Shown here: positions 1 through 64,000 of the stretch, piece after piece | How positions within the stretch are numbered: position 1 is the first letter of the stretch | Layout: every line of letters starts with the position of its first letter | DNA from: Candidatus Dojkabacteria bacterium | GTDB taxonomy: Bacteria > Patescibacteriota > Dojkabacteria > B142 > JAFGFJ01 | Reading direction: 5' to 3' | Assembly: GCA_016931155.1 (NCBI GenBank) | Contig: JAFGFJ010000006.1 | Span: 314,896-378,895, forward strand | DNA length: 64,000 nt | The notes under the pieces: generated by a model | Seen by the model: only the letters and a program-made list of their open reading frames with translations | What the model was told of the DNA's origin: nothing | The model's database searches: none | Made by a program: the position numbers and the translations under genes

Positions 1-9
1 TAAGAAGAT

Positions 10-34
10 GTGAGCTTTGTGCTCACTTTTTTTT
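10..34 (+). terminator. Rho-independent terminator of the gene that ends just upstream of the window
   Basis: TAA at 1-3, then a 6-bp stem GTGAGC(10-15)/GCTCAC(21-26) with a 5-nt loop and a run of 8 T (27-34). Confidence 0.6.
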
Positions 35-75
35 GAAGGGTAGATTTGCATAATAGCAGGGTGTTTAATATTTTT

Positions 76-81
76 TATAAA
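76..81 (+). promoter_or_regulatory. Candidate -10 element (TATAAA) placed 6 nt before the nusA ATG, suggesting a leaderless or near-leaderless mRNA
   Basis: TATAAA at 76-81, 6-nt spacer, ATG at 88, no Shine-Dalgarno. rlmN and the sortase gene show the same geometry. Confidence 0.3.
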
Positions 82-87
82 AATACA

Positions 88-1431
88 ATGGCAGTACAAT
101 CAGATTTTTTGGTGGCAATCAATCAGATTGCGGCAGAAAGAGGAATAGATGCGAATGAAGTACTTGAAGCAGTAAAGGCTGCTATACTTACCGCTTTCAG
201 GAGAGAGTATCCTATAGAAGAGGAGAATACAGATATTGAAGAGGAAAAAGAGAGTACAGAGGAAGGTCAATTGCTTAAGGTGGATATTAGTTCTGATACG
301 GGGCTTTTCCATGTTTATGCTGACAAAAAAGTAGTAATTGAGGTTGCCAATCCCGCAACACAGATAGGTCTCGAAGATGCACAGAAAATTGAGCCTAAAC
401 TGAAAGAGGGTGATCATATTGAAGTAGACATTACTCCAAAAGGAGACTTTGGAAGGGTGGCTGCTCAGGTTGCAAAGCAGGTAATTCTTCAGAACTTGAG
501 GGAGTTTGAGAAAGAAGCGGTTATGGAGGAATTTAAAGATAAGATGGGGCAACTTGATACAGGCATCATTCAGAGAATGGATGGTGATACTGTTGTTGTC
601 GAAATAAGAAGAGCAAGTGCAGTAATGGAGGCGGAAGACAGAATCCCAGGTGAATTTTACAGAAGTGGAGACAGATTAAAATTTCTTCTGAAAAAAATAA
701 AAAGAACTACTAAAGGGAAAATCCTTACTGTATCAAGATCAGATCCGGATTTTTTGAGAGCTCTTTTTGAACTTGAAGTACCAGAGTTGGTATCAGAAAG
801 TGTTGAAATAAAAGCAATTGCGAGAGAGGCAGGGTCAAGGTCAAAAGTAGCTGTCAGTTCAAATGTTGAAGGAGTTGATCCTATTGGATCGTTCGTCGGA
901 CAAAAAGGTGTGAGGATAAATGCTGTTATGAACGAATTAAAAGTCGGCAGTAACGAAGAGAAAATAGATATAATACTATGGGATCAGGATATTAAGCAGT
1001 TTATTTCAAATGCGTTTAGCCCTGCACAAGTTGTGAGTGTGAAGATTAATGATGAGAAGGCGAAATATGCGGAAGTAGTTGTTCCTGATGATCAGCTTTC
1101 ACTTGCTATAGGAAGGGAAGGGCAAAATGTTAGACTTGCTGCAAAGCTCACAGGTTGGAGACTGGATATTCAGGGCGAGACTATTAAAGTGAATCCGGAA
1201 AACGCTGGTTCTGAAGACGGGGATGCTGGAAATATTTCTGAAGTAAAAAAGAAAACTTCAGCTGTTACAAAGAAAAAGGATGAAGCTAAGGAAAAGAAGA
1301 TAAAAGAAAAGAACGGGAAAAAAGCTATAAAAAAGAAAACAAGTAGTACAAGTAAAAAAAGAAAGGCAGTTATAACGAGTCAAAAGAATAAAACGGGTAA
1401 AACAAAAAAAACAGTTAAGGCTAAGAAGTAA
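88..1431 (+). CDS. nusA: Transcription termination/antitermination factor NusA with a Lys-rich C-terminal tail
   Basis: NusA N-domain (FLVAINQIAAERGIDANEVLEAV), an S1-like region and KH regions (GREGQNVRLAAKLTGWRLDIQ). The ATG at 88 is preferred over the track's TTG at 46, which lies in a promoter-like AT tract. The last ~75 aa are K-rich low complexity. Confidence 0.93.
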   Translation: MAVQSDFLVAINQIAAERGIDANEVLEAVKAAILTAFRREYPIEEENTDIEEEKESTEEGQLLKVDISSDTGLFHVYADKKVVIEVANPATQIGLEDAQKIEPKLKEGDHIEVDITPKGDFGRVAAQVAKQVILQNLREFEKEAVMEEFKDKMGQLDTGIIQRMDGDTVVVEIRRASAVMEAEDRIPGEFYRSGDRLKFLLKKIKRTTKGKILTVSRSDPDFLRALFELEVPELVSESVEIKAIAREAGSRSKVAVSSNVEGVDPIGSFVGQKGVRINAVMNELKVGSNEEKIDIILWDQDIKQFISNAFSPAQVVSVKINDEKAKYAEVVVPDDQLSLAIGREGQNVRLAAKLTGWRLDIQGETIKVNPENAGSEDGDAGNISEVKKKTSAVTKKKDEAKEKKIKEKNGKKAIKKKTSSTSKKRKAVITSQKNKTGKTKKTVKAKK

Positions 1432-1442
1432 AAGGAGAAAAA

Positions 1443-1820
1443 ATGCTGATGCTGAAAGAATTATCTCCAAAAAAACATATTCCTATGCGTACTTGTATTG
1501 CAACTGGTATAAAGAAACCAAAAAACGATCTTATCCGTCTGGTCAAACTATCTAATGGACAAGTTGTAATTGATTTATTGGGAAAGGAGAGAGGTAGAGG
1601 GGCAAATTTAGATCTAAATACTGAAGCATTTGATTTGGCTGTTAAGAAAAATGTAATAAGTAAGGCTCTAAAACTTGAAAGAAATTTAACTGAAACGGAA
1701 ATTGAATATTTGAGAAAAGAATTTATTTCTGCTCTTGAGTTGAAAAAATTTCGTCAGGGTAAAAGGTCAGTTACGATCAGGGTGGATAAAGGAACTCTTG
1801 CCAGGAAACTGGCTGAATAG
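1443..1820 (+). CDS. ylxR: YlxR/RnpM (DUF448) family RNA-binding protein
   Basis: MRTCIATG...DLIRLV signature. AAGGAG lies upstream of the ATG. It holds the classic position directly after nusA. Confidence 0.85.
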   Translation: MLMLKELSPKKHIPMRTCIATGIKKPKNDLIRLVKLSNGQVVIDLLGKERGRGANLDLNTEAFDLAVKKNVISKALKLERNLTETEIEYLRKEFISALELKKFRQGKRSVTIRVDKGTLARKLAE

Positions 1821-1839
1821 CGAGTTATTTTTGTTTTGT

Positions 1840-2931
1840 CTATTCTGTGTTGTTTTCTATGTTTGTAAGTTGACCACAAGCAGCCTCAACGTCCTCTCCC
1901 ATTGTTACTCTAATTGTGGCAGGAATACCTGCTTCAGTAAGTATCTTTGCAAAACTATGTATTCTATTTCTACTACTTCGGCGAAAACTCCTGAAAGAAT
2001 ATTTATCTGGCAGAAAGCGAGAACAATTAGTCTGTTTATTTACAGTTTTTATATCATGATAAATGGTAATGGGATTGTAAGGGATGAGGTTTATGTGGGC
2101 AAGTCTTTGCCCTTTCAAAAGTGCAACTAGTTCCTGAGCGTGTTCTCCCCTGTCGTTTACATCGTGTATCATGATGTATTCGTAGCTTATTCTTTTGTTT
2201 CGAAGATCCATGTACCAGGTTGTTGCTTTTATGAGCTTATCAATAGGAAAAAGCCTGGCAATGGGCATAATTTTTTCTCTGAGCTTCTGATTTGGAGCGT
2301 GCAGTGAAATGGCAAACCTTCCTTTGAAACCATCTTTGACCAGTTTCTTGAATTGAGGAATATATCCACAGGTTGAAATTATTATTCTTCTTTTACTAAG
2401 TCCAAGTTTTGCAGGATCTGTAATAATGTCCAGTGACTTTTGAACTTCAGACAGATTAAGTAGTGGCTCGCCCATTCCCATAAAGACAACATTAGTAACC
2501 TTTTGAGGTTTTTTACAACTGAGGAGAAAACGATTGAAATATAATATCTGATCGATAATTTCCTGTGCTGAAAGATTTCCACCGAAGCCCATTTTCCCGG
2601 TTGCACAAAATATACAGCCTACGGGGCATCCAACCATACAGCTTACACAGACGGTATTCCTTTTGTCTTTATGTCTTATGAGTACTGTTTCAATTTTCTT
2701 TTTATCGCTTCTTTCAAATAAGAGCTTTATTGTTTTCGAATTTTTGGATTCAAGTTTTTTTATCTCCCTTAATGTCGAAAAGGTTATTTCTTGAGATAAT
2801 TTATTTTTTATGTCTTTTGGAAGAGTAGTGATTTCCTCAAAACTTCTGATAGGTTTCTGATAAAAGGCTTCCTCAATTTGCTTGAGTCGAAACCCGGGAA
2901 GATTATATTTATTTATGAATTTTCGAAACAT
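1840..2931 (-). CDS. rlmN: Radical-SAM 23S rRNA/tRNA adenine-C2 methyltransferase (RlmN/Cfr family)
   Basis: CxxxCxxC radical-SAM motif (GCPVGCIFCATGKMG), GMGEPLLN, and a C-terminal catalytic Cys context (EAACGQL). 363 aa is full length. Confidence 0.9.
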   Translation of the reverse strand: MFRKFINKYNLPGFRLKQIEEAFYQKPIRSFEEITTLPKDIKNKLSQEITFSTLREIKKLESKNSKTIKLLFERSDKKKIETVLIRHKDKRNTVCVSCMVGCPVGCIFCATGKMGFGGNLSAQEIIDQILYFNRFLLSCKKPQKVTNVVFMGMGEPLLNLSEVQKSLDIITDPAKLGLSKRRIIISTCGYIPQFKKLVKDGFKGRFAISLHAPNQKLREKIMPIARLFPIDKLIKATTWYMDLRNKRISYEYIMIHDVNDRGEHAQELVALLKGQRLAHINLIPYNPITIYHDIKTVNKQTNCSRFLPDKYSFRSFRRSSRNRIHSFAKILTEAGIPATIRVTMGEDVEAACGQLTNIENNTE

Positions 2932-2937
2932 AAAGGG

Positions 2938-2943
2938 ATTATA
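2938..2943 (-). promoter_or_regulatory. Candidate -10 element (TATAAT on the minus strand) 6 nt upstream of the rlmN ATG (leaderless geometry)
   Basis: Plus-strand ATTATA at 2938-2943 reads TATAAT on the minus strand. Six nt then precede the ATG at 2931-2929. Confidence 0.35.
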
Positions 2944-2982
2944 CCCTACATTATAAAGTGCAGACAGGGTAGGAGCTGATTT

Positions 2983-3084
2983 ATGGATTTTTTTGGGACA
3001 GAAGATGAAGGTTATTTATTTGCTTCACACTTTATTGAAAATTTCCTACCACTCTGTTACTATTACCCAGCTTTTTTGAAGTAG
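2983..3084 (+). CDS. Candidate 33-codon small ORF (MDFFGTEDEGYLFASHFIENFLPLCYYYPAFLK), unknown function
   Basis: TATAAA at 2952-2957, AGGAG at 2971-2975 (7 nt before the ATG at 2983), stop TAG at 3082-3084, then a terminator hairpin at 3090-3122. No homology recognised, and it could be a chance ORF. Confidence 0.25.
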   Translation: MDFFGTEDEGYLFASHFIENFLPLCYYYPAFLK

Positions 3085-3089
3085 GATGT

Positions 3090-3122
3090 ACAATAACCTG
3101 TGAAGAGGGTTGTTGTTTTTTT
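3090..3122 (+). terminator. Terminator/attenuator-like hairpin immediately upstream of fusA
   Basis: 9-bp stem ACAATAACC(3090-3098)/GGTTGTTGT(3108-3116) with one G-U pair, a 9-nt loop, and 7 T (3116-3122, the first being the last stem base). Confidence 0.5.
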
Positions 3123-3154
3123 GATCAAAAATTTAAATTATATTTATAAATTTA

Positions 3155-5302
3155 ATGGCAGGTACAGATTACACATCGGTAAAAGATAAAAATCTTTACA
3201 GGAATATTGGAATTATTGCTCATATTGATGCTGGGAAAACTACTACCACTGAGCGTATTCTCTTTTTTACGGGAAAGAAGCACAAACTTGGAGAAGTTCA
3301 CGAAGGAGCTGCGGAAATGGACTTTATGGACCAGGAAAAGGAAAGAGGAATAACTATCCAGTCTGCTGCTACTACTGCTTTCTGGGAAGTTGATAATACC
3401 AGATATAGGGTAAATATTATTGATACTCCCGGGCATGTTGATTTTACAGCTGAAGTTGAGAGGTCATTGAGGGTACTTGATGGAGCGGTTGTTGTATTCG
3501 ATGGGAAGGAGGGGGTTGAACCGCAGTCAAGTAAAGTGTGGCTTCAGGCGGAAAAATATTTTGTACCAAGGCTTTGCTATATAAATAAACTTGACGCAAC
3601 TGGTGGCGATTTTTTCAAAAGCCTGGAAAGTATTCAAAATGAACTCAACAAAAATGCATTTGCGGTTCAGATTCCTGTAGGTACTGAGTCAAACTTTAAT
3701 GGGATTATAGATCTTGTTGATATGAAGGCTCATATGTATAAGGATGAGCTTGGGAAAGAGATAGAAGTATCCGATATTCCGGATGATCTTAAGATAAAGG
3801 CTGAGGAATATAGAGAAAAAATGATTGAGAAAATTGCTGATGCGGATGATGTCATTGCTGAAAAGTATCTTGGCGGGGAGGAAATATCCCGTGAAGAAAT
3901 TGTTGCGGGTATTAGAAAAGGAACTGTCTCTGGTGTGATTTTTCCGGTTTTGGCAGGATCTTCGTACAAAAATAGAGGTATTCAGCTTATGCTTGATTGT
4001 GTTTGCAGGTATCTGCCGTCTCCCCTTGAAAAGATTCAGGTAATAAAAAACGAAGAGACTGGAGAGCAGACAAAATATATTGGAGAGGTAGTTGGGAAAA
4101 ATCCAAAGACTGATGCTGATGAACACAGGAAGGCATCAAATGATGAACCTTTTTCCGGACTTGTTTTTAAAATTGCAATGGATACTCATGTGGGCTCGCT
4201 GGCCTTTATAAGAGTATATTCAGGTAAGCTTCAGGCTGGAACGTATGTGTACAATTCATCTGTCGATAAGAAAGAAAGAGTGGCTAGAATTCTTTTGATG
4301 CATGCAAATCATAGAGAGGAAGCACCTGAGATAAGTGCTGGAGATATTGCGGCTCTTGTAGGGATTAAAGAATCCTATACTGGAAATACAATTTGTGATG
4401 AAAATAATCCTGTTGTTCTCGAGAGTATCAAGTTCTCTGATCCTGTTGTCTCGCTTGCGATTGAGCCAAAAACAAAATCAGATCAGGAGAAAATGGGTAC
4501 AGCTCTTAATAAGCTTTCGCAGGAGGATCCTACTTTTAAAATTTCGACAAATGAAGAAACGGGGCAGACAATTATTTCTGGGATGGGAGAACTACATCTG
4601 GAAGTAAAAGTGGATATTATGAGAAGGGACTACAATGTGGATGTTAATACAGGTAAACCGCAAGTAGCTTACAGAGAGACCGTAGAAGGAGAAATTGAAC
4701 ATAGAGAGCTTCTCAAAAAGCAGACAGGAGGTGCGGGACAATTTGCCGATCTCACTATCATTCTTTCTCCGAATGAGCGAGGGAAGGGGTATGAATTTAT
4801 TGATAAAATCAAGGGTGGAGCGATTCCAAGAGAATTTATTCCTTCAGTTGATAAAGGAATTCAACAGGCACTTTCTACAGGGGTAATCGGAGGATTTCCG
4901 GTAGTGGATGTGAAAGTTGAGCTGGTTGATGGATCCTACCACGAGGTTGACTCAAATACCGATACATTCAAAATTGCAGCGAACAGAGGTTTCAAGGAAG
5001 CAATGAAGAAGGCTTCTCCTATTCTACTTGAACCAATTATGAAGCTTGTAGTGAATACTCCGGATGAATTTGCAGGAGACATAACAGGAGCGGTTGCTTC
5101 AAAGAGAGGACAGATTAAGAAAATGGAATCAAAAGGTAATTACCAGGAAATCGAAGCAGAGGTTCCTCTTGGTAATATGTTTGGCTGGACGGGGGACATG
5201 AGGTCTATGACTAAAGGAAAAGCGAATAGTGTGATGGAATTTTCGCATTACCAGAAAGTACCTGAAAATCTTGTGGATCAACTACTCGGAAAGAGCGAGT
5301 AG
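3155..5302 (+). CDS. fusA: Translation elongation factor G
   Basis: G1 AHIDAGKTT, G3 DTPGH, G4 NKLD. All five EF-G domains are present over 715 aa. Confidence 0.97.
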   Translation: MAGTDYTSVKDKNLYRNIGIIAHIDAGKTTTTERILFFTGKKHKLGEVHEGAAEMDFMDQEKERGITIQSAATTAFWEVDNTRYRVNIIDTPGHVDFTAEVERSLRVLDGAVVVFDGKEGVEPQSSKVWLQAEKYFVPRLCYINKLDATGGDFFKSLESIQNELNKNAFAVQIPVGTESNFNGIIDLVDMKAHMYKDELGKEIEVSDIPDDLKIKAEEYREKMIEKIADADDVIAEKYLGGEEISREEIVAGIRKGTVSGVIFPVLAGSSYKNRGIQLMLDCVCRYLPSPLEKIQVIKNEETGEQTKYIGEVVGKNPKTDADEHRKASNDEPFSGLVFKIAMDTHVGSLAFIRVYSGKLQAGTYVYNSSVDKKERVARILLMHANHREEAPEISAGDIAALVGIKESYTGNTICDENNPVVLESIKFSDPVVSLAIEPKTKSDQEKMGTALNKLSQEDPTFKISTNEETGQTIISGMGELHLEVKVDIMRRDYNVDVNTGKPQVAYRETVEGEIEHRELLKKQTGGAGQFADLTIILSPNERGKGYEFIDKIKGGAIPREFIPSVDKGIQQALSTGVIGGFPVVDVKVELVDGSYHEVDSNTDTFKIAANRGFKEAMKKASPILLEPIMKLVVNTPDEFAGDITGAVASKRGQIKKMESKGNYQEIEAEVPLGNMFGWTGDMRSMTKGKANSVMEFSHYQKVPENLVDQLLGKSE

Positions 5303-5766
5303 ACAAATTCCGGTAGGAGTTCCATTTGTCCATTATCAACTCCAAAGTTTCTCTTTATGGCTAAGTAACTTTATTGTCTGAGAGATTTCTATGGATAAAT
5401 GATCGCATTCATGATCTATCTTTATGGCAGCTAATTCCAATTGAAGCATTGATAAATACTTTTTTTATTACCGATTTCTTTTCTTACAAAATCTACCAGC
5501 GGTCAATGAAAGGGCTAATTGAATAATTGTTTTTACTGAAAAATTCAAATCCCATATCAAGCATGCTGGTGCAATACAAAGCAGTATTAATTCTTTGACT
5601 TATAAAGTCAAAGATATGATTTTACAGTATGGAGTGAAGAATAAGGAGAAATACTGGTCTGAAAATTTCTCGTAATAACTTGATTATTAGTCCAGGATTT
5701 GATATAAATTTGGATCGAGAACACAAATTCCTCGCGTGTTCTTTTTTAACTGCCTTTGACAGCACT

Positions 5767-5795
5767 TGCGGGTGGTTGACCCAACTAATATAATG
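5767..5795 (+). promoter_or_regulatory. Candidate sigma70-like promoter for tuf
   Basis: TTGCGG (5767-5772), a 17-nt spacer, then TATAAT (5790-5795), about 60 nt upstream of the tuf ATG. Confidence 0.3.
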
Positions 5796-5857
5796 AGGAG
5801 TTTTTGATTTAAGAGTATTTAACTCCAAACGTATTATTATTTTTAAAATTACAAAAA

Positions 5858-7039
5858 ATGGCAGACACAAAGTTTGATAGAACAAAGCCACATGTCAATA
5901 TCGGTACTCTAGGTCATGTTGACCATGGAAAGACTACTTTACTTCGAGGTGTTCTTGAAGTATTCGGTGGAGAAAGAAAAGAAGAGTTCAAGGAGAAACT
6001 TGATAAATCTCCTGAGTCAAGAGCAAAGAGCGTTACTATTTCCGTTGCTCATGTTGAAGCTGAGACAGATAGCAGGCATTATGCAATTGTTGACTGTCCT
6101 GGACACAGAGATTACATCAAAAACATGATTACAGGTGCGGCTCAAATGGATGGTGCAATTATTGTTGTTTCAGCAAGTGATGGTCCAATGCCTCAGACAA
6201 AAGAGCATGTCCTTCTTGCCAAGCAAGTAGGAGTGAAGAACTTTGTCGTATTTATAAATATTTTTGACGACTCAATGGATACTGAGCTTGTAGATCTCGT
6301 TGAAGAAGAGGTAAGGGATCTTTTAACTAAGTATGACTTTGATGGAAAAGGAGTAACAGTTGTGAGAGGTTCTGCTCTGAAGGCAGAAAAAGGAGAAGCG
6401 GAAGGAATTGAAGCAATAAAGAAACTGATGGAAGCTGTGGATAAGGATATTCCAATGCCTGAGAGGCCTGTTGATCAACCACTTCTTATGTTTATTGAAG
6501 ATGTTTTCTCGATTTCAGGGAGAGGTACCGTTGCTACGGGAAGGATTGATAGGGGAAAGATTAAGGTGAACGATGTAGTTGAGCTTGTTGGACTTTCAGA
6601 GAAACCAGTTGATGTTACTGTTACTGGAGTTGAAATGTTTAATAAACAACTCGATGAGGGTATGGCAGGAGACAATGTTGGTATTTTAATGAGAGGGCTT
6701 AAGAGAGAGGACGTTGAGAGAGGACAGGTACTTGCAGCAAAGGGTTCTATTAAACCTCATACTGAATTTGAAGCTCAGGTTTATATTCTAAAGAAAGAAG
6801 AAGGTGGAAGAACTACTGCATTCTTTTCAGGATACAAGCCACAGTTTTATATGAGAACTACTGATGTGACTGGAGATGTAACATTGAAGGAAGGAACGGA
6901 AATGGTTATGCCTGGGGATGATGCTGAAATCTCTATCAAGCTTATCACACCAGTGGCGGTTGAAGAGGGAATGAGATTTGCAATTAGAGAGGGAGGAAGG
7001 ACAGTAGGAGAAGGAATTATTACTAAGGTTATTAAGTAA
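5858..7039 (+). CDS. tuf: Translation elongation factor Tu with a divergent G4 motif
   Basis: [14 protein letters not shown] and GSALKA are present over a 393-aa full length. The canonical NKxD reads NIFD (codons 6257-6268). Confidence 0.95.
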
Positions 7040-7047
7040 GAAACTGA

Positions 7048-7080
7048 AGTTGAGCTGGAAAAAACCAGCTCAACTTTTTT
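7048..7080 (+). terminator. Strong rho-independent terminator after tuf
   Basis: Perfect 11-bp stem AGTTGAGCTGG(7048-7058)/CCAGCTCAACT(7065-7075), A6 loop, T-tract to 7080. The track's 7050 ORF start reads through this hairpin and is rejected. Confidence 0.8.
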
Positions 7081-7100
7081 ATGTTGCTCTTTTTAAATTA

Positions 7101-7400
7101 ATGCAAAGGATAAGAATAAAAATAAAAGGATATGATTATCGTGTAGTTGATAAGGCTGCTCAGCAGATTATTGAAACTGCTGTTAGAACTGGGGCAAAGA
7201 CAGCTGGTCCAATTCCTTTGCCTACGAAGTTGAGGAGATGGGCTGTTCTGCGTTCTCCTCATGTTGATTCCAAATCGAAAGAGCACTTTGAGATGAGGAT
7301 TCACAAGAGGCTTGTGGATATAATTGAGCCAACAGGCCAGACGATTGATTCTTTAACGCATTTGCAACTTGCGGCGGGGGTTGGTATTGAAATAAAGTAA
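7101..7400 (+). CDS. rpsJ: 30S ribosomal protein S10 (NusE)
   Basis: [17 protein letters not shown]...[25 protein letters not shown]. The internal ATG at 7101 gives the canonical ~100 aa. Confidence 0.95.
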
Positions 7401-7479
7401 CAAACTTTTTGAACTGACCTTGGTTAATACTGTTCTTTTCAGGATAAGTTACCAGGACTCTGAAACTTCAGGGATCTTG

Positions 7480-7504
7480 GGCTTCTCAAAAAGAAGCCTT
7501 TTTT
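7480..7504 (+). terminator. Terminator/attenuator-like hairpin between rpsJ and rplC
   Basis: Stem GGCTTCT(7480-7486)/AGAAGCC(7492-7498), 5-nt loop, T6 (7499-7504), 8 nt before the rplC ATG. Confidence 0.5.
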
Positions 7505-7512
7505 AATAGAAA

Positions 7513-8082
7513 ATGAAAAAAACTTTAATTACAGAAAAAAAAGAGATGACGAGCCTATTCGATGGAGATGGGAAGTTTGTATCTGTTACTGTACTTGAGG
7601 TAGGGGATAATGTTGTTTTTGGGACAAGAATTGAAGAAAAGGATGGTTATAGTGCTTTTATTATTAAAGATGAGAAATCTGGATTGGTAAAAGAGGTGAG
7701 AGTGGAAAGTGATGAGGAAGTAAAGGATATGAAGGTGGGGGATAAATTGGAGATAGACTTTAGTGAGGGAGATACGGTTTCTGCAACGGGAGTAACAAAA
7801 GGAAAAGGTTTTCAAGGAGTAGTCAAAAGATGGGGATTTAAGGGTGGACCAAAAACTCATGGACAATCAGATAGACAAAGACATCCTGGCTCTATTGGAG
7901 GTGGGACTACGCCGGGAAGAGTTTATAAAGGGAAGAAAATGGCGGGAAGGATGGGTGCAGTTACAAGAACGATCAGAGGATTGAGGATTATAAAAATAGA
8001 TAAGGAGAACAATTTAATAGCGGTAAAAGGTGCGATACCTGGAGGTAAAGGCGGATTGGTTTTGCTTAAGTCGACCAAATAA
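7513..8082 (+). CDS. rplC: 50S ribosomal protein L3
   Basis: GKGFQGVVKRWGFKGGPKTHGQSDRQRHPGSIG motif, in S10-operon position. Confidence 0.95.
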   Translation: MKKTLITEKKEMTSLFDGDGKFVSVTVLEVGDNVVFGTRIEEKDGYSAFIIKDEKSGLVKEVRVESDEEVKDMKVGDKLEIDFSEGDTVSATGVTKGKGFQGVVKRWGFKGGPKTHGQSDRQRHPGSIGGGTTPGRVYKGKKMAGRMGAVTRTIRGLRIIKIDKENNLIAVKGAIPGGKGGLVLLKSTK

Positions 8083-8084
8083 CA

Positions 8085-8609
8085 ATGAAAGCTTTGAAAT
8101 TAGTGCCCTATTTGGTACTTGTTTCTCTCATATCAGTAGGAGTGTACTTACTGATAGGAATAACAAATCAGGAGAAATTGCAAAGTTATTCTGACTTTAT
8201 TGAAACAAGTAGTGGCAAAGTACTTGAAGGGATAAACAAACAGAGTGAACAGATAAACAGAATTGGAAATATTTCGGATATTGAAGAAGGAGTAATAACG
8301 GATAATGAGGATATTTCAAGTAAGTTTAAGACTTTACTTGAAGCAGAAAAAAAAGCCTGGCAGGAATTAAAAAAGCCTGAAGGGTCTAAGGAAACTCAGA
8401 AACAAATGGAAGAGTTTTTTAAGGGTGCAGAAGAAAGCAATAAGCAGTTTGATGAGGCAATGATGGAAATAAAAATACTGAAAAAAGAAGATGAGCTTCT
8501 AAGTACAATTAAGGGCTACAATGAGAAAGTAACAAAATTTGCAGAAACATACGAAGAGCTTATTGAAAACTTAAATAATTATATTGATGAAAGTAACTTT
8601 ATACGATAA
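8085..8609 (+). CDS. Hypothetical N-terminally membrane-anchored helical protein inserted between rplC and rplD
   Basis: A 174-codon open frame in an AT-rich genome. One N-terminal TM helix (LVPYLVLVSLISVGVYLLIGI) followed by a K/E-rich helical region. It starts 2 nt after the rplC stop and overlaps the rplD start by 26 nt. No family recognised. Confidence 0.75.
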   Translation: MKALKLVPYLVLVSLISVGVYLLIGITNQEKLQSYSDFIETSSGKVLEGINKQSEQINRIGNISDIEEGVITDNEDISSKFKTLLEAEKKAWQELKKPEGSKETQKQMEEFFKGAEESNKQFDEAMMEIKILKKEDELLSTIKGYNEKVTKFAETYEELIENLNNYIDESNFIR

Positions 8610-9402
8610 AACAGGAAAAAAGACTGAGAAAAAGATTGAGCTTGACTCTGCGATTTTTGGGGCAAAGGTTAATAAAAAACTATTAAGCCAGGCTGTCTAT
8701 ATATATCTTTCAAATCAAAGGACAGCCAATCCCCAGACTAAAGACAGGGGTGAAGTTAGTGGTGGAGGAAGAAAGCCATGGAAGCAGAAAGGGACGGGAA
8801 GAGCCAGACACGGTTCAACAAGAAGTCCGATCTGGAGAGGAGGAGGAGTTACTTTTGGTCCCACAAATCAAAAGAATTATAAAAAGACTATGCTTAAGAA
8901 AATGAAAAGAGCGGCAATTAGGTCAGCTTTTAGTTATCAGACTGAAGAGAAAAAAGTGTTGGTAATGGAAAAACCCGATTTCAAAGAAGGAGCACTTACA
9001 AAACAAGTCTTGAAAATTTTAAATAATTTGAGAATTGATAAGAAAGTGTTGTTTGTTCAGGGAGATATTGACCAAAACTTTGTTAAAGCAGTGAGTAATC
9101 TCAAAACTGTTTTGGTAAAACCGGTAAACGAACTTAACACTTATTCAGTATTAAATACACAATGGCTGATTTTTACAGATGAAAGTTTGGGAAAGGTTAG
9201 CGAGTTTTGGGGAGCAGAAAAAGGAAAAACTTTAAATACAGAGAAAGGGGAAGAGAAGAAGCTCAGCTCTGTTCAAAGAGATTTAGTAAAAAAGGAAACA
9301 AAAAGAGTCAAGGATGAGAGTGAGAAAAAGCCTTTGAAAAAGGTTGCAAAAAAATCGACTATAAAGAAAGTTAAAATAATAAAATCAAAAACAAAGAAAT
9401 AA
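8584..9402 (+). CDS. rplD: 50S ribosomal protein L4 with a Lys-rich C-terminal extension
   Basis: GGGRKPWKQKGTGRARHGSTRSPIWRGGG motif. About 70 extra K/E-rich residues at the C-terminus. Confidence 0.95.
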   Translation: MMKVTLYDKTGKKTEKKIELDSAIFGAKVNKKLLSQAVYIYLSNQRTANPQTKDRGEVSGGGRKPWKQKGTGRARHGSTRSPIWRGGGVTFGPTNQKNYKKTMLKKMKRAAIRSAFSYQTEEKKVLVMEKPDFKEGALTKQVLKILNNLRIDKKVLFVQGDIDQNFVKAVSNLKTVLVKPVNELNTYSVLNTQWLIFTDESLGKVSEFWGAEKGKTLNTEKGEEKKLSSVQRDLVKKETKRVKDESEKKPLKKVAKKSTIKKVKIIKSKTKK

Positions 9403-9704
9403 TGAATAAGGTCGAGGCAAGCAAAATTATAATAAGACCAGTCGTTACGGAGAAGACGCTGGATCTTGTCGAAAAAGAAAATCAATATACTTTTGTTATT
9501 GGTAAAAGATTCAACAAGATTGAAGTTCAAAAAGCGGTTGCTCTCCTATTTAATGTGAAGGTATTAGGGGTAAGAATACTGAATGTTCTTGGAAAGAAAA
9601 CAAGATTTGGGAAAAGCAGGATTGAGGGAAAGAGACAGGGAATGAAGAAAGCTATAGTCACCTTGAAAGTAGGTGATAAGATCAGTGCATTTGAAATTAA
9701 ATAA
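9402..9704 (+). CDS. rplW: 50S ribosomal protein L23
   Basis: IIRPVVTEKT...YTFVI...KKAIVTL pattern, in operon position. Confidence 0.93.
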   Translation: MNKVEASKIIIRPVVTEKTLDLVEKENQYTFVIGKRFNKIEVQKAVALLFNVKVLGVRILNVLGKKTRFGKSRIEGKRQGMKKAIVTLKVGDKISAFEIK

Positions 9705-9731
9705 TATAATTAGACATTTGATGTTTTTATT

Positions 9732-10595
9732 ATGGCATTAAAGTTTAGAAAACCAGTGACACCAGGACAAAGGCATACAGCTCTTGTTGATACCAGCTGG
9801 TTGACAAAGAAAGAACCTGAAAAAAGCTTGACTGTTGCATTAAAATATAAAACCAGGAATTCGAGTGGGAGGCTTACGGTAAGACATAGGGGGGGGAGAG
9901 TAAAGAGGCTATACAGAATTATTGATTTCAAGAGGAGAAAAGAGGGTATGAAGGCTGAGGTCGTTGCTGTTGAATATGATCCAAACAGAAGTGCCAACAT
10001 CTTGCTTCTCAAGTATGAAGATGGAGCAAAAACCTATATACTTGCACCTGATGGTATTAAGACAGGTGATAAGTTGGAGTCGGGTGAAAATGCTCCAATC
10101 AAGGTTGGAAATGCATTGCCTTTAAAAAAGATTCCTTCGGGAAGTTATGTTCATAGTGTAGAGCTGAAAAGAGGAGAAGGTGCAGTTCTTGGAAGAGCAG
10201 CAGGAGCAGCCATTCAACTGCAAGGATTCAATAAAGGATATGCTCAACTCAAGATGCCAAGTGGAGAAATAAGGCTTGTAAGGGATGTAAATTTTGCGAC
10301 AATCGGAAATGTTGGGAATACAGAGCATAGTGGAGTGAGTTTGGGGAAGGCAGGAAGGAAAAGAAAAATGGGAATAAAGCCAACGGTCAGGGGAGTTGCA
10401 ATGAGCTGGAAGCACCCTCATGGAGGAGGGCAGGGTAAAAGTGGAAGGCACGGTCCAGGGGGACCTGCAAAAGACAGGTGGGGGAATAAAATAGGGAAAA
10501 AGACCAGGGTTAATAAGACTACGAATAAGTATATAGTGAAAAGAAAGACATCTAAAAGAGTAAAGAAAGTTAAAACATATAAAACAATAGTTTAA
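9732..10595 (+). CDS. rplB: 50S ribosomal protein L2
   Basis: VRGVAMSWKHPHGGGQGKS motif, 287 aa. Confidence 0.97.
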   Translation: MALKFRKPVTPGQRHTALVDTSWLTKKEPEKSLTVALKYKTRNSSGRLTVRHRGGRVKRLYRIIDFKRRKEGMKAEVVAVEYDPNRSANILLLKYEDGAKTYILAPDGIKTGDKLESGENAPIKVGNALPLKKIPSGSYVHSVELKRGEGAVLGRAAGAAIQLQGFNKGYAQLKMPSGEIRLVRDVNFATIGNVGNTEHSGVSLGKAGRKRKMGIKPTVRGVAMSWKHPHGGGQGKSGRHGPGGPAKDRWGNKIGKKTRVNKTTNKYIVKRKTSKRVKKVKTYKTIV

Positions 10596-10606
10596 TAATA
10601 TAGATC

Positions 10607-10912
10607 ATGAGTAGATCATCGAAAAAGGGACCATATATTGACGAAAGGCTTTTAGAGAAAATTAAAAGAGCCAGAGATACTGGTGATAAGAAACCAATCA
10701 AGACATGGGCAAGATCTTCCAGTATTTCACCCGAGATGGTTGGAATTAATTTTGAGGTACACAATGGAAAAGAATTTGTTAAGGTGTTTGCAACTGAGTC
10801 AATGGTTGGGCATAAATTAGGAGAATTTTCACTAACCAGGAAGTTCACTGGTCATAGTAAGAAAGGTAAGATTGCTAAGGCAACAGGAACAGCTGGAAGA
10901 GTTGAGACATAA
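10607..10912 (+). CDS. rpsS: 30S ribosomal protein S19
   Basis: [11 protein letters not shown]...[11 protein letters not shown]...[15 protein letters not shown]. Confidence 0.96.
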
Positions 10913-10916
10913 AAAT

Positions 10917-11402
10917 ATGGAAAAAGAATTGGTGTGTGCAAAAAACAGATATGTTGGGAATGCCCCTAGAAAGGTGAGGCTGGTAGCGGGTTTGGTTCGT
11001 GGGAAAAATGCACTTGAGGCTATTGAAATGCTTAAATTTGTTAATAAAGCTGCTTCTCTCCCTGTTAAGAAGGTGTTGAATTCGGCGATTGCCAATGCAA
11101 CCTTCAATAAAGGATGGGACAAGAAACAGCTAAAGGTATCAAAAATTACTGTTGATGAAGCTCCTTCTTTCAAAAGAGGAAGAGCAGTTTCAAGAGGAAG
11201 ATATAGAAGAATCTTAAAAAGGAACAGTCACATAACTGTTGTTTTGGAGCAGATTTCTGAAGAGAAAAACACTGAAACAGAAAAAGGCGAAGTAAAGAGG
11301 TCTGAAGTAGGAAAAGTTGAGATGAACAATGATAAAGATAGAAAAATAGATAAGAGTAAAATTAAAACAACTAAATCTGTTAATAAAAAAAATGGGAAAT
11401 AA
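10917..11402 (+). CDS. rplV: 50S ribosomal protein L22 with a K/E-rich C-terminal extension
   Basis: APRKVRLVAGLVRGKNALEAIEML motif. The ATG at 10917, just after the rpsS stop, is preferred over the track start at 10872, which overlaps rpsS. Confidence 0.93.
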   Translation: MEKELVCAKNRYVGNAPRKVRLVAGLVRGKNALEAIEMLKFVNKAASLPVKKVLNSAIANATFNKGWDKKQLKVSKITVDEAPSFKRGRAVSRGRYRRILKRNSHITVVLEQISEEKNTETEKGEVKRSEVGKVEMNNDKDRKIDKSKIKTTKSVNKKNGK

Positions 11403-12042
11403 GACAAATCCGACAAGTATGAGAGTGGGAGTAAATCAAAACTGGAAGTCAGTTTGGTACTCCTCGAAGTCAGACTATGCAAAAATGATGCACGAGGACT
11501 TAATGATAAATGAGATTATTAGGAAAAAACTCAAACCGGCTGGAGTTGACGAAATAAGGATAAAAAGATCTATGAACAAGGTGTTGATTGAAATAACTGT
11601 GGCAAGGCCTGGAGTTGTTATCGGAAGAGGAGGAGCAGGTATTGAAGATCTTAAAAAGGAGTTAAAGAAGAAAATAAAGGGAGATGTCGAACCGAAAATA
11701 TTAGAAGTGAAAAAGAATGATGTTTCAGCGAACCTGATAGCAGAAAATATTGGCAATCAGCTCGAAAGAAGAATTGTTCCGAAATATGCTGCTGAAAGAG
11801 AAGTTGAAAATGCACGAAGCGCCAGTGGAGTAAAAGGCGTCAAAATTTGGATTTCGGGAAGGATTAAAGGAGCAGAGATAGCAAGAACAGAGAAGTTCCA
11901 GTGGGGGAGGATTCCTCTTCAAACACTTAGGGCAGATATTGATTACTCTTATAAATCTGTCCAGGTTCCAAATGCTGGTAAGCAGGGAATTAAAGTGTGG
12001 GTCTATAAAGGTGACAAAAACGAAATTGAATATGACGAATAA
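11392..12042 (+). CDS. rpsC: 30S ribosomal protein S3
   Basis: [13 protein letters not shown]..., a KH region, and [13 protein letters not shown]. Confidence 0.96.
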
Positions 12043-12464
12043 TGTTGCAGCCTAAAAAAACAAAATATAGAAAACAGTTCAGAGGAAAGAGAGGGGGTAC
12101 GGTAGTAAAAAAAGGTGCTTTTATTACTATGGGTGATTATGCACTTCAGGCTATTGAGAGATCCTGGATAACAGAAAGGCAGATTGAATCTGCTAGAAAG
12201 GCAATTGTTAGGGAAACGAAAAGAAAAGGTAAGTTGTGGCTAAAGATCTTCCCAGACAAACCTTACACAGGAAAACCGGCGGAAACCAGAATGGGAAAGG
12301 GTAAGGGGGACGTTGTTGGATATGTCTCAGTAGTTAAGCCAGGCAGGGTACTGTTTGAGCTGGGTGGGGTTACTGAAGAAACTGCAAGAGAAGCGTTTAG
12401 GGTAGCTGGTCATAAGTTACCTATTAAGACTCAGTTTGTAACCAGAATACAACAAACAAGATAA
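12042..12464 (+). CDS. rplP: 50S ribosomal protein L16
   Basis: [19 protein letters not shown]...RMGKGKG. Confidence 0.97.
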
Positions 12465-12465
12465 A

Positions 12466-12753
12466 ATGAAACCAAACGAACTTAGAAAATTTAGTAAAAA
12501 GGAGCTTGAGGAAAGGTTGGTTAAAAAAGCTGAAGAATTAGAGAGCAAGAAGTTTGAAGTCAGGATGAAAAAAGATAATGATTATGCAAGCTTGAAATTT
12601 TTGAAAAAAGAATTGGCAAGAATAAATACAATTATAAAGGCAGGTTCGTTTGCCATTGATGATATAAAGGATAAGGTGGAAAAGAAGACTGTGAAGAAAG
12701 AAACGAAGAAAAAAAACAGTATTGTGAGGAAGGATAAAGAACCTGATAAGTAA
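12466..12753 (+). CDS. rpmC: 50S ribosomal protein L29 with a K-rich tail
   Basis: ELRKFSKKELEERL helical hairpin pattern, positioned between rplP and rpsQ. Confidence 0.88.
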   Translation: MKPNELRKFSKKELEERLVKKAEELESKKFEVRMKKDNDYASLKFLKKELARINTIIKAGSFAIDDIKDKVEKKTVKKETKKKNSIVRKDKEPDK

Positions 12754-12782
12754 TCAGTAAATAAATATTTTTAATATAAGAA

Positions 12783-13094
12783 ATGGCAACAAAAGCAGAA
12801 AAAATAACAAAGAAGTTAAAAACAAAGAGAGTTGAGAAATCTCAGCAGAAGATAGCAAGAATAAAAACAGGAATAGTAGTAGGCAATAAGGCACAAAAGA
12901 CCTTGAGAGTGAGGGTTGAAAGGAAATTCTCTCACCCTTTGTATACGAAGATTGTAAAGAGGCACAAAAATTATCTTGTTCACAGTAATGAGCAGGTTGA
13001 GGTTGGTAAAATAATAAGATTCAAAGAGGTTAAGCCCATCTCAAAAGCAAAGAAATGGGTACTAATTGATGTATTAGAAAAGAAACAAATATGA
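12783..13094 (+). CDS. rpsQ: 30S ribosomal protein S17
   Basis: [38 protein letters not shown]. Confidence 0.94.
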
Positions 13095-13474
13095 TTCAAT
13101 CACTGACTAGACTAAAAGTTGCAGACAATAGTGGAGCCAAAGAAATAATGGTCATTCAAGTACAGGGCGGCAAAAAGGGTGGTGGCTATCAAAGGTTTGG
13201 TACAGTTGGAGAAATCGTGAGTGCTACTGTCAAAAAGGCACAGCCAAACAGTGGGGTGAGCAAAGGAGAGGTTGTACATGCGGTAATCATAAGGGTTGCA
13301 AAGGAAATAAAAAGAATAGATGGGTCTTATTTGAAGTTTGATGACAATGCAGCAGTTCTTATTGATAAAAAGAGTGGAGATCTTAAAGGTACAAGAATTT
13401 TTGGTCCAGTTGCAAGGGAGTTGAAAGAAAAAGGGTTTAATAAAATTGTTAGTTTAGCACCAGAAGTACTCTAA
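13091..13474 (+). CDS. rplN: 50S ribosomal protein L14
   Basis: [18 protein letters not shown]...[10 protein letters not shown]. Confidence 0.97.
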
Positions 13475-13785
13475 TGAAACTAAAAAAGGGAGATACAGTA
13501 AAGGTATTATCAGGTAAGTATCGAGGGAAAACGGGAGACATCCTGAAGATTTTTCTCGCAAAGAATACTGCGATTGTTGAGAAAGTGAATATAGTAAAAA
13601 AACATAAAAAGAAATCAGCTAATGAAAAAGAACCTGGCGGAATAATTGAAGTTGAGGCTCCGGTTCATATTTCGAACCTTATGCTTCAATGTAAAAATTG
13701 TTTGAAATTTACCAGGGTAGGATTTAGAAACGATGAAAAAGGAAAAAAAGTGAGATATTGCAAAAAATGCGATAAGACAATATAA
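13474..13785 (+). CDS. rplX: 50S ribosomal protein L24 (form containing CxxC...CxxC)
   Basis: KKGDTVKVLSGKYRGKTG KOW motif. The C-terminal half carries CKNC...CKKC. Confidence 0.94.
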   Translation: MKLKKGDTVKVLSGKYRGKTGDILKIFLAKNTAIVEKVNIVKKHKKKSANEKEPGGIIEVEAPVHISNLMLQCKNCLKFTRVGFRNDEKGKKVRYCKKCDKTI

Positions 13786-13791
13786 AAAATC

Positions 13792-14460
13792 ATGATAGAA
13801 CCAAGAAAGAAAAAAGAATTTAATGAAAAAATAAAAAAGGAACTAATGTCAATTCTTGGGATTGATAATGTGATGGCTGTTCCGATGCTAACAAAAATAG
13901 TGATAAATACCGGAATGGGAGAGGCAAAAGAAGATACGAAGCAGTATGAAGAGATGGCAAATGAATTGGCTGCGATTTCGGGGCAGAAACCGGTTATTAG
14001 TAAAGCAAAGAAGGCAATTTCAAATTTCAAGATTCGTGCTGGTAGTATTGTTGGATTGAGTGTTACCTTGAGAGGGAGGAGAATGTGGGAGTTTTTTGAT
14101 AAACTTGTCAGCATCACTCTTCCAAGAGTAAAGGACTTTCGGGGTCTTTCTCCGAAGTCTTTTGATGGTAGAGGGAACTATTCTCTTGGACTTAAAGAGC
14201 ATACGGTATTTATTGAAGTAGATACTAATAAAGTGACAAAACTTAGAGGTGTCCAGATAACACTTTGTACCAGTTCTGGTGATGATAAAAGAGCCTATGT
14301 CCTGCTTGAGAAACTCGGTATGCCTTTTATGAAAAATACGAAAAAACAGGAAGAGATGAAACAGGCAATAGATGCGGTTGAAGCGGGTCCTACTGTTGAC
14401 AAAGAGATCAGGGAAAGCAAGGAGGTTGAAGGTGTACAAGGAAATAATGATAATTTATAA
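13792..14460 (+). CDS. rplE: 50S ribosomal protein L5 with an acidic/K-rich C-terminal extension
   Basis: [20 protein letters not shown]...[12 protein letters not shown]...DGRGNYSLG. Confidence 0.96.
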
Positions 14461-14468
14461 AATTTATA

Positions 14469-14663
14469 ATGAGTACAGAAGCACAAGAAGCAAAATCAAG
14501 AAAATACAAAAGAAAAGCAAATAAGTCGGTAAAAGCATTCAATAGATGCAGGATTTGCGGGAGGAGAAGAGGATATATGAGGATGTTTGATCTTTGCAGG
14601 ATACATTTCAGGGAACTGGCTCAAAAAGGGCAATTGCCCGGAGTAACTAAAAGTACGTGGTAA
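14469..14663 (+). CDS. rpsN: 30S ribosomal protein S14, short type-Z form
   Basis: 64 aa with [10 protein letters not shown]...[10 protein letters not shown]...GVTKSTW. The metal motif reads CxxC...CxxH. Confidence 0.94.
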
Positions 14664-14687
14664 TTATTTATTATTAGCTGAGTTTAG

Positions 14688-15083
14688 ATGAACGACCCAA
14701 TAGCAGATTTACTAACAAGAATAAGGAATGCACAAATGAGGAAGTCAAAGGTGTTTGTAATGCCTTCTTCCAAGATGGTCGTTTCTATTGTCGATATTCT
14801 GAAGAAGGAGGGTTTTATTGAAGATTATAAAAATAATGAGAGTGGCGTGATTGCAGGAAAAGAGATAATAATAAATCTGAAATATAATGATGGTAAACCC
14901 TCAATTACAGGGCTTAAAAGAATATCAAAACCTGGGGTCAGAAGATATGTTGGATACAGAGATATTAGGAAAGTACTTGGTGGACTTGGTGTGTCTATTG
15001 TTTCTACTCCCAGGGGAGTAATGACAGGTGATTCTGCAAGGAAGGAAAGAGTTGGAGGAGAGATACTTTGTGAAATCTGGTAA
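14688..15083 (+). CDS. rpsH: 30S ribosomal protein S8
   Basis: MNDPIADLLTRIRNAQMRK... Confidence 0.96.
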   Translation: MNDPIADLLTRIRNAQMRKSKVFVMPSSKMVVSIVDILKKEGFIEDYKNNESGVIAGKEIIINLKYNDGKPSITGLKRISKPGVRRYVGYRDIRKVLGGLGVSIVSTPRGVMTGDSARKERVGGEILCEIW

Positions 15084-15094
15084 TCATTCAAATT

Positions 15095-15667
15095 ATGTCA
15101 AGAATAGGAAAAAACCCAATAACAATTACAGAAGGAGTGATTATTACTGTTGAGGACGGAGGAAAATTTGGTCATAAGGTTGTGAAAGTAAAAGGACCGA
15201 AAGGAGAGCTCAGTGAGGATATTAGAAAAGGGATAGATATTGAGTTGAGTGAAAGTGAGCTAAAGGTTATAAATAAAAAAGATGAGGATAAGTATAACAG
15301 GTCTTTGCATGGATTATACAGAACATTGATAAACAATATGGTAGAGGGAGTAACAGAGGGCTTCCAGAAAAAACTGGAGATTGTTGGTATTGGATATAAA
15401 GCTATACCAAAAGGTGAAGATCTCGAATTATACGTAGGTTTTAGTCATCCTATTTTGGTAAAAGCTCCAGAAGGGATTGCTCTTTCAGTTGAAGAAAATG
15501 TTAAAATCACTGTTTCAGGAATCAATAAAAGACTGGTAGGGGAAATTGCTGCAAGAATAAGAAAAGTGAAAAAACCTGAGCCATATAAAGGTAAAGGAAT
15601 TAGATATGAAGGGGAAGTGGTGAAAAGAAAGGTCGGAAAAGCAGCAGCTACAACAGAAGCAACATAA
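15095..15667 (+). CDS. rplF: 50S ribosomal protein L6
   Basis: MSRIGKNPITI...GIGYKA...PEPYKGKGIRYEGE. Confidence 0.96.
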   Translation: MSRIGKNPITITEGVIITVEDGGKFGHKVVKVKGPKGELSEDIRKGIDIELSESELKVINKKDEDKYNRSLHGLYRTLINNMVEGVTEGFQKKLEIVGIGYKAIPKGEDLELYVGFSHPILVKAPEGIALSVEENVKITVSGINKRLVGEIAARIRKVKKPEPYKGKGIRYEGEVVKRKVGKAAATTEAT

Positions 15668-15671
15668 TATT

Positions 15672-16013
15672 ATGAGCAGACAAAATTTAAGACTAAAAAG
15701 AAAAACAAGATCGAAGTATAAAATCAGAGGAACTGATTCCAGGCCAAGGCTTAGTGTCTTTAGATCAAATAAACATATTTGTGGTCAGTTAATTGATGAC
15801 GAAAATTCGAAAACCTTGGTTCAAGTTTCTGACATGAAGTTCAAAAATAAAGGTACGAAGACTGATCTTGCCTTTATCGTCGGAGAAAATATTGCGTCTG
15901 AAGCAAAGACAAAAAAGATTACAAAGATTGTTTTTGACAGGAGTGGGTATAAGTATCATGGAAGAGTTAGGGCTCTTGCTGAGGGAGCAAGAAAAGGTGG
16001 TCTTTTATTCTAA
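15672..16013 (+). CDS. rplR: 50S ribosomal protein L18
   Basis: RPRLSVFRSNKHICGQLIDD...FDRSGYKYHGRVRALAEGAR. Confidence 0.95.
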   Translation: MSRQNLRLKRKTRSKYKIRGTDSRPRLSVFRSNKHICGQLIDDENSKTLVQVSDMKFKNKGTKTDLAFIVGENIASEAKTKKITKIVFDRSGYKYHGRVRALAEGARKGGLLF

Positions 16014-16028
16014 TTTATATATTTATAA

Positions 16029-16616
16029 ATGGCAGAGGAACAAAAACAAAAAGCGAAAGTAGGTACAGTAGAACAGACTTCTCCCGGAGAAGTTAAGGAA
16101 AGGCTTGAACGTATAAAGGTGAGAAGAGTTCAGAGGAAATCTGATGCAAGAGGTAACAAGAGGGGAAGAGATAAAGACAGAGATGAGCTTGATACAAGAA
16201 TCATTAATATAAGGAGGGTAACAAGAGTATATAAAGGTGGGAAAAGGATGAGGCTGAGTGCCTTTGTTGTGGTTGGAGACAGAAAAGGTAGTATTGGACT
16301 GGGTGTGGGAAAAGGTTCTGATGTTAGATCCGCTGAGGCTAAGGCGATAAACTATGCAAGAAAACACATGGTAAAAATCAGTCTTAAAGGAAATACACTA
16401 CCTCATCAGATCATTGGGAAAAGCGGAGCGGCAGAAGTTTTTATGAAGCCTGCTGCCCCTGGAACTGGAGTTATTGCAGGCAGTGCTGCCAGGGCTGTTG
16501 TGGAAGTTGCAGGTGTTAAAGATATTCTTACTAAAGTGCTTGGATCTGATAACAGTATAAATAATGCATATGCGACACTTGATGGACTTACTAAACTTAG
16601 ACTCACTCGAAGCTAA
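16029..16616 (+). CDS. rpsE: 30S ribosomal protein S5 with a basic N-terminal extension
   Basis: RRVTRVYKGGKRMRLSAFVVVGDRKGSIGLGVGKG... motif. Confidence 0.96.
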   Translation: MAEEQKQKAKVGTVEQTSPGEVKERLERIKVRRVQRKSDARGNKRGRDKDRDELDTRIINIRRVTRVYKGGKRMRLSAFVVVGDRKGSIGLGVGKGSDVRSAEAKAINYARKHMVKISLKGNTLPHQIIGKSGAAEVFMKPAAPGTGVIAGSAARAVVEVAGVKDILTKVLGSDNSINNAYATLDGLTKLRLTRS

Positions 16617-17068
16617 TGCTTAACAATTTGATCTCGCCAAAAACAAAAAAGAAAAGCAAAATAATCGGAAGAGGTTACGGTTCCGGGGTTGGTGGTCATA
16701 CTGTTGGTAAAGGTCAGAAAGGTCAGAAGTCGAGGTCTGGGTATTCAAAACCTAGACCGGGTTTCGAGGGGGGGCAGATGCCTCTTTCAAGAAGACTTCC
16801 AAAACTTAGAGGTTTCAAGCGGGGGTATTTTAAGTCAAAGTCACACAATACTGTTCTCAATCTTTCTGATCTAGAAGGGCTTGGACTTACAAGGGTTTCT
16901 TTTGAATCCTTGAAAGAAAAGGGATTATTAGGTGGATTTTCAAAAAAACAGGAAGTAAAAATATTATCTGGGGGAAAAATAAGTAGAAAAGTGGAAATCG
17001 TTGGAATTAAAATTTCAAAAAAAGCCCAGGAAAAGGTAGAAAAGGCTGGGGGAAAAGTTACTGCTTAA
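16616..17068 (+). CDS. rplO: 50S ribosomal protein L15
   Basis: GRGYGSGVGGHTVGKGQKGQKSRSG. Its start overlaps the rpsE stop, so no rpmD (L30) lies between them. Confidence 0.95.
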   Translation: MLNNLISPKTKKKSKIIGRGYGSGVGGHTVGKGQKGQKSRSGYSKPRPGFEGGQMPLSRRLPKLRGFKRGYFKSKSHNTVLNLSDLEGLGLTRVSFESLKEKGLLGGFSKKQEVKILSGGKISRKVEIVGIKISKKAQEKVEKAGGKVTA

Positions 17069-17078
17069 TTTTTTAATA

Positions 17079-18551
17079 ATGCTGGAAACACAAAAAAAAA
17101 GCTCAGGAATGCCTGCAAGTATTTTTAGTCGCACAGTAAGAAAAGTCTCAGGAGAGACTAAGAAGAGTGGCATTTTTACTAAATTCCAAAGGACGTTTGC
17201 AAATAAAGATATAAGGAATCGTTTCCTTTTCACTATGTTGATGGTTTTGGTATTCAGATTATTGTCTGCTGTTCCACTTCCAGGAATTGACCCTGCAGTT
17301 TTTAAAGAATTTTTTCAAGGTACTCCTTTCAGTAATATCTTTACCATAGTTACTGGAGGAAGGCTTGATAATCCGTCTATTGTAGCAATTGGGCTGGCTT
17401 CTTATATTAATGCCTCAATTATGATTCAACTGTTTACAACTGTTATTCCCTCTCTTGAGGAAATGTCAAAAGAAGGGGAAAGAGGAAAGCAAAAATTGAA
17501 TCAGATAACCAGAGTATTGACTGTTCCACTGACAGTGCTGCAGTCCGTAGTGATTTATACTATTTTGAAAAACAGTGCTGGTATTTCAAATCTCGTCGCG
17601 GAGTCATCGGTTTTGGATGTAGTTACTATGATTACGACACTGACTGCCGGGACGATGCTCCTGATGTGGATATCTGAGATTATTTCAGAAAGTGGGATCG
17701 GAAATGGCTCGTCAATAATAATTTCCGCTGGTGTTCTTGCAGTTATCCCGAGTTTTATTTCACAGGATTTCCAAAGTGTTGAACTCAATTTTAAATTTCT
17801 TTTAGAAGGAAAACTTGAAGTTCTATGGAGCTCAAATATGCTTTTGATCTATGCGATAATTGTGGGGCTTGTTGTTTTACTATTAGGTATAGTTTTTATG
17901 TCGGAGGCAACAAGAAAACTATCTATCCAGTATGCAAGAAGAGTAAGGGGTGGTGTGGCGGGATTTCAAAATACTTTTCTTCCGATTAAGCTTAACCAGG
18001 CAGGGGTGATGCCTGTAATATTTGCATCATCAATACTCATTCTGCCGCAGATACTTTCTCAGTTTGTGGTCAGTTCCTTTGAATCGGGTAAGTTTTATGA
18101 TATTGCCAATGCAATAGGAAATTCCTTTCTTTCAGACTATGGATCATTTGGATACAATTTAACCTACTTCTTTGCAATTATTGGGTTTACTTTCTTTTAT
18201 ACTTTTGTTGTTCTAAACCCGAATGATACAGCGGACAACCTGAAGAAAAGTGGAGGCTTCATACCTGGGATTAGACCTGGGACTTCAACTGCCAGTTATA
18301 TTACGAAAGTTATGATCAGATTGACTATTGTCGGGGGTATTTTCCTCGGGGCAATAGCTCTTGCTCCTTCTCTTATTAATCAATTTGCGACTAATCAGTT
18401 CCTTGGAGAAGCTGCAAATTATGGGAGATCGACTCTTTTTTCCGGAATTGGGGGTACCAGTCTTTTGATTTTGGTAGGAGTAATACTTGATACAAAACGA
18501 AAGATTGAATCTATGGCAGTTACACGTAGCTACGAGCATTACAAAGACTAA
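17079..18551 (+). CDS. secY: Preprotein translocase subunit SecY
   Basis: 490 aa, roughly 10 TM segments, typical SecY blocks (SIVAIGLASYINASIMIQL, GIGNGSSIII), in operon position. Confidence 0.95.
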   Translation: MLETQKKSSGMPASIFSRTVRKVSGETKKSGIFTKFQRTFANKDIRNRFLFTMLMVLVFRLLSAVPLPGIDPAVFKEFFQGTPFSNIFTIVTGGRLDNPSIVAIGLASYINASIMIQLFTTVIPSLEEMSKEGERGKQKLNQITRVLTVPLTVLQSVVIYTILKNSAGISNLVAESSVLDVVTMITTLTAGTMLLMWISEIISESGIGNGSSIIISAGVLAVIPSFISQDFQSVELNFKFLLEGKLEVLWSSNMLLIYAIIVGLVVLLLGIVFMSEATRKLSIQYARRVRGGVAGFQNTFLPIKLNQAGVMPVIFASSILILPQILSQFVVSSFESGKFYDIANAIGNSFLSDYGSFGYNLTYFFAIIGFTFFYTFVVLNPNDTADNLKKSGGFIPGIRPGTSTASYITKVMIRLTIVGGIFLGAIALAPSLINQFATNQFLGEAANYGRSTLFSGIGGTSLLILVGVILDTKRKIESMAVTRSYEHYKD

Positions 18552-18554
18552 ATA

Positions 18555-19304
18555 TTGGGAATTACTATTAAAAACAAAAAAGAGATAGATTTAATGCGGG
18601 TAGGTGGGAAAATGCTTGGGGATATTGTTGAAGAACTTGGGAGGATGGTAAAGGCGGGAATTTCATCATGGGATATTGAAAAAAAATCCCAGGCTCTTTT
18701 ACAGCATTATAAGGTTAAGCCGGCGTTTCTGAATTATCTTGGCTATCCCTGTGTCTCATGTGTTGGATTAAATGACACAGCTGTACATGGGATTCCAAGT
18801 AAAGATGAAATTTTGAATGAGGGAGATATTGTTAGTATTGATATGGGACTGATTTATCAGGGGATGTATTTGGATCATGCTGTTACTGTCCCTGTCGGAA
18901 AAATCTCCAGTGAGAGTGCGAAGCTCATTAATGTGACTAGAGATGCGATGAAAGCTGGAATAAATCAGGCAAAAGAGGGAAATACGGTTGGAGATATAAG
19001 TCATGCTATTCAGACTACTGCGGAGCTTGCAGGGTTTTCTGTAATAAGGCAAATGGTAGGACATGGAGTAGGTTACCAGGTGCACGAACCTCCTCAAATT
19101 CCCTGCTTTGGAGAAAAAGGGACTGGAGAAATGCTTGAAGAAGGTATGACTCTTGCAATTGAGGCAATGGTAAATGCAGGTGGTGCAGAAATATTGATAT
19201 TGGAGGATGGTTGGACGACAAAAACGCAGGACGGAAAGAATTCTGCAATTTTTGAACATACTATAGTAGTTGGGGAGAAAAAGTCGGAGATTTTGACCGA
19301 GTAG
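18555..19304 (+). CDS. map: Type I methionine aminopeptidase (TTG start)
   Basis: VHGIPS...GDIVSIDMG...HGVGYQVHEPPQIP...LAIEAM...FEHT metal-ligand blocks. It follows secY directly, with no adk between them. Confidence 0.94.
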   Translation: MGITIKNKKEIDLMRVGGKMLGDIVEELGRMVKAGISSWDIEKKSQALLQHYKVKPAFLNYLGYPCVSCVGLNDTAVHGIPSKDEILNEGDIVSIDMGLIYQGMYLDHAVTVPVGKISSESAKLINVTRDAMKAGINQAKEGNTVGDISHAIQTTAELAGFSVIRQMVGHGVGYQVHEPPQIPCFGEKGTGEMLEEGMTLAIEAMVNAGGAEILILEDGWTTKTQDGKNSAIFEHTIVVGEKKSEILTE

Positions 19305-19386
19305 TTTTAAATTTGGTATTTATTTGATATTTTTTGCGAAAAATTAATGAATTTAGGCAAAATGGCTTTGTTTGAAGGGAGTTCTT

Positions 19387-19395
19387 TGATATAAT
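19387..19395 (+). promoter_or_regulatory. Extended -10 promoter (TGATATAAT) upstream of infA
   Basis: Exact TGnTATAAT at 19387-19395, about 60 nt upstream of the infA ATG. The identical 9-mer occurs before two other genes in the window. Confidence 0.5.
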
Positions 19396-19455
19396 TATCG
19401 TCTGCTATGGATTAATGGCTGATGGCGGCTTTGCCGTATTTTTGTGTTTTCAAAT

Positions 19456-19701
19456 ATGACTGGAAGTGAGACCAAGCCAGGAGAGAAATTTAAGGTAACA
19501 GGTACTGTTACAGAGACTCTTCCAGGCGCAAAATTTAGAGTAAATATTAAAATGGGTGAACTCGACCATGAGATAATCGCCTATATTTCGGGCAAGATGA
19601 GAATGCACTATATTAAACTTCAGCCAGGGGATCAGGTGGAGGTTGAAATGACACCATATGATTTACAAAAAGGAAGAATCACTTATAGAGGACAAAAATG
19701 A
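19456..19701 (+). CDS. infA: Translation initiation factor IF-1
   Basis: [16 protein letters not shown]...[34 protein letters not shown]. The ATG at 19456 is preferred over the GTG at 19444. Confidence 0.93.
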
Positions 19702-19829
19702 AAGTAAAGGCTTCAATTAAAAAAAGATGTGAGCATTGCTATATTGTGAGAAGACGCAAGAAAAACGGTAAGCATGTTATATATATTTACTGTAAAAGGG
19801 ATGCGACCCACAAGCAGAGGCAAGGTTAA
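19698..19829 (+). CDS. rpmJ: 50S ribosomal protein L36 (absent from the ORF track because it is under 60 aa)
   Basis: Hand translation gives [43 protein letters not shown] (43 aa). ATGA overlap with the infA stop. A C-C-C-H metal motif with a few extra residues between the second and third Cys. Confidence 0.9.
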
Positions 19830-19844
19830 TTATTATTTTGTAAA

Positions 19845-20228
19845 ATGGCTAGAATTTTAGGAGTAGAATTACCTGGTGAAAAGAGAACAGAGATTGCTCT
19901 CAGGTATATTTATGGCATTGGACCATCCATATCCAGAAAGATACTTGAAGCAGTGAAGATCAGTCCTGACAAGAGGGCGAAAGATCTTTCGAATGATGAA
20001 GTGAAATCTTTGGCAAATTTTATTGAGCAAACTTTCAAAGTAGAAGGAGAGCTTAAGCAGGTAATTTTTAGAAATATTAAAAGACTGAAAGATGTAAGAA
20101 GCTATAGGGGGATAAGGCATAAACTTGGTCTTCCAGTAAGGGGACAGAGAACAAAGTCAAATGCAGTTACGAGAAAAGGAAGAAATCTTGCGGTCGGAGG
20201 GCTTAAGAGAAAACTGGAGAAAACTTAA
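19845..20228 (+). CDS. rpsM: 30S ribosomal protein S13
   Basis: MARILGVELPGEKR...YRGIRHKLGLPVRGQRTKSNA. Confidence 0.96.
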   Translation: MARILGVELPGEKRTEIALRYIYGIGPSISRKILEAVKISPDKRAKDLSNDEVKSLANFIEQTFKVEGELKQVIFRNIKRLKDVRSYRGIRHKLGLPVRGQRTKSNAVTRKGRNLAVGGLKRKLEKT

Positions 20229-20259
20229 TTTGATGGATTATTTATTTACCGAATAATAT

Positions 20260-20706
20260 ATGGGTAAGAAAAAAGACAAAAAAGCAAAAAAAGAGAATAA
20301 GATGAAGGATAAGGGTAAGGAGGCAGTAGCAGTTAAGAAGAAAAAGAAAGAGAAAAAGGTGGTTACTAAAGGTAAAATATATGTAAAATCGACATACAAC
20401 AATACACTTGTCACTGTTACGGATCTTACGGGCAATGTACTTTCTACCAGTAGTGGAGGTGTAGTTGGATTTACAGGGACGAAGAAAGCGACCGCTTATG
20501 CAGCAACAAAAGCAGCTGAGGATGCGGTAATGAAAGCTCAGAAATATGGTATTAAGGAAGCTGTTGTGATGGTCAGAGGAGCAGGACTTGGAAGACAGGC
20601 AGCTGTGAAGGGACTGAGATCTGGTGGGCTTAGAATTTCTCTCTTGATGGATACTACAAGGATTCCTCATGGAGGAGTTAAGCCGGAAAAAAGACCAAGA
20701 AAATAA
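20260..20706 (+). CDS. rpsK: 30S ribosomal protein S11 with a K-rich N-terminal extension
   Basis: YVKSTYNNTLVTVTDLTGNVLSTSSGG...DTTRIPHGG. Confidence 0.96.
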   Translation: MGKKKDKKAKKENKMKDKGKEAVAVKKKKKEKKVVTKGKIYVKSTYNNTLVTVTDLTGNVLSTSSGGVVGFTGTKKATAYAATKAAEDAVMKAQKYGIKEAVVMVRGAGLGRQAAVKGLRSGGLRISLLMDTTRIPHGGVKPEKRPRK

Positions 20707-20725
20707 TTAATTCTTTTTACGATAA

Positions 20726-21322
20726 ATGGCAAGATATACAGGACCAAAATGGAAAATAAGCAGGCGAGAAGGGGCTAGTGTTTATGGAGATGAAAAATGG
20801 AAAAAAAGACCTACTCTTCCGGGGCAACACCCGACGAGTATGAAAAGACCGAGTAACTACGCTATTCAGCTTAGAGAAAAGCAGAAAGTTAAAAGGATGT
20901 ATGGGCTATTGGAAAAGCAGTTTAGAGGAGTATACCAGAAGGCAACTGCTGCAACTGGAAATACAGGAACCAGGCTACTGCAACTTCTTGAGATGAGGCT
21001 TGATAATGTAGTTTACAGACTTGGTTTTGCGAAAACAAGAAATCAGGCAAGGCAGATGGTAACCCATGCTCATGTAAAAGTGAATGATAAAAAAGTTAAT
21101 ATACCTTCTTATATAGTAAAAGTTGGTGATCAAATTATGATAAAAGGGGCAGAAAAGAAGGATAATTGTGTAGCACTGATAAAGTTAGAAACAAAAAATG
21201 CTAAGGTTCCTTTGTGGTTGAGCAGAGTTAGTGAAGGAGGAGAGATAAAGAGTGTTCCTACAAGAGAGATGATGGATCCAACAATCAAAGAACAGCTTAT
21301 TGTTGAGTTCTATTCGAGATAA
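20726..21322 (+). CDS. rpsD: 30S ribosomal protein S4
   Basis: MARYTGPKWKISRREG...LEMRLDNVVYRLGFAKTRNQARQMV. Confidence 0.96.
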   Translation: MARYTGPKWKISRREGASVYGDEKWKKRPTLPGQHPTSMKRPSNYAIQLREKQKVKRMYGLLEKQFRGVYQKATAATGNTGTRLLQLLEMRLDNVVYRLGFAKTRNQARQMVTHAHVKVNDKKVNIPSYIVKVGDQIMIKGAEKKDNCVALIKLETKNAKVPLWLSRVSEGGEIKSVPTREMMDPTIKEQLIVEFYSR

Positions 21323-21346
21323 TATTTTAAATTACTGATTGATACT

Positions 21347-22285
21347 ATGTTTCAATTAAATCAATTTAATGTAAAGAAAATAGAAGAAAGGGAGGATTAT
21401 GGTCTCTTTGAAATAGGTCCTCTTCCCAGAGGGTATGGTCATACTGTTGCAAATATATTGAGAAGGATTTTAATGTCTTCTATTGAAGGTGCTGCGATTA
21501 CTTCAGTCAAAATAGGAGGAATTAAACATGAATATTCAAGTCTTGAGGGTGTTCACGATGATATTCTCAAGGTTCTTCTTGGTCTAAAAAATGTTGTGCT
21601 TGTGAGCCATTCAGAAGATCCTCAAGTTTTGAAGTTGAACGTTAAAGGCGGAGCAAAGGCAAAAGAAGTGAAAGCAGGAGACATAGAAACGACAGGCGAA
21701 GTTGAGATAGTAAACCCGGATTACGTGATCACAACCTTATCTGGTCCGAAAGCCAAGATTGAAGCGGAAATTATTGTTGAAACGGGTATTGGGTATAAGT
21801 ATCCTGATGAGTCGAAAAGAAAAGAAATTGGAGTTCTGCCTCTGGATGCGAATTTTTCTCCTGTCAGAAGGATTAATACAAGAATAGTACAGGCTAGGGT
21901 TGGTCAGCAGACAGATCTTGATCAGGTAAATCTTGAGGTATATACTAACAGAGCCGTGAAAGCAAGTGATGTTTTATTGAAAGCAGTGCAAGCCCTTGAT
22001 GAAGTTGCAAATAGATTTGTTTCTCTCTTGGGTGGCACACCAAAAGAAATCGAGTACATACAGGATGAACCAGAGGTTGAAGAGAAGAAGGTTCAATTAC
22101 CAATTGAAGACCTTGGGCTTTCTACCAGACTAACAAATGCTCTTGTAAATTCCCACTATAAGGATCTTGTAGAGCTAGAGGGGATGGGTATGGAAGACTT
22201 TATGAGCATAAAAGGAATGGGGCAGAAGTCAGTTGAGGAGCTGTATGAGGTTATGAAAGAAAATGGATTGGAAACAAAAGAATAA
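21347..22285 (+). CDS. rpoA: DNA-directed RNA polymerase alpha subunit
   Basis: GPLPRGYGHTVANILRRILMSSIEGAAIT N-terminal domain and a C-terminal domain with LGLSTRLTNAL... Confidence 0.95.
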   Translation: MFQLNQFNVKKIEEREDYGLFEIGPLPRGYGHTVANILRRILMSSIEGAAITSVKIGGIKHEYSSLEGVHDDILKVLLGLKNVVLVSHSEDPQVLKLNVKGGAKAKEVKAGDIETTGEVEIVNPDYVITTLSGPKAKIEAEIIVETGIGYKYPDESKRKEIGVLPLDANFSPVRRINTRIVQARVGQQTDLDQVNLEVYTNRAVKASDVLLKAVQALDEVANRFVSLLGGTPKEIEYIQDEPEVEEKKVQLPIEDLGLSTRLTNALVNSHYKDLVELEGMGMEDFMSIKGMGQKSVEELYEVMKENGLETKE

Positions 22286-22995
22286 TGAAGAAAGGAAGAA
22301 AGATAAAAAAAATAGGAACAGATAAATCTCACAGGGTTTCTCTGTTGAAGAACCTTTCTTCATCGTTGATCATGACGGAGTATATGACTACTACAAGGGC
22401 AAGAGCCAGGGCATTTGTCCCCTATTTTGAAAGAGTAATTACTCTGGCAAGACCTGCCGATATCAATGCAAAAAGAAGAGTGATATCATTAATTCAAAAT
22501 GAAAAAGCTACAGATAAGATTTTTGATGTTCTTTTGAAGAGATTTGAAGATACCAAATCTGGCTTGGTGAGTGTTTATAAAATTGGGAACAGAAAAGGAG
22601 ATAATGCAGAAGTTGTTAAGCTTGTTTTGAAGGGATATGAACCACCAAAGAAAAAGACGAGGATAAAGGAGGAAAAGAAAAAGGAACAAAGTGAAGAAAA
22701 GATGCTTCAAAAAGATGAGAAGGGTCTTAGTAAAGAAACTAAGCTGAATATGGAAACAGATGTGAAGAAATCGCAAGAAAAGACTGCCGAGAAAGTAGCC
22801 GAAGTTCGAAAAGAACTGGCGAAACCAGAAGAGCCAGCGGGGGGAAATAAAAAGACTATTAAAAAGGAAAGAAGATCAGAGAATAAATCATCCAAGCAGA
22901 ATGGATCATTTTTTACAAAACTATTTGGATTTGGGAAAAAGGATCAACAAAAGACTACTGTCAAAGGAAGAGCTAGATCAAGATCAGGGATTTAA
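22285..22995 (+). CDS. rplQ: 50S ribosomal protein L17 with a ~115-aa K/E-rich C-terminal extension
   Basis: The N-terminal ~120 aa are L17-like (KSHRVSLLKNLSSSLI...TTTRARA...VVKLVL). The remaining ~115 aa are low-complexity K/E-rich. Confidence 0.92.
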   Translation: MKKGRKIKKIGTDKSHRVSLLKNLSSSLIMTEYMTTTRARARAFVPYFERVITLARPADINAKRRVISLIQNEKATDKIFDVLLKRFEDTKSGLVSVYKIGNRKGDNAEVVKLVLKGYEPPKKKTRIKEEKKKEQSEEKMLQKDEKGLSKETKLNMETDVKKSQEKTAEKVAEVRKELAKPEEPAGGNKKTIKKERRSENKSSKQNGSFFTKLFGFGKKDQQKTTVKGRARSRSGI

Positions 22996-23001
22996 TTCTA
23001 T

Positions 23002-23433
23002 ATGAAAACAAGAAGTATTAAAGAAAAAGAAACAGAGATTAAATGGTACATGATAGATGCTACCGGGGTAAGACTTGGGAAGGTTGCGACAAAGGTGGCG
23101 GGGTTGCTTATGGGTAAAGCTGATGTGAATAGGGTGGAGTATCTTGAACCTAAAAATAAAGTTGTCGTTGTGAATTGTGAAAAAGTTGAGGCTTTCCCGA
23201 AAAAATTAAAAACAAAGATTTATTATTCTCACTCGGGTTATCCAGGTGGTTTCAAAGAGAAAACACTAGAGGAGATGATGAAAAAAACTCCGGAAAAAGT
23301 AATTCAGCTTGCTGTAAAAAGAATGCTTCCCCAAAATAGAATGGGAAGAAAGATGTTCAGCAATTTGAATGTAGTGAAGGGAGCAGACCATAAATTTGAA
23401 GCTCAAAAACCAGTAGAAATTAAATTACAATAA
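23002..23433 (+). CDS. rplM: 50S ribosomal protein L13
   Basis: KWYMIDATGVRLGKVATKVAGLLMGK...YYSHSGYPGG. Confidence 0.96.
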   Translation: MKTRSIKEKETEIKWYMIDATGVRLGKVATKVAGLLMGKADVNRVEYLEPKNKVVVVNCEKVEAFPKKLKTKIYYSHSGYPGGFKEKTLEEMMKKTPEKVIQLAVKRMLPQNRMGRKMFSNLNVVKGADHKFEAQKPVEIKLQ

Positions 23434-23834
23434 TGGAAGCAAAAATTCAAAAATATAATTATGCTGTAGGAAGAAGAAAAACTTCTGTTGCCACTATCAG
23501 ATTGTTTGAAGGAAAGGGACAGAGTTTTGTAAATGAGAAAAAGGCTGAAGAGAGATTCCCTCTTTTGGCTCAGCAGAAAAGACTTTTGAAGCCATTTGAA
23601 GTTACCGGAACGATGGGTAAATTTTACTTTACTGGGAAGGTAAAGGGTGGAGGAGTAACGGGACAGCTTGATGCTCTTGTGCATGCAATATCTCGAGCTA
23701 TGATAAAGAACGATGAGGTGTATAAAGTTGATCTTAAAAAGAACAGTCTTCTAACAAGAGATGATAGAATGACGGAAAGAAAGAAACCAGGACTTAGAAA
23801 GGCAAGAAAATCCCCTCAGTACTCAAAGCGTTAG
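23433..23834 (+). CDS. rpsI: 30S ribosomal protein S9
   Basis: GRRKTSVATIRL..G.G...GGGVTGQLDAL.HAISRA...RDDRMTERKKPGLRKARKSPQYSKR. Confidence 0.96.
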   Translation: MEAKIQKYNYAVGRRKTSVATIRLFEGKGQSFVNEKKAEERFPLLAQQKRLLKPFEVTGTMGKFYFTGKVKGGGVTGQLDALVHAISRAMIKNDEVYKVDLKKNSLLTRDDRMTERKKPGLRKARKSPQYSKR

Positions 23835-24026
23835 TTTGTCTCGGGCAATTTATAATTCTTCATATTTTATGTTTTTGGCGTCAATTTTGCGGGCATATTA
23901 TTTATCCCTTGGAAATAATAAGTTCTCGCAAATGCGTAGCTAAATTCTCTCAATATATGATTGTGTTGATTAGGCTGGCTGAATTTTATAGGATTGTTGA
24001 GTATTCAGGCTTAGATTATTGATTAT

Positions 24027-25316
24027 ATGAATCTAAATAGAACCAAATTAACATATGTAATACTTGGTTTAATTCTTCTATTTTCTTTTGTAACGAGAAT
24101 ATACAGAGTATGGATTCCTGCTGAGTACTATTTTGACGAGGTTTATCATGCTGTTACAGCAAAACTTTATGCCAGGAATGATCCTTCCGGGTATGAATGG
24201 TGGCATGATGAGCCAGAACCTGGTACTGCGGTTGAATGGCTACATCCCCCGATTGCAAAACTTACACAAGCTTTAGGAATAATTCTTATAGGTGAGAACA
24301 GTCTCGGGTGGAGAATATCTTCAGTTGTATTTGGAGTTGGCGTTGTTATGGCGACTTTTCTTGTTGCTAATAAACTTTCAAAATCAAGAAAAGTCGCCCT
24401 TTTGTCTGCAATTCTACTAAGTCTTGATGGTCTTGTTTTTGTCCAGTCACGTATAGCAATGAATGATATCCATGTTACTTTTTTTATTCTAATGAGTGTC
24501 TTTTTTTATTCAAAATGGAAAGACTCTCAAGAGAAACAGTTGAATCTTGTTTTGAGTGGTGTATTTACAGGCATAGCGATTGCTACAAAATGGAGTGGTG
24601 TGTTTCTGCTTGGGATATTTATTATTGATCAACTTCTTACATGGATGCCTCGAATGATCTCGAGAAAGAAGTTCCCATCTTTTGCTTTGCTCTCCAATTT
24701 ATTCATTAATTTTATTTTTCTGCCTGTGTTGATATATGTATTATCTTTTTCACAGTTTTTCCTTCAAGGGCATAGCTGGAAACAATTTGAAGGACTTCAC
24801 AGTCAAATATGGCATTATCAGACGAGTCTTGAAGCAACTCATCCTCGTCAATCAAGTCCAATTGAGTGGGTGTTGGATCTGAAGCCAGTCTGGATGTATG
24901 TGAATTATGATTCAGGAGATAAGGTTGGGAATATATATAATTTGGGTAATCCACTTATCTTTTTTGGAGGACTTATTGGTATTTTGGGGATAGTTTATAC
25001 AATTATTCGAACAAAAAACAGGAATTATATTTTGCTCGTTTTAGCATATTTGATCGTCTGGTTGCCATGGATGTTTTCTCCCAGAATAATGTTTTTCTAC
25101 CATTATTTACCCGCAGTACCTTTTCTGACAATAATACTTTCAATTTTCCTTATGTCTATGATAAATGCCAAGTCAAGATTGATAAAGTATTTGGCGTATC
25201 TATTCCTCTTTGCGTGTGCTATATGGTTTTTTCTTTTTTATCCATATTTAACAGGTCTTCCAGTCTCAAAAGAGTTTGTTTCAAAGGTTTACTATATCCT
25301 GCCGGGCTGGAAATAA
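24027..25316 (+). CDS. GT-C / GT39 (PMT-type) phospholipid-carrier-dependent glycosyltransferase
   Basis: Polytopic membrane protein whose first-loop YFDEVYHAVTA (DE motif) and WLHPPIAKL are typical of dolichyl/polyprenyl-phosphate-mannose protein mannosyltransferase-like enzymes. Confidence 0.8.
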   Translation: MNLNRTKLTYVILGLILLFSFVTRIYRVWIPAEYYFDEVYHAVTAKLYARNDPSGYEWWHDEPEPGTAVEWLHPPIAKLTQALGIILIGENSLGWRISSVVFGVGVVMATFLVANKLSKSRKVALLSAILLSLDGLVFVQSRIAMNDIHVTFFILMSVFFYSKWKDSQEKQLNLVLSGVFTGIAIATKWSGVFLLGIFIIDQLLTWMPRMISRKKFPSFALLSNLFINFIFLPVLIYVLSFSQFFLQGHSWKQFEGLHSQIWHYQTSLEATHPRQSSPIEWVLDLKPVWMYVNYDSGDKVGNIYNLGNPLIFFGGLIGILGIVYTIIRTKNRNYILLVLAYLIVWLPWMFSPRIMFFYHYLPAVPFLTIILSIFLMSMINAKSRLIKYLAYLFLFACAIWFFLFYPYLTGLPVSKEFVSKVYYILPGWK

Positions 25317-25399
25317 GTCTGCTGGAATTCCCTTAGTTTGCTCTTTATCCTTAGCTTCTCTATAATTTCATAGTAATTAGATCTGTTGTTCTACTGTCT

Positions 25400-26095
25400 A
25401 TGAAAAAAATTACGGTTATTATATTCGCTGGAATTGTCCTTCTAGGGCTTGCTGTTTGGTCACCATGGAACAGGCTGGATTTCTCTTGGCAAAGACTTCT
25501 GGGAATTGAAAAGCCGGAAGGTATGGCAGGGCTTACAGTCTATTCACTTGGGGGGAATATGGAGGTAAAAATAGATGGAGAGTTGAAGGGAGAAGTAAAT
25601 CTTGCCAATTCTCCTCTTGAAATACACGATGTTGTTCCTGGTGAGCATAAAATTGAGTTAATTAGAAAAGGTTCACAGGATAACATTTATGCCGAGTATT
25701 TTAAAAATTTAAATTTTGAGGGTAACATAAATTCAATACTAAGTTATGAGCTTGGACCAACAGAAGAGTATAGTTCGGGCTATGTATTTTATGCTGTATC
25801 CAAAGGGAATTATGATGCTCTTGCTAGTTTGTCTGTGGTATCAAGACCTGAGCAGGCAAAGATCTTTCTAGATGGAATAGATGTGGGAAATGCTCCTTTA
25901 AGAGATGTAAAAATTTCTCTCAATCAATTACATAGGCTCAGGTTTGAGAAGGAGGGATTTGAATCACTTGAATTTGAAATTTTACCAAAGGAACAGGCAG
26001 ATCGAGATAAGCTTAAAGATTATAGTCTGGCAGTTGAGGCTCGACTGTTTAAGCTTCCAATAAATATAGTAGAGGAAGTATCAAATGAGAAATGA
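25400..26095 (+). CDS. Membrane-anchored PEGA-domain protein
   Basis: N-terminal TM helix. One clear PEGA repeat (VVSRPEQAKIFLDGIDVGNAPLRDVKI) and an earlier PEGA-like repeat (MEVKIDGELKGEVNLANSPLEI). Confidence 0.75.
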   Translation: MKKITVIIFAGIVLLGLAVWSPWNRLDFSWQRLLGIEKPEGMAGLTVYSLGGNMEVKIDGELKGEVNLANSPLEIHDVVPGEHKIELIRKGSQDNIYAEYFKNLNFEGNINSILSYELGPTEEYSSGYVFYAVSKGNYDALASLSVVSRPEQAKIFLDGIDVGNAPLRDVKISLNQLHRLRFEKEGFESLEFEILPKEQADRDKLKDYSLAVEARLFKLPINIVEEVSNEK

Positions 26096-29000
26096 AGCTA
26101 ATAAGCTAAAAAGTACGAGTAAATACCCAACCTCAATAATTGTTAAGGGTGTTGATACCATTGGTGTAGAGCTTGCAGGTTCACTTATTGAACAGGGGGG
26201 GTATGTAATTATGATAGACACCTACAATGAGGAATCTTTCGGGAAAATAAAACATCTGTTGGAAAAAGATCTGTTTACATTTGTTGATTTTTCAGCTCTT
26301 TCTCATCTGGAAGATGATTTGAGGAGATTGGATTATGTTTTTTTTCTGGGACATCAGGAGACTGACATCGAAAATGAAATTTCTACTCAAGAATTTCTCG
26401 AAGTATCAAATTACTTGAATGCGATTCTTGACCTTTCAACTAAATTTGAAGCTAAATTCTTATTAACAAATTCGATAAGAGCACATAGGAGACTGATAGG
26501 AGAGCAGGACGTTCATCTCAATTTTGATCTAGAAAAGACTAAAAAACACACGGTATATTCAGAAGTTGAAATTCAAAGATATGCAGAAAGTTTGGTGATG
26601 GAGTACTACGAGAAGGTTTCTTTGAATGTAAGAATTTTGAGAATGGGAGAAGTAATTGGTGAGGCTGTTGAGTTTAAAGAAAAGACTCCTCTTGGAAAGC
26701 TTATATTTGATGCAATATCAGGAAATGACCTAGAGATAACTGGTGATGGTCTTGATGAAGAGTATTATGTTCATTATCTTGATGCTGTTTACGGATTATT
26801 GAAGGGTGAATTTACTCCAAATACTAAGGGGAAGATTTTTTCGTTGGCAAATCAAGAGCCGGTTACTACATTATCTTTAGCGTATAAGGTTCAGGAATTA
26901 GAGCCAAAGGCTGGAGAAATAAAATTTGTAGAAAAAAAAGGTCCACTGTCACTCAAACTATACAAGCCAGCTGAAAACCTGGCAGTTATCGGCTGGAGGC
27001 CAAAAGTATCTTTTGACAGAGCCCTGTCACAGTCTATTGAACAAGCATATAACCACTTTAGTATCGAATCTTCTAGTCAGGTGGAAGATGTAAGGGATGA
27101 AAAAAAGAATGATGTGCTTTCCAAAAAACTTAAAAACTTCTTTTTTATCTCAGACAATAACGGAGAAAAGGAGGATACATATAAGCCAAAAGGAGAAGGC
27201 TATGGTGCTCTTTCGAGACTTATTGCAGAAAGAAAATCTCAGGAAATGGGAAGAAAAGGTAGCATTGTTCTGGCAAATGACAAACTAAGAGAAAAGGTCA
27301 AGGGTCAAAATCAGAAACCTGCTATTCAAAGATTGGGTACTAAAGCAAATAAGTTTTATGACAGAATTAAGGTTCAGTTTAATTTCCTTACTAGATTGAC
27401 TCTTAGTGAATTTGCTCTCTATTTGTTTCTTGTAATGATTTTGGCAGTGGTATATTTCGGAGTAGTATCTCCATTACTTAGTCTTGGTAAAGATGTGTAT
27501 TTTGGGAACAGAAATCTTGAAGAAGCAAAAAATAGATTTATTAGTAATGACATAATTGGTGCTAGGGAATCTGCCAAGAGTTCTCTCAATAACTTTGATG
27601 CTGCAGAGAAAACACTAAACAGATTTGAAGCATTTTTTAATCTTGTTTCCCAGAAAGAAGTATTCATTTCAGGGACTACTCTCCTGAGAGGAGCAAAAAT
27701 GTACTCTGAAGGTCTTGAACAATCATTCTCAGCTGTCTCTCCAGCGTACGAGTATTTCGAGAAGTTTGAAGATAATGTCTATTACAGACCGAATGACGGG
27801 AATCTTCTTGTTTCTGAGTCCAGTGCCGATTATTCAGAGTATCTTCAGAAGATGTCAGGAATGGAGATAGTAGCAGATGATGGGATCAGCAAAATAGTAT
27901 CAGCAACAGCTCTTATGTCAACTGCAAGAAAGAACTATTTACCTAAAACAGTAATAGAAAAAATAAATTCTATTGTAAATAATATTGATGAGACTGAGGC
28001 TGAGCTTCAAAGTGCAAAAAAAACGATTAGATATTTACCTGATCTACTGGGAGGAGATGGCCCAAAATCTTACATTATTATTCTCCAGGATAACTCAAGA
28101 TATAACCCTTCAGGAGGCAAAATCAATTCATATGCTTTCTTAACATTTGAAAAAGGTGGTTTAAAATCTATTAAGGTTGAAAATGCATCCAGCCTAAACC
28201 TGTCATTTGATAGGTTGAATCCAAAAACACTTGACCAGATCAATCTGATTTCGTTTCAGAATCTAAAAGTAGAGGACGTAACTCTCAGTGATTTTCAGCT
28301 CATAAATGATTTTGATCTGTTTAGCAGTGAAATTATTCCTTACCTTGAAAATTATTTTGAGAGGGATATTGATGGCGCCATATTTTTAAATATTAACAGT
28401 CTTGAAAAATTAATTGAATTGTATGGCGGAATTGAAGTCGAGCAAATTGAATTTGACGGGAAAAATCTTCTGATGAATGTTGATCTGGTTCTAAGAGACA
28501 ATAGGGAGGAAAATAGAAGAACAGAGATTATTACTCAGGTATTTGCGCTTGTGCTTCAGAAAATATTCACTTCAACAGGAGAAAAAACGCTGGAACTTGC
28601 TTCTCTTTCAAATGTTCAGCTGGAAGTAAAGGATATGATGCTTCAGTTCGAGGGTGAATATTATCAGGAGCAGATTGAAACAAATAATTGGAATGGGAGG
28701 TTTAACAACAACTCAGATTTTATTAAGATTGCAGTGGTTTCAAAGGCAAGGGAATTTTCTCAAACAAAATATCCTAACTTAAATATTGATATAAATGATA
28801 GGTTGAAGTCTGACTTAACAACTGTTAAACAAGTTACAATTGAACCTAAAAGTCTTGAAGATCTTGATTATGTGACTGTATGCCTTCCTGCTGGAGCTAC
28901 AGAATTAAATTTTGGTGAAATTAATCCTTTACTGTACAACCAGAATTTTAGTGCTGGAAATGAGTGTGTGAGTATAAAATTTGGTCAAATAAGCAGGGCT

Positions 29001-29234
29001 GTGATATCATACAAGACCCCAGCTTTTGAAAGTGTAAGGGGCAATAGTTACAATTACAACGTAAGTATCCAAAATACTCCTGGACTCAATCTGATTTATG
29101 ATTATGAGTTGGAATTTGATCCGGGTTTGTACCCTCTTGAGTATGACGATAGAGGATTCCTCCAAAGAGATAAGCTGATATATGCAGGTACTCTTGATGG
29201 AAATTTAATTTTGAATTTAAAATTCGGAAGATGA
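26085..29234 (+). CDS. Fusion protein: degenerate SDR/epimerase-like domain + TM helix + DUF4012 domain
   Basis: The N-terminal ~330 aa have a Rossmann/epimerase-like layout, but the glycine motif reads GVDTIG and YxxxK reads YSEVE. TM helix LYLFLVMILAVVYFGVVSPLL. The C-terminal region has the DUF4012-type block LLGGDGPKSYIIILQDNSRYNPSGGKINSYAF. Confidence 0.75.
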   Translation: MRNEANKLKSTSKYPTSIIVKGVDTIGVELAGSLIEQGGYVIMIDTYNEESFGKIKHLLEKDLFTFVDFSALSHLEDDLRRLDYVFFLGHQETDIENEISTQEFLEVSNYLNAILDLSTKFEAKFLLTNSIRAHRRLIGEQDVHLNFDLEKTKKHTVYSEVEIQRYAESLVMEYYEKVSLNVRILRMGEVIGEAVEFKEKTPLGKLIFDAISGNDLEITGDGLDEEYYVHYLDAVYGLLKGEFTPNTKGKIFSLANQEPVTTLSLAYKVQELEPKAGEIKFVEKKGPLSLKLYKPAENLAVIGWRPKVSFDRALSQSIEQAYNHFSIESSSQVEDVRDEKKNDVLSKKLKNFFFISDNNGEKEDTYKPKGEGYGALSRLIAERKSQEMGRKGSIVLANDKLREKVKGQNQKPAIQRLGTKANKFYDRIKVQFNFLTRLTLSEFALYLFLVMILAVVYFGVVSPLLSLGKDVYFGNRNLEEAKNRFISNDIIGARESAKSSLNNFDAAEKTLNRFEAFFNLVSQKEVFISGTTLLRGAKMYSEGLEQSFSAVSPAYEYFEKFEDNVYYRPNDGNLLVSESSADYSEYLQKMSGMEIVADDGISKIVSATALMSTARKNYLPKTVIEKINSIVNNIDETEAELQSAKKTIRYLPDLLGGDGPKSYIIILQDNSRYNPSGGKINSYAFLTFEKGGLKSIKVENASSLNLSFDRLNPKTLDQINLISFQNLKVEDVTLSDFQLINDFDLFSSEIIPYLENYFERDIDGAIFLNINSLEKLIELYGGIEVEQIEFDGKNLLMNVDLVLRDNREENRRTEIITQVFALVLQKIFTSTGEKTLELASLSNVQLEVKDMMLQFEGEYYQEQIETNNWNGRFNNNSDFIKIAVVSKAREFSQTKYPNLNIDINDRLKSDLTTVKQVTIEPKSLEDLDYVTVCLPAGATELNFGEINPLLYNQNFSAGNECVSIKFGQISRAVISYKTPAFESVRGNSYNYNVSIQNTPGLNLIYDYELEFDPGLYPLEYDDRGFLQRDKLIYAGTLDGNLILNLKFGR

Positions 29235-29695
29235 AACATAAGACTGTAATAACGAAAGAAGGTTTAAAGGATTTGAAAAATGAGCTTGATACCAGGAAGG
29301 ATAAGTTGAAAGAGATTGCTGATAAAATTGATGAGGCACGTCAGCAGGGAGACCTTTCTGAGAATGCTGCTTATACTACGGCTCTTTCAGAGAAAGAAAT
29401 GAATGAGGCGAAAATTAAGGAACTGGAAGATAAAATAAGTGGCTCGATAGTAGTTGAAGCTGATCCTTTAAATCCAGAAGTTGAACTTGGCGAGAAGGTT
29501 CTGGTGCGGCGGAGTTCTGATAACAAAAGGTTAACATATGAAATTGTTGGGATTGAAGAATCCAATCCGAGTGAAGGGAAAATATCTATAGGCTCTCCTA
29601 TTGGCAAGGCTTTGGCACATAAGAAGAAGGGAGATAAAGTAAAAGTTAAACTGCCATCTGGAGAGGAGGAGTTTTTAATTGAGGAAATTGCATAA
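29231..29695 (+). CDS. greA: Transcription elongation factor GreA
   Basis: ITKEGLKDLKNEL...QGDLSENAAYTTA...SIGSPIGKALAHKKKGD. ATGA overlap with the preceding gene. Confidence 0.93.
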   Translation: MKHKTVITKEGLKDLKNELDTRKDKLKEIADKIDEARQQGDLSENAAYTTALSEKEMNEAKIKELEDKISGSIVVEADPLNPEVELGEKVLVRRSSDNKRLTYEIVGIEESNPSEGKISIGSPIGKALAHKKKGDKVKVKLPSGEEEFLIEEIA

Positions 29696-29715
29696 TCAGT
29701 TTTCTCCTGAAAATT

Positions 29716-30981
29716 ATGGAAAGACATTCAGTGCCCCAAAATATTATGGATGTCGAGTTCAAGCTTTTTGGAAGCCTGACCGTAAGACAGTTCGCTAACC
29801 TTGCAGGATCTATTGTCGTTGCGGTTATTTTATATTTTTTTAATATTCCCGGAATTATCAAATGGCCAGCAATCGTCGGTTTTGTTTTCTTGGGCATAAG
29901 TTTGGCACTGGTTAAGATAAATGGTCAAACATTTGGTACTTGGCTTGGCAATTTTCTGGCTTCTATGTTTAGTTCCCAGAGGAAAATATGGAAGAAAGAT
30001 CCGAAAGTTCCTGAGATACTTACAAAGACTTACCGTCCACGAGTAAGTAATGAACAGCTTGTTTCTGCGAAGAAAAAAGAGTTACCTCCTTTTCTACGTG
30101 AGGATATAATTCAATCTACAAACGTAGTAGATGAAGAGGAGGAAGAGCGGCTAAAGAAATTAGAAAAATACATTCTTGGTGGTACCTCTTCAACGATAAG
30201 TGAGCAATTAATTTCAGACGAAGAAAAAGCACAACGACCGGTAATAATTGATCCTTCAGATCAAAATCTTGCTGGCACAATGAATACGGCAAATGAGGAT
30301 AATTATTCTATAAATCAGTCGGACGAATTCGCAGTAATTGGAAAGAAGATGGCTAATCAGAGAGAGCGACCGATAAGCTCAAGACTTGTGCATAAGAACC
30401 TTGCGGAAAACATAGGAATTGCTGTAAGTGAAGATACTAAAGAGTCCGGTTTGGGCAAGGAAAAAGAAAAAAAGTCAGAAATAGGTTATCTTTCTGAGAA
30501 ACCTGTTAATGATATGAACAGAGGATTAGATGTGAAAAGGAGTTCTTCCGACGAATTGATAGAGGCTAATAAAATACTGCAGGAAAGGATACAGGAACTT
30601 ACAGAAAAAGCGAAAAAATCTCCTGATGACTCTCAGATAGCTCAAAAACTTGCAGAGATGGAAAAACGTCTGGTGGAAATTCAGTCGGGAGGTTCGTTCG
30701 CTAATGAAAAAATAGTATCTCAAAAACCAAATGTTATTAGTGGTATAGTAACTGATAAAGAAAATAAATTACTTCCTGATGTTAGGGTGTTGATTAAGGA
30801 CAGAAGGGGTTTTTTGGTTAGATCACTGATTACTGATAAGCAAGGTTACTTTGTTACGACAACTTCACTTCCTGACGGCGATTATTTAGTTGAATTTGAA
30901 AGCGATAGACATCCTTTTGACCAGTATAAAGTTAACCTGAACGGGTCTTTGAAAGATACGTATAAATTTACTGCCAGATGA
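29716..30981 (+). CDS. PrgI/VirB3-like membrane protein fused to a CarboxypepD_reg-like beta-sandwich domain
   Basis: The N-terminus (SVPQNIMDVEFKLFGSLTVRQFANL plus two TM helices) resembles the PrgI family. Next comes an acidic/coiled linker, and the C-terminus (ISGIVTDKENKLLPDVRVLIKD...TDKQGYF...DGDYLVEF) resembles a carboxypeptidase-regulatory-like fold. Confidence 0.65.
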   Translation: MERHSVPQNIMDVEFKLFGSLTVRQFANLAGSIVVAVILYFFNIPGIIKWPAIVGFVFLGISLALVKINGQTFGTWLGNFLASMFSSQRKIWKKDPKVPEILTKTYRPRVSNEQLVSAKKKELPPFLREDIIQSTNVVDEEEEERLKKLEKYILGGTSSTISEQLISDEEKAQRPVIIDPSDQNLAGTMNTANEDNYSINQSDEFAVIGKKMANQRERPISSRLVHKNLAENIGIAVSEDTKESGLGKEKEKKSEIGYLSEKPVNDMNRGLDVKRSSSDELIEANKILQERIQELTEKAKKSPDDSQIAQKLAEMEKRLVEIQSGGSFANEKIVSQKPNVISGIVTDKENKLLPDVRVLIKDRRGFLVRSLITDKQGYFVTTTSLPDGDYLVEFESDRHPFDQYKVNLNGSLKDTYKFTAR

Positions 30982-31000
30982 TTTATCTTATTAGTTAATA

Positions 31001-31684
31001 ATGGCGTTTTTAGGAAGAAAAGAAACAACAACTCAGGAACATCTTGATATTGAGGATGTCAGAGATGATCTTGTTGTGTTAAAAAATGGTAACGTTTCTC
31101 TTGTTATGGAGACGACTTCTTTGAACTTTGATCTTCTTTCGGAAGAGGAACAGGATATACGAATTCTTGCCTTTGCAGGGCTTATGAACTCATTGAATTT
31201 CCCTGTACAGATAGTTGTTAGAACAGAAAGAACAGACGTAACTGATTATGTAGATAAGCTAAAGATCTATAAGGAAAAACAGATTTCGTTGGCCTTAAAA
31301 AGACAAATAGAGATTTACATGCAATTTATTAAGAATCTTACTGTGAACACCGAGGTTCTTGATAAAAGATTCTTTGTTGTTATACCAGGAATAATATCAA
31401 GTATACAAAGAACTAGTGCTGTGAGACAGATCTTCGGTAAACCAGTAAAAATTAAAAATATCGAGGAGGTGCTTGAAAAAGCCAAATTACTTCTTTATCC
31501 AAAACGTGATCATCTGCTGAAGCAGTTTCAAAAAATGGGGATAATTGCAGAGCAACTAAAAACTGATGATTTAATACGTTTGTATTACGGTATTTATCAA
31601 CCGGATACTCCTGGAATTAAGAAATTAATTTTGAAAAAACAGGATTTTTCTACTGGGATTGTAGAAACTTTAAAAGAAGAATAA
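31001..31684 (+). CDS. Hypothetical soluble protein, possibly a stand-alone VirB4 N-terminal-domain-like partner
   Basis: 227-aa ORF ending 4 nt before the VirB4-like gene. Its pattern (LDIEDVRDDLVVLKNGNVSLVMETTSLNFDLLSEEEQD...LNSLNFPVQIVV) recalls the N-domain of VirB4/TraC ATPases, but it has no Walker motifs. The functional call is inference. Confidence 0.6.
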   Translation: MAFLGRKETTTQEHLDIEDVRDDLVVLKNGNVSLVMETTSLNFDLLSEEEQDIRILAFAGLMNSLNFPVQIVVRTERTDVTDYVDKLKIYKEKQISLALKRQIEIYMQFIKNLTVNTEVLDKRFFVVIPGIISSIQRTSAVRQIFGKPVKIKNIEEVLEKAKLLLYPKRDHLLKQFQKMGIIAEQLKTDDLIRLYYGIYQPDTPGIKKLILKKQDFSTGIVETLKEE

Positions 31685-31688
31685 CAAT

Positions 31689-33635
31689 ATGTGGATATTT
31701 GGAAAAAGCAAAAAAGAAAAGGAAAAAGAGAAGGAACAGACAAGTCAGTCAGAGGATCTTGAAGAGAAGGCAATTGAAAAATTCGCTGAGGGATTGATTG
31801 ATGTAAAAGATCTGATAGCTCCGTCAGCGATGGAGGTGGATTTTAACGATGTTCTTGTAGGAAATAAGTACTTTAGAACTTTCCTTGCTACTGGATTTCC
31901 AAGCCATGTCGGACCAAATTGGCTTTCTCCACTTATCAATTTTGACTTTCCTGTAGATATAAGCACGTTTTATTATCCTGTGGATAGTTCAATGATAATG
32001 CAAAGACTCAAACGAAAGATTGGAGAAATGGAGGCAACAATCAGTCTTGATCTTGAAGCAGGAAAAGTGGTTGATCCATATGTTAAGGTTGCACTTGAAG
32101 ATGCAAAGAATTTACAGGAACAAATAGCAAAAGGTACAGAGAAATTTTTTCACTTTGCTCTTTATGTAACTATTCGAGCAGGCAGTATCAGGGAGCTTGA
32201 AAAAATCTCGAAGAATCTTATTTCAACAATGTCTTCTATTAGTGTGATTCTAAAGGTGGCTACTTTGCAGCAGGAACAAGGTTTTCAGAGTGTTGTACCT
32301 GTAGGAATAGACAAGATCTATATGACCAGAAATATGGATACGACCTCTTTGGCGACCACATTCCCATTCGTTAGCTCAGAGCTTACTATGGATACTGGTA
32401 TTTTGTACGGAATAAATAAACACAATAGAAGTCTTGTGATTTTTGACAGGTTTGAACTTGAAAATGCTAATGCAGTTGTTTTTGCAACTTCCGGGGCGGG
32501 AAAAAGTTATATGGTAAAGCTTGAGGCTATGAGAAGTCTTATGTTCGGGACTGAAATACTGATAATTGATCCCGAAAGAGAATATGAGAAGCTAACGAAA
32601 ACAATTGGAGGAGAATACGTATCGTTTTCGCAAGATGGCGCGCAAAAATTGAATCCATTTGAGCTTTCAGGAATTTATGACAAAGATGAAGACGAGCTAA
32701 GAATGAAAATTCTATCACTTCACGGCCTTATGAGGATTATGATGGGTGGAGATTTTTCTCCGGAAGAATCTGCAATACTTGATAGGGCACTTATTTTGAC
32801 GTATAAAGAAAAAGGCATTACGGTTGATCCTGTCACACACAAAAAAGAACCACCTCTTCTTGAGGATTTATATAAGATTCTCCAGGCAATGGCAGAGCCT
32901 CAAGCTCATAATCTTGCGACAAGACTTGAGAGGTTTGTAAGAGGAAGTGCAGCTGGTATTTTTGACAGAAAATCAAATATTGAGATTAAGAATACATTTA
33001 CTGTTTTTAGTATTCGAGAGTTGAGTGATGACCTAAGGCCTATAGCAATGTATATGATGCTTGATTTTATTTGGACAAGAGTGAAAAGACTTCGAAAGAA
33101 AAGACTTCTAATAGTGGATGAGGCATGGTGGATGATGCAGTATCCAGATGCAGCAAAATTTATCCACTCAATGGCAAAAAGAGCCAGAAAGTACGGTCTT
33201 GGGCTTACTACAATTACTCAAGATGTTGAGGACTTTTTGAGTACGGATTACGGGAAAGCTGTTGTTACAAATTCATCAATACAAATATTAATGAAGCAAA
33301 GTCCTGTAGCTATAGATAAGATTCAGAAGATATTCTATTTGTCTCAAGGTGAGAAGAACTATCTACTTTCAGCAGGTATTGGGGAAGGTCTATTCTTTGC
33401 CGGATCAAATCATGTGGCAATTCAGGTAATTGCGAGTGAAAATGAGCATAATCTAATAACTACATCTTATAAAGATATGGAGAAAGAGGAGAAGAAAAAA
33501 GCGGCATTGGCAGAAGAAGCTGTAAAAAATGCCGGAATTGGTATTGCAGATATTCCTGAAAATACAAACCAGCAAGTTTCCCCTACTGATAATATTAATT
33601 CCTATACTGGTAATACTTCTTCCAATGCGGTATAA
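31689..33635 (+). CDS. VirB4/TrsE-like type IV secretion ATPase
   Basis: N-domain (YFRTFLATGFPSHVGPNWLSPLINF), Walker A ATSGAGKSYMVK, Walker B RLLIVDEAWWMM, and a TTITQDVEDF block. 648 aa. Confidence 0.85.
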   Translation: MWIFGKSKKEKEKEKEQTSQSEDLEEKAIEKFAEGLIDVKDLIAPSAMEVDFNDVLVGNKYFRTFLATGFPSHVGPNWLSPLINFDFPVDISTFYYPVDSSMIMQRLKRKIGEMEATISLDLEAGKVVDPYVKVALEDAKNLQEQIAKGTEKFFHFALYVTIRAGSIRELEKISKNLISTMSSISVILKVATLQQEQGFQSVVPVGIDKIYMTRNMDTTSLATTFPFVSSELTMDTGILYGINKHNRSLVIFDRFELENANAVVFATSGAGKSYMVKLEAMRSLMFGTEILIIDPEREYEKLTKTIGGEYVSFSQDGAQKLNPFELSGIYDKDEDELRMKILSLHGLMRIMMGGDFSPEESAILDRALILTYKEKGITVDPVTHKKEPPLLEDLYKILQAMAEPQAHNLATRLERFVRGSAAGIFDRKSNIEIKNTFTVFSIRELSDDLRPIAMYMMLDFIWTRVKRLRKKRLLIVDEAWWMMQYPDAAKFIHSMAKRARKYGLGLTTITQDVEDFLSTDYGKAVVTNSSIQILMKQSPVAIDKIQKIFYLSQGEKNYLLSAGIGEGLFFAGSNHVAIQVIASENEHNLITTSYKDMEKEEKKKAALAEEAVKNAGIGIADIPENTNQQVSPTDNINSYTGNTSSNAV

Positions 33636-33643
33636 ATAAAAAG

Positions 33644-34204
33644 ATGTTTCCACTAGATATTTTTACAAAACAATTCAACCTGAGTGGGCTAGTACTTATA
33701 GCCTCTGTTGCTATTTTTTCTTTGGCAGTAATTATTCTTTTGGTGAATGTTGTTATATTAAACAGGAAGCTAAAAAAAGCTACTACACCGACGTATGGTT
33801 TTGCAGGAAAGCCAATATATCCCATTATTGCAACATTGCTAATATCTGTATCTATACCTCTAGCTGTATATTCTTTATCTCAGGAGACTACTTTTGAACA
33901 AAAAGCAGAAGAAAATGTGATTCTACAGAGTAGTCATTATGTGGTATCAAGAGATGGGGAGAATTTACGGCTTGAGTTTAATGTTGTTCCATATGTAGAT
34001 GGGGTAGCTTGGGGAGAAAAGTCGTTTGATATTTTCTGGTCATTTAAGGGAAAAACATCCAAAACTAGCTATGAGTTTAATAAATCTGCGATTAATCCCA
34101 GTAAAATGACAATTACTTTGCCAAAAGGTGAGTATGATCTTACTATTCTTGTTACTTATGAGAATAGATCTCAGAGGTTAGAACAAAAGCTTGTTCTAAA
34201 ATAA
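33644..34204 (+). CDS. Hypothetical two-TM membrane protein with a beta-rich C-terminal domain (last gene of the VirB4 module)
   Basis: TM helices LVLIASVAIFSLAVIILLVNVVIL and IYPIIATLLISVSIPLAVYSL. It starts 8 nt after the ATPase stop. No family recognised. Confidence 0.7.
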   Translation: MFPLDIFTKQFNLSGLVLIASVAIFSLAVIILLVNVVILNRKLKKATTPTYGFAGKPIYPIIATLLISVSIPLAVYSLSQETTFEQKAEENVILQSSHYVVSRDGENLRLEFNVVPYVDGVAWGEKSFDIFWSFKGKTSKTSYEFNKSAINPSKMTITLPKGEYDLTILVTYENRSQRLEQKLVLK

Positions 34205-34218
34205 TTCTTGTTTGTGCG

Positions 34219-34227
34219 TGCTATAAT
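34219..34227 (+). promoter_or_regulatory. Extended -10 promoter (TGCTATAAT) of rnpB
   Basis: Exact TGnTATAAT. The predicted transcription start 7 nt downstream coincides with the first base of the P1 helix at 34234. Confidence 0.6.
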
Positions 34228-34233
34228 TATTTC

Positions 34234-34626
34234 GGTCTAGTCAGAACGGTCGCTAAGCGTGAGCTTAGAGGAAAGTCCGAACTCCTCTTGGCACAATAGT
34301 CAGGACAAGGTACCTTGGAGACAAGGCAGGGAGTGATCTCTGGGATTAGAGCAACAGAAAGTAAGGAGCCTGCGAATTGCAGGCGATCTTGAAAGGGTGC
34401 CTCCGGGTTTTTCTGGGGGGCGTACATGAAATTTCATGTATGACGTGTAAGAGACCACCGGTCACGATAGTAATATCGAGATGCTGGTAATCCCTATCGG
34501 GAGCAAGATCAAAGTGTAGATCGCAAAGTGTTTGTTCTTTTGATTAATCAGAACAAATACTGCTAGAGAAATGACCGTCATTCTGGTGTTGCCAGAAAGA
34601 ACAGAATTCGGCTTATTGACTAGACC
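34234..34626 (+). ncRNA. rnpB: RNase P RNA (bacterial type)
   Basis: Universally conserved GAGGAAAGTCCG at 34268-34279 and ACAGAATTCGGCTTAT at 34601-34616. P1 pairs GGTCTAGTCA (5' end) with TGACTAGACC (3' end). T6 follows at 34629-34634. The track ORF 34227..34427(-) is a shadow ORF. Confidence 0.92.
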
Positions 34627-34734
34627 ATTTTTTCAACCACTTCAGGAGTATTTCCATTTGGGTGCATAATACTTCCTGTATAGAAACCATTATTTCTTGA
34701 AAATTTCAATTTACAGTGGGAACACATAGATACA

Positions 34735-35433
34735 TTATCTTCTTGATGTTCCTTTTACCCTTAAGAAGAAGTATAGCAGTGTACTGAGAGATTGGACGGT
34801 GGCAGCAACATAAGTAAATGCGGCAGCGTTCAGGACTTCTTTTGCTTTTTCTATTTCAACGCCATCAAGTAGAGAAAACTCTCTAATGAATTTTAACGCT
34901 CTTTTACTTGCGTCAAGTTCTACGGGGAGTGTCAAAAATGAAAATACAGTAGCTGAAGAAAATAATGTAATTCCTAACCAGGAAATCTGTCCTAGACTCA
35001 AAATGATACCAATTATTAAAAGAGCGTAACCCGTATTTGTAGTAATTCCAACTATTGGTGCAACAAACGATCTGATGCGAATGGCGAGAGTTCCCTCAAT
35101 ATGTTGTGAAAGGTGTCCGGTTTCATGTGCTGCTATTGCAACAGAAGCAATGGACGGAGTTCTACTTACTTCAGAGGAGAGAAGAATCGTTGAAGTAATT
35201 GGATTATAATGATTATTTAAATCATTGTTACCTTCCTCAAAAATAACCTGATAGTTCTTGGCCTTACTTATTGTATATACTGTGTCTACTCCGTTTATTC
35301 CTCTTGCATTCAAAGAATTAGAATACTTTCTGTATGTAGACGAAACTATATGAGAAGACAGAAGTCCTACAAGTAGTGCTGGAAATGAAAAAATTATGTA
35401 TAGTGGATCAAAGTTCATAAGTAATTTTAACAT
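34735..35433 (-). CDS. Membrane zinc metallopeptidase (YugP-like, Zn_peptidase_2 type)
   Basis: HETGH zinc motif (AIAAHETGHLSQH) with flanking TM helices. 232 aa, typical of the family. Confidence 0.8.
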   Translation of the reverse strand: MLKLLMNFDPLYIIFSFPALLVGLLSSHIVSSTYRKYSNSLNARGINGVDTVYTISKAKNYQVIFEEGNNDLNNHYNPITSTILLSSEVSRTPSIASVAIAAHETGHLSQHIEGTLAIRIRSFVAPIVGITTNTGYALLIIGIILSLGQISWLGITLFSSATVFSFLTLPVELDASKRALKFIREFSLLDGVEIEKAKEVLNAAAFTYVAATVQSLSTLLYFFLRVKGTSRR

Positions 35434-36162
35434 ATTTTACAAAAGTGTTATTGTACAAACTTTTTTGTCCGGTACTCATGAAGTAATAATAGAGATTAGG
35501 CAGACATGCTAGAAGATAAAAGGCAGGAAGGTATGTATGCCCCAATGTATACCAAATTTGATCAGATAATGATTGATATTGCAGTGTTTTGAATGGTACT
35601 AATATATGGACAAAAAATAGAGCAATGAATTGTAAGGCAATAAATAATATTATAATAATAGAAAGGCAAATTTTCAGTCAATAGTATCTTGGTAGTGATT
35701 ATGTGTTGTTGAAAATTTTCTTACTGTAACATAAAAATATTATATGATATTTAAAAACATTTAATTACGTTAATTAACCAATATTATAAGAAATACTGGT
35801 TAGAATTTGCTTTACAAGTAACAATATAATAACAATAGCTTACCAGTTGTTGGCTTATGTGCTATACGGTACTCTAAATAATCGGTACATTTGTATAATT
35901 GGACACTGTGGACAAGCAAGAATCGATAATTATGTCACACAAAATAGGCTCTAGTAAAGTTAGGGTCGGGATCTACTAAAACTGGTATTTAGTAAATATT
36001 CAATTTAGAGAAATAAAAATAGTAAGAATAAAAAAATTGTACAATAAGTCGGATAAGGCTACAATGGTGACTGATCCGCAAAATCAGGAATGTGTAACAA
36101 TAGGGTAACATAAGGGTGACTTATGAGTATAATAAATTGGGGAAAAATAAATAATGTGGTAT

Positions 36163-39141
36163 TTAGAAGGTTTTATGTTCTTTAGCATTGATTAGTCCGC
36201 ACTTCTTATATTTTAGACCGCTACCGCAAGGGCAAGGGTCATTTCTTCCGATTTTTAGTTTTGTGGTAGTATCCTGTTGTTTACCTCTCTGTAAATATTT
36301 CCCTTCTTTTTTTTGTTTGATTTTTAAATCATTAGGCTGTTGTTTTGTTTGCATTTCTCTATCTTCTATAAGTATATTCTCTATTTGTGAAATATTTGTG
36401 GATACGCTCTCCTGTGTTTTCTGTAATATCCTTTTAATCTTCAAAATTATTCTTGCAAAATTGGAGTCAACATTACCAATAAATTGTTCAAATAATAGGA
36501 ACCCTTCATTTTTGTATTCGACAAGTGGTTCTCTTTGAGCATATCCTCTAAGACCTATTCCTTGCCTGAGGTCTGTCATGCTATCGAGGTGTTCTGTCCA
36601 GCCGTGATCCATACTTTCAAGATAATAGTTTTTTACAATAAGGGGATAGTCTTTACCATATTCCTCAACTTTAACTCTCAACATTCTTCCAACCAAATCT
36701 TTAAGGTAGCTAGTTATCTCATTTAACTTTTTTCCTTCTATTTCCATTTCCAGGTACTCTCCAGCTTTTGTTGCATCAGTTAATTTCTTCTTTGTTGGAA
36801 TTTTAGTGACAAGCTCATCTTCGAATAAGTCCAGGAAATCCGCTATCACTTGTTTTCTGTCCAAATCATCACTTCTTTCAGGGATAAAGTGTTTATTAAC
36901 AATAAAGTCGACTTCTTCCTCCAATAACCTTTGTAATCTTTCGGTGAGCTTCATTGTTTTCTCCTTCGTCTTCAGTATTTCTTCTTTCTTGTACAATGCT
37001 GCAAGATGATCCGTTTCTTCCAAAATCGTTCTTCTCTTTTTGTAATAGATTTCTCTTTGCTTATTTACTACGTCATCATACTGAACAAGCTGCTTTCTTA
37101 CATCAAAATTTGTACCCTCCATCCGCTTTTGTGCGTTTTCAATTGCGCCACTTATCATTCCAGATTCAATGGGCATATCTTCAGGAATATTTGTCATTTC
37201 CATTAATTTTTGTACAATTGGACCGCCCTGTATTCTCATGATTTCATCGTCAAGTGCGACGTAAAACCTGGATACTCCAGGTTCGCCCTGTCGTCCTGAT
37301 CTTCCTCTGAGCTGATTGTCGATCCTTCTAGCTTCATGCCTTTCTGATCCAATTATCTGTAGTCCTCCTGTTTTAACGACCTCTTCAAACTCCTTATCTG
37401 TAGCATTGAATCCACCGAGTTTGATATCCGTTCCCCTACCAGCCATATTTGTTGCAACTGTTACTGCAGATTTCTTTCCTGCATTTGCGACTATGTTTGC
37501 TTCTCTTTCATGGTATTTTGCATTTAGTACTTCGTGATCTACTCCTTTTTTATCAAGGAGCCTTGACAGATATTCCGACTTTTCAATTGAAGTGGTTCCG
37601 ATAAGCACTGGTTGTCCGTCCTTGTTTTTTTCCGTTACTTCTTCTGCTATTGCATTGAATTTTGCTTCCTGGTTTTTGTAGACTCTGTCAGGCAGATCTT
37701 TTCTTATTATCGGCTTGTTTGTAGGTATGGAAAGTGAGTCTAGAGAATATATCTTAAAAAATTCTTCGGCCTCTGTCATGACTGTCCCTGATCCTCCTGA
37801 TAGCACTTTGTATAATCTAAAAAGATTTTGGAATGTAATCGTTGCGAGTGTCTTTGACTCTCTTTTTATCTCCACTCCTTCTTTTGCTTCTATGGCTTGA
37901 TGAAGACCTTCTGAATATCTCCTGCCGGCTAGAACTCTTCCGGTAAATTCGTCAACTATCATGACTTCACCATCTCTAACCAGGTAATGATCATCCAATT
38001 TGTATAAGGTTTCAGCCTTCAGGGCATTCTCAAGATGGTGTGCCAATCTATAATCTTCCCATATGTTTTTTACTCCAAGCAATTTTTCTGCTTTTTCAAT
38101 CCCTTCATCAGTTAAAACAGATGAGTGTGCTTTTTCATCCAAAACATAGTGTCGCTCGGGTTCTAGATTCTTTACAAGTTTTGCAAATTTGATATAAAGT
38201 TCGTTTGATTGTTCAGCTGGGGCAGAAATTATCAGGGGAGTTCGTGCTTCGTCTACAAGAATAGAGTCGGCCTCGTCAACAATGCAAAAGTACAGTTCTC
38301 CCTGAACAATGTCTTCAGTAGTTCGTACCATATTGTCTCTGAGATAATCAAAGCCAAACTCATTATTTGTTCCATAAATCACATCACACTTATATGCTTC
38401 CTGTTTTGATACCTCAAGGAGATTTAGACCATCTGAGTCTCCAGGGTTCATTACCTTTATTTTTTTTCTTTGCTTATACGCTTCTTCATTTTTGAATTCC
38501 TTTATCTGCTCATCAGTAATATATTTGTAGGATTTCTCAGGTGTAATTACTCCTACGCTAAATCCCAACTCAGAGAGAATGTGACCTGCGTATTCACCAT
38601 CTCTTTTTGCAAGATAATCGTTTACAGTGACAACATGTGATCCTCTTCCGGTAAGACTGTATAAGGCTGCAGGCATCTGAAAAACGAGAGTTTTTCCTTC
38701 TCCGGTTTTCAGCTCTACTAACTTAAAACCTTGTGCAAGAATCGCACTGGCCAGAAGCTGAACATCAAACTGTCTAATAAATTTTTTTCCTTTACGCATT
38801 TTTCTTTTGGACACCTCTCTAATCATTGCGTAAACTTCAGGAAGAAATTCAAGCAATTTATCTTGTATGGCTTTTTCGTATTGAGGCATATCTTTTCCTT
38901 TTTCCGGAGTTTTTATTGACATTTTGTCTTCTGAAGGCACTTTTTCTACTAAAGTGTTCAATTCATTTCTTATTGTATCAAGCCTTTTTTGGAAGGATTT
39001 GATGTCTTTTTTTTCGAAATCTGGTTCAAGAGAATTAATTTTCTCGACAATGGGCCACGCAGCTTTTATCTGCTTTTCATTAGAGTCGAAAAATTTTGAA
39101 AAAATATTCAGGAACATTTGTGGAATTAAATCAAACATCAT
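36163..39141 (-). CDS. secA: Preprotein translocase ATPase SecA
   Basis: DEAD-like motor blocks (LKTGEGKTLV, IVDEADSILVDEARTPLIIS, TNMAGRGTDIKLGG) and a C-terminal zinc finger CPCGSGLKYKKCG. The true start may be the ATG at 39117 (MFLNIFSKFF), since TGCTATCAT overlaps the 39141 ATG. Confidence 0.96.
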   Translation of the reverse strand: MMFDLIPQMFLNIFSKFFDSNEKQIKAAWPIVEKINSLEPDFEKKDIKSFQKRLDTIRNELNTLVEKVPSEDKMSIKTPEKGKDMPQYEKAIQDKLLEFLPEVYAMIREVSKRKMRKGKKFIRQFDVQLLASAILAQGFKLVELKTGEGKTLVFQMPAALYSLTGRGSHVVTVNDYLAKRDGEYAGHILSELGFSVGVITPEKSYKYITDEQIKEFKNEEAYKQRKKIKVMNPGDSDGLNLLEVSKQEAYKCDVIYGTNNEFGFDYLRDNMVRTTEDIVQGELYFCIVDEADSILVDEARTPLIISAPAEQSNELYIKFAKLVKNLEPERHYVLDEKAHSSVLTDEGIEKAEKLLGVKNIWEDYRLAHHLENALKAETLYKLDDHYLVRDGEVMIVDEFTGRVLAGRRYSEGLHQAIEAKEGVEIKRESKTLATITFQNLFRLYKVLSGGSGTVMTEAEEFFKIYSLDSLSIPTNKPIIRKDLPDRVYKNQEAKFNAIAEEVTEKNKDGQPVLIGTTSIEKSEYLSRLLDKKGVDHEVLNAKYHEREANIVANAGKKSAVTVATNMAGRGTDIKLGGFNATDKEFEEVVKTGGLQIIGSERHEARRIDNQLRGRSGRQGEPGVSRFYVALDDEIMRIQGGPIVQKLMEMTNIPEDMPIESGMISGAIENAQKRMEGTNFDVRKQLVQYDDVVNKQREIYYKKRRTILEETDHLAALYKKEEILKTKEKTMKLTERLQRLLEEEVDFIVNKHFIPERSDDLDRKQVIADFLDLFEDELVTKIPTKKKLTDATKAGEYLEMEIEGKKLNEITSYLKDLVGRMLRVKVEEYGKDYPLIVKNYYLESMDHGWTEHLDSMTDLRQGIGLRGYAQREPLVEYKNEGFLLFEQFIGNVDSNFARIILKIKRILQKTQESVSTNISQIENILIEDREMQTKQQPNDLKIKQKKEGKYLQRGKQQDTTTKLKIGRNDPCPCGSGLKYKKCGLINAKEHKTF

Positions 39142-39274
39142 GATAGCACAAAAAGCAAATTCCGCGGGAAATTTATTTAAGTTAATAGCAGTATAAATCT
39201 TGTTAATTTAAGATCAGTTTTGGATTTTCTACAAATTTAAGGATTGTCATGAAAAAGTGGAGAGGTGACTCTGT

Positions 39275-40033
39275 CTAGAGTTCCAAAGCAATTACCACAA
39301 TTCTGTTGTCACTTCCCCCGGGTACTCCTGATTGAAGTGAACAGGATATTATCTTGATAAAGTTTCGTTTTGATGTTTCGTAAATATTTACGTCGTTCGG
39401 ATTTTTTATTGTGACACTCCGAACTGAGTATCTTATTGGCTTTCCTGATGGATCATTTACCTGAATTAGATCACCCTTTTCTAGAAGATTTATATTCCAG
39501 CAACTTCTTGGGTCATCTTGTTGAAAGTATCTTCTGTGGCATAGTACTATTGTTTCACCGTTTCCAGGAGTACTGGAAGATGGATACATCCAAAATCCTT
39601 GATCCATTAGAGAATCACCATCGCTTCCCCCGAACACATTTGCTCTCACATTTATTTTTGGAATGATTAACTCTCCAATTACTCCTGTTGTAACTTTGGT
39701 ATCGAATGCAAACTTTTGTTGCTCAGGCGAGAGAATATCATCTCTTGTATATATTTTCTCTTTATTCAATTGACTGTCTTGAGCAGTGGAAGTATCTTCT
39801 GTACTGCTTTTTTGTTTCTCTTCTTCCACCTTCTTAACCTCTGACATTGAAGGAACTAAAAAATTATATCCGTACTTCTGCCTACCATTTTCTCCTTTTA
39901 AAAATACTGAAATAAGGCTTATATGTGTTGTTCTTGCCTTTGTGTATAGAAAAAGTCCGCTAACAATAAGAAAGCTTAGTATAAACAAAATAAAAATCAC
40001 CTTTGTTGTTGAATCTTTTTCCTCGTTTTCCAT
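39275..40033 (-). CDS. Sortase-family transpeptidase, membrane-anchored, with atypical active-site contexts
   Basis: N-terminal TM helix, then LIIPKINVRANVF...PGNGETIVLCHRR (His)...GDLIQV...NFIKIISCS (Cys)...DNRIVVIA (Arg). Canonical sortases read GHR and TLxTC at the His and Cys sites. Confidence 0.7.
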   Translation of the reverse strand: MENEEKDSTTKVIFILFILSFLIVSGLFLYTKARTTHISLISVFLKGENGRQKYGYNFLVPSMSEVKKVEEEKQKSSTEDTSTAQDSQLNKEKIYTRDDILSPEQQKFAFDTKVTTGVIGELIIPKINVRANVFGGSDGDSLMDQGFWMYPSSSTPGNGETIVLCHRRYFQQDDPRSCWNINLLEKGDLIQVNDPSGKPIRYSVRSVTIKNPNDVNIYETSKRNFIKIISCSLQSGVPGGSDNRIVVIALEL

Positions 40034-40038
40034 TCCGA

Positions 40039-40047
40039 ATTATATCA
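40039..40047 (-). promoter_or_regulatory. Extended -10 promoter (TGATATAAT on the minus strand) of the sortase gene, with leaderless geometry
   Basis: Plus-strand ATTATATCA at 40039-40047 reads TGATATAAT on the minus strand. Only 5 nt separate the hexamer from the ATG at 40033. Confidence 0.5.
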
Positions 40048-40098
40048 CAGGAAACTATTGTAGTTATATATTTAATATTGTTCAAAACGCTAATACGA

Positions 40099-40107
40099 TG
40101 ATATAAT
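40099..40107 (+). promoter_or_regulatory. Extended -10 promoter (TGATATAAT) of the Cys-rich protein gene
   Basis: Exact TGnTATAAT. It overlaps the track's ATG at 40106, so the ATG at 40130 is the likelier start (~17-nt leader). Confidence 0.5.
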
Positions 40108-40129
40108 GCATTATTCCAATATAAAAACA

Positions 40130-41092
40130 ATGAGGAAGGAATTTGATGAGAAAAAAGTGAGGCTGGCTCTGATGGTTTGGGGATTTATGGTTATCCTTAT
40201 TGGGCTTATTATTGGAATTGTGACGGTTGGACCACAGCTTACTCCGCTTGAGGCACAAGGACAGATTTGCACGACTGGTGCAGATTGTCCTCCTTGTGAA
40301 TATCCACAGGTAGCTTTCTGCGACCATAGCGGATCTTCCAATCCTTGTCGTTCAGGAGAGGGTATATGTACATGTAGAGGCGTACCTCAAAGTGACCCAA
40401 CTTGTGGAGGTGCTGTTTGTATCTCAATTTCTCCGAGTGAGGCATGTGATCCTGGTGGGTGTCCTTCGGGTTACACTGACTGCGGGATAAGTGGTCACAG
40501 AACTGATAATTCTTCAGAATGTCAAGCTTTTGGCAGTTGTACTACTAGATGTGCTTCGTGTAATAACCCAACTACATTTGTTAGATATTGCAGACCGGAA
40601 GTTTCACCTGTTGAACCATCACCGTCACCGTCACCGTCACCATCACCGTCGCCCTCCTACCCAGACTATGAAATAGTAAAGGATGTTATTGACTCAGATA
40701 GTTTTTACGAAATAGGGGAGACTGTGAACTTTAGTGTTACAATCAGAAATACAGGGGATGTAACATTTGAAAAGGTAAAATTTAGGGATGTGTACAATCC
40801 TGCACGATTGGATTATCTATCTAGTCGTGGTAATAAAAATGGTGGCACAGACGTAGAGTTAAATTTCAATATTATTGAAAGTACTGGAATTATAACTCAT
40901 TCAAACCTTGCGGTAGAGTTGGGAAATTTGAATCCTGGGGATTACTATCGAATATTTTTTAGCTTTAGAGCTTTGGTAAGTGTTCCGAGAACATGCAACG
41001 AAGCCTTTGTTAATCCTGATGATTTGGGTGAGAAAAGGGACGATGCTTGTGTCTCGATTAATACTGTGTTTATTCCCGTACCTGATTTATAA
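40130..41092 (+). CDS. Membrane-anchored, extremely Cys-rich surface protein with a (PS)7 linker and a DUF11/CARDB-like C-terminal domain
   Basis: N-terminal TM helix LALMVWGFMVILIGLIIGIV. 17 Cys in ~115 aa (ICTTGADCPPCEY...CASCNN...YCRPE). PSPSPSPSPSPSPS linker. A beta-sandwich-like domain (GETVNFSVTIRNTGDVTFEKVKFRDVYNP). No LPXTG-type C-terminal sorting signal. Confidence 0.75.
   Translation: MRKEFDEKKVRLALMVWGFMVILIGLIIGIVTVGPQLTPLEAQGQICTTGADCPPCEYPQVAFCDHSGSSNPCRSGEGICTCRGVPQSDPTCGGAVCISISPSEACDPGGCPSGYTDCGISGHRTDNSSECQAFGSCTTRCASCNNPTTFVRYCRPEVSPVEPSPSPSPSPSPSPSYPDYEIVKDVIDSDSFYEIGETVNFSVTIRNTGDVTFEKVKFRDVYNPARLDYLSSRGNKNGGTDVELNFNIIESTGIITHSNLAVELGNLNPGDYYRIFFSFRALVSVPRTCNEAFVNPDDLGEKRDDACVSINTVFIPVPDL
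40616..40657 (+). repeat. Seven tandem 6-bp units (CCRTCA-like) encoding (Pro-Ser)7
   Basis: ccatca ccgtca ccgtca ccgtca ccatca ccgtcg ccctcc, read directly from the sequence. Confidence 0.9.
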
Positions 41093-41096
41093 TGTT

Positions 41097-41678
41097 CTAG
41101 CTCAATTCAAATCTGGAGATCTCTTTGTATACAGGACCTTGATTTGTTAGTGTGCTTTGAAGAATTGATATTGAATTTGCTGTAAAGGAAGTCTTTTTCT
41201 TTTCTACTCCTTCTAATATGCAGTGAATCTTCTTTTTGAAGTTTCTATTCACAGTTGGTTTTGCTCTTGCTATTGTCATATGATTAATTAAGGTTGCCCT
41301 ATCTTTTTTTCTCCCGGTATCTTCAAGTTTCAGCTCTTTAATAAATGAATGAACGGTATGGACGAGCAGATCAAGCTCTTTGTTTTTATTGACCAAACAG
41401 GAGAGCACAGTTGGTCTGGTTTCTCCTTTGAAGCCAAAATAAATTTTATTGAACTCTATACTTGCTTTCTTTAGTTTCCTCTTATATAGATTAAAGTACT
41501 CGATTATTCTATCAAGACTTTCTTTGGAAACATTATTCCCAAGAAACTTTATTGTTATATGAAGATGCTCCGGTTTTACAAATGTCAAATTTCTCTTTTC
41601 TTTATAAAAGAGTCTGGTAATGTCTCTAATTTTTTCTTTGATTTCCTGTGGCGGAAGAATTGTGATAAATAATCTCAT
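41097..41678 (-). CDS. thpR: RNA 2',3'-cyclic phosphodiesterase (2H phosphoesterase, ThpR/LigT family)
   Basis: Two HxT/S motifs in the expected positions: HLHITIKFLG and NHMTIAR. 193 aa. Confidence 0.8.
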   Translation of the reverse strand: MRLFITILPPQEIKEKIRDITRLFYKEKRNLTFVKPEHLHITIKFLGNNVSKESLDRIIEYFNLYKRKLKKASIEFNKIYFGFKGETRPTVLSCLVNKNKELDLLVHTVHSFIKELKLEDTGRKKDRATLINHMTIARAKPTVNRNFKKKIHCILEGVEKKKTSFTANSISILQSTLTNQGPVYKEISRFELS

Positions 41679-41682
41679 ATTT

Positions 41683-42507
41683 CTAACTTGATAGTCCTTG
41701 CAGGATAACTAGACTTAATAGCAATACAACGAGATATTCCAGTAACACCTCTTTTTTCAAAGAACCTTCGAGTTTGTGATGAAGAATTGCACTCGTAATA
41801 TAGAAAACCAGTAGGGTGTATGAGGAAGTCGCAAGAATCGAAAAGTTCGTATACGAGCTTAACGCAACTACTGTTTCAATAATTACTAAAGTGGTAATTA
41901 GATTGAAAATAATAGTTAAATAATTGAACTGATTTCTTCTTATCGTGACAATAGTATTGATCATGAATGCTGTCATTCCAATAAGAACGTAAGAAAGAAA
42001 AGGATCAAAACCAAAGTAATTTATAGTTTCAAGAATTGTGTTTGTAAGCTGGAAAAAAGTGATAAATTTGATAATGTCATATATGTAATGAGTTCTTTCT
42101 TCCAATTTGAATTTGTCTTCATAATATGCCCTGATATTAATGAACATTAATGTAAATATGAAAAAGCAAATAAAGAAGAAGAAATACTTGGGAAGTGTCA
42201 GGTGGTAGTAATATATTATTCCCAAGCAAGACATATATAGAGCAGTAGGCAGTAATAAGTGATGTGTAAATTGACTGAATTTAGAATAGGTATCAACCTG
42301 TGGTATTTCCATTTGAGCCAGGATTTTTTTTGAGTATATTTGGCTTGTCAGTACCTCGAAAACAAATACCAGATAAAGGATTATGCTTGCGATGAAGAAT
42401 AATTTTTGTTCCAGATTTATCATGAGCTCAACAAGAAATATGAGACCGATTGAGATGAAAAAACCGTAAAAGATTCCTCTTCTATTGTTTATTAAAAAGT
42501 TCTTCAT
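41683..42507 (-). CDS. Hypothetical polytopic membrane protein (~8 TM)
   Basis: Hydrophobic segments throughout. 4-nt overlap with the upstream CAP-domain gene. No family recognised. Confidence 0.7.
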   Translation of the reverse strand: MKNFLINNRRGIFYGFFISIGLIFLVELMINLEQKLFFIASIILYLVFVFEVLTSQIYSKKILAQMEIPQVDTYSKFSQFTHHLLLPTALYMSCLGIIYYYHLTLPKYFFFFICFFIFTLMFINIRAYYEDKFKLEERTHYIYDIIKFITFFQLTNTILETINYFGFDPFLSYVLIGMTAFMINTIVTIRRNQFNYLTIIFNLITTLVIIETVVALSSYTNFSILATSSYTLLVFYITSAILHHKLEGSLKKEVLLEYLVVLLLSLVILQGLSS

Positions 42508-43952
42508 TTTGTTAACCCTTCAATTATCGTCCCACCTGCTCCTCCAATAAGTACCATCAAAAGCAGAACAATGAAATTTGAAATATGCAAATGATGCTTC
42601 CCTCTTTCTTTATAGCCCAGGGGAAGATTTGTCCTGGCAAGGAGTAGGGCATCAAAAACAAAGAGTGAGACTATAATGAGAAGTGCAGTAATACTTACAA
42701 CATTTTTTACGCTTGGAAACTCTCGAGCAATAATACTTATCAGTTTATTTGTTGCGATTTCTTTTGAGGAAAGAGTTTCCATTGTACTCAATACATTTCC
42801 TGTTTCAATGGTTGAAGATGTGATGTTTCCAGCTTTGTCAATCGCAGTAATTGCTAGCGTGTTAGAAGATTCAGTAATGGGTCTTGCTATGTCTACTTCC
42901 CAGTAATCAGAATAAGGTATGCGAACAAAATTTTTCTCTTCTTCGTTACTGTATAGATATACTTTTTCGGTGTCATCGGAAATAAGTATTCTGAGACGAT
43001 AATTATCAATATTTTCTGTTGACAATATTTCTAACAAATCTGTGTTTATTACTGGTGCTTGAGTGTCTACAACTACGCTAACTATACTTGATTTTTCGCT
43101 GGAAACCCCATGCTCGTCTATGGAATATGAAGATATCAAATGATTCCCCTGTTCAAAAGGTTTGTCTGATGGTGGCTTGTATATAAAGATACCCCCTTGT
43201 GCATCAATATCAGCAATGTTTTTTTCATTGTCAATTATTTTTACTTTTGTTTCCTTTTTTGCTCGACCTCTTATCGTGAAAAATTGATCGTTTGTCCAGG
43301 TACCATTCTCAGGCTCTTCAATTAAGGGGGTATTTTGAATGTCATTTGTTGGAAGTGCTTCTTTCACCTGATGTTTTGAATCACTTGTTATTGGAAGCGC
43401 ATTATAGGAGTTAACTTGAGAGCCGAAATGAACGACAACTACTACATTATTGGGGTTTCCCTGGAAGTTACCCTGAACAATGGAAATACCTATCTCTCTG
43501 AACTCTGGTTTCAGCATATTATCTCTATGACTGGGACTATTCATCCATGCCTGTACTACAGCTTCGTTATCATTAAAACCTTCTGCAAGGTTCTCTCCTG
43601 CATAAATATATTCATAATTCTGATCCTTGAAAAAATCCCAAGGCGATTTCTTATCGGGACAATAGTGAGACCAGCAGTCAGAAGCAAGCATTGCTTTAGC
43701 TTTTTCTGACGCAGAATTAGTCAGTTTGCTGCTAACTACTAATTTCGAAAGTCCTCTGCTGGTTCTTTCTTTATTATGAAGGCTGACAAGTATGGAAGTA
43801 TCGATCGCTGCGTAAGCTTTAGATATCGGTAAGCTTCCCACAGTAATATTAAAAATGAAGAGGATTAGAGTAAAAATGGCTAGACTTCCTTTTCTCAGAA
43901 GAAGTGGATAGTAATTATTTGTTTTAGTAGGAATGAATAAGTTTTTGATCAC
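42504..43952 (-). CDS. Secreted/membrane-anchored CAP (SCP/YkwD-like) domain protein with Ig-like repeats (GTG start)
   Basis: N-terminal signal/anchor. CAP block (LHNKERTSRGL...AGENLAEGF...AVVQAWMNSPSHRDNML). A beta-rich middle region. Two C-terminal TM helices. Confidence 0.78.
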   Translation of the reverse strand: MIKNLFIPTKTNNYYPLLLRKGSLAIFTLILFIFNITVGSLPISKAYAAIDTSILVSLHNKERTSRGLSKLVVSSKLTNSASEKAKAMLASDCWSHYCPDKKSPWDFFKDQNYEYIYAGENLAEGFNDNEAVVQAWMNSPSHRDNMLKPEFREIGISIVQGNFQGNPNNVVVVVHFGSQVNSYNALPITSDSKHQVKEALPTNDIQNTPLIEEPENGTWTNDQFFTIRGRAKKETKVKIIDNEKNIADIDAQGGIFIYKPPSDKPFEQGNHLISSYSIDEHGVSSEKSSIVSVVVDTQAPVINTDLLEILSTENIDNYRLRILISDDTEKVYLYSNEEEKNFVRIPYSDYWEVDIARPITESSNTLAITAIDKAGNITSSTIETGNVLSTMETLSSKEIATNKLISIIAREFPSVKNVVSITALLIIVSLFVFDALLLARTNLPLGYKERGKHHLHISNFIVLLLMVLIGGAGGTIIEGLTK

Positions 43953-44018
43953 GTTATACTGAAAAAGTTGCTACAATATAGTATAAGTGTTCAGATATAA
44001 TCTCAAGTTTCGTAATAT

Positions 44019-45572
44019 ATGATTGTTAGAACAAGATTTGCTCCAAGTCCGACAGGATACGCTCATTTGGGCTTTGTGAGTAGAGTCCTTATTAATTATG
44101 CAATGGCCAGAAAACATGGCGGGAAGTTTGTATGGAGAAATGAGGACACTGATAGAGAAAGGTTTGTTGAAGGATCTCTAGAGTTTAATATGAGATGGAT
44201 GAGGGAGTTTGGACTTGATTGGGATGAGGGACCGGATATAGGTGGATCTTATGCGCCTTACAACCAAAGTGAAAGATTAGATATCTATAAGAATGCGGCG
44301 GAAAAACTTATTGAGAAAGGTTACGCTTACAGATGTTTTTGTTCAAAAGAAAGACTTTCAGAAATGAGAGAAGAACAGGAAAAAAAGAAGGAGAGAAAAC
44401 ACTACGATGGCCTTTGCAGAAATATATCTGCCAGTGAGATAGAAAGTAATTTAAAAAAGAGTATTGCATACACGGTAAGGGTAAAAATGCCAAGAGATAG
44501 AAAAATAGAATTTGACGATATCATTACACGCACTCATATTACTTGGAATTCAAATGAAGTTGATGATTATATTCTTTTAAAATCTGATGGTTATCCAACT
44601 TATCACCTTGCTGCAGTTGTTGATGATGCTGCAATGGAAATTTCACACGTTTTTAGAGGTTCAGAGTGGATTGCTACAACTCCAGTGCATCAAATAATTT
44701 ATGAAGGTCTTGGTATTACAGAAAAGGAGAGGCCGGGTATTGGTCATTTTACTGTTATTTTGGATCCTTCAACTCCTGGGAAAAAGTTTAGCAAGAGGAG
44801 TAGCTCTTTTAAGGCAAATGGACTTGTGATACAAGGTTATTTAAAACCTGCAATACTTAATTATCTAATGCTTCTTGGATGGGCACCAAAAGATGACAGA
44901 GAGCTTTTTACACTAAAGGAGTTTGTGGAAGCATTTGATCTTTCAGGGATGCAGAAAGCAAATCCAACCTGGGATCAAAATAAAATGGATTGGTTCAATG
45001 GTATTTATATTCGTGCACTTTCCCCAGATAATTTGATAAAGGAATTCACAAACTGGATTACTAATTACCTTTTTAAGGAGCCGGCTGAGGATGTTAAAGA
45101 GAATCTTACCAGTGCTGATCTTGACGTGAAGAGAGTTAATGAATTGTTAGATCTTGCAAGAGTAATTAAAGACTCAGACAGAGATGCTTTAAAATGCCAG
45201 CTTTTACTTACTCAGGAAAGATCTATAAATTTCTGGCATACACTAAGTCAAATAGAATTTTTCTATAGAAGACCTGAAAAAATCGATTGGCAAATTAAGC
45301 AGTTAAATAAAATAAAGGAAAACTTGGAGGAGATCAAATTAGATCTAATTAGTATGTATAGTTCTATGGATGATAATTCTTCAAAGTGGATGCACGCAAA
45401 ATGGGAGAAAGATATCCGTAGACTAGGGGATAAGTATAGGAAAAAACATGGTGATATTTTTATGCTGCTTAGAGTGTCTATTACAGGTGGACCATTTTCT
45501 CCTCCGCTTTTTGAATCTTCGCAGATACTGGGAAAAGAAGAGTGTCTAATAAGACTTAAAAATAATAAATGA
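44019..45572 (+). CDS. gltX: Glutamyl-tRNA synthetase
   Basis: RTRFAPSPTGYAHLG (HIGH-type motif), WRNEDTD, and KFSKRS (KMSKS-type motif). 517 aa. Confidence 0.93.
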   Translation: MIVRTRFAPSPTGYAHLGFVSRVLINYAMARKHGGKFVWRNEDTDRERFVEGSLEFNMRWMREFGLDWDEGPDIGGSYAPYNQSERLDIYKNAAEKLIEKGYAYRCFCSKERLSEMREEQEKKKERKHYDGLCRNISASEIESNLKKSIAYTVRVKMPRDRKIEFDDIITRTHITWNSNEVDDYILLKSDGYPTYHLAAVVDDAAMEISHVFRGSEWIATTPVHQIIYEGLGITEKERPGIGHFTVILDPSTPGKKFSKRSSSFKANGLVIQGYLKPAILNYLMLLGWAPKDDRELFTLKEFVEAFDLSGMQKANPTWDQNKMDWFNGIYIRALSPDNLIKEFTNWITNYLFKEPAEDVKENLTSADLDVKRVNELLDLARVIKDSDRDALKCQLLLTQERSINFWHTLSQIEFFYRRPEKIDWQIKQLNKIKENLEEIKLDLISMYSSMDDNSSKWMHAKWEKDIRRLGDKYRKKHGDIFMLLRVSITGGPFSPPLFESSQILGKEECLIRLKNNK

Positions 45573-47299
45573 TATCTTTGAAAATCTTCAAGATTTTTCT
45601 TTTTACAAATTTCTTTTTATTGTTTTCCTTTTTCTTAGGTGGACATAGTACATCTGCTGCATCTTTTTCCCAGGAATTCTCAAGTATTTACACAATAAAT
45701 AGTGATCTTTCTGCGAATGTGACCTTTAGGGAAGTATTTGTAAACATTTCTTCGACTGAAGTTCTTGATCGTTACAAGGTAAATATTCCTTTTGCAGATG
45801 CAACTGATATAAGTGTTAAGGTAAATGGATCGGGGACAATTTCTGGTCATAAGGTGACAGGTGGAAGAACTGAAGTAAGTGTGGATTTTGATCCTGTTAT
45901 TAAAGATCAGACAGCAGTTATTCTTACTTCTTTTAAGACATATCAAGTTGCCAAAGACTTTGGAGGGATAACTGCTTTACTTATCCCTTCAGTGGATTCA
46001 GGGGTAAAGATTAGTAATCAGGCAGTAAATGTTTCAAAGTCACTGGGAGAGTTGAGTTGTGCTTCTACTGACTTTACAAAGGGGAAGGAAACGAAGCAAA
46101 ATATTTACAATTTCAACTCTTCTTCTAATATATACATGACTTTTGGGAATAGTGTGAAATACAATTTCAGCTTAAAACAGTCCTTAATTAACAATACCAG
46201 CAAAGAGGTTACAACAAAATTCCTGCTTCCATATGAAGATTCAAGGCAGTCATTATATTTTTACTTTTCCAATTATGATGCGGTTCTGGTCTCTGATGGG
46301 AGTAACAATAAGGAGATATTTGTGTCATTAAAACCTACGGAAAATAAAAGTATTGGAATAAATGGACTGCTAAGTTCGAAAAATACGGATCGGGAGATCG
46401 TTGAAAGCAAGGTAAAAGATATTTACAAAAAGGTAATAAGTGAGCATTCTCCATCTTCCGACTCCAGATTTGAAAGAAAGTCGATTGGAGAATTGAAAGA
46501 ACAGAAGTCACTTAGTGAGATTCAGTATGCAGATCTATTGGTTTCTCTTCTAAAGGAGAAGAATATTGATGCAAAAATAATTATTGGCAGAAACAATGGT
46601 GCTCGAATGTTTGGTCGCAGTGAGGACATTGATGCTTGGGTTTCCTACTTTGATGAATCATCAAAGAACTGGCAAGGTCTTGATCCATATTTTGCTGATT
46701 CGAACAATCTTGGAGACGAACCCTTTTTTAATCCAGACAGGATAGCATATTTTGTTTTAGATGGTTCTAAAGCCGAGGAATCTTATGGGTATTACTTCCT
46801 TGAAGGACAAGGGTTCTATGTTGAGCTTTCGAAATATGATGGGGACGAATTTTTGATCGACAAGTCTTTTGATTACACTGTTACTATTGATCCTATTGAC
46901 AAGGTGTCACTTGATGTTCATTTTCCTGTTTCCATAAAACTGGCAAATCGTTCTTCAAGGGCAATTAGAATAAAAGATGCTCATTATAAGGGCAAAAAAC
47001 TGGAAATAAGAGCCAGAGATAAGAATTTATGGGTTCTTCCCGGGCATTCGGCAAGATATCAAATTGAAGGGCTTATGGTAAAAGGTCTTTTTGGAGAAAA
47101 AAAACAAACATTTGAACTTTCTTTAAGTATTGAGTCAGCGGGGGGAGAAATACAGAATCAGGAAAAAAGTATCGAAATAACTGCACTTCCGACTGTTAGG
47201 ACTTTCCTTCCGTTGATGGTTGCCCTGACTGTACTTTCAGTGAGTTTTTTCTTGTTTCTCATGTTTAAGAAACATATAAAATTGACACATAAGCGATGA
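45569..47299 (+). CDS. Exported, C-terminally anchored transglutaminase-like protein with substituted catalytic residues
   Basis: Signal peptide (FFLLFSFFLGGHSTSAAS). A core resembling the transglutaminase fold (IQYADLLVSLLKEKNIDAKIIIG...DAWVSYFDESSKNWQGLDPY), but QY replaces the nucleophile Cys context and DAW replaces HAW. C-terminal TM helix. ATGA overlap with gltX. Confidence 0.6.
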   Translation: MISLKIFKIFLFTNFFLLFSFFLGGHSTSAASFSQEFSSIYTINSDLSANVTFREVFVNISSTEVLDRYKVNIPFADATDISVKVNGSGTISGHKVTGGRTEVSVDFDPVIKDQTAVILTSFKTYQVAKDFGGITALLIPSVDSGVKISNQAVNVSKSLGELSCASTDFTKGKETKQNIYNFNSSSNIYMTFGNSVKYNFSLKQSLINNTSKEVTTKFLLPYEDSRQSLYFYFSNYDAVLVSDGSNNKEIFVSLKPTENKSIGINGLLSSKNTDREIVESKVKDIYKKVISEHSPSSDSRFERKSIGELKEQKSLSEIQYADLLVSLLKEKNIDAKIIIGRNNGARMFGRSEDIDAWVSYFDESSKNWQGLDPYFADSNNLGDEPFFNPDRIAYFVLDGSKAEESYGYYFLEGQGFYVELSKYDGDEFLIDKSFDYTVTIDPIDKVSLDVHFPVSIKLANRSSRAIRIKDAHYKGKKLEIRARDKNLWVLPGHSARYQIEGLMVKGLFGEKKQTFELSLSIESAGGEIQNQEKSIEITALPTVRTFLPLMVALTVLSVSFFLFLMFKKHIKLTHKR

Positions 47300-47344
47300 C
47301 CTAGCATAATTACTTAATAAAAATGTGTCAGTAAGTCTGCCCAA

Positions 47345-49432
47345 ATGAAGATAAAAGACAAATATACAATTTTTCTAGAAAACTATGACCTCAAGCAGGA
47401 GGAAGCTTTTGGTCAGAGAGCTAAAGATTTTTATGATCTCGTACATTTAAACGTGAGTGTTCCTTCTACTTTTTTTGTAAATTCCTCTGCTTTTGATGAT
47501 TTTATACATGGGAATAATCTCAGTGAATATATTATCGAACGTCTCTTAGGTGTGAATATTGATAATTCAAGGGATTTGGAGAAAACATCCAAAGAGATAA
47601 AAGAAGCAATTATGAGTGGGAGTATTTCTAAGGAATTGGAAGAGGAATTGTCTACTTGTTATTCCAGGCTTTCCGGTTTTAGTGATTCACTTGTTTCTAT
47701 GACATATTCTCCGATTAATCCGGATCTTGATTATTCATCATTTAGTGAAAAATCTTTTGTTCATCTAAATATTAGAGGTAAGGATGAGCTTATCGATACA
47801 GTAAAGCTTATCTGGACCTCTTTATTCGAACCAAAGGCTATTTTTTACAGGGAAGCAAAGAGATATTCTGGTGCTCTCACGGTAGCTGTAGTTGTTCAAA
47901 AACTAATCTTTGCCGAGTCTTCTGGGGTTTTATTTACAGTCGATCCAATAACAAATGATTCTACTAAGGCTCAGATTGAGGCGATACTTGGAGTGATTGA
48001 TCCTCTTGTTGACTCAGAGCTTAATCCTGATGTTTATATTTATGACAAAGTGCTAGGTACAATTACTGAAAAAAACACTGTCAATCAGGATTGGATGTTG
48101 GTACGCAAAGGAAGAGTAAAGGGTAATGAAAGTCCTCATGCAAAAGTTAACATATCTCCTGTTTATAAAAAGTTGCAGAAAATTGACGATACCTATTTGG
48201 ACTACCTTGGTAAGCTTGCAGTCACTCTTGATAAATACAACGAATCTCCGCTCGAAGTTGAATGGGTACTTGAATCAGGAAGGATAAGTGTTACAAGAAT
48301 AAGACCAGTGACTACATTGACGATCAATGAAACCGATTGGAAATTTGCTCCTACTGTAACAGCTCTAAAAAGTAAGTTGGAGTCCAGGGAAAAAACAGTA
48401 AATAACCAGTCAGGTTCGCTTTCATTGCAGGAATTTCAAGTCAAAAATAGATCGGATTATGAGGAACAGATGACTGAAATTTCTGAGATGATTCCTGGTA
48501 AAGGAGATCTAGTACCAATTTCTCCAGACATTGGAGTGCCTAAGCTATCACCTCCTTCAATGATTCAGGAAAAGAAGAAAGCAATAATGGGGGAAGATGT
48601 TAAATCTACTGAAGAGCTAGTTGTGCAGGAAGAAATTCTGGTTAATCGGGCTTTTCCAGTCTCTGATGACTTATCAACAGTTACAAAAATCTTTTACGAA
48701 GTTGAAAACAAACAGGGAGTGGAAAAAATTTCTAACTTACCATTAGATGGCGTTGTAGCCCAATTTAATAAAAGTCTTCTGGATAAAGAAATGGGTAGTG
48801 TTTTACTTGAGGCAGCATCAAGGGCAGGGGAGAAACCAGTTCTGTTTTCTCTGTTTTCCAATGGGAGTGTAAATGATATAGAGCTAAAAAAACAGATTGT
48901 GACTTTGAAACAAGTCAGGAATAAAAGCAACAAGAAGAATGTTTGGGTCACAATACCTGCTTTTCATGATAAGCAGGAAATAATAGAAGTTAAGAAATTG
49001 ATTTCAACAATTGGATTGAAGAGATCTTCTACGTTTAAAATTTTCTTGTCAATTAATAGCCCAGCTGCAGCTATGCAGATATTGGAATTTATTGATATAG
49101 GTATCGATGGGATTCTGATAAACTTTTCGAAGTTTGCTGCTCTTAGTCTTGATAAAAAGGTAGGTGATGTCCAATCAAGTGATCTTTTAAAAAACGAAGC
49201 AATTGAAAAAATACTTAGGGGATTGGTAATGGATATAAATAGATCCAAGATTGATTCAATAATTGTGTTTGATCATTTAGAGATTGATGAAAAAATCCTA
49301 ACTAAATTAGTAGAGATTGGGACAATAGGATTTTCTACTGAATTAACAACGATACCTGGACTTAAGAAACACCTCCAGTCTATTGAGGCAGAAAAGATAT
49401 TGAGGCATAAGGGAGGGAAAGCTCACAAGTGA
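47345..49432 (+). CDS. PEP synthase / pyruvate-phosphate-dikinase-like protein lacking the phosphohistidine swivel domain
   Basis: N-terminal PPDK_N ATP-grasp blocks (VAVVVQKLIFAESSGVLFTVDPITND...IEAILG; EVEWVLESGRISVTRIRP). A C-terminal TIM-barrel-like region (WVTIPAF...EIIEVKKLI...IDGILINFSKFA). No GGxTSHAA-type His motif anywhere in the protein. Confidence 0.7.
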   Translation: MKIKDKYTIFLENYDLKQEEAFGQRAKDFYDLVHLNVSVPSTFFVNSSAFDDFIHGNNLSEYIIERLLGVNIDNSRDLEKTSKEIKEAIMSGSISKELEEELSTCYSRLSGFSDSLVSMTYSPINPDLDYSSFSEKSFVHLNIRGKDELIDTVKLIWTSLFEPKAIFYREAKRYSGALTVAVVVQKLIFAESSGVLFTVDPITNDSTKAQIEAILGVIDPLVDSELNPDVYIYDKVLGTITEKNTVNQDWMLVRKGRVKGNESPHAKVNISPVYKKLQKIDDTYLDYLGKLAVTLDKYNESPLEVEWVLESGRISVTRIRPVTTLTINETDWKFAPTVTALKSKLESREKTVNNQSGSLSLQEFQVKNRSDYEEQMTEISEMIPGKGDLVPISPDIGVPKLSPPSMIQEKKKAIMGEDVKSTEELVVQEEILVNRAFPVSDDLSTVTKIFYEVENKQGVEKISNLPLDGVVAQFNKSLLDKEMGSVLLEAASRAGEKPVLFSLFSNGSVNDIELKKQIVTLKQVRNKSNKKNVWVTIPAFHDKQEIIEVKKLISTIGLKRSSTFKIFLSINSPAAAMQILEFIDIGIDGILINFSKFAALSLDKKVGDVQSSDLLKNEAIEKILRGLVMDINRSKIDSIIVFDHLEIDEKILTKLVEIGTIGFSTELTTIPGLKKHLQSIEAEKILRHKGGKAHK

Positions 49433-49668
49433 TGTGTTCCAACTTGAAACAGAAACTCAATATAACTGCGTTTTGATGTTGATATGTCGTTTGCTTCTCT
49501 GCTGAGTGAATCGTTTACTTTTTTAAACATATTAATTGGCGGGATTTTTTTGTTTAGAAATACTTATGATAAACAAAGAGATAATAATAAATAAGCTAGG
49601 AATTGTCTGTAGTTAATATTTATTATTTTTTTGTATATTTGATACAACGATAATTACTGGAAAACATT

Positions 49669-50397
49669 ATGAATAAAAAAGTACTAATTTTTCTTGTGAC
49701 TTTGGTTTTATCTTTTACTTTGAGTGGCTGTGCTAAAAACTCGTCTAGTGACTCAATTGCTGATCATACATCAAAAAATGGCAGTGTAATTTTTATTTAT
49801 GGTGCAAGGGTCTTTACCTCTCCGCTTAAGGATAGTGACCTCATTAACGCAAATATTTCGATCACAACGAATATGATTTTTGATTTAAGTAAACAGGTAA
49901 AGGGGTTTACTATTTCTGAGATAAGTATAACTTCACCAGAACTAATAGGAATTGTTAAAAAGTTTAAACCAAAACACATACTGCGTAGTGATAATTGTGT
50001 AAACTGGTATTTGGGGGCTTGCGATGAAATACCTGATCCTGCTGAAATAGCAAGCGAGGGAGACAGCTTTGATTTTTTGGTGGTAGAGCATGAAGCAGCA
50101 TATCTGGATGAAATTTCAAAAGAAGGCTATTTCAATGTTATTTATAATGTTGTTGTAACTGAAATTGCACAGGTTTCATCAAGGAAAATTGAGGCAGATA
50201 CTGGGCATTTTGAGAACTCCAAAGTTCTGCAATATGCTGGTCTAAATGAAAAACAGTTGAGTTTTGATTTGACATATCAGGTGAAAATAGAATTTGAAGA
50301 TGGAGAAGAATTTTCTAACCAGTACAGATACATTGTTAATGCATTAGACTTAATTGAGAAGGGGTACACAACCGAGAACACAGAAGATAAGCTGTGA
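49669..50397 (+). CDS. Hypothetical lipoprotein
   Basis: Signal peptide with lipobox LSGC (LVLSFTLSGCAKN). No family recognised. Confidence 0.75.
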   Translation: MNKKVLIFLVTLVLSFTLSGCAKNSSSDSIADHTSKNGSVIFIYGARVFTSPLKDSDLINANISITTNMIFDLSKQVKGFTISEISITSPELIGIVKKFKPKHILRSDNCVNWYLGACDEIPDPAEIASEGDSFDFLVVEHEAAYLDEISKEGYFNVIYNVVVTEIAQVSSRKIEADTGHFENSKVLQYAGLNEKQLSFDLTYQVKIEFEDGEEFSNQYRYIVNALDLIEKGYTTENTEDKL

Positions 50398-50491
50398 TTG
50401 GTGATCTATCGTCAAGCTAGATAAAGAAAAATTGACTTCAAGCCATAATGGACTTAGACTGTTGGATAACTAATTTATTAAACTGTCCATT

Positions 50492-51661
50492 ATGGAAAAG
50501 AATTTTTTAAGGCTTTTATCAAAAGCCTTTGCAGTGCTTCTTTCAGTTTTGTGCGGTAGTTCATTCCTCCTGATCAATACTCAAGCAGTAATGGCAAAAA
50601 AACCTAATCCACCGAAAGTGGATATTTTTCTTGATACAGACACTGGGGTAGGAGATGCGGTGGCAGTAGCCTGGGCACTAAAGGATAGTAAGACAAATGT
50701 GCTCGGTATAACCACAGTTGCAGGAAACACTACTGTGGAAAATGCTACAAAGAATGTGCTTACTCTGCTTGATGTCATGGGGAGGACAGATATTAGCGTA
50801 ACTATGGGGGCATCTGAACCTTTAGTTAAACCACATTACAATGTTGGGGATGTAATACACGGTTTAGATGGGCTTTGGTTTCAACAACAGCCACATGATT
50901 TGAGTGCAATCCCGACAGATGCACCCTTAGCACTGGCGACTGCAGCAAGTGAAAATCCAGGAATGACAATAGTTGCACTAGGTCCGTTGACTAACATTGC
51001 TCAAGCTGTTCAAAGATATCCGGATGATATGAGAGGAGTAAAAATTATCACATTAGAGCTGACTGGAAGTGAAACCAGCAGTGCTCACTCGGATCCATAC
51101 CCTGGTGGATTTAATGTGTGGAATGATCCTGATGCCTTGAAAGTATTACTTGAAGCAGATGGACTGGACTTGGATATCTATCTAGCTGGTACTGGAGTAT
51201 TGGATAGTGTAACTGTTGATAGTGCGACTTTCCCTCAGAGATTGATTGATAAGGGAGGTACATTAGGACAGTTTATGGCAGCATTCTTAATACCTAATTT
51301 TCAAATCGCAACTATGGGTGCCGGGGGTCCAGTTGTTATGGATGACCCAGCTTTGACTATCCTGGCAGTAAGACCTGAGTATCTAAAGTCATACGTAGAA
51401 GGTTACGCAAAAGTATCAACAAATGAAGATTTCACAAGCGGTCAAATATTTTTTGGTTATAACGTCAACACCAAGGCATTCCTACTTTCTACGCCGGAAG
51501 AACAATCAATACTTGCAGATAGAATGTTTTCTGATCCCAATTTTAACCTGCAGTATGAAATTGGGCTTATTTTGATGAGGCATCCTGATAATATTAAAGT
51601 GATAACCGAGATTAATGGTAAGAAAATAAAGAAACTAATTGATAAAGACTTTGTAAAGTAG
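50492..51661 (+). CDS. Exported inosine-uridine-preferring-type nucleoside hydrolase
   Basis: N-terminal signal/anchor (AVLLSVLCGSSFLLINTQAVMA), then IUNH blocks DIFLDTDTGVGDAVAVAWAL, GITTVAGNTTVENATKN and HGLDGLW. The DxDxxxDD motif reads DTDTGVGD. Confidence 0.8.
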   Translation: MEKNFLRLLSKAFAVLLSVLCGSSFLLINTQAVMAKKPNPPKVDIFLDTDTGVGDAVAVAWALKDSKTNVLGITTVAGNTTVENATKNVLTLLDVMGRTDISVTMGASEPLVKPHYNVGDVIHGLDGLWFQQQPHDLSAIPTDAPLALATAASENPGMTIVALGPLTNIAQAVQRYPDDMRGVKIITLELTGSETSSAHSDPYPGGFNVWNDPDALKVLLEADGLDLDIYLAGTGVLDSVTVDSATFPQRLIDKGGTLGQFMAAFLIPNFQIATMGAGGPVVMDDPALTILAVRPEYLKSYVEGYAKVSTNEDFTSGQIFFGYNVNTKAFLLSTPEEQSILADRMFSDPNFNLQYEIGLILMRHPDNIKVITEINGKKIKKLIDKDFVK

Positions 51662-51687
51662 AAAGCCAGTAATCTGTAATTAGCAAA

Positions 51688-51714
51688 GGGGGGATAAAAA
51701 TCCCCCCTTTTTTT
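51688..51714 (+). terminator. Rho-independent terminator after the nucleoside hydrolase gene
   Basis: Stem GGGGGGA(51688-51694)/TCCCCCC(51701-51707), 6-nt loop, T7 (51708-51714). Confidence 0.8.
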
Positions 51715-51777
51715 GACCAATATGGAATCAAATGCTCTGATCCCTTTATTAAGTCTTTTGTCTGCTTAATTCAGATT

Positions 51778-52977
51778 CTAAAGACTCTGTTTTCTCATAG
51801 GGGGTTTGTCTGGAGTATACTTAGACCCCGGGCTGAAAAATTCATTCAGACTATCCTTGGTTTCGTATTCTTCTTCCAGTTTACCTTTGTAGTAATGTCT
51901 AAGTTTCACTGTAGCTTTGTATTTCCGGTAGGAACCGGTCAAATTCCAGGTAAAATTCCTTGACACGAATCTAATTAACTTATTTAACCAAGCAGGATTG
52001 GAGTCTCTTATTGCTGTGAGTTCCAACATTGGAACTACCCTCAGGGTTTCAGTATCATGGACATCAAATTCGTAACGATGATCACCTTCTTCACAGATAT
52101 TATAATATACATTGGCACGATTTCTGTGGGACTCTTTGTCATAATGGTCTTCTCCTCTTTCAAGAGTCCATTTATCAGGGTTGTGAAAAACGATTTTGCC
52201 ATCTTTGGCAAGCAGAATATTCGTTTTTACTGCAGAATTATTGTAGTTATTTTTGCTGATATTATAACCTGCAAGTCCCTGATAGGGTCCTGCAGCAAAC
52301 GAAAACCAGTGCCAGTGATTCCATATATCCAACATAGCATTAGTGAATCCATGATCACTATAGCCGTTGCCATTGAGTTCAATTTTTAAATCGCCCTTAC
52401 GTATATAACCGGTTATCTTTGAGAATGGTTGTGTGACCAGCCAGGCGATGAATTTGTCATCGACATTCGAACAGGTAATACCTGTTCCCTCACGGAAAGC
52501 AGGTACTAAGGCTCTTAATTCAAGGTATACTTCTATATCCAGTTTGGGTAAATACATGGTAGCCTTAAGGTGTCGAGTGTCGCCATTAATAGCCTCAAGT
52601 GTGTTTGGCCCCATTTTTACATTTAAACGATCTTTGCTGTAAGAAAAATCCTTTCCTGAATAATGAAATTCGTTAACTACCTCAATGCCTGGAAAATGTA
52701 TTTCTACAGACAAGTATGGTTCAGCTTTCTTGGATTTATATGTCAGAACGTTGTTATAGGTATAGTTAATCAGCATCCATCCCTCTTTAGTACGGGCATC
52801 AATATAATGCCATTCGAACCATCCTGGCTCTTCTCCAATAGGCGTCCTTACTGCTGCCTCCCAGTCTTCATGGAAATGCTTCAAATTTATCTTGTCACAA
52901 CCAAGTTTGCGATAAATATCTTTGTTTTTGGGATAGCCCAGAAATACTTTTGCATCTTCTTTTGTGTTCTTTTTCAT
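51778..52977 (-). CDS. Hypothetical protein, possibly CrtC/AttH-like lipocalin-fold hydratase/hydrolase family
   Basis: 399-aa ORF. Weak by-eye resemblance to the CrtC/AttH family (GWFEWHYIDARTKEGW...; GNGYSDHGFTN...WNHWHWFSF). Not verified. Confidence 0.45.
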   Translation of the reverse strand: MKKNTKEDAKVFLGYPKNKDIYRKLGCDKINLKHFHEDWEAAVRTPIGEEPGWFEWHYIDARTKEGWMLINYTYNNVLTYKSKKAEPYLSVEIHFPGIEVVNEFHYSGKDFSYSKDRLNVKMGPNTLEAINGDTRHLKATMYLPKLDIEVYLELRALVPAFREGTGITCSNVDDKFIAWLVTQPFSKITGYIRKGDLKIELNGNGYSDHGFTNAMLDIWNHWHWFSFAAGPYQGLAGYNISKNNYNNSAVKTNILLAKDGKIVFHNPDKWTLERGEDHYDKESHRNRANVYYNICEEGDHRYEFDVHDTETLRVVPMLELTAIRDSNPAWLNKLIRFVSRNFTWNLTGSYRKYKATVKLRHYYKGKLEEEYETKDSLNEFFSPGSKYTPDKPPMRKQSL

Positions 52978-53246
52978 TATAATTATATTTTAAATAAACA
53001 TAAAATTTGGGATCACTTAGTTGTGTATCCCCTTAATATATTATTCTAGTACATATATATTCTTTTTACTTTAATTCCCTCTTCCCATAAGTTCCATGCT
53101 GTGTATAGCCTTTCTGTGACTGTCATGCTACTTGTCTGCTTAAAATGTAATCTAGGATTGACATTCTAGCAGTTTTGTCGCATTTCTAATGATTATTTAG
53201 CGGAGAGTAAAGAATATATGGTGTTGCTGTTTTTATTGTTTTGGGA

Positions 53247-53873
53247 TTACTTGAACTTAATAACTACACAATATGATTTAGATAAATCTTCAAGGAAATA
53301 TGCAACCTTGAATACCAAAATACCATCAATATGTATATTTTCTATTCTGGAATAACCCAGATTTTCTAACTCCAGAGAAGTTATAGTCGCTGGTATACGG
53401 GCAACTATATTTGTAGTCAAATATTTGCGGGTCAGATTGAACATCTTTCTTAGACTGGGTTTTGTGTCATCTACGCTATTGACATGACTTGATCTGTCCA
53501 TTTTTCTTGTACTCCAACCGGGATCAAGAAATACTATATCAGCTTGAAGTTTTTTTAGAAGACTATGATCTAAGACATCTCCTTGGATAAAGTTTACTTT
53601 ATCGCTCACTCCATATATCTTTGAATTACTGGTAGCCATTTTTATTCTTTTCTCATCTAACTCAATACCTATGACATTGTCCATATATTTCCCAAGTTGT
53701 ATGCACAAAGCCCCGATACAACTGCATAATTCAATTGCTCTTGTAAATTTCCCCATAGAGCTTGCCTGTTTTGCGATATGTTGAGCGACATATTCAGGAC
53801 AGCTAATAAGAGCTGACTCCTTGTCGGAGCGAACCTCTTTCGTGAACCTTTGCGTCTTTTTTAATGTGATCAA
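53247..53873 (-). CDS. SAM-dependent methyltransferase of the RNA cap guanine-N2 (TGS1-like / Methyltransf_15) type (TTG start)
   Basis: CPEYVAQHIA..., motif I-like ELCSCIGALCIQLG, VIGIELDEKRIKMATSNSKIYGVSDKVNFIQGDV, and ADIVFLDPGWS (compare the family's VFLSPPWGG). Confidence 0.65.
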   Translation of the reverse strand: MITLKKTQRFTKEVRSDKESALISCPEYVAQHIAKQASSMGKFTRAIELCSCIGALCIQLGKYMDNVIGIELDEKRIKMATSNSKIYGVSDKVNFIQGDVLDHSLLKKLQADIVFLDPGWSTRKMDRSSHVNSVDDTKPSLRKMFNLTRKYLTTNIVARIPATITSLELENLGYSRIENIHIDGILVFKVAYFLEDLSKSYCVVIKFK

Positions 53874-54021
53874 ACGTTGTTATTGAAAAACAGGACGGCT
53901 AATAGGGTTAGAGCCGTTCTCGAAACAGTTTATGCCAAATGGAGTAGTAGAGGCAATTAATGTGTCCTTTTTTTGGATGGTATCAGGATGAGACGGTATC
54001 TTAACTTAATTTTTGAAGGTT

Positions 54022-54096
54022 GGAGCGGGCAACGGGAATCGAACCCGTATCATCAGTTTGGAAAACTGACATAATAACCTTTATACGATGCCCGCA
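54022..54096 (-). tRNA. tRNA-Gly (anticodon UCC), CCA encoded
   Basis: The reverse complement GCGGGCATCGTATAAAGGTTATTATGTCAGTTTTCCAAACTGATGATACGGGTTCGATTCCCGTTGCCCGCTCCA folds as a cloverleaf. Anticodon loop TT-TCC-AA. T-loop GGTTCGATTCC. Very close to the classical bacterial tRNA-Gly(UCC). Confidence 0.95.
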
Positions 54097-54239
54097 CAAA
54101 ACACGCAATTGTAGCAGATCAGTCTCCTTTTTGTGAAGCAATGGACCAGGAATTGTGTTAATGGTCGGGTACGGCTGAAACTTTATCGTGTCCTGTTTTC
54201 TGCTAGTTTTCATCTATTGCAATATTGGGATTACTTAGT

Positions 54240-54315
54240 ATGAGTAGCTATCTCCGAAGCACTTCAAGTCTCTGTGCATGAGTAGCTCTTCCCGCAGCAC
54301 TTCAAATTCCTGTCG
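54240..54315. repeat. Imperfect 38-nt tandem duplication spanning the stop codon of the 424-aa gene
   Basis: 54240-54277 (atgagtagctatctccgaagcacttcaagtctctgtgc) against 54278-54315 (atgagtagctcttcccgcagcacttcaaattcctgtcg) is 28/38 identical, and 24/28 over the first 28 nt. Confidence 0.8.
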
Positions 54316-55538
54316 TAAGTAGACGGGTCACCGTTCTTTACGTATTTTAAGACCTTTCCGCAGATGTCACATCTCACCGGGTCGGGTCTGTCAGGGGTTG
54401 GTTGAGGTTCAAACCCCGGATTCAATATCGAGTTTACTCTTCCGAATGTGCTGAACTTTTCCGATATACCGCAGGCGCTCATCACATAACCTTCTTGTCT
54501 CATAAGTCTGGCTTGAGCATATCTATCCATTTTTTGAAAATCTGAGAAACCTCCATCTTGATCGTAATTAATCCCTGTTTCTAGCTTCATTACATCATGT
54601 ATATATTTTCTAAATCCGAACTGCAGGACTGCCATTGTTTCATTGATGAAGGAAAGTTCTTTAGAAATATTTTCCCCTTTATTCAATTTTGCGGCCGTCG
54701 CCGTAATCAATGTTCTAAATTCCTCCCTGACTCTTTCCCAAACAAACGTCTTTGCATAAGCCTCAATTAATCTAATTTTCATTTCTTCGAGACCTTTTGT
54801 TCTTTGTTCTATAAAATCGGTTATGATTCTGAGTTTGTTGTCATCAAAGAAGCCTGATGATGCCATTATGCTTAAATCTGAAAGATTATTGCTGTCTGTA
54901 TTAATTGCCAATTCATTCAGTAGTTCCTCATAATCAAGAGTCGAAGTTGCGGGTAGCCATTTTTGTATAACTTTCTCGGTACCATTTTCATTTATAAATA
55001 AAAAGATGGTGTCGTTCCCCAGATAACCTCTTTTTTTTGCTTCTTCGGTAAGTGGCGGGCTTGGGCTGAATTCTACAAAATTTCTTTTATCTCCCATCTG
55101 TCTTGCTCTTCTGAGTTTTTCATAATTGCTCAGATTTATTGTGTTTCTTAAGATTTCAAATTCAGGAATTTGCCCGCTCGCATTATTTATTGCTTCTCTA
55201 TAGATTTCGTCAAGTGTTCTGTTTCCTGTTGCGAGCTTCCACGGTAAATTGCTCTTATCCCAAGGGAGGCTGTATTCATATATTGCAGTAGTTTCTGCGA
55301 TGGGATGCTCAACGATCTGGGTGTATATGTCGGTAAGGCTTTCTGTCAATGCAATGTTCAACAATGCCTCCCTTTCCTCTCCTCCAGCAGATTGGATAGC
55401 TTTTAGAGCCTGAAGTACATAGTTTATTGAGTTTGAGTATCTGTTTGAATACTGCGCCCTGATAGAATCCATACTTAAATCTGCTTTATTGATCGCAAAT
55501 CTCGACGGTTGTATTTCCTGTATGGCTGTTTCGCTCAT
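54264..55538 (-). CDS. Hypothetical 424-aa protein with a C-terminal Cys cluster (zinc-ribbon-like)
   Basis: Long ORF with no family recognised. The C-terminus reads RCDICGKVLKYVKNGDPSTYDRNLKCCGKSYSC. Confidence 0.75.
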   Translation of the reverse strand: MSETAIQEIQPSRFAINKADLSMDSIRAQYSNRYSNSINYVLQALKAIQSAGGEEREALLNIALTESLTDIYTQIVEHPIAETTAIYEYSLPWDKSNLPWKLATGNRTLDEIYREAINNASGQIPEFEILRNTINLSNYEKLRRARQMGDKRNFVEFSPSPPLTEEAKKRGYLGNDTIFLFINENGTEKVIQKWLPATSTLDYEELLNELAINTDSNNLSDLSIMASSGFFDDNKLRIITDFIEQRTKGLEEMKIRLIEAYAKTFVWERVREEFRTLITATAAKLNKGENISKELSFINETMAVLQFGFRKYIHDVMKLETGINYDQDGGFSDFQKMDRYAQARLMRQEGYVMSACGISEKFSTFGRVNSILNPGFEPQPTPDRPDPVRCDICGKVLKYVKNGDPSTYDRNLKCCGKSYSCTET

Positions 55539-56149
55539 TTCATTTCAGAAACGAGCAGTGTTGAAGAATTAATTTTCATGGCTTTCTGCTCGGAAAGATA
55601 AAATAATCTTGGCTGGTTTTCTGGCTTTTCCAGTGATGGAATTACAGTTGCGGCACAGCAGCGGTATTTCACCGCTTTTCCCATTTAATCCCGAAAAGAG
55701 AACCTGAAATATACTAGAGTAAAAATTATAATTTTGCAAGAAGTGTAGGTCTGATGTATTTGATGTACAACTTCAAGACCTATGTAGCAACTGAGACTCT
55801 ACGGGCTGTACAGGTTCATGAACATATGCAACAGCCATAGTAGAATACGTTGATGTTTCAAATTATTAATGATTCAAACAAAACGGTTGTTGTATAACGA
55901 GTTTAATCTTTAATATGTTTCATCACACGATAGAGAAGGCGAGTAAAATCAGCTTATTTTTTTCATTAACTGTAGAGACTCTTACAGAGAGCCAAGGATA
56001 AACTAGATGCTTGTTATGTATTATATGTAAGACAAGCAAACTCTCAATGAAGGAAGTAGTAGAGACCACGGCTAAGTTTTGCTCATCATTATTGTTGATC
56101 TTTTGCCAAATGAATTGTACTCTGTATTAGTCAGATTCCTGCCCTAATT

Positions 56150-56605
56150 ATGCAAATAGTATATGCCTCAACATCAGGGAATGTTGAAGTTGTGGTTGAA
56201 AAAGTAAGTGAGGTCTTAACAGAGAAGGGTATAGTTAATCGACTGCACAGATCAGAGCAGACCTCGATTGATCTAATAAGAAATAACAGTCTTTTTGTTC
56301 TTGCTACTTCTACATGGGAACACGGTGAGATAAACCCGTTCTTCAATAAGCTTCTTGCAAAAATAAAAAAAGAGGATTTAAGTAGAAAAAATGCGGCTTT
56401 TATTGGGCTGGGTGATATGCGATATGAGCCAATACTTTTTAATCAGGGTATTAAAATTCTTAAAGATGTCTGGATGGATAAAGGAGGAGGAATTCTCCAT
56501 GAACTTCTCTTGATAAATGGAGAGCCTTACGGAATTCTGGATTCGAGGGTGAGTAAATGGGCACTTGGTTTAGCTGAAGATATTAGGAAAAATGACAAAC
56601 AATAG
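56150..56605 (+). CDS. Short-chain flavodoxin
   Basis: MQIVYASTSGNVEVV (flavodoxin FMN phosphate-binding signature). 151 aa. It overlaps the OFOR alpha gene by 14 nt. Confidence 0.85.
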   Translation: MQIVYASTSGNVEVVVEKVSEVLTEKGIVNRLHRSEQTSIDLIRNNSLFVLATSTWEHGEINPFFNKLLAKIKKEDLSRKNAAFIGLGDMRYEPILFNQGIKILKDVWMDKGGGILHELLLINGEPYGILDSRVSKWALGLAEDIRKNDKQ

Positions 56606-58334
56606 ATTAGTCATAAAAATATGCGGTAGCTCGGGACAGGGAATAAACTCTGTTGGGGAACTTACTGCAAAGGCTATCAAGAAGCTTGGTTACAAGCTCT
56701 TTGGCTACAGAGAGTACCCATCACTGATTAGAGGTGGGTTTGCAAGTTATCAGATAGATTTTTCGGATAATACTTTGAGATCATCTTCAAAAAAAAGCGA
56801 CGTGCTCATAAGTCTTGGACGTATTGCTACACATAAGTATTTGAAAGATTTAAATTCTTCAGGAATACTTATTCATTCTCTCAAAGGGATGAAATTCGAG
56901 CAGGATGAGGAGAAATTTATAAAAGAAAACAGAATAAAAGTAATTTTTCTTGATGCTTTTGATATGGCAGATAAGCTTGGAGGAAAAACAATAATTGCAA
57001 ACATCATTCTTTTCGGTTTAATGTGGAAAGTATTTGCGTTTCCAATTGAAGTTGTTGACGAAACTGTCAGGGAGGTTTTCGCTGGTAATCCAAAGTACAT
57101 CGAGCTTGATCTAAAAGCATTTGAGGCGGGATACAATTTCGATCTTTCCGGTGTAGAACAAATAAAAGTGCCATTTAAAAAAAATGAGAAGTGGAAGAAT
57201 TCCATGATTATAACCGGGAATGCGGCGGTAGCACTAGGTTCTATTTCAGCAGGAGTAAGAGCATATTATAGCTACCCAATGACACCTTCTTCATCTATTC
57301 TTTCATACCATGCGGACTTTTATAAAGATACAGGGGTTTTGGTTAAGCAAGCTGAAGATGAAATCACGGCAATTCAGATGGCTATAGGTAGTATGTTTAT
57401 GGGAACGCGGGCTCTTGTCGCCACTTCAGGAGGTGGTTTTGATCTCATGACGGAAACGATTTCTTTGTCTGGAATGACTGAAACTCCACTTGTATGTGTT
57501 ATAGGGCAACGACCAGGTCCAGCAACTGGTCTTCCTACCTGGACAGCAGATGGTGATCTAAATCTTGCAATTTATGCAGGGCATGGAGAATTTCCAAGAT
57601 GTGTTATTGCGGCAAGTGATCTGGAATCAGTTTATACGCTTACTCAAAGAGCTTTTGATATCGCTGAAAAATATCAGATACCTGTTCTGATGCTAACAGA
57701 TAAACAAATTGCTGAGGCTCTTTTCAATATTGACTCTTTTCCAAAAGACTCTGAAGTAAAGAGGTATCTGGTTGAGGGTGATGAATTGAAAAGATTAATT
57801 TCTTCTGACAGGTATAAGTTTGTGAATAATGGAATATCGAGCAGGTGGCTACCTGGATCATCGGAAGCAACTTTTGTAGCAAATGGTGATGAGCATATGG
57901 AAGATGGAAGTGTAAACGAAGAAGCAGTAAATGCAAAACAAATGATGGAAAAGAGAATGAAAAAGCTGGAAACTCTATATCAAGAACTACCCAGTCCGAT
58001 GCTTTATGGAGAGGAAACTGCTGATATTGTTTTTGTAGGATGGGGAAGTGCTAAGGCTGCAATTTTGGATGCTATGGATCAGTTGAAAAAGGCGAAGTCA
58101 AGTCAAAGTATATCCTACCTCCATTTTGACTATATTTATCCATTAAAAACAGAGGAAATTATGGATTTGTCAGAAAAAGCAAGGAAGGTTGTGCTTGTAG
58201 AAAATAATTATTCTGGACAATTGGGCAATTTAATTGTACAAAAAACTGGTTATAGATTTAATGAGCTACTTCTGAAGTACGATGGAAGACCGTTTTTTGT
58301 GGAGGATATATTAAATTATTTAAAGAAGCTATGA
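56592..58334 (+). CDS. 2-oxoacid:acceptor oxidoreductase, fused gamma/alpha subunit
   Basis: N-terminal gamma-type domain (IKICGSSGQGINSVGELTAKAI...REYPSLIRGG), then an alpha domain (GNAAVALGSISAGVRAYYSYPMTPSS). No ferredoxin-like delta domain. Confidence 0.88.
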   Translation: MTNNRLVIKICGSSGQGINSVGELTAKAIKKLGYKLFGYREYPSLIRGGFASYQIDFSDNTLRSSSKKSDVLISLGRIATHKYLKDLNSSGILIHSLKGMKFEQDEEKFIKENRIKVIFLDAFDMADKLGGKTIIANIILFGLMWKVFAFPIEVVDETVREVFAGNPKYIELDLKAFEAGYNFDLSGVEQIKVPFKKNEKWKNSMIITGNAAVALGSISAGVRAYYSYPMTPSSSILSYHADFYKDTGVLVKQAEDEITAIQMAIGSMFMGTRALVATSGGGFDLMTETISLSGMTETPLVCVIGQRPGPATGLPTWTADGDLNLAIYAGHGEFPRCVIAASDLESVYTLTQRAFDIAEKYQIPVLMLTDKQIAEALFNIDSFPKDSEVKRYLVEGDELKRLISSDRYKFVNNGISSRWLPGSSEATFVANGDEHMEDGSVNEEAVNAKQMMEKRMKKLETLYQELPSPMLYGEETADIVFVGWGSAKAAILDAMDQLKKAKSSQSISYLHFDYIYPLKTEEIMDLSEKARKVVLVENNYSGQLGNLIVQKTGYRFNELLLKYDGRPFFVEDILNYLKKL

Positions 58335-59212
58335 ATTGCAGTAAATGTATACAAATGTTTGATTATTATTCTGATAATATTTTTACCTGGTGCACCAACT
58401 GTGGTAACTACGGAATTTTTTCAGCAGTAAAGAGGGCACTTGTTGCGGAAGAAATCGATCCGAAGGATGCTCTTCTCTGTTTTGATATTGGTTGTAATGG
58501 AAATGGATCGGACAAAATAAGTGGGTACAGATTCCACGGACTTCATGGGAGAGTTCTACCGTTTGCTGCTGGTGCAAGTCTTGCAAATAGAAAAATTAAA
58601 GTCATTGCCTTCGGTGGAGATGGCGGTACTTTGAGTGAAGGTATTAATCATCTTGTACATTCTGTAAGATCAAATTATGATTTCACCTTTATTCTCCATA
58701 ACAACGAAAACTACGGATTAACAACTGGACAAGCGTCTCTGACAACGAGAAAGGGTAAACCAATGAATGCTGCTCCCGATGGGGTAGTAGTGGAACCAAT
58801 GAATGTTATGGAATTTATTTTAGGGCTAAAACCGTCCTTTGCAGCAAGAGCTTTCTCTGGAGATGTGAAGCATATGACCGAAATAATAAGAGCTGGAATT
58901 AAACACCGCGGGTTTTCTTTTATTGAGATTCTTCAAAATTGTACGACGTATAATGCAGAGACACCTCATGAATGGTATCAAGAGAGGGTTTATGATATTT
59001 CGAAATTAAAAGGATATAACAAAGCTGATTTGGAATCTGCGAAGGAAGTTTCGAAGGATCTGGAGGAAAATATTGCGACTGGTGTATTGTACGAAGATGA
59101 AGATAGTGTAGACTTTTATTCAAGGCTTGCTAACAGGAAAGGAACACAAACAGAGCTGGTTGATGAGGTGAAAAACTATGAAATAGGCAATTTTCTGTCG
59201 CGATTTAATTAG
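58331..59212 (+). CDS. 2-oxoacid:acceptor oxidoreductase, beta (TPP-binding) subunit
   Basis: WCTNCGNYGIFSAV, a GGDGG TPP-binding block, and NNENYGLTTGQ. ATGA overlap with the alpha subunit gene. Confidence 0.88.
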   Translation: MNCSKCIQMFDYYSDNIFTWCTNCGNYGIFSAVKRALVAEEIDPKDALLCFDIGCNGNGSDKISGYRFHGLHGRVLPFAAGASLANRKIKVIAFGGDGGTLSEGINHLVHSVRSNYDFTFILHNNENYGLTTGQASLTTRKGKPMNAAPDGVVVEPMNVMEFILGLKPSFAARAFSGDVKHMTEIIRAGIKHRGFSFIEILQNCTTYNAETPHEWYQERVYDISKLKGYNKADLESAKEVSKDLEENIATGVLYEDEDSVDFYSRLANRKGTQTELVDEVKNYEIGNFLSRFN

Positions 59213-59326
59213 GCAATTGTTTATTAAGCTAGTAGGAGACACGACCTTCTTCACACTGTTTTTCGACCATTGAGATTCTTTTGCATGGTCAGTTTATTGT
59301 TTAGGGAAGTACTTATCCAATTAAGC

Positions 59327-59410
59327 TTATCTATTCATTGAAGATTATCTGTTCATAAATATTTATCTACTCATGAAAGCTTGTTTACCACGAAAGCTTA
59401 TTTGCGCACA
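59327..59410. repeat. Tandem ~18-bp repeat array (TTATCTnyTCAT + 6 nt), 3 good and 2 degenerate units
   Basis: Units begin at 59327, 59345, 59363, 59381 and 59398: ttatctattcattgaaga / ttatctgttcataaatat / ttatctactcatgaaagc / ttgtttaccacgaaagc / ttatttgcgcac... The array lies in the convergent korB-acd spacer and runs into the acd stop codon. Confidence 0.8.
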
Positions 59411-61515
59411 AAGATTTTAATATCGACTGCAACACATCTTTCCTTTGTTATCATTGCTGGATTGATATCGATAGATTCAATTTCGGGATAAAGAAGAACA
59501 AGCTTTTGAACGGACTCAATTGTATCTATTAGCTTTTCGTAAGCTAAAGCTTGAAGCCCTCGTGTTCCCTTTACTACAGTTGAGATTTTTGTTTTATCTA
59601 TCATTTCCATTATTTGATTTCTGGACATCGGAACAAGTCCGGTTGATGTATCCTTATATACTTCTGTGTAAATACCTCCCTTGCCGAACAATACAATATG
59701 TCCAAATCCTTTACCATTATTATAAACAAGAGAATCGCCATCTCTGTTTGTGCCAATTATCAATTCTTCATCTGCCCTGATCTGTTCTTGAACCAGTATT
59801 ATAGGTGATTTATTGTTTGTAGCATTATAAATGTTCTTCTTGAGTTGAATGTAAGCTGATTGAAGCTCGTTTTCATTTGAAATGTTTAAAAATAGTGCTT
59901 TAAAGTCCGTTTTATGGCTGATATCTTCGGTTGAGGCTTTCAGCACAAGAGGATATCGAGTCTTATTTGCAAAAAGAATAGCTTCGTCAATATTTTTAAC
60001 AACTGCTTCTTTAGGTAAATCAAAATTCACCTCAGATGCAAGTTTTCTTACTAGATTCTCCGGTAGTGGTGTGGATTTATCTGAAAGATACTTCAAGATC
60101 TCGTTACTATATTTTGACTCACCTTTAAAAATACTGTCGCTGCTCGCAACTTTTAGTCTTGAAGAAATCAGTGAATAATCAGTCAGTTTTTTGAGAGCAT
60201 ATATTGCATTCTCCGGTGAGTCGAAAGAAGCGATCTTATTATTATAAAGTCTTTCCAAGCCCGCCTCAATATATCGTCCACCAATAAAGACTGGAATAAC
60301 TGGTTTCTCTCCAGTTAGGGAGAAATTTATCAACAGTTTAGCAGTTTCCTCTATTTGAGTGACAATTTGTGGTGAGAGAAGACAGATAATTGAGTCAATA
60401 TTTTGATCTTTAATGGCAATATTCAAGGCAGTATTGTATCTATCTGCCTGTGCATCTCCGATTATGTCTATTGGATTGTTGACACTAGCTGCAGCTGGAA
60501 GTGATTTTTTTAGTAATTTCCTTGACTTTTCTGTCGGTTCTGCAAGTTTTAACCCTGCCTTTACAATCTCATCTGTCATAATTATCCCCGGACCGCCAGC
60601 GTTTGTAATGATTGCTACTTTATCACCTTTAGTTTTCTTTGAGTACGAGAGTATCATAAGTGTGTTGAACATCTTTTCTATTCCATCAACCTGTATTATG
60701 CCGTACTGCTGGAGAGCAGTTCTTGTAATGATTGATGATCCTGCAAGTGAGCCGGTGTGTGATGAAATGGCTTTTTGTGCTTCCTGTGTTTCTCCTGGGT
60801 GAAGTACTACAACAGGCTTAAGGGAATTTTTTCTAATAAGCTCAAGGAGATCTCTTCCGTTCTCAAACTCTTCAATGTACATTCCGATGACTTTTATTCT
60901 ATCGTCTTTTAGCCAGTGTTCTAAAAAATCCAGCTCATTCAGGTCGGATTTGTTTCCTAGTGAAACAAAGTGCGAAAACCCGAGATTTTTTTTCATTGCA
61001 AGGTCAAGAAGGGCAGTGTTGAATGCCCCTGATTGTGAAACAAATGCAATATTCCCTTCCTCGATGTCTTGTGCTGCAAAGGTAGCATCAAGCTTATTCC
61101 TGGTTACAGCTATGCCCAAACAATTTGGACCCAGTATTCTAAGCCCATTTTTGCTGGCATAAGCAACTATCTTTTCTTCCAGTTTTTTCCCCTCTTTTCC
61201 AGTTTCACTGAATCCTGCTGAAATAATAATTGCGTATTTAACTTTTTTTTCAGCACAATCTTTTATTACGTCGAAAACGAATTGGGAAGGAATTACGATC
61301 ACAGCTACTTCAACAGCATCTGAGATACAGCCTACTTTTGGATAGCATTTGTTTCCAAAAATTTCCTTGTAATTTGGATTTACTGGATATACCCTGCCCT
61401 CATATCCTTCAGAGATTATATTGTTGTATATAATTGTTCCCAGTTTTGTTGTGTTATCAGAGACACCGATCACTGCGATAGATTTTGGATTAAATAGGCT
61501 GTCCAGATTTGTCAT
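59398..61515 (-). CDS. ADP-forming acetyl-CoA synthetase (acetate--CoA ligase, fused alpha/beta, NDP-forming family)
   Basis: A CoA-binding domain (FNPKSIAVIGVSDNTTKLG), a succinyl-CoA-synthetase-like ligase domain (GPNCLGI...SQSGA), and a C-terminal ATP-grasp domain. 705 aa. Confidence 0.88.
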   Translation of the reverse strand: MTNLDSLFNPKSIAVIGVSDNTTKLGTIIYNNIISEGYEGRVYPVNPNYKEIFGNKCYPKVGCISDAVEVAVIVIPSQFVFDVIKDCAEKKVKYAIIISAGFSETGKEGKKLEEKIVAYASKNGLRILGPNCLGIAVTRNKLDATFAAQDIEEGNIAFVSQSGAFNTALLDLAMKKNLGFSHFVSLGNKSDLNELDFLEHWLKDDRIKVIGMYIEEFENGRDLLELIRKNSLKPVVVLHPGETQEAQKAISSHTGSLAGSSIITRTALQQYGIIQVDGIEKMFNTLMILSYSKKTKGDKVAIITNAGGPGIIMTDEIVKAGLKLAEPTEKSRKLLKKSLPAAASVNNPIDIIGDAQADRYNTALNIAIKDQNIDSIICLLSPQIVTQIEETAKLLINFSLTGEKPVIPVFIGGRYIEAGLERLYNNKIASFDSPENAIYALKKLTDYSLISSRLKVASSDSIFKGESKYSNEILKYLSDKSTPLPENLVRKLASEVNFDLPKEAVVKNIDEAILFANKTRYPLVLKASTEDISHKTDFKALFLNISNENELQSAYIQLKKNIYNATNNKSPIILVQEQIRADEELIIGTNRDGDSLVYNNGKGFGHIVLFGKGGIYTEVYKDTSTGLVPMSRNQIMEMIDKTKISTVVKGTRGLQALAYEKLIDTIESVQKLVLLYPEIESIDINPAMITKERCVAVDIKIFVRK

Positions 61516-61760
61516 GTCAAAGTAATGGTTTATTAATGGAAACAGTTTAGCAGAATTCTATCAGTTTGAAACATTGTCTTGCTTTTCAGTTGTTGTCTTT
61601 AGAGGCTTGTAGTTGATATCTTATACTTTAGAAAAACCAGGCAGAAAAGAAAATTATGTATCCAAGCGAGCAATATCTTCATTTATAAATAATAAGTAAA
61701 AGTCGATTTATAAGGATACTACTTTGCTTCATGAGAATAATGGGGGTTAAGCTGGAACAT

Positions 61761-62942
61761 CTATTTTCCAATTTCAAAGTAATCCCTTTTCTCAAGTTTT
61801 TCAGGCATACATCTTTGATCAGATTTTTTTGAAGGAAGGTTGTGATCGTATTCGTAGCCTTTGCCATATCCCATGTCTTTCATAAGTTTTGTGGGTGCAT
61901 TTCTAATATGCATTGGGACAGGAAGATTCCCATATTTCAGAACGTCCTGTTTTGCTTTTTCAGCTGCTATATAAGAAATATTGTTCTTTGGAGATTTAGC
62001 CAGGTATTCTGCGAGTTGTACGAGTGCAGTATTGCATTCTGGAATACCAAGCTTTTGGCAGGTGTCGAATACAACGTTTGCAAGTAGTAGTGCATTTGGA
62101 TTTGCATTTCCTATGTCTTCGCTTGCAAATCTCAAGAGTCTTCTTGCAATGTATAGGGGATCTTCTCCTGCTTCGAGCATTCTAACTATCCAGTAGACTC
62201 CGGCTGTTGCATTACTGCTCCTCAAACTTTTATGTATTGCTGAGATTATATTGAAATGCTCATCTCCTTTTTTGTCGTAACGGAGAAATCTTTGAATAGA
62301 TTTTTCAATAACCTCTTTATTAATCTCTTTTTCTTTTGTAAGATTGGCAGAAATTTCAAGGCTGTTTAGGGCAAATCTCATATCTCCATTGCTCAGATCT
62401 GCGAGATAAGCCAATGTTGTTTTTTTCATTTTCCTCTTTAAAGTTTTTAGTCCTCTTTCCAGAGCAATAATAATGTTTTCAGGAGAGTGGCTATTGAATA
62501 CGAAAACTCTTGTTCTTGAGAGCAGAGGAGAGATGACTGTGAAGCTTGGGTTTTCAGTTGTTGCTCCTATCAGAATTATCTCTCCAGATTCAACAAAGGG
62601 AAGAAGTGCGTCCTGCTGTGCCTTGTTCCATCTATGAATTTCGTCGACGAAGAGAATAGTAAGTCTGCGGTAGTCTTTATTTGCCTTGGCAGTAGTAATG
62701 ACTTTTTTTAGGGTATCTTTCCCATCAATTACAGCTGAAATTCTAATGAAATCAGAGAAGACGGTTTTAGAAATAATTTCAGCAAGTGTGGTTTTTCCGC
62801 TTGCAGGTGGACCCCAGAAAATCATGCTTGGAATTTTTCCTGAGTCTATTAGTATACGTAAGGAACCGTCTTCTCCTGTGAGATGTTCCTGCCCAATAAA
62901 CTCTTCAAGTGTCTTTGGTCTGAGTTGTGATGCTAGTGGCAT
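61761..62942 (-). CDS. rarA: Replication-associated recombination protein A (RarA/MgsA AAA+ ATPase)
   Basis: LRPKTLEEFIGQEHL, Walker A GPPASGKTTLA, Walker B ILFVDEIHRWNKAQQD, and the C-terminal MgsA domain (GEDPLYIARRLLRFASEDIG). Confidence 0.9.
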   Translation of the reverse strand: MPLASQLRPKTLEEFIGQEHLTGEDGSLRILIDSGKIPSMIFWGPPASGKTTLAEIISKTVFSDFIRISAVIDGKDTLKKVITTAKANKDYRRLTILFVDEIHRWNKAQQDALLPFVESGEIILIGATTENPSFTVISPLLSRTRVFVFNSHSPENIIIALERGLKTLKRKMKKTTLAYLADLSNGDMRFALNSLEISANLTKEKEINKEVIEKSIQRFLRYDKKGDEHFNIISAIHKSLRSSNATAGVYWIVRMLEAGEDPLYIARRLLRFASEDIGNANPNALLLANVVFDTCQKLGIPECNTALVQLAEYLAKSPKNNISYIAAEKAKQDVLKYGNLPVPMHIRNAPTKLMKDMGYGKGYEYDHNLPSKKSDQRCMPEKLEKRDYFEIGK

Positions 62943-63153
62943 ATTGGCTTCGGTATAGTTACGGGTTATCTGATTCTATTTATAAATAAGCCAAAAGTCA
63001 ACACAAGCGTGTGGGAAAACAATGATATTTGCAGGTGTAGTTTTGGAGACTTCTCGCAAATGTGCGTATTGTGTGATAAAAAATCCTTTCCAAATATTTT
63101 TTACTAGAAATATTAGTATTAGATACTATCAGACAAATCATATTCAAGCCCTA

Positions 63154-63182
63154 TTGCCTATATATTAGTTATAGAGTATAAT
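63154..63182 (+). promoter_or_regulatory. Candidate sigma70-like promoter for the terminal partial ORF
   Basis: TTGCCT (63154-63159), 17-nt spacer, TATAAT (63177-63182). The ATG at 63199 follows. Confidence 0.4.
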
Positions 63183-63198
63183 TTTTGGGCAAACATTT

Positions 63199-64000
63199 AT
63201 GATGCAAATGCCAGATATACAAGAAAATATAGAAAATGAACAAGCTGGATTATTTGATCCAAGTTTTGCATACGAGGATCTGAGACTGCTGGAATATTTT
63301 TCTACGCCTCAACAGGTACTTTCGGATGAGGAAGCAGATAAATATATTGACTTAATAAATACAGTTTTTCAACCCGACTTGGAAGTCAATCGTTCTCACG
63401 CCTTAGGATATAAAGTAATGCTTGGTATGGTGGGTGTCGGGGGTGATTTTGCAGCGGGTCTTGAAGAAATCTCTGCTGAGGAAGATAGACTGCAATATGT
63501 GATAATGATGTCTCGCAGGGATAAGTATGTAAATTATGTAAGTCCATTATACACAAAAGGATATAGTGCTTTAGCGACAAATGATCCTTCTCGAATAAAA
63601 GATTACTCAAAATGGAATTTTAACAACCAGCAGGAAGCGTATGAATATTTTAGTAAGTACATTGAATATGCTAACAGTAATGTTGATTTCATCAAATTTC
63701 TTGGATATATTCTTTATTTTTTGGAACGGAGGGAATCTATTGAGACAGGAATTGATGACAATTCAACTGAGGGGCTAATTCAAATTACATCTGAGAATGA
63801 CTATCTGCATAAAAGTGCGAGGATAGGAATATTTAATTTCTTTATATTTAATCAGATGTATCCACTTGATGATGACAAGAGAAAAACGGTTTTAGAGAGT
63901 CTTGGAATACCTGCGGAGAAGGTTCCAATATTAAACTTGATGGATGATGACCTTGTCAAGACCCTTTGGGAAGAAGATGCGAAAAGCATTGAGTGGGCAC
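63199..64000 (+). CDS. Hypothetical protein, 5' partial view (runs off the window end; not in the ORF track)
   Basis: Hand translation from the ATG at 63199 (MMQMPDIQENIENEQAGLFDPSFAYEDLRLLEYF...KTLWEEDAKSIEWA) stays open for 267 codons to position 64000. No family recognised. Confidence 0.65.
   Translation, partial: MMQMPDIQENIENEQAGLFDPSFAYEDLRLLEYFSTPQQVLSDEEADKYIDLINTVFQPDLEVNRSHALGYKVMLGMVGVGGDFAAGLEEISAEEDRLQYVIMMSRRDKYVNYVSPLYTKGYSALATNDPSRIKDYSKWNFNNQQEAYEYFSKYIEYANSNVDFIKFLGYILYFLERRESIETGIDDNSTEGLIQITSENDYLHKSARIGIFNFFIFNQMYPLDDDKRKTVLESLGIPAEKVPILNLMDDDLVKTLWEEDAKSIEWA

Follow-up and report, generated by a model that had tools for sequence, protein, structure and literature searches.

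A gene for a predicted membrane-anchored four-helix-bundle protein lies between rplC and rplD in the S10 operon of a Candidatus Dojkabacteria genome, at positions 8085..8609 on the forward strand of the 64,000-nucleotide stretch analysed here (the window). The open reading frame (ORF) has an ATG start and encodes 174 amino acids plus stop. Judged from comparative sequence data, it is a genuine protein-coding gene under purifying selection, and it founds a small, previously unnamed family that is restricted to part of the Dojkabacteria. On balance, we consider it probable that the product is a bitopic envelope protein with an extracytoplasmic acidic bundle, carried as a passenger of the S10 operon and synthesized constitutively in proportion to the ribosomes. 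An identical protein, MBN1915947.1, is present at NCBI with the annotation "hypothetical protein JW796_03070" under Candidatus Dojkabacteria bacterium, which agrees with the Patescibacteria named in the first-pass annotation. Literature searches yielded no account of this family or of any gene in the rplC–rplD slot.

The rplC–rplD slot and the family that occupies it

The gene order in the window is nusA, ylxR, a radical-SAM gene (minus strand), fusA, tuf, rpsJ, rplC, the ORF, rplD, rplW, rplB, rpsS and onward. The cluster's first gene, rpsJ (S10; 7101..7400, forward strand, from the ORF list), encodes 99 amino acids from an internal ATG, a start that was placed by N-terminal alignment and by the gene length in relatives, whose S10 genes also encode 99 amino acids and match PF00338. 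It is followed on the same strand by rplC (L3, 189 amino acids; 7513..8082), which matches Pfam PF00297 Ribosomal_L3 with an E value of 1.5e-20 and whose product is 74% identical to L3 of locus L081 and 60% identical to L3 of locus L084. The rplC stop codon TAA occupies 8080–8082, and the ATG of the ORF begins 2 nt later (TAA-CA-ATG), as the first-pass annotation had stated. Downstream, rplD (L4, 271 amino acids; 8587..9402, forward strand; Pfam PF00573 Ribosomal_L4, E 4.7e-62) begins within the end of the ORF and in a different frame, and its product carries a Lys-rich C-terminal extension of ~65 amino acids; both L4 and L22 of the window have long basic tails. The overlap between the ORF and rplD had been put at 26 nt, a figure that arises because the first rplD start listed by the ORF finder is a TTG at 8584. 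Alignment of the L4 N-termini of nine relatives, which follow the pattern M-[KQN]-[VAIT]-x-[LVK]-[YF] (alignment consensus MKV.LYDK.GKK), instead places the start at the ATG at 8587 (MKVTLYDKTGKK), and the overlap is thereby reduced to 23 nt. This two-frame coding stretch (8587..8609, forward strand) covers the last seven codons of the ORF plus its stop, and the first eight codons of rplD.

Every family member with readable context is located between rplC and rplD and on the same strand, and no member was found in any other context. The slot is thus occupied in the window, in L081, L084, L085 and L090, and in the contig that encodes P0127, so that a search for a syntenic gene in related S10 operons, as proposed in the first-pass annotation, returns a homologue in the same position in five further loci. 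Locus L081, an ENA contig that encodes the closest L4 in the database (69% identical), has a 175-residue gene whose product is 38% identical to that of the window ORF. In L084 (GCA_034680565.1), rplC spans 5370–5990, the ORF 6001–6534, and rplD starts at 6531; in L085 the tail of rplC is followed by the ORF and then rplD, and in the P0127 contig the order is S10, L3 and then the ORF. A more distant lineage, L090, has a 185-residue gene of the same design in the same slot. The junctions are always tight in the window, L081, L084, L085 and L082. Here the distance from the rplC stop to the ORF start is -1 to +10 nt, and that from the ORF stop to the rplD start is -23 to +3 nt, with ATGA as a frequent form of overlap. 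In L090, by called-gene coordinates, one side is looser: 34 nt separate the ORF start from the end of rplC, while the overlap with rplD is 20 nt, which brings the range over all homologues to -23 to +34 nt.

Occupation of this slot is unusual. As background we used 80 loci from other phyla, obtained by an L4 scan of genome contigs that was dominated by the universal KPWKQKGT motif and had no Dojkabacteria among its matches. The gap between rplC and rplD is at most 127 nt in 79 of these loci; the remaining one, a Parcubacteria locus, has an unrelated lipoprotein-like ORF on the minus strand between the two genes. The earlier view of the ORF as an unusual insertion into a conserved gene string is borne out by the intact rplC–rplD adjacency in these 79 loci. 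Within Dojkabacteria-like loci, rplC directly abuts rplD in six (L083, L086, L087, L088, L089 and L091). An outgroup-rooted neighbour-joining tree of L4+L23+L2+S19 unites the window, L081 and L084 in a clade (bootstrap 100%), places L082 and L090 on deeper branches, and has the insert-free loci as the sister group. Monophyly of the insert-bearing loci is unsupported in this tree (bootstrap 2.5%), and only the clade of the window, L081 and L084 is robust. An old gain of the ORF followed by loss would fit this topology, the deep nodes of which are unsupported.

At the local base composition, an open frame of 174 codons has a chance probability of ~5e-8, and the other five frames over the ORF contain 6–25 stops. 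The frame is also open, over 173–185 codons, in the four further loci with DNA (L081, L084, L085 and L090). Mismatches increase from codon position 2 through position 1 to position 3, being 0.43, 0.31 and 0.66 at positions 1, 2 and 3 between the window and L081, and pN is 0.39–0.48 compared with a pS of 0.63–0.82 in the pairs with DNA; since dS is saturated in all these pairs, the codon-position and pN/pS patterns were used instead of dN/dS. Where the first-pass annotation had allowed for a frame missing from relatives or for a signature of non-coding sequence, we thus find syntenic homologues, a conserved ORF and a coding pattern. Constraint on the ORF is weaker than on the neighbouring genes: its dN is 0.55–0.77, as against 0.17–0.28 for L2, L3 and L23, and the protein is only 25–38% identical between loci whose L2 and L3 are 60–77% identical, that is, it evolves 2–3 times faster than the flanking ribosomal proteins. 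A spurious gene, either a chance ORF in an expanded rplC–rplD spacer or the decaying remnant of an insertion, would account for the missing match to any curated family, the low identity among members, the singleton status of all clusters, and a GC content of 0.32 that is slightly lower than the 0.35–0.39 of the neighbours. It does not account for an open frame of near-constant length in at least five independently sampled loci with saturated synonymous sites, for close members that align nearly without indels, for the codon-position pattern and pN below pS, or for a confident fold prediction from just six sequences. Considering also the low chance probability of the frame, a spurious origin is already contradicted by the comparative data and is highly improbable.

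The relatives were identified in an exhaustive HMMER (phmmer) scan of 1.84 billion representative proteins with the ORF protein as query. Four full-length relatives were obtained, with E values of 7e-32 to 1e-6 and alignments spanning residues 1–170: P0122 (175 amino acids, 38% identity, E 7e-32), P0123 (177 amino acids, 31%, E 2e-19), P0124 (176 amino acids, 32%, E 2e-17) and P0125 (173 amino acids, 27%, E 1e-6). A profile search added P0127. In total, the window protein has six close homologues of 173–177 amino acids and a distant one of 185 amino acids in L090, and each of the seven close members forms a singleton cluster. The L090 protein aligns with the family with an hhalign probability of 96.9% (E 1.8e-10, 159 columns). 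In L082 the slot holds two small ORFs that both encode a transmembrane (TM) segment. The second of these (153 amino acids) aligns with an hhalign probability of 62% and matches the L090 protein by BLASTP at 8e-7 over the N-terminal 50 amino acids, and is probably a very divergent relative of the family; its companion ORF encodes 105 amino acids.

In the alignment of six close members (A3), the invariant residues are Met1, Lys2, Gly19, Tyr35, Ser42, Gln53, Ile57, Asn58, Phe111, Asn119, Leu132, Tyr145 and Asn146. Met1, Lys2, Tyr35, Ser42, Asn58, Leu132 and Tyr145 are still invariant when L081 and L090 are included to give eight members (A5). The family motifs are Y-x2-[FY]-[IV]-x2-S-[ST] and Q-S-x2-I-N in helix 1, and Y-N in helix 4. 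The window protein shares the family traits of a length of 173–185 amino acids, a basic N-tail of the MKxxK type, and a single N-terminal TM helix. Outside this set, a word-indexed protein search with the single sequence returned the ORF protein alone, no relatives were found in metagenome contigs (scanned with the single protein and then with alignment A4) or in viral contigs, and sequence searches of Pfam, NCBIfam, PHROGs and the PDB gave no family match, only sub-threshold hits. These hits are inconsistent and of coiled-coil or compositional character (Taxilin, ZorA, spanin, designed bundles), and P0125 probably owes its JGI label, "chromosome segregation ATPase", to a similar artefact. On the strength of the negative PHROGs and viral scans, we rejected the idea that the gene is phage-derived or serves defence.

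Predicted structure and topology of the product

The first-pass annotation had described one N-terminal TM helix followed by a K/E-rich helical domain. Hydropathy and composition agree with this description, the part after the hydrophobic segment being acidic and rich in K and E. The hydrophobic segment, the sole one in the protein, covers approximately residues 6–27 with Kyte–Doolittle values up to 2.2, and is predicted to form a TM helix or uncleaved signal anchor (codons 6–27; 8100..8165, forward strand) preceded by the MKxxK N-tail. AlphaFold2 (AF2), run with a six-sequence alignment, gives a model with a pLDDT of 88 and a pTM of 0.78, the five models all being in the range 83–88. An unbroken helix of residues 7–58 leads the membrane segment straight into the first helix of the bundle (28–58), and together with the further helices 68–94, 102–131 and 135–170 this produces a compact up-down four-helix bundle (codons 28–170; 8166..8594, forward strand). 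The protein ends four residues after helix 4. The helical character proposed earlier for the soluble domain is therefore retained in the model, and the domain is more exactly described as a compact four-helix bundle. With good confidence, the product is predicted to comprise a short Lys-rich N-tail and one TM helix that continues into an acidic bundle.

All members have an acidic soluble domain, with a pI of 4.1–5.0 (4.6 for the window protein). It is free of Cys in all members of alignment A5, while the probable L082 relative has two. The N-tail, MKALK in the window protein, contains 2–3 Lys/Arg and no acidic residue in any member except P0125, which has one Glu, and the 15 residues that follow the TM helix have a net charge of -2 to +1. 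By the charge-difference rule this favours an N-in/C-out orientation with an uncleaved signal anchor, although several members give no clear answer when only Lys+Arg are counted (N side 2, C side 2–3). A lipoprotein is ruled out by the missing Cys, and a cleaved signal peptide by the missing AXA-like site. Subunit b of F-type ATP synthase resembles the ORF protein in size and N-terminal TM helix, but PF00430 was not among the Pfam matches listed, and the model is a compact bundle rather than an extended stalk.

Estimated from the helix boundaries, the pairs Tyr35/Phe111, Ser42/Asn119 and Gln53/Tyr145–Asn146 would sit at equal heights across the helices, and these are most simply understood as conserved packing layers. 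As for the fold, Foldseek returned no match at E <= 1e-3. Among natural proteins the top matches are 4k0d (TM 0.73–0.78), the surface lipoprotein OspC and the S. aureus lipoprotein 2ap3, and periplasmic sensor domains like those of Tar/Tsr and histidine kinases come closest in fold. Because the four-helix bundle is very common and designed bundles score as well as the natural matches, fold similarity gives little information on function.

The ligand-binding bundles of chemoreceptors and sensor kinases (Tar/Tsr, PcaY, Adeh_2942) share with the modelled ORF protein an up-down four-helix bundle that is continuous with TM1, a likeness at the level of a very common fold that designed bundles match equally well. 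Tar/Tsr-type receptors have in addition a second TM helix and a HAMP/signalling or kinase module, which the ORF protein lacks. The Pfam family 4HB_MCP does not match the window protein at E <= 1, and is not among the 25 families listed of the 37 that match six members at E <= 0.1. S. aureus 2ap3, Bacteroides DUF3829 and Borrelia OspC, which all figure in the structural matches, are, as the ORF protein is predicted to be, small anchored proteins with an all-helical extracytoplasmic domain. Unlike the ORF protein, which has a TM helix, they are lipid-anchored; they have no sequence similarity to it and occur in unrelated genomic contexts, and few of them have an assigned function. Grouping the ORF protein with such anchored helical ectodomains is thus suggested by analogy only. 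Ribophorin I of the OST complex is eukaryotic and has its bundle on the cytosolic side, whereas the ORF protein is acidic and its charges argue for the opposite orientation; the structural match to ribophorin I is no better than that of hundreds of other bundles.

Expression within the S10 operon

Because the ORF is on the same strand as rplC and rplD, with tight junctions that leave no room for a promoter or terminator of its own, it is likely to be co-transcribed with both genes on the S10-operon mRNA. This claim of the first-pass annotation has the strongest support obtainable from sequence: the two junctions measure +2 and -23 nt, and neither a promoter-like nor a convincing terminator-like site stands out above shuffle expectation within the ORF or at its edges. 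Both the TAA-CA-ATG junction and the 23-nt overlap could plausibly allow reinitiation. Translational coupling and a high, growth-rate-linked expression of the ORF, as proposed in the first-pass annotation, may also apply. Shine–Dalgarno sites precede only 2 of 44 genes in this genome, and since the genome hardly uses such sites, their absence at the ORF is no specific evidence for coupling.

The 112-nt spacer between rpsJ and rplC contains a conserved RNA motif and a hairpin, both on the forward strand. The motif (7416..7463) consists of GGTTAATACTGTT ... GGATAAGTTACC around a variable hairpin and was delineated with RNAalifold and a covariance model. From five loci RNAalifold predicts 14 pairs, six of which have compensatory changes, and the covariance model (R1) matches only the rpsJ–rplC spacer, in the window, L083, L084, L088 and L090; Rfam has no match for the motif. 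The second element, a terminator-like hairpin GGGCTTCTCAAAAAGAAGCCT followed by a T-run (7479..7505), ends 8 nt before the rplC ATG and is a possible attenuator. Equivalent GC hairpins with T-runs are present in the same spacer in L082, L083, L084, L088, L090 and L091. Together, the motif and the hairpin look like a candidate ribosomal-protein leader or attenuator that would govern the ORF together with L3 and L4. Because these elements precede rplC, attenuation may act on the expression of all three genes (rplC, the ORF and rplD), which would then not be simply constitutive.

Non-ribosomal passengers are familiar from other ribosomal-protein operons, with secY, adk, map and infA in the spc operon and rpoA in the alpha operon. 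The ORF resembles these as a non-ribosomal gene in a ribosomal-protein transcription unit with tight or overlapping junctions, and by analogy it is probably translationally coupled to the ribosomal-protein genes in the same manner. The spc and alpha passengers are near-universal and have known functions, whereas the ORF is confined to part of one candidate phylum and is fast-evolving. In addition, the ORF splits the rplC–rplD pair, while the known passengers sit in the spc and alpha operons. The concept of non-ribosomal passengers in such operons is already known; what is new is a family of narrow distribution, placed in a slot that is nearly always empty elsewhere.

Functional interpretation

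In the reading that we consider probable on balance, the Lys-rich tail would be kept in the cytoplasm and the bundle would be exported by the Sec machinery. This would give a protein of the surface or envelope whose anchoring resembles that of a chemoreceptor's ligand-binding domain, though with no output domain attached; it would bind a partner or ligand at the cell surface and act outside the ribosome. Location on a ribosomal-protein transcript, with termination–reinitiation at the tight junctions, would result in constitutive synthesis at a fixed ratio to the ribosomal proteins. As for the Sec route, SecA is identified in the window by Pfam (36163-39141, minus strand), and a 490-residue ORF of the size expected for SecY lies at 17079-18551 in the spc part of the cluster. 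Fast evolution, acidity, patchy distribution and a signal-anchor-like N-terminus fit an exposed envelope protein better than a component of the ribosome. Bacterial ribosomal proteins are basic, RNA-binding, broadly conserved and soluble, while the ORF protein has a pI of 4.6 and a TM helix, and is absent from the sister loci. The main point left is the strict positional conservation, which the reading as an envelope passenger explains only in part; a slot that is kept across such divergence may point to a functional tie with L3/L4 or with the ribosome.

Such a tie would be direct if the protein were a ribosome-to-membrane tether, or a factor in assembly or targeting of the large subunit, with the N-tail outside and the acidic bundle in the cytoplasm. 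The bundle would bind the Lys-rich extensions of neighbouring ribosomal proteins and hold ribosomes at the membrane, in analogy to the TM-plus-cytosolic helical bundle of ribophorin I and to mitochondrial Mba1/Mdm38. The strictly kept slot, with frames that overlap or abut and thereby imply production tied to L3/L4, agrees with this, as do the Lys-rich tail of L4 in the window and the ambiguous topology of several members when only Lys+Arg are counted. However, the conserved and purely basic N-tail favours the N-in orientation, the protein evolves considerably faster than the ribosomal proteins that it would bind, and six related lineages do without the ORF, some of which have equally long L4 tails (L086, 262 amino acids; L087, 263 amino acids), so that the ORF does not co-vary with its proposed L4 partner. 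We regard a tether as unlikely, if the least unlikely of the alternatives that give the protein a function. An extracytoplasmic accessory to export retains the N-in orientation; here the protein would be an anchored helical holdase or scaffold at the SecYEG exit, where YfgM/PpiD of E. coli provide the comparison, and the place of its gene among ribosomal-protein genes would have the same explanation as that of secY in the spc operon. The predicted architecture is of the same kind, an N-terminal anchor with an acidic all-helical ectodomain, and translocon genes in ribosomal-protein operons have a precedent, to which the SecY-sized ORF of the window would conform. Yet Pfam, NCBIfam and PDB searches revealed no sequence likeness or specific fold likeness to YfgM, PpiD, YajC or SecG, and a general export factor would be expected in more lineages, which makes this function doubtful and a shade less likely than a tether.

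A slimmer chance is given to a stand-alone sensor or co-receptor, in which the bundle would bind a small ligand or a binding protein and signal sideways through the TM helix to a separate kinase or transporter. Chemoreceptor and histidine-kinase ligand-binding bundles are the best natural structural matches, with TM1 likewise running straight into helix 1, and several polar residues are invariant in the six close members (Tyr35, Ser42, Gln53, Asn58, Asn119, Tyr145 and Asn146), four of them (Tyr35, Ser42, Asn58 and Tyr145) among the eight aligned members as well. Judged from the helix boundaries, these would be located at matching heights on helices 1, 3 and 4. Buried layers that fix the helix register explain the invariant polar residues equally well, however, and the protein has no second TM helix, HAMP, kinase or MA domain, in line with the negative 4HB_MCP search; a regulatory sensor at ribosomal-protein levels would also be unusual.

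In a broader form, the protein might be a lineage-specific link between the translation machinery and the membrane, either as a large-subunit tether or as a translocon partner, produced in a fixed ratio with L3 and L4 because it would be their working partner. The RNA motif and terminator upstream of rplC would then be a shared autoregulatory switch. We consider this about as doubtful as the export function, but contact with the ribosome or translocon would, if true, make the ORF product a new player in translation or export that is specific to this lineage, and a true link between translation and membrane would add a new, non-universal component of translation or co-translational export in an ultra-small episymbiotic bacterium.

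As for the envelope-passenger reading, cells of the Candidate Phyla Radiation have few regulators and lead an envelope-dependent life on a host, so that it is reasonable to propose the ORF protein as an abundant envelope component coupled to growth. Naming the family and searching for it is now feasible, and it is a concrete target for metaproteomics; the ORF could also serve as a marker for its subgroup of Dojkabacteria. Bacterial genomics and phylogenomics treat the string rpsJ–rplC–rplD–rplW as an almost invariant landmark, and a conserved gene within it shows that even this unit can gain a member where genomes are reduced, as in the Candidate Phyla Radiation.

A candidate RNA element between rpsJ and rplC

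The spacer between rpsJ and rplC is unusually long in the window (112 nt). Within it, positions 7416–7505 hold a conserved RNA motif followed by a hairpin and T-run, and the motif recurs in the same spacer of four Dojkabacteria-like relatives (L083, 3265–3336; L084, 5228–5296; L088, 2280–2335; and L090, 1684–1736). A variable hairpin is flanked by the conserved sequences GGTTAATACTGTT and GGATAAGTTACC, and RNAalifold assigns 14 base pairs to the motif, 6 of them with compensatory changes. Downstream, a GC hairpin with a T-run ends 8 nt upstream of the rplC start. A search of the motif against Rfam gave no match, and the matches of a covariance model built from it were confined to the rpsJ–rplC spacer of five Dojkabacteria-like loci. 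The element resembles a ribosomal-protein leader or a transcription attenuator, of a kind not described before.

A strong terminator-like hairpin, with a 13-bp stem and a T-run, is also located immediately 3' of tuf (7046–7077; tuf ends at 7039), about 25 nt upstream of rpsJ, for which the inferred start is 7101. With one such hairpin after tuf and another before rplC, rpsJ is therefore flanked on both sides by terminator-like hairpins.

Occupants of the rplC–rplD slot and other genes in the cluster

Among the 80 background loci from other phyla, a large rplC–rplD gap was found in one, that of Candidatus Parcubacteria RS_13_30 (L071, 520 nt). This gap carries a 78-residue ORF on the opposite, minus strand (3657–3893) with a lipoprotein-like signal (…LLISC), which is unrelated to the family of predicted four-helix-bundle proteins encoded in the slot in the window. 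L3 from the same locus has a long, acidic and Lys-rich C-terminal tail. In the Dojkabacteria-like locus L082 (GCA_015657915.1), the slot holds two small, overlapping ORFs with TM segments, of 105 (3245–3562) and 153 residues (3543–4004). The longer is probably a very divergent relative of the window family, and a search for relatives of the shorter detected none.

Opposite-strand genes break the translation-gene cluster both in the window, where a 363-residue radical-SAM protein (1840–2931, minus) is encoded between ylxR and fusA, and in L084, where a 684-residue protein without a Pfam match (1266–3320, minus) lies between fusA and tuf. In L081, a 139-residue gene without a Pfam match (4777–5196) is found between L16 and S17, at the expected place of L29.

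Extended ribosomal proteins and translation initiation

Long Lys-rich C-terminal extensions are present in window L4 (271 residues; 8587–9402) and L22 (about 176 residues from the ORF call; 10872–11402). Four Dojkabacteria-like L4 homologues (P0007, P0021, P0032, and P0121; 283–301 residues) have, besides Ribosomal_L4, a precomputed match to PF03118, the RNA polymerase alpha C-terminal domain, which suggests that L4 is fused to a helix-hairpin-helix domain in these proteins.

Of 44 genes in the window (starts from 5858 to 59212), only 2 are preceded by a Shine-Dalgarno-like motif at a distance of up to 20 nt; the start regions are A/T-rich in place of such a motif. Translation initiation in this organism therefore seems to proceed without SD pairing for most genes.

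Follow-up and report, generated by a model that had tools for sequence, protein, structure and literature searches.

A probable Dojkabacteria form of the chromosomal Patescibacteria type IV secretion system, with a PrgI-beta-sandwich fusion

We interpret a four-gene locus of Candidatus Dojkabacteria (WS6, Patescibacteria), an ultra-small bacterium, as the Dojkabacteria form of the chromosomal Patescibacteria-clade type IV secretion system (T4SS), that is, a vertically inherited, non-conjugative derivative of monoderm (MPF_FATA-type) conjugation machinery. We put the probability of this reading at about 0.8. The locus is a class-specific variant of a published system and not a new machine. Chromosomal, relaxase-less T4SSs with VirB4, TrsD, and PrgI/VirB3 are present in 2,400+ Patescibacteria genomes, including Dojkabacteria, and have been proposed to be co-opted, perhaps for import (PMC12102498, PMC10633639, PMC12857230). 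The respective VirB4 clade falls within MPF_FATA; its commonest partners are TrsD and PrgI, and the relaxase is absent (PMC12102498, PMC10633639). Dojkabacteria genomes in the survey of Quiñonero-Coronel et al. 2025 are VirB4-positive (PMC12102498), and the T4SS genes are essential in the Saccharibacterium S. epibionticum (Southlakia epibionticum; Wang et al. 2023, PMC10633639). The view of the first-pass annotation that the parts list and function of such a gene set are not established is therefore out of date, the system having been published in 2023-2025 (PMC12102498, PMC10633639, PMC12857230).

The locus and its PrgI, TrsD, and VirB4 components

The four ORFs, denoted P1 to P4, are co-directional on the plus strand and separated by 19, 4, and 8 nt. 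They are flanked by greA (29231..29695, plus strand; Pfam GreA_GreB_N and GreA_GreB), which ends 20 nt upstream of the P1 gene, and by rnpB (34233..34631, plus strand; RNase P RNA class A, RF00010, 134 bits), which starts 28 nt downstream of the P4 gene; both are context and not parts of the machine. This layout, re-derived here, agrees with the one originally described.

P1 (29716..30981, plus strand; 421 aa) consists of a VirB3/PrgI-family membrane anchor, a long charged linker, and a C-terminal transthyretin/CnaB/CarboxypepD_reg-like beta-sandwich. The N-terminal PrgI domain (residues 1-95; 29716..30000, plus strand) contains two TM helices and an amphipathic helix. Residues 6-90 match PrgI (PF12666) with 41.2 bits (cut-off 27), and AF2 modeling yielded a TM hairpin (23-41/46-65, pLDDT 89-97). 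With a PF12666 match above the gathering score, this two-TM hairpin, and a gene just upstream of virB4, P1 has all the features of the PrgI/VirB3 family. Its N-terminal tail, MERHxVPQNIMDVEFKLFGSLTVRQF (residues 1-26), holds invariant or near-invariant columns in the alignment of homologs, and the PrgI part is 42-56% identical to those of other Dojkabacteria. In the C-terminal domain (residues 340-421; 30733..30978, plus strand), residues 341-398 match CarboxypepD_reg slightly below the cut-off (30.9 versus 32.3 bits). The AF2 model shows a beta-sandwich at 340-420 (pLDDT 96-98), for which Foldseek retrieved CnaB2 and carboxypeptidase D domains (E = 3.5e-5, TMt 0.7). PF12666, the AF2 model, and Foldseek thus agree with the initial description of P1 as a PrgI/VirB3-like, two-TM N-terminus fused to a CarboxypepD_reg-like beta-sandwich.

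In other CPR classes, PrgI corresponds to the N-terminal part alone, about 140 aa. Most of the 120 homolog clusters listed combine PF12666 with PF13620, and every cluster with a named lineage is Dojkabacteria/WS6 or Patescibacteria. The beta-sandwich is kept in 11 of the 12 long Dojkabacteria PrgI homologs, the exception being the frameshifted one from locus L001, and the linker differs in length, resulting in proteins of 269-532 aa. No third hydrophobic segment was found in 119 of the 120 P1 homologs, and the net charge of P1 is +6 after the second TM helix versus -1 in the N-tail. Homology-based topology and this charge bias predict a cytoplasmic location for the beta-sandwich, matching that of the N-terminus. 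Most structural neighbors of this fold are extracellular, which is counter to such a placement. The main text of PMC12102498 does not mention a PrgI with a long linker and a transthyretin/CarboxypepD_reg-like domain, and the class-wide fusion has apparently not been described before.

P2 (31001..31684, plus strand; 227 aa), initially left as a protein of unknown family, matched the NCBIfam models of TrsD/TraD (E = 4.6e-6) and of the N-terminus of VirB4_plasma (model positions 103-233; E = 2.5e-6). The VirB4 N-terminus was matched by all 46 members of the P2 family and the TrsD model by 45 of them (E <= 1e-3); P2 homologs also bear the precomputed Pfam label TraC-like (PF26593). The score of P2 against the TrsD/TraD model NF041427 was 26.6 bits, far under the curated cut-off of 200, so that P2 is a remote TrsD homolog rather than a member of the NF041427 subfamily. 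TrsD, a typical component of the pGO1 subclass, is itself a remote homolog of the VirB4 N-terminus (PMC12102498). P2 fits this description, being a small homolog of the VirB4 N-terminus whose gene immediately precedes a short virB4, with a 4-nt gap. The P2 family profile maps onto residues 21-191 of the 797-aa full-length VirB4 of C. botulinum pCDC3875, and P3 maps onto residues 206-795 of the same protein, so that the two tile it end to end. Judged by these model matches and alignments, P2 is TrsD, the VirB4 N-terminal domain encoded apart, and the set therefore comprises three known parts and one lineage-specific gene.

P3 (31689..33635, plus strand; 648 aa) corresponds to the VirB4 ATPase minus the first ~180 positions of the full-length protein. 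Its score against NF045971 (VirB4, CD1110 family) was 392.1 bits (cut-off 325; model positions 178-734 of 752), it contains the Walker A (ATSGAGKS) and Walker B (LLIVDE) motifs, and its residues 237-590 matched a sole PDB relative, VirB4 4AG5 (E = 8.6e-47). The ~180 model positions absent from P3 are matched by P2; the VirB4 N-terminal domain, which contacts VirB3 and the membrane, appears to be supplied in trans. There is next to no chance that P3 is an FtsK/HerA-type or phage terminase-type translocase with no tie to type IV secretion. P3 does give a generic P-loop match to Pfam DUF87/HerA (36 bits) and a match to PHROG 2666, annotated "terminase large subunit" (E = 2.9e-22), but its best matches are VirB4 models, one of them above the curated cut-off, its only PDB relative is a VirB4, and the adjoining genes encode the T4SS-specific partners PrgI and TrsD. 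Grouping with FtsK/HerA, which the first-pass annotation had raised against its own assignment of P3 to the VirB4 type, is refuted by the VirB4 model scores and the 4AG5 match: VirB4 dominates both the profile and the PDB searches, and by these searches P3 is a bona fide VirB4. CedB of the Ced DNA-import system was also considered and rejected (NF041017, only 46 bits versus a cut-off of 700).

Conservation, lineage, and related systems

The gene order rpsI-PEGA-DUF4012-greA-PrgI-TrsD-VirB4-P4 recurs in independent, long-enough Dojkabacteria contigs, including the complete chromosome CP129475.1. Where Dojkabacteria loci extend far enough upstream, greA nearly always immediately precedes PrgI (the exception is, again, the frameshifted L001), and rnpB directly follows the P4 homolog in 7 of the 10 loci tested. 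Thus, the greA-module-rnpB block, for which comparison across related genomes had been suggested, is conserved in Dojkabacteria. Beyond this class, PrgI, TrsD, and VirB4 were all found, in that order, in most of the 46 genome loci from many CPR classes, and this order is common to Patescibacteria and a Bacillota megaplasmid. For the same genome pairs, identity was 66-73% for VirB4, 50-54% for RpsI, and 38-47% for GreA; being more conserved than ribosomal protein S9, VirB4 appears to be subject to purifying selection.

P3 shows 66-92% identity to Dojkabacteria homologs (65-92% to the best matches among those listed, where the lineage, if named, is always Dojkabacteria/WS6), compared to 42-49% to VirB4 of other CPR classes and <=37% to any plasmid VirB4. 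By pairwise identity, as opposed to a tree, P3 groups with Patescibacteria VirB4s over those of plasmids and ICEs. The features that define the Patescibacteria-clade T4SS, namely TrsD and PrgI adjoining virB4, no relaxase, and chromosomal location, are all found here.

Like the locus described here, the Patescibacteria-clade T4SS (PMC12102498; SEML1_0006-0019, PMC10633639) is chromosomal, relaxase-less, and vertical within classes, with the VirB4/TrsD/PrgI core in the same order, and its published reading as a co-opted system for host-dependent macromolecule exchange coincides with that of the first-pass annotation. The differences are the long linker and transthyretin/CarboxypepD_reg-like domain of PrgI, the class-specific P4 after virB4, and the context, which is the ribosomal super-operon, greA, and rnpB in Dojkabacteria versus dnaA/dnaN in Saccharibacteria. 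Furthermore, the Saccharibacteria locus includes genes for a VirB6-like protein, a VirB2-like pilin array, a hydrolase, and VirD4, whereas the Dojkabacteria locus has none nearby. The pGO1/pSK41-type MPF_FATA modules (TrsC/VirB3-like, TrsD, TrsE/VirB4) share the split of the VirB4 function between a small TrsD and the ATPase, but are plasmid-borne and conjugative, with relaxase, T4CP, hydrolase, and other Trs proteins. The closest non-CPR VirB4 (37% identity) is encoded on a megaplasmid of Pontibacillus sp. ALD_SL1 (NZ_CP062975.1, 351.8-361.4 kb), next to a PrgI (116 aa) and a TrsD-like protein (274 aa); all three, including the short VirB4 (621 aa), were caught by CPR-derived profiles. Unlike the Dojkabacteria locus, this cluster lacks P4, its PrgI ends without a C-terminal extension, and it includes two pilin-like genes (Mbov_0395 family) along with genes for a VirB6-like protein of 779 aa and an M23 peptidase of 1050 aa. 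The full-length VirB4s of Firmicutes plasmids (CD1110 family, e.g., C. botulinum pCDC3875; structure 4AG5) share the conserved ATPase motifs, but that of pCDC3875 is a single polypeptide with ~30% identity, encoded in a VirD4-VirB6-PrgI-x-VirB4-hydrolase operon on a plasmid typed MOBP.

A survey of the ORFs in the window (the entire 64 kb of DNA analyzed), in which 27 ORFs were scanned with Pfam and the others were read as housekeeping from their translations, detected no relaxase, VirD4, VirB6, hydrolase, or integrase, and no flanking repeats were found around the module, in agreement with the initial inspection. Hence, the hallmarks of a conjugative element (relaxase, VirD4/TcpA, VirB6, hydrolase, integrase, and att repeats) were not found within 64 kb. 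It is very improbable, although less so than the translocase identity of P3, that an integrated conjugative element or plasmid has decayed here, leaving this locus as its remnant. Monoderm conjugation systems are the ancestral source of VirB4, PrgI, and TrsD, and the gene order resembles that of conjugative plasmids such as pCDC3875 (VirB6-PrgI-x-VirB4). However, every Dojkabacteria contig examined has this locus, each time with the same core genes around it, the module ORFs and motifs are intact, its GC content is like that of the surroundings, and the only tRNA in the window lies ~20 kb away. We reject an ICE remnant because of the conserved Dojkabacteria synteny, the strong conservation of VirB4, beyond that of a ribosomal protein, and the lack of relaxase, coupling protein, integrase, and flanking repeats in the window. 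These observations support a vertically inherited, domesticated core-genome system. The proposal of a domesticated, non-conjugative surface machine thus stands with regard to a non-mobile core-genome feature but not to surface exposure, given that the P1 beta-sandwich is predicted to be cytoplasmic.

P4 and the channel and pilin genes

P4 (33644..34204, plus strand; 186 aa) is a candidate accessory subunit, identical to the NCBI hypothetical protein JW796_03255 of a Ca. Dojkabacteria MAG. As first noted, it is a two-TM protein with a beta-rich ectodomain: the AF2 model (pLDDT 89.6) has two TM helices and a seven-strand, FN3/Ig-like beta-sandwich, and a loop bears the invariant motif P[KR]YGF[LG]GKP. 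The family is restricted to Dojkabacteria and apparently has not been described before. P4 showed no similarity to any known T4SS part, including VirB8 and VirB9, or to any plasmid protein; a VirB8/PrgL-like identity, which implies a bitopic protein with an NTF2-like extracytoplasmic domain, was rejected.

Membership of P4 in the machine is unproven because P4 is split from virB4 in two Dojkabacteria sublineages. The odds are only slightly below even that the machine is a three-gene core and P4 an unrelated envelope protein that follows virB4 by chance in a conserved housekeeping block. In both subclades, no VirB4 ORF is detectable near the P4-family genes; these adjoin FtsW-, FolD-, and ribonucleotide-reductase-like ORFs in one and are located upstream of a DHH/NrnA-like ORF in the other (all labels read from N-terminal sequences). 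P4 evolves fast (29-34% identity), at the pace of neighboring envelope proteins, and is not homologous to the single-TM gene after virB4 in other classes (hhalign probability 7-14%). The P4-virB4 adjacency sits in a long syntenic block of unrelated housekeeping genes, and greA and rnpB adjoin the module just as tightly, yet are clearly unrelated to it. Conversely, apart from the two subclades, P4 follows virB4 at once (gaps of -1 to 16 nt) in all 22 locus-derived copies with a visible upstream neighbor, its most conserved part is the cytoplasmic-loop motif, as would suit docking to a conserved cytoplasmic partner, and most other CPR classes also encode a bitopic or small membrane protein after virB4.

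In other classes, VirB6-like and pilin-like genes flank the PrgI-TrsD-VirB4 trio. Profiles for the VirB6-like and pilin-like families found no match in the window or in 12 Dojkabacteria loci (flanks up to +/-10 kb), an absence that has apparently not been described before. A truly minimal, self-sufficient machine, in which these genes were lost genome-wide, leaving PrgI-TrsD-VirB4(-P4), and the PrgI-tethered beta-sandwich replaced coupling-protein or receptor functions, is unlikely. It would accord with the empty profile searches, with the class-specific PrgI fusion and P4, and with the scarcity or absence of VirB6 in some classes (PMC12102498). However, the 64 kb inspected are about 10% of the genome, and in some genomes T4SS genes are dispersed, with pilin genes away from virB4 in about 800 Patescibacteria assemblies (PMC12102498). 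The VirB6-like and pilin-like families also diverge fast, so that profile searches can miss them. Moreover, we know of no T4SS that works without a VirB6-type channel subunit. Slightly more doubtful still is the elaborated scheme in which, with no VirB6 channel or pilins genome-wide, the beta-sandwich on its ~240-residue cytoplasmic leash would be a built-in substrate or partner receptor in the coupling-protein role, and the FN3-like ectodomain of P4 would provide the envelope or host link. Most likely, the VirB6-like and pilin-like subunits are encoded elsewhere in this genome. The original label "orphan/minimal" cannot be concluded from 64 kb, because the genes that flank the trio in other classes may lie elsewhere here.

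Putative mode of action and implications

By analogy with VirB3 and VirB4 in solved T4SSs, the PrgI hairpin would anchor a hexameric TrsD+VirB4 ATPase at the cytoplasmic face of the membrane, and this ATPase would power the assembly of, and transport through, an envelope-spanning apparatus. The P1 beta-sandwich, whose flexible charged linker spans ~240 residues, is predicted to be a cytoplasmic neighbor of the ATPase; speculatively, it could bring in a substrate or a partner. P4, with its conserved cytoplasmic-loop motif and FN3-like ectodomain, may link the motor to the envelope. By analogy to Saccharibacteria, whose system is essential for epibiotic growth, the machine is likely to exchange macromolecules with a host cell and not to serve conjugation. 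To our knowledge, no T4SS other than the Patescibacteria system, and this in S. epibionticum, has proved essential for the growth of its owner.

The Patescibacteria T4SS is a leading candidate for the means by which ultra-small epibiotic bacteria acquire material from host cells, and the conservation of VirB4 above that of a ribosomal protein points to a machine that is central to these organisms. At the class level, the Dojkabacteria locus adds three features: its VirB3/PrgI bears an additional folded domain on a long tether, a membrane protein restricted to Dojkabacteria is usually encoded after virB4, and the motor core lies apart from VirB6-like and pilin-like genes, which in other classes are neighbors of the trio. 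If such parts are present elsewhere in the genome, the locus is a dispersed version of the published system; if complete Dojkabacteria genomes truly have none, this class would define the smallest known VirB4-based machine.

Composition of the four-gene locus

The locus (window 29716–34204) comprises four co-directional genes on the forward strand, P1 (29716–30981, 421 aa), P2 (31001–31684, 227 aa), P3 (31689–33635, 648 aa), and P4 (33644–34204, 186 aa), which are separated by 19, 4, and 8 nt, exactly as delineated in the first-pass annotation. The end of greA lies 20 nt upstream of P1, and a class-A RNase P RNA (134 bits) begins 28 nt 3' of P4. The GC content of the module (0.355–0.366) is like that of its surroundings. 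In a promoter and terminator scan of 23–36.2 kb, counts were near the shuffled expectation and, hence, uninformative on operon structure.

P3 scored 392 bits (cut-off 325) against the NCBIfam model of the VirB4 CD1110 family, spanning positions 178–734 of 752, and its sole relative in the PDB was the Thermoanaerobacter VirB4 (4AG5, E 8.6e-47). Both the Walker A (ATSGAGKS) and the Walker B (LLIVDE) motifs are intact. The initial assignment of P3 to the VirB4-type ATPases is thus borne out, to the exclusion of an FtsK/HerA identity. Considering these VirB4-specific matches, an additional match to a PHROG family annotated as terminase large subunit was discounted as generic P-loop similarity. P2, previously assigned to no known family, turned out to be TrsD, that is, the N-terminal domain of VirB4. 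For the protein itself, the matches are to TrsD/TraD (E 4.6e-6) and to the N-terminal stretch of a VirB4 model (E 2.5e-6), and in the P2 family compiled from related loci, the VirB4 N-terminus was matched by all 46 members and TrsD by 45 of the 46; searches of PDB sequences with P2, both as a single sequence and as a profile, produced no match. On the full-length VirB4 of Clostridium botulinum pCDC3875 (797 aa), the TrsD profile covers residues 21–191 and P3 covers residues 206–795, so that, judging by these alignments, P2 and P3 are a single VirB4 split over two genes.

P1 contains a PrgI (VirB3-like) domain at residues 6–90 (Pfam, 41.2 bits, cut-off 27) and a CarboxypepD_reg-like region at residues 341–398 that scores slightly under the Pfam cut-off (30.9 versus 32.3 bits). 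AlphaFold modeling with 59 homologues gave, with confidence, a transmembrane (TM) hairpin (residues 23–41 and 46–65) and, at residues 340–420, a beta-sandwich; the charged linker in between is largely disordered. By Foldseek (E 3.5e-5, TMt about 0.7), the sandwich resembles CnaB2, carboxypeptidase-D, and transthyretin-like domains. The Dojkabacteria PrgI proteins are 256–684 aa long, retaining the C-terminal sandwich with a linker of variable length, whereas those outside Dojkabacteria are about 140 aa long and lack the extension. The combination of PF12666 and PF13620 was found in most of the homologue clusters listed, and those with a named lineage come from Dojkabacteria/WS6 or Patescibacteria. 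This fusion is not mentioned in the main text of the recent survey of Patescibacteria type IV secretion systems (T4SS) (PMC12102498). Contrary to the surface reading of the first-pass annotation, the sandwich is predicted to be cytoplasmic because a third hydrophobic segment is absent from 119 of the 120 P1 homologues, the segment following TM2 carries a net charge of +6, and some systems have VirB3 joined to the N-terminal end of the cytoplasmic VirB4 (PMC12102498). Such a location would be odd for a fold whose structural neighbors are mostly extracellular.

Genomic setting and the question of mobility

The nearest VirB4 proteins (65–92% identity among the matches listed) belong to Dojkabacteria/WS6 wherever a lineage is given. 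A genome scan for VirB4 yielded 48 loci from many CPR lineages; 46 of them have a VirB4 ORF, and most of these 46 keep the order PrgI, TrsD, VirB4 (hereafter, the trio). In a metagenome scan seeded from the P4 family, the block rpsI-PEGA-DUF4012-greA-PrgI-TrsD-VirB4-P4 was recovered wherever contigs were long enough, and two further look-ups found the same block, including on the complete chromosome CP129475.1, where the extended layout is that of the window, with the ribosomal operon upstream and Zn-peptidase, SecA, and sortase genes downstream. RNase P RNA (rnpB) follows P4 in 7 of the 10 loci tested. The PEGA-domain protein of the window (25400–26095, forward strand) precedes a 1049-aa protein (26085–29234, forward strand) that consists of an epimerase-like N-terminal domain and a DUF4012 domain; this envelope pair is found directly 5' of the greA/T4SS core in nearly all Dojkabacteria loci that reach there.

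Across the same genome pairs, identity was 66–73% for VirB4, 49–59% for TrsD, 42–56% for the PrgI N-terminal domain, 50–54% for RpsI, 38–47% for GreA, and 29–34% for P4. The motor is, therefore, more constrained than a ribosomal protein (VirB4 versus RpsI).

If the module were a remnant of an integrative and conjugative element (ICE) or a plasmid, mobility genes or attachment sites could be expected nearby. Among the surveyed ORFs of the 64-kb window (27 scanned with Pfam and the others read from translations), only housekeeping and envelope proteins and a few unknowns were found, with no relaxase, VirD4, VirB6, hydrolase, or integrase. No att-like flanking repeats were detected, the only matches being short, imperfect, and located inside genes, and the sole tRNA of the window lies about 20 kb from the module. 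Together with the conserved synteny across Dojkabacteria, these observations reject the ICE or plasmid remnant and uphold the first-pass view of a non-mobile module.

Several other features of the window were recorded. Between the ORFs read as rplC and rplD, the ribosomal protein operon contains a 174-aa ORF (8085–8609, forward strand) that has a hydrophobic segment at its N-terminus and belongs to no Pfam family. A cobalamin riboswitch (55594–55722, reverse strand, 60 bits) is located just 5' of a 424-aa ORF (54264–55538, reverse strand) without a Pfam family; this arrangement suggests a protein under B12 control in a reduced CPR genome. Neither strand of the last stretch of the window, about 1.06 kb (62943–64000), contains an entire ORF of at least 90 aa, and Rfam gave no match there at E <= 0.1; this is a non-coding stretch amid an otherwise densely coding genome.

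P4 and the accessory genes of other classes

P4, a two-TM protein, is identical to a hypothetical protein from a Ca. Dojkabacteria MAG. Its relatives came from an exhaustive search; a word-indexed homology search returned P4 alone. The most conserved element of the family is the predicted cytoplasmic loop (residues 41–60 of P4), and the C-terminus of P4 is predicted to face outward. No consistent family emerged from a Pfam scan of 98 members, the family profile had no significant match among PDB sequences, and tblastn against plasmids found no match. P4 lies directly 3' of virB4 in every locus-derived copy except for two subclades of the P4 tree (L063, L064, and L072; L070, L073, L076, and L079), at least one of them from Dojkabacteria, in which the gene occurs in unrelated contexts: in one subclade, beside FtsW-, FolD-, and ribonucleotide reductase-like ORFs, and in the other, immediately 5' of a DHH/NrnA-like ORF (labels from N-terminal sequences, no family scan). 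Adjacency to virB4 within a long syntenic housekeeping block is by itself weak evidence of membership, and the odds that P4 is a real subunit are roughly even. On one Dojkabacteria contig (L083), the P4 homologue is followed, after about 500 nt, by a 92-aa ORF (13433–13711) that encodes a Kunitz_BPTI domain, which is rarely seen in bacteria.

In most other classes, the trio is adjoined by a 600–1150-aa protein with 6–11 TM helices and by small two-to-three-TM proteins, which were identified as VirB6-like and Mbov_0395-type pilin-like, respectively, through an annotated Pontibacillus megaplasmid locus. Neither the window nor 12 Dojkabacteria loci contained a match to the profiles of these two families, and a phmmer search of the window with the accessory genes of other classes detected no relevant relative, the single match being a PPDK_N-like housekeeping gene. 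In the ABY1/Falkowbacteria-type loci (L006–L026, L040, and L045; gene calls from an ORF finder, not annotation), the trio is preceded by proteins of ~1000 aa (polytopic), ~340 aa, and ~500 aa without a Pfam family, and on its 3' side come a ~205-aa single-TM protein and, usually, a ~450-aa ORF, RadA-like by Pfam in L020; these neighbors are conserved uncharacterized accessory genes. A homology of P4 to the single-TM gene 3' of virB4 in these loci was rejected, given that hhalign gave a probability of 7–14%, over the TM helix only. In a very small database, the fam1 profile weakly matched a single P4 homologue (E 1e-4), which the TM helix alone explains. P4 is not related to the 3' neighbor of virB4 in the other classes.

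Outside the CPR, the nearest VirB4 (37% identity) is encoded on the megaplasmid of Pontibacillus sp. ALD_SL1 (NZ_CP062975.1, 351.8–361.4 kb; Bacillota), which shares the order PrgI, TrsD, short VirB4. The cluster also holds two pilin-like genes, a VirB6-like gene, and an M23 peptidase gene. This megaplasmid is typed as non-mobilizable, with no relaxase annotated near the T4SS cluster, and flagellar genes are located ~5 kb downstream. The cluster could bear on the origin or the reverse transfer of the Patescibacteria system.

Relation to the published Patescibacteria system

The central idea of the first-pass annotation, a domesticated, non-conjugative VirB4 module, is correct, yet already in print; the orphan, minimal character given to it there is no more than a possibility. 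A set of 2,425 VirB4 proteins forms a Patescibacteria clade within MPF_FATA (Quiñonero-Coronel et al. 2025, PMC12102498), with TrsD (2,272 homologues) and VirB3/PrgI (1,649) as the commonest partners; these systems are chromosomal, relaxases are almost absent, and repurposing, possibly for import from hosts, has been proposed (PMC12102498). A Saccharibacterium was shown to need its T4SS genes to grow as an epibiont (Wang et al. 2023, PMC10633639), as restated in a 2025 review (PMC12857230), and in a 2026 preprint, the transfer of host macromolecules is tied to VirB4 and possible T4SS pili. Dojkabacteria genomes are within the dataset of PMC12102498, and the conclusions of its preprint version mention them by name; its main text and available supplements give no Dojkabacteria-specific detail. 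The locus is, then, a class-specific variant of the known Patescibacteria T4SS. By itself, it is of modest interest, and it would gain more only if complete Dojkabacteria genomes wholly lack VirB6-like and pilin genes.

Follow-up and report, generated by a model that had tools for sequence, protein, structure and literature searches.

The locus lies in a 64,000-nucleotide (64-kb) stretch of Candidatus Dojkabacteria DNA, called the window below; the source is an ultra-small bacterium of the CPR. It consists of two divergently oriented genes, one encoding a sortase and the other a protein that we call X (Table 1). From its N terminus onward, X comprises a hydrophobic signal, a head with 17 cysteines, a (PS)7 linker, one DUF11/CLIPPER domain and a short tail. 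An earlier note on this DNA had described the two divergent reading frames, the (PS)7 linker and a distance of 96 nt between the start codons; the frames and the linker exist as stated, and the distance is exact when X starts at ATG 40130. The X reading frame itself spans 40106–41092 (+). The start that we use (MRKEF...) is backed by orthologues and by the 320-aa gene call in L004; an in-frame ATG further upstream, at 40106, probably goes unused. Promoter and terminator scans of the intergenic region scored no better than shuffled sequences.

Table 1 Features of the sortase–X locus (window coordinates)
Feature	Residues	Nucleotides	Strand	Basis
Sortase gene, 252 aa		39275..40033	-	Pfam PF04203 match; alignments A2, A5
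Sortase N-terminal TM	12-30	39944-40000	-	
Sortase linker, ~85 aa, with invariant YNF		YNF: 39860-39868	-	
Sortase catalytic domain	123-249		-	
Catalytic His166 codon, motif LCHRR	166	39536..39538	-	Invariant column in A5
Cys165 codon, beside His166	165	39539-39541	-	Invariant in clade (A5)
Cys178 codon	178	39500-39502	-	Invariant in clade (A5)
Catalytic Cys231 codon, motif KIISCS	231	39341..39343	-	A5
Triad Arg244 codon	244	39302..39304	-	Invariant in A5
Divergent intergenic region, 96 nt, common to sortase and X		40034..40129	.	
Gene X, 320 aa from ATG 40130		40130..41092	+	
X basic and hydrophobic N-terminal signal, MRKEFDEKKVRLALMVWGF...LEAQGQ	1-45	40130..40264	+	A1; comparison of 27 relatives
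X Cys-rich head, 17 Cys, no Lys	46-157	40265..40600	+	phmmer homologues; A3, A7
X Pro/Ser linker, VSPVE(PS)7YP	158-178	40601..40663	+	Low AF2 confidence in stretch
X CLIPPER (DUF11) CnaA-like beta-sandwich	179-311	40664..41062	+	Pfam DUF11 and DUF7507
X Lys184 codon	184	40679-40681	+	Isopeptide triad
X Asp220 codon	220	40787-40789	+	Isopeptide triad
X Asn290 codon	290	40997-40999	+	Isopeptide triad
X tail TVFIPVPDL and stop codon	312-320	41063..41092	+	Local P-D-L-COOH form of family end

A sortase outside the recognized classes

The sortase matches the Pfam family Sortase (PF04203; E=1.5e-15, 57.5 bits, cutoff 26.6) and is 100% identical to the protein ‘sortase [Candidatus Dojkabacteria bacterium]’. 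Its alignment to two PDB sortases (2xwg and 24rr; E=4e-06 to 5e-05) ends on the equivalent of TLxTC around Cys231. His166, Cys231 and Arg244 are all unchanged in six homologues (alignment A5). The earlier note had placed this triad in two unusual contexts, LCHRR and IISCS. The triad is indeed kept; the IISCS form, by contrast, is specific to one subclade, because the corresponding motif in more distant relatives is the canonical (I/V)TC(T/H)P, for example VTCTP. None of the NCBIfam class models (A–F and GN) reaches its own cutoff with this protein: the best score is that of SrtD (45.7 vs a cutoff of 140), with lower scores for class C (34.5 vs 160), GN (TIGR03784; 29.9 vs 158), class E (24.5 vs 160) and class F (22 vs 166). 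Judged by its residues, the enzyme is catalytically complete and, by these scores, is a member of an unclassified CPR clade outside every recognized class.

Modular architecture of X

In a comparison with the N termini of 27 relatives, that of X is the counterpart of their conserved hhhY[TS] signal; it combines a basic n-region, a hydrophobic core and a possible A-x-G cleavage site (A-Q-G). Most of these relatives have AxA-type signal-peptidase sites behind the hydrophobic segment, which makes the earlier description of X as membrane-anchored doubtful and would leave the mature protein without any other anchor.

All 17 cysteines of the head sit within 108 residues (47–154), in agreement with the earlier estimate of 17 in ~115, and two more lie in the C-terminal domain. 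Most proteins in the window have 0–3 cysteines, so the count is far from chance. The head family shares the signature C-x5-C-x2-4-CE[YF]P...CxC...CP.G..DCG.S...C..C.NP...YRYC. Relatives of X were found only by exhaustive phmmer search, which for the head returned P0014, P0042, P0049, P0151, P0080, P0007 and P0089; word-index searches with X and with a profile of the Cys module gave no matches, and a metagenome scan with the four-sequence module alignment A7 gave only two loci. The cysteine positions, whose conservation the earlier note had made a criterion, are kept in the homologous modules (A3, A7). Every homologue has an odd number of cysteines (17 or 13), and at least one of them must thus lie outside any intradomain disulfide. 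AF2 models the head with a pLDDT of 85.3 and a pTM of 0.76, and residues 46–157 have no Pfam-A, PDB-sequence or fold match; taken with the model, the head is an undescribed but confidently modeled domain family. Orthologues of X lack it and carry unrelated Cys-containing heads instead (alignment A1), a pattern by which it is a swapped-in, exchangeable cassette. The same head occurs on other proteins that end in an LPPT[GA]-like motif, a TM segment and a charged tail; NCBIfam LPXTG-anchor models do not recognize these ends, which we call only ‘sorting-signal-like’.

The earlier note had seen a stretch GC-richer than its surroundings, and the Cys module does have a GC content of 0.48 as compared with 0.367 for the window. 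The excess falls wholly at codon position 2 (0.69 vs 0.34) and is therefore an effect of amino-acid composition. A foreign origin of the stretch is ruled out by this restriction to position 2, together with a GC3 that is below the genome mean (0.23 vs 0.30 in other genes). Nor does a dense cysteine array seem odd for a minimal anaerobic genome, as had been suggested: MdbA-like oxidoreductases with VKOR are widespread in CPR bacteria, as are sortases (PMC6744442), and Cys-rich exported proteins have already been noted in these organisms (PMC4736985).

The DUF11-type beta-sandwich described earlier is borne out by a match above cutoff to PF01345 (DUF11, now named CLIPPER; E=5.2e-06, 27.2 bits, cutoff 24.6), and TIGR01451 is matched as well (26.8, cutoff 24). 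AF2 pLDDT over the domain is 97–98. The top Foldseek matches are domains from sortase-dependent adhesins and pilins, the basal pilin EbpB among them, and the CLIPPER domain of PDB 9IFR is matched too (E=1.8e-06, TMt 0.74); cohesins are also returned (2vo8, TMt 0.67; 4dh2), and a profile search against PDB sequences gives weak cohesin matches only (E=0.14). Lys184, Asp220 and Asn290 are the only invariant columns among 29 full-length relatives. X thus appears to keep an isopeptide triad with a putative Lys184–Asn290 bond, and a Lys–Asn isopeptide is present in many, not all, CLIPPER domains as these have been defined (PMC12617251). A Cys289/Cys307 pair lies within the same domain.

Two other ideas were discarded. 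A SpyTag-like isopeptide between the penultimate Asp and a first-strand Lys is out, because the canonical triad is invariant and Asp319 lies in the coil tail. Pilus polymerization by the sortase is out as well, because head and linker contain no Lys and there is no pilin motif; X has no Lys between residues 37 and 178, and no Lys column other than that of the triad is conserved. A recent CPR preprint on a ‘Pam pilus’ deals with donor-strand pili and has no connection with the locus described here.

The gene pair, the tail and a possible sorting signal

Co-occurrence of the two genes in relatives, which the earlier note had suggested following up, is widespread. The divergent pair is present at 11 of the 13 loci with an X-type gene (the window, L001, L002, L005, L008, L009, L010, L011, L015/16, L017 and L018), and these loci span Dojkabacteria, Doudnabacteria and Saccharibacteria. 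A scan with the sortase alignment A5 contributed to this set. In eight related loci, start codons taken from independent gene calls are 79–210 nt apart. Outer neighbors vary, with SecA, FtsW or AbiEii on one side and either LigT or a gene of 126 or 522 aa on the other. At L010, X is a giant protein with up to seven isopeptide stalk domains, recognized by an N terminus shared with P0116, which ends in TDI. X stands without a nearby sortase at L006 and L021, and the sortase without X at L012–L014.

At the other end of X, 31 of 33 relatives stop exactly at [T/P]-D-[LIVMF]-COOH (alignment A4), with an invariant Asp (column D144) preceded by Thr in at least 90% (column T143). Relatives that share this exact end have only 23–60% identity and no C-terminal extensions, and the spacer from the last cysteine varies between 10 and 15 residues while the end itself is fixed. 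About half read xPxTD plus one residue (PPVTDL, IPETDL, VPDTDL, RPVTDI); the others lack the pentapeptide Pro (NRDTDL, NISTDL), and X of the window has Pro rather than Thr ahead of the Asp (IPVPD-L). P0066 carries PPNTG in place of the tail motif. Of the ORFs that are 100 aa or longer at all loci (259 in total), only X proteins and one ORF inside an X gene (L015/L016) have a [T/P]-D-hydrophobic end. AF2 models the tail as coil that is not part of the last strand, with pLDDT falling from 89 to 71. X is not a classical sortase substrate, as the earlier note had recognized: it ends in FIPVPDL and has no LPXTG-plus-TM-plus-basic-tail signal. Set against the accepted definition of a sorting signal (PMC3619620), it lacks both the hydrophobic segment, because only one residue follows the Asp, and the positively charged C-terminal tail.

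We tentatively propose, at somewhat less than even confidence, that X is the dedicated client of the sortase and is recognized through a minimal sorting tail that has no membrane segment. X would be exported by Sec through its family-specific signal, which is probably cleaved. It would then present an exchangeable, disulfide-rich head of ~110 aa from a new domain family, spaced by (PS)7 from a single CLIPPER stalk locked by a Lys184–Asn290 isopeptide bond with Asp220 as catalyst. The flexible tail, x-P-x-[T/P]-D-hydrophobic-COOH, could serve as an abbreviated sorting signal: the sortase, bound to the membrane and acting through Cys231, His166 and Arg244, would cleave ahead of the Asp and free the last two residues. 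Transfer of the new C terminus to the cell wall would leave the Cys-rich head facing outward, as in Gram-positive sortase-anchored adhesins.

Several lines of evidence favor this client model. First, the pair persists at 11 of 13 loci as the outer genes change, and the sortase triad is intact. Second, the terminus is nearly invariant, its xPxTD-plus-one form resembles an LPXTG-like pentapeptide, and it lies in coil outside the last strand; the suggestion in the earlier note of a non-canonical sorting signal is thus a live explanation. Residues other than Gly after the Thr have a precedent in LPQTXE of L. plantarum (PMC3619620). Third, a variable head, an isopeptide stalk and the C terminus follow one another as in the fibrillar adhesins that sortases anchor (PMC12617251), and the C-terminal domain finds its best fold matches in sortase-dependent adhesins and pilins. 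Finally, the same Cys head is found on proteins with sorting-signal-like ends, and the AxA sites of most relatives would leave mature X otherwise unanchored. Against the model stand the absence of two of the three parts of a sorting signal, the Pro in place of Thr in X, the missing pentapeptide Pro in about half of the relatives, and the loci at which X or the sortase occurs without the other.

In the main alternative, which we judge somewhat improbable, the two genes would be neighbors only: X would be exported by Sec and anchored N-terminally or released, its tail would be a structural cap or a relic of a tandem CLIPPER junction, and the sortase would act on other, LPXTG-type proteins. Adjacency would then reflect shared regulation and an ancient envelope-biogenesis block. 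A larger block, GluRS-CAP-DUF5656-LigT-X-sortase-(FtsW)-SecA, is in fact conserved across CPR classes, so the adjacency may be partly ancestral synteny. Junctions in tandem CLIPPER arrays read [PS]-[GD]-hydrophobic-x-h-x-K, and because they share this small-[G/D]-hydrophobic pattern, the T-D-hydrophobic end may have been inherited as a junction or cap. X without TM and basic tail behind its motif, the unpaired X genes (L006, L021) and sortases (L012, L013), and the LPPT[GA]-like proteins of related organisms also fit this explanation. However, an exact end across such divergent relatives, with a variable spacer and no extensions, would be unusual for a mere fold end, and the tail is predicted to be coil, not strand. 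Moreover, the head-to-head arrangement persists even where the neighbors on both sides differ, and the 64-kb window contains no LPXTG-plus-TM protein.

A less probable alternative, which we consider unlikely, is that X partners the sortase without being cleaved, either as a scaffold or acceptor resembling a basal pilin or as a cohesin-like non-covalent dock whose tail is a ligand for, for example, a PDZ- or CAP-domain protein. EbpB and the cohesins are among the top fold matches. The T-D-L-COOH end of the family fits a class I PDZ-ligand pattern, and HtrA-type PDZ proteases are encoded near X at L008 and L011. However, the sole invariant Lys (K184) is expected to be spent in the intramolecular isopeptide, the Lys-free head and linker offer no pilin-motif nucleophile, the cohesin likeness is not significant, and a dockerin-like partner is without evidence.

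It is very unlikely that the Cys module is metal-binding or redox-active, with, for example, Cys4 sites formed by two CxxC-type motifs, and that X is unrelated to the sortase: two motifs, C-x2-4-C and C-x2-C, are invariant and the cysteine number is odd, but the first of these motifs has anywhere from 2 to 4 residues between its cysteines, the extracytoplasmic module resembles no known metal-binding fold, MdbA/VKOR genes for oxidative folding are common in CPR bacteria (PMC6744442), and orthologues swap the module for unrelated Cys heads, as is typical of the variable heads of surface proteins or adhesins.

Some CPR groups carry sortases almost universally (PMC6744442), yet we came across no paper defining the proteins that these enzymes sort. 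It is possible, if on the doubtful side, that x-P-x-[T/P]-D-hydrophobic is a new, minimal CPR sorting signal read by the LCHRR...TC sortase clade, and that the novel-fold, disulfide-rich heads of its single client mediate host-cell attachment. If so, X would represent the first concrete class of sortase substrates in the CPR, a large uncultured radiation; the textbook tripartite sorting signal would be reducible to a terminal hexapeptide; and sortase-based ligation of proteins would gain a natural tag of very short length. Whatever the mechanism, the 17-Cys module is a new domain family on CPR surface proteins, and its behavior as an exchangeable cassette is that expected of the host-recognition heads of episymbionts.

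Relation to known systems

The closest structural counterpart is the CLIPPER domain of the Acinetobacter fibrillar adhesin B9T28_05395 (9IFR, PMC12617251), which X resembles in fold and, by sequence spacing, in its triad (K184-D220-N290 in X, K715-D748-N806 in 9IFR), with ~15 residues inserted between Asp and Asn in X. The predicted disulfide beside the isopeptide in X also has parallels in ~30% of CLIPPER domains (PMC12617251). In contrast to the mid-protein tandem stalk of the Acinetobacter adhesin, X has a single terminal copy, followed by the conserved TD-hydrophobic end. The MdbA/VKOR system, in which oxidative folding is coupled to sortase-dependent pilus assembly in Actinobacteria and whose homologues are widespread in CPR (PMC6744442), suggests a way for a Cys-rich client of a sortase, once exported, to gain disulfides in a CPR cell. 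No Dsb, MdbA or VKOR candidate was found in the 64-kb window.

Braun lipoprotein Lpp is linked to peptidoglycan through a Lys side chain by L,D-transpeptidases of the YkuD family, which are Cys transpeptidases. The role proposed for X resembles that of Lpp, by analogy only, in a wall-attachment determinant that sits at the extreme C terminus, is followed by no membrane segment and is processed by a Cys transpeptidase, whereas the enzyme family (YkuD, not sortase) and the side-chain link, as opposed to a backbone acyl-enzyme, set Lpp apart. Loci in which a specialized sortase adjoins one client with a variant pentapeptide include class B SrtB–IsdC, with NPQTN, and TIGR03784 (‘class GN/marine sortase’), with one neighboring target. 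Their clients keep the full tripartite signal and X does not, and the window sortase scores far below the TIGR03784 cutoff.

The broadest likeness is to the Gram-positive sortase-anchored adhesins and pilins (Cna and other MSCRAMM adhesins, AgI/II BspA/SspB, PrgB and EbpB), which provide the best Foldseek matches of the X C-terminal domain. X differs from them in the lack of a hydrophobic segment and basic tail, in a motif that lies one residue from the C terminus, in having Asp, not Gly, after the Thr/Pro, in a head without the pilin-motif Lys and in belonging to a CPR bacterium. What X shares with this group is an N-terminal signal, a variable head, a CnaA-like stalk on the C-terminal side and an adjoining sortase gene.

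Gene X and its divergent sortase

The conserved head-to-head pairing of a sortase gene with the gene for X, an exported protein, the fixed terminus of X and a new Cys-rich domain are solid observations; the sorting mechanism that we discuss is a proposal. In the literature, we found no account of CPR sortase substrates, of the X terminal motif or of the Cys module. A recent preprint on a CPR pilus was set aside as a match because its subject is an unrelated donor-strand system.

For X, the most likely start is at 40130, which gives 320 residues; its orthologues and the independent gene call at L004 begin there, and this start confirms the previously proposed 96-nt spacer between the start codons. 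The earlier note took X to be membrane-anchored, but its N-terminus resembles a cleavable signal. Relatives share a basic stretch, then hhh-Y-[TS] opening the hydrophobic core, and most have AxA-type sites before the first Cys (for example, PAEAA, VDAAA, VQAA), where X itself has LEAQG followed by Q. In our view, this segment is more likely a family-specific signal peptide, probably removed by cleavage, than a permanent anchor; mature X would then lack a membrane attachment of its own.

Features of the window and of related loci (L numbers)
Feature	Locus	Position	Strand	Description
Sortase	window	39275-40033	-	252 aa; N-terminal TM segment, Pfam Sortase domain (E=1.5e-15)
YNF motif	window	39860-39868	-	linker between TM and catalytic domain
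Cys165	window	39539-39541		adjoins catalytic His
Cys178	window	39500-39502
X	window	40130-41092	+	basic/hydrophobic N-terminal signal; 17 Cys; VSPVE(PS)7YP linker; DUF11; ...TVFIPVPDL, stop
Cys module	window	40265-40600	+
Parts of conserved block	window	41097-45572; 36163-39141		order includes terminal Zn_peptidase_2 after SecA
T4SS-like cluster	window	29716-34204	+	PrgI-family protein; VirB4/TraG-like ATPase (PF19044, E=5.5e-26); small membrane proteins
Protein O-mannosyltransferase	window	24027-25316	+	PMT family (PF02366, E=9e-25)
Sortase-like ORF	L014	4842-5618		IVTND instead of catalytic Cys
Second-class Cys-module proteins	L019; L020; L022	22-2481; 434-2107; 5421-11546		tandem arrays
Tandem X paralogues	L021	3414-11738		204, 717 and 1245 aa
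PMT_2 gene	L021	17892-19424		adjoins CAP gene of conserved block

A database protein annotated as a sortase of Candidatus Dojkabacteria matches the window sortase at 100% identity, and His166 (LCHRR), Cys231 (IISCS) and Arg244 are invariant in an alignment of six homologues. The enzyme is a real member of the sortase family, but one outside every described class, as each NCBIfam sortase class model scored far under its cutoff. The idea that its triad lies in unusual contexts stood only in part: LCHRR marks the whole clade, but IISCS occurs only within a single subclade of Dojkabacteria, the catalytic Cys of more distant relatives sitting in an ordinary (I/V)TC(T/H)P. Also invariant in the clade are YNF, possibly a lid or a pseudo-substrate, and Cys165 and Cys178, which may form a structural disulfide. 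The sortase-like ORF of L014, which has no X neighbor, is probably an inactive paralogue.

The Cys-rich head

Residues 47–154 of X include 17 Cys, as originally counted, whereas other window proteins mostly have 0–3. The higher GC content of this stretch is real, but comes from codon position 2 alone (0.69 versus 0.34); foreign DNA is ruled out as its cause, as GC3 is slightly low (0.23, against a genomic mean of 0.30). The rise reflects the Cys/Gly/Pro/Ser/Thr content of the stretch.

Word-index searches found no homologues of the module, but an exhaustive phmmer search of 1.84 billion representatives placed it in seven homologous database proteins (P0014, P0042, P0049, P0151, P0080, P0007 and P0089) at 29–56% identity. 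The Cys positions, whose conservation had been in question, are kept: 15 of 17 are invariant across the four closest copies and ten across all eight. Together with invariant non-Cys residues (CE[YF]P, NP...Y.C), this identifies a true domain family. Cys counts are odd throughout (window X, P0014, P0042, P0049, P0007, P0080, P0089): long copies have 17 and short ones 13, so that one Cys must be free, metal-bound or bonded outside the module.

The nearest X orthologues (L001, L002 and P0015) share the signal and C-terminal domain but have a different, longer, Cys-containing middle, and the module is also carried by proteins that differ elsewhere and whose C-terminus consists of an LPPT[GA]-like motif, a TM segment and a long charged tail. 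The module thus behaves as an exchangeable head cassette and lies outside the orthologous core of X. Proteins of this second class (L019, L020 and L022) end in C[LTA][PT][PG][TA][AG]-L[IV][ST]DEVDRI, a TM segment and a charged tail of ~45 aa; NCBIfam LPXTG models do not recognize them, and the ending could represent a separate sorting signal of CPR bacteria. Another interchangeable Cys-rich element of the X family is the myxo_disulf_rpt acidic repeat (TIGR02232, E=2.9e-12) at residues 582–613 of P0116, a giant X of 1643 aa.

An extracytoplasmic Cys array had seemed odd for such a genome, but disulfide formation outside the cytoplasm is not exotic in CPR: MdbA-like oxidoreductases with VKOR are widespread (PMC6744442), and Cys-rich exported proteins are on record in Peregrinibacteria (PMC4736985). 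Within the 64-kb window, we found no MdbA/VKOR-type gene.

The PMT-family enzyme encoded 15 kb upstream might glycosylate the linkers of X-type proteins, both (PS)7 and PT-rich; L021 also has a PMT_2 gene.

The CLIPPER domain and the fixed C-terminus

The C-terminal domain of X belongs to the DUF11 family (PF01345), which was renamed CLIPPER in 2025 and is typical of fibrillar-adhesin stalks; its crystal structure (PDB 9IFR) is a CnaA-like domain with a Lys715–Asn806 isopeptide and Asp748 as catalyst (PMC12617251). The AF2 model of the X domain (pLDDT 97–98) matches, in Foldseek, isopeptide domains of the sortase-dependent adhesins/pilins EbpB, BspA/SspB and PrgB, as well as 9IFR itself (TMt 0.74). 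Lys184, Asp220 and Asn290 (320-aa numbering) are the sole invariant columns among X and 28 full-length relatives; from this conservation and the modeled fold, we infer a Lys184–Asn290 isopeptide with Asp220 as catalyst.

An exact stop at [T/P]-D-[LIVMF] is found in 31 of the 33 relatives sharing this domain, with the other two ending TDK; the Asp is invariant and the Thr at least 90% conserved. About half end in x-P-x-T-D plus one residue (PPVTDL, RPVTDI, IPETDL, VPDTDL, PPITDL). The last conserved Cys lies a variable 10–15 residues from the end, which is itself fixed, and the last nine residues of X are modeled beyond the final strand with dropping confidence. Across all retrieved loci, which hold 259 ORFs of 100 aa or more, this ending is confined to X proteins and a single ORF inside an X gene. 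P0066 (357 aa), with a terminal CLIPPER as in X, has PPNTG at the matching position (tail ...QPPNTG); 12 residues, CSSNSSSPWCKL, come after it, with no TM segment. It connects the TD-hydrophobic tails with an LPXTG-like motif.

Gene order and the proposed role of X

The best single explanation, which we hold tentatively, is that X is the sortase's dedicated client via an abbreviated sorting signal. Two of the three features that define a classical sorting signal are missing from X, which, as the earlier note held, is therefore not a classical substrate, although it may work like one.

In X-side look-ups, a divergent sortase adjoins X in the window/L004, L001, L002, L005, L008, L015/16, L017 and L018, and is absent at L006 (neighbor FolD) and L021. 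Starting from the sortase, a scan that covered a single genome for each GTDB species gave six loci, with a divergent X-type gene at L009 (Doudnabacteria), L011 (Saccharibacteria) and L010 (Dojkabacteria), and none at L012, L013 or L014, whose protein lacks the catalytic Cys. The L010 neighbor has seven CLIPPER domains and an N-terminus matching P0116, which ends NLDTDI. Co-occurrence in relatives is thus borne out, with the head-to-head pair retained in 11 of 13 X loci; spacers in eight related loci are 79–210 nt (starts from independent gene calls).

Part of this adjacency may be inherited synteny, because a larger block, GluRS-CAP/Big_13-DUF5656-(S30AE)-LigT-X<->sortase-(FtsW)-SecA, in which the CAP/Big_13 product is a membrane protein, is itself conserved. 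The main rival, which we consider somewhat less likely than the client role, takes the tail to be structural and the adjacency to stem from an ancient block of envelope genes. Tandem CLIPPER junctions show a similar small-[G/D]-hydrophobic pattern ahead of the next first-strand Lys, from which the terminal motif may descend. Against a purely inherited adjacency, the pair remains intact at loci whose flanking genes have changed on either side (AbiEii and FtsW insertions, an additional gene of 126 aa, a 522-aa gene replacing LigT).

The block order including Zn_peptidase_2 recurs in L001, L002, L009, L015, L017 and L018, an unusually deep conservation across Dojkabacteria, Doudnabacteria and Saccharibacteria. 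At the X position of L021, on a 1.2-Mb contig, the tandem paralogues all end PxTDI, with an apparently split copy too and no sortase within 8 kb. A Gram-positive-type T4SS-like cluster lies directly upstream of Zn_peptidase_2 and SecA, with a like arrangement in L005.

That X is a scaffold, acceptor or cohesin-like partner seems improbable; cohesins stand lower in the Foldseek list and are non-significant as sequence matches. Less probable still is that the Cys module, with its odd Cys, serves metal binding or redox chemistry. Polymerization of X into pili is unlikely, as its head and linker contain no Lys.

The role of X as a sortase client is favored by its adhesin-like order, the conserved pairing with a sortase that has a complete catalytic set, the probable lack of another anchor and a terminal motif that is pentapeptide-like, fixed and, in the model, flexible. 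The sortase would recognize the tail, cut it before the Asp and pass X to an acceptor. X presents its parts in the order known from sortase-anchored adhesins, with a variable head first, the isopeptide stalk next and a conserved end last; the x-P-x-T-D pattern seen in about half of the relatives is that of the sortase pentapeptide, but has Asp where the pentapeptide has Gly.
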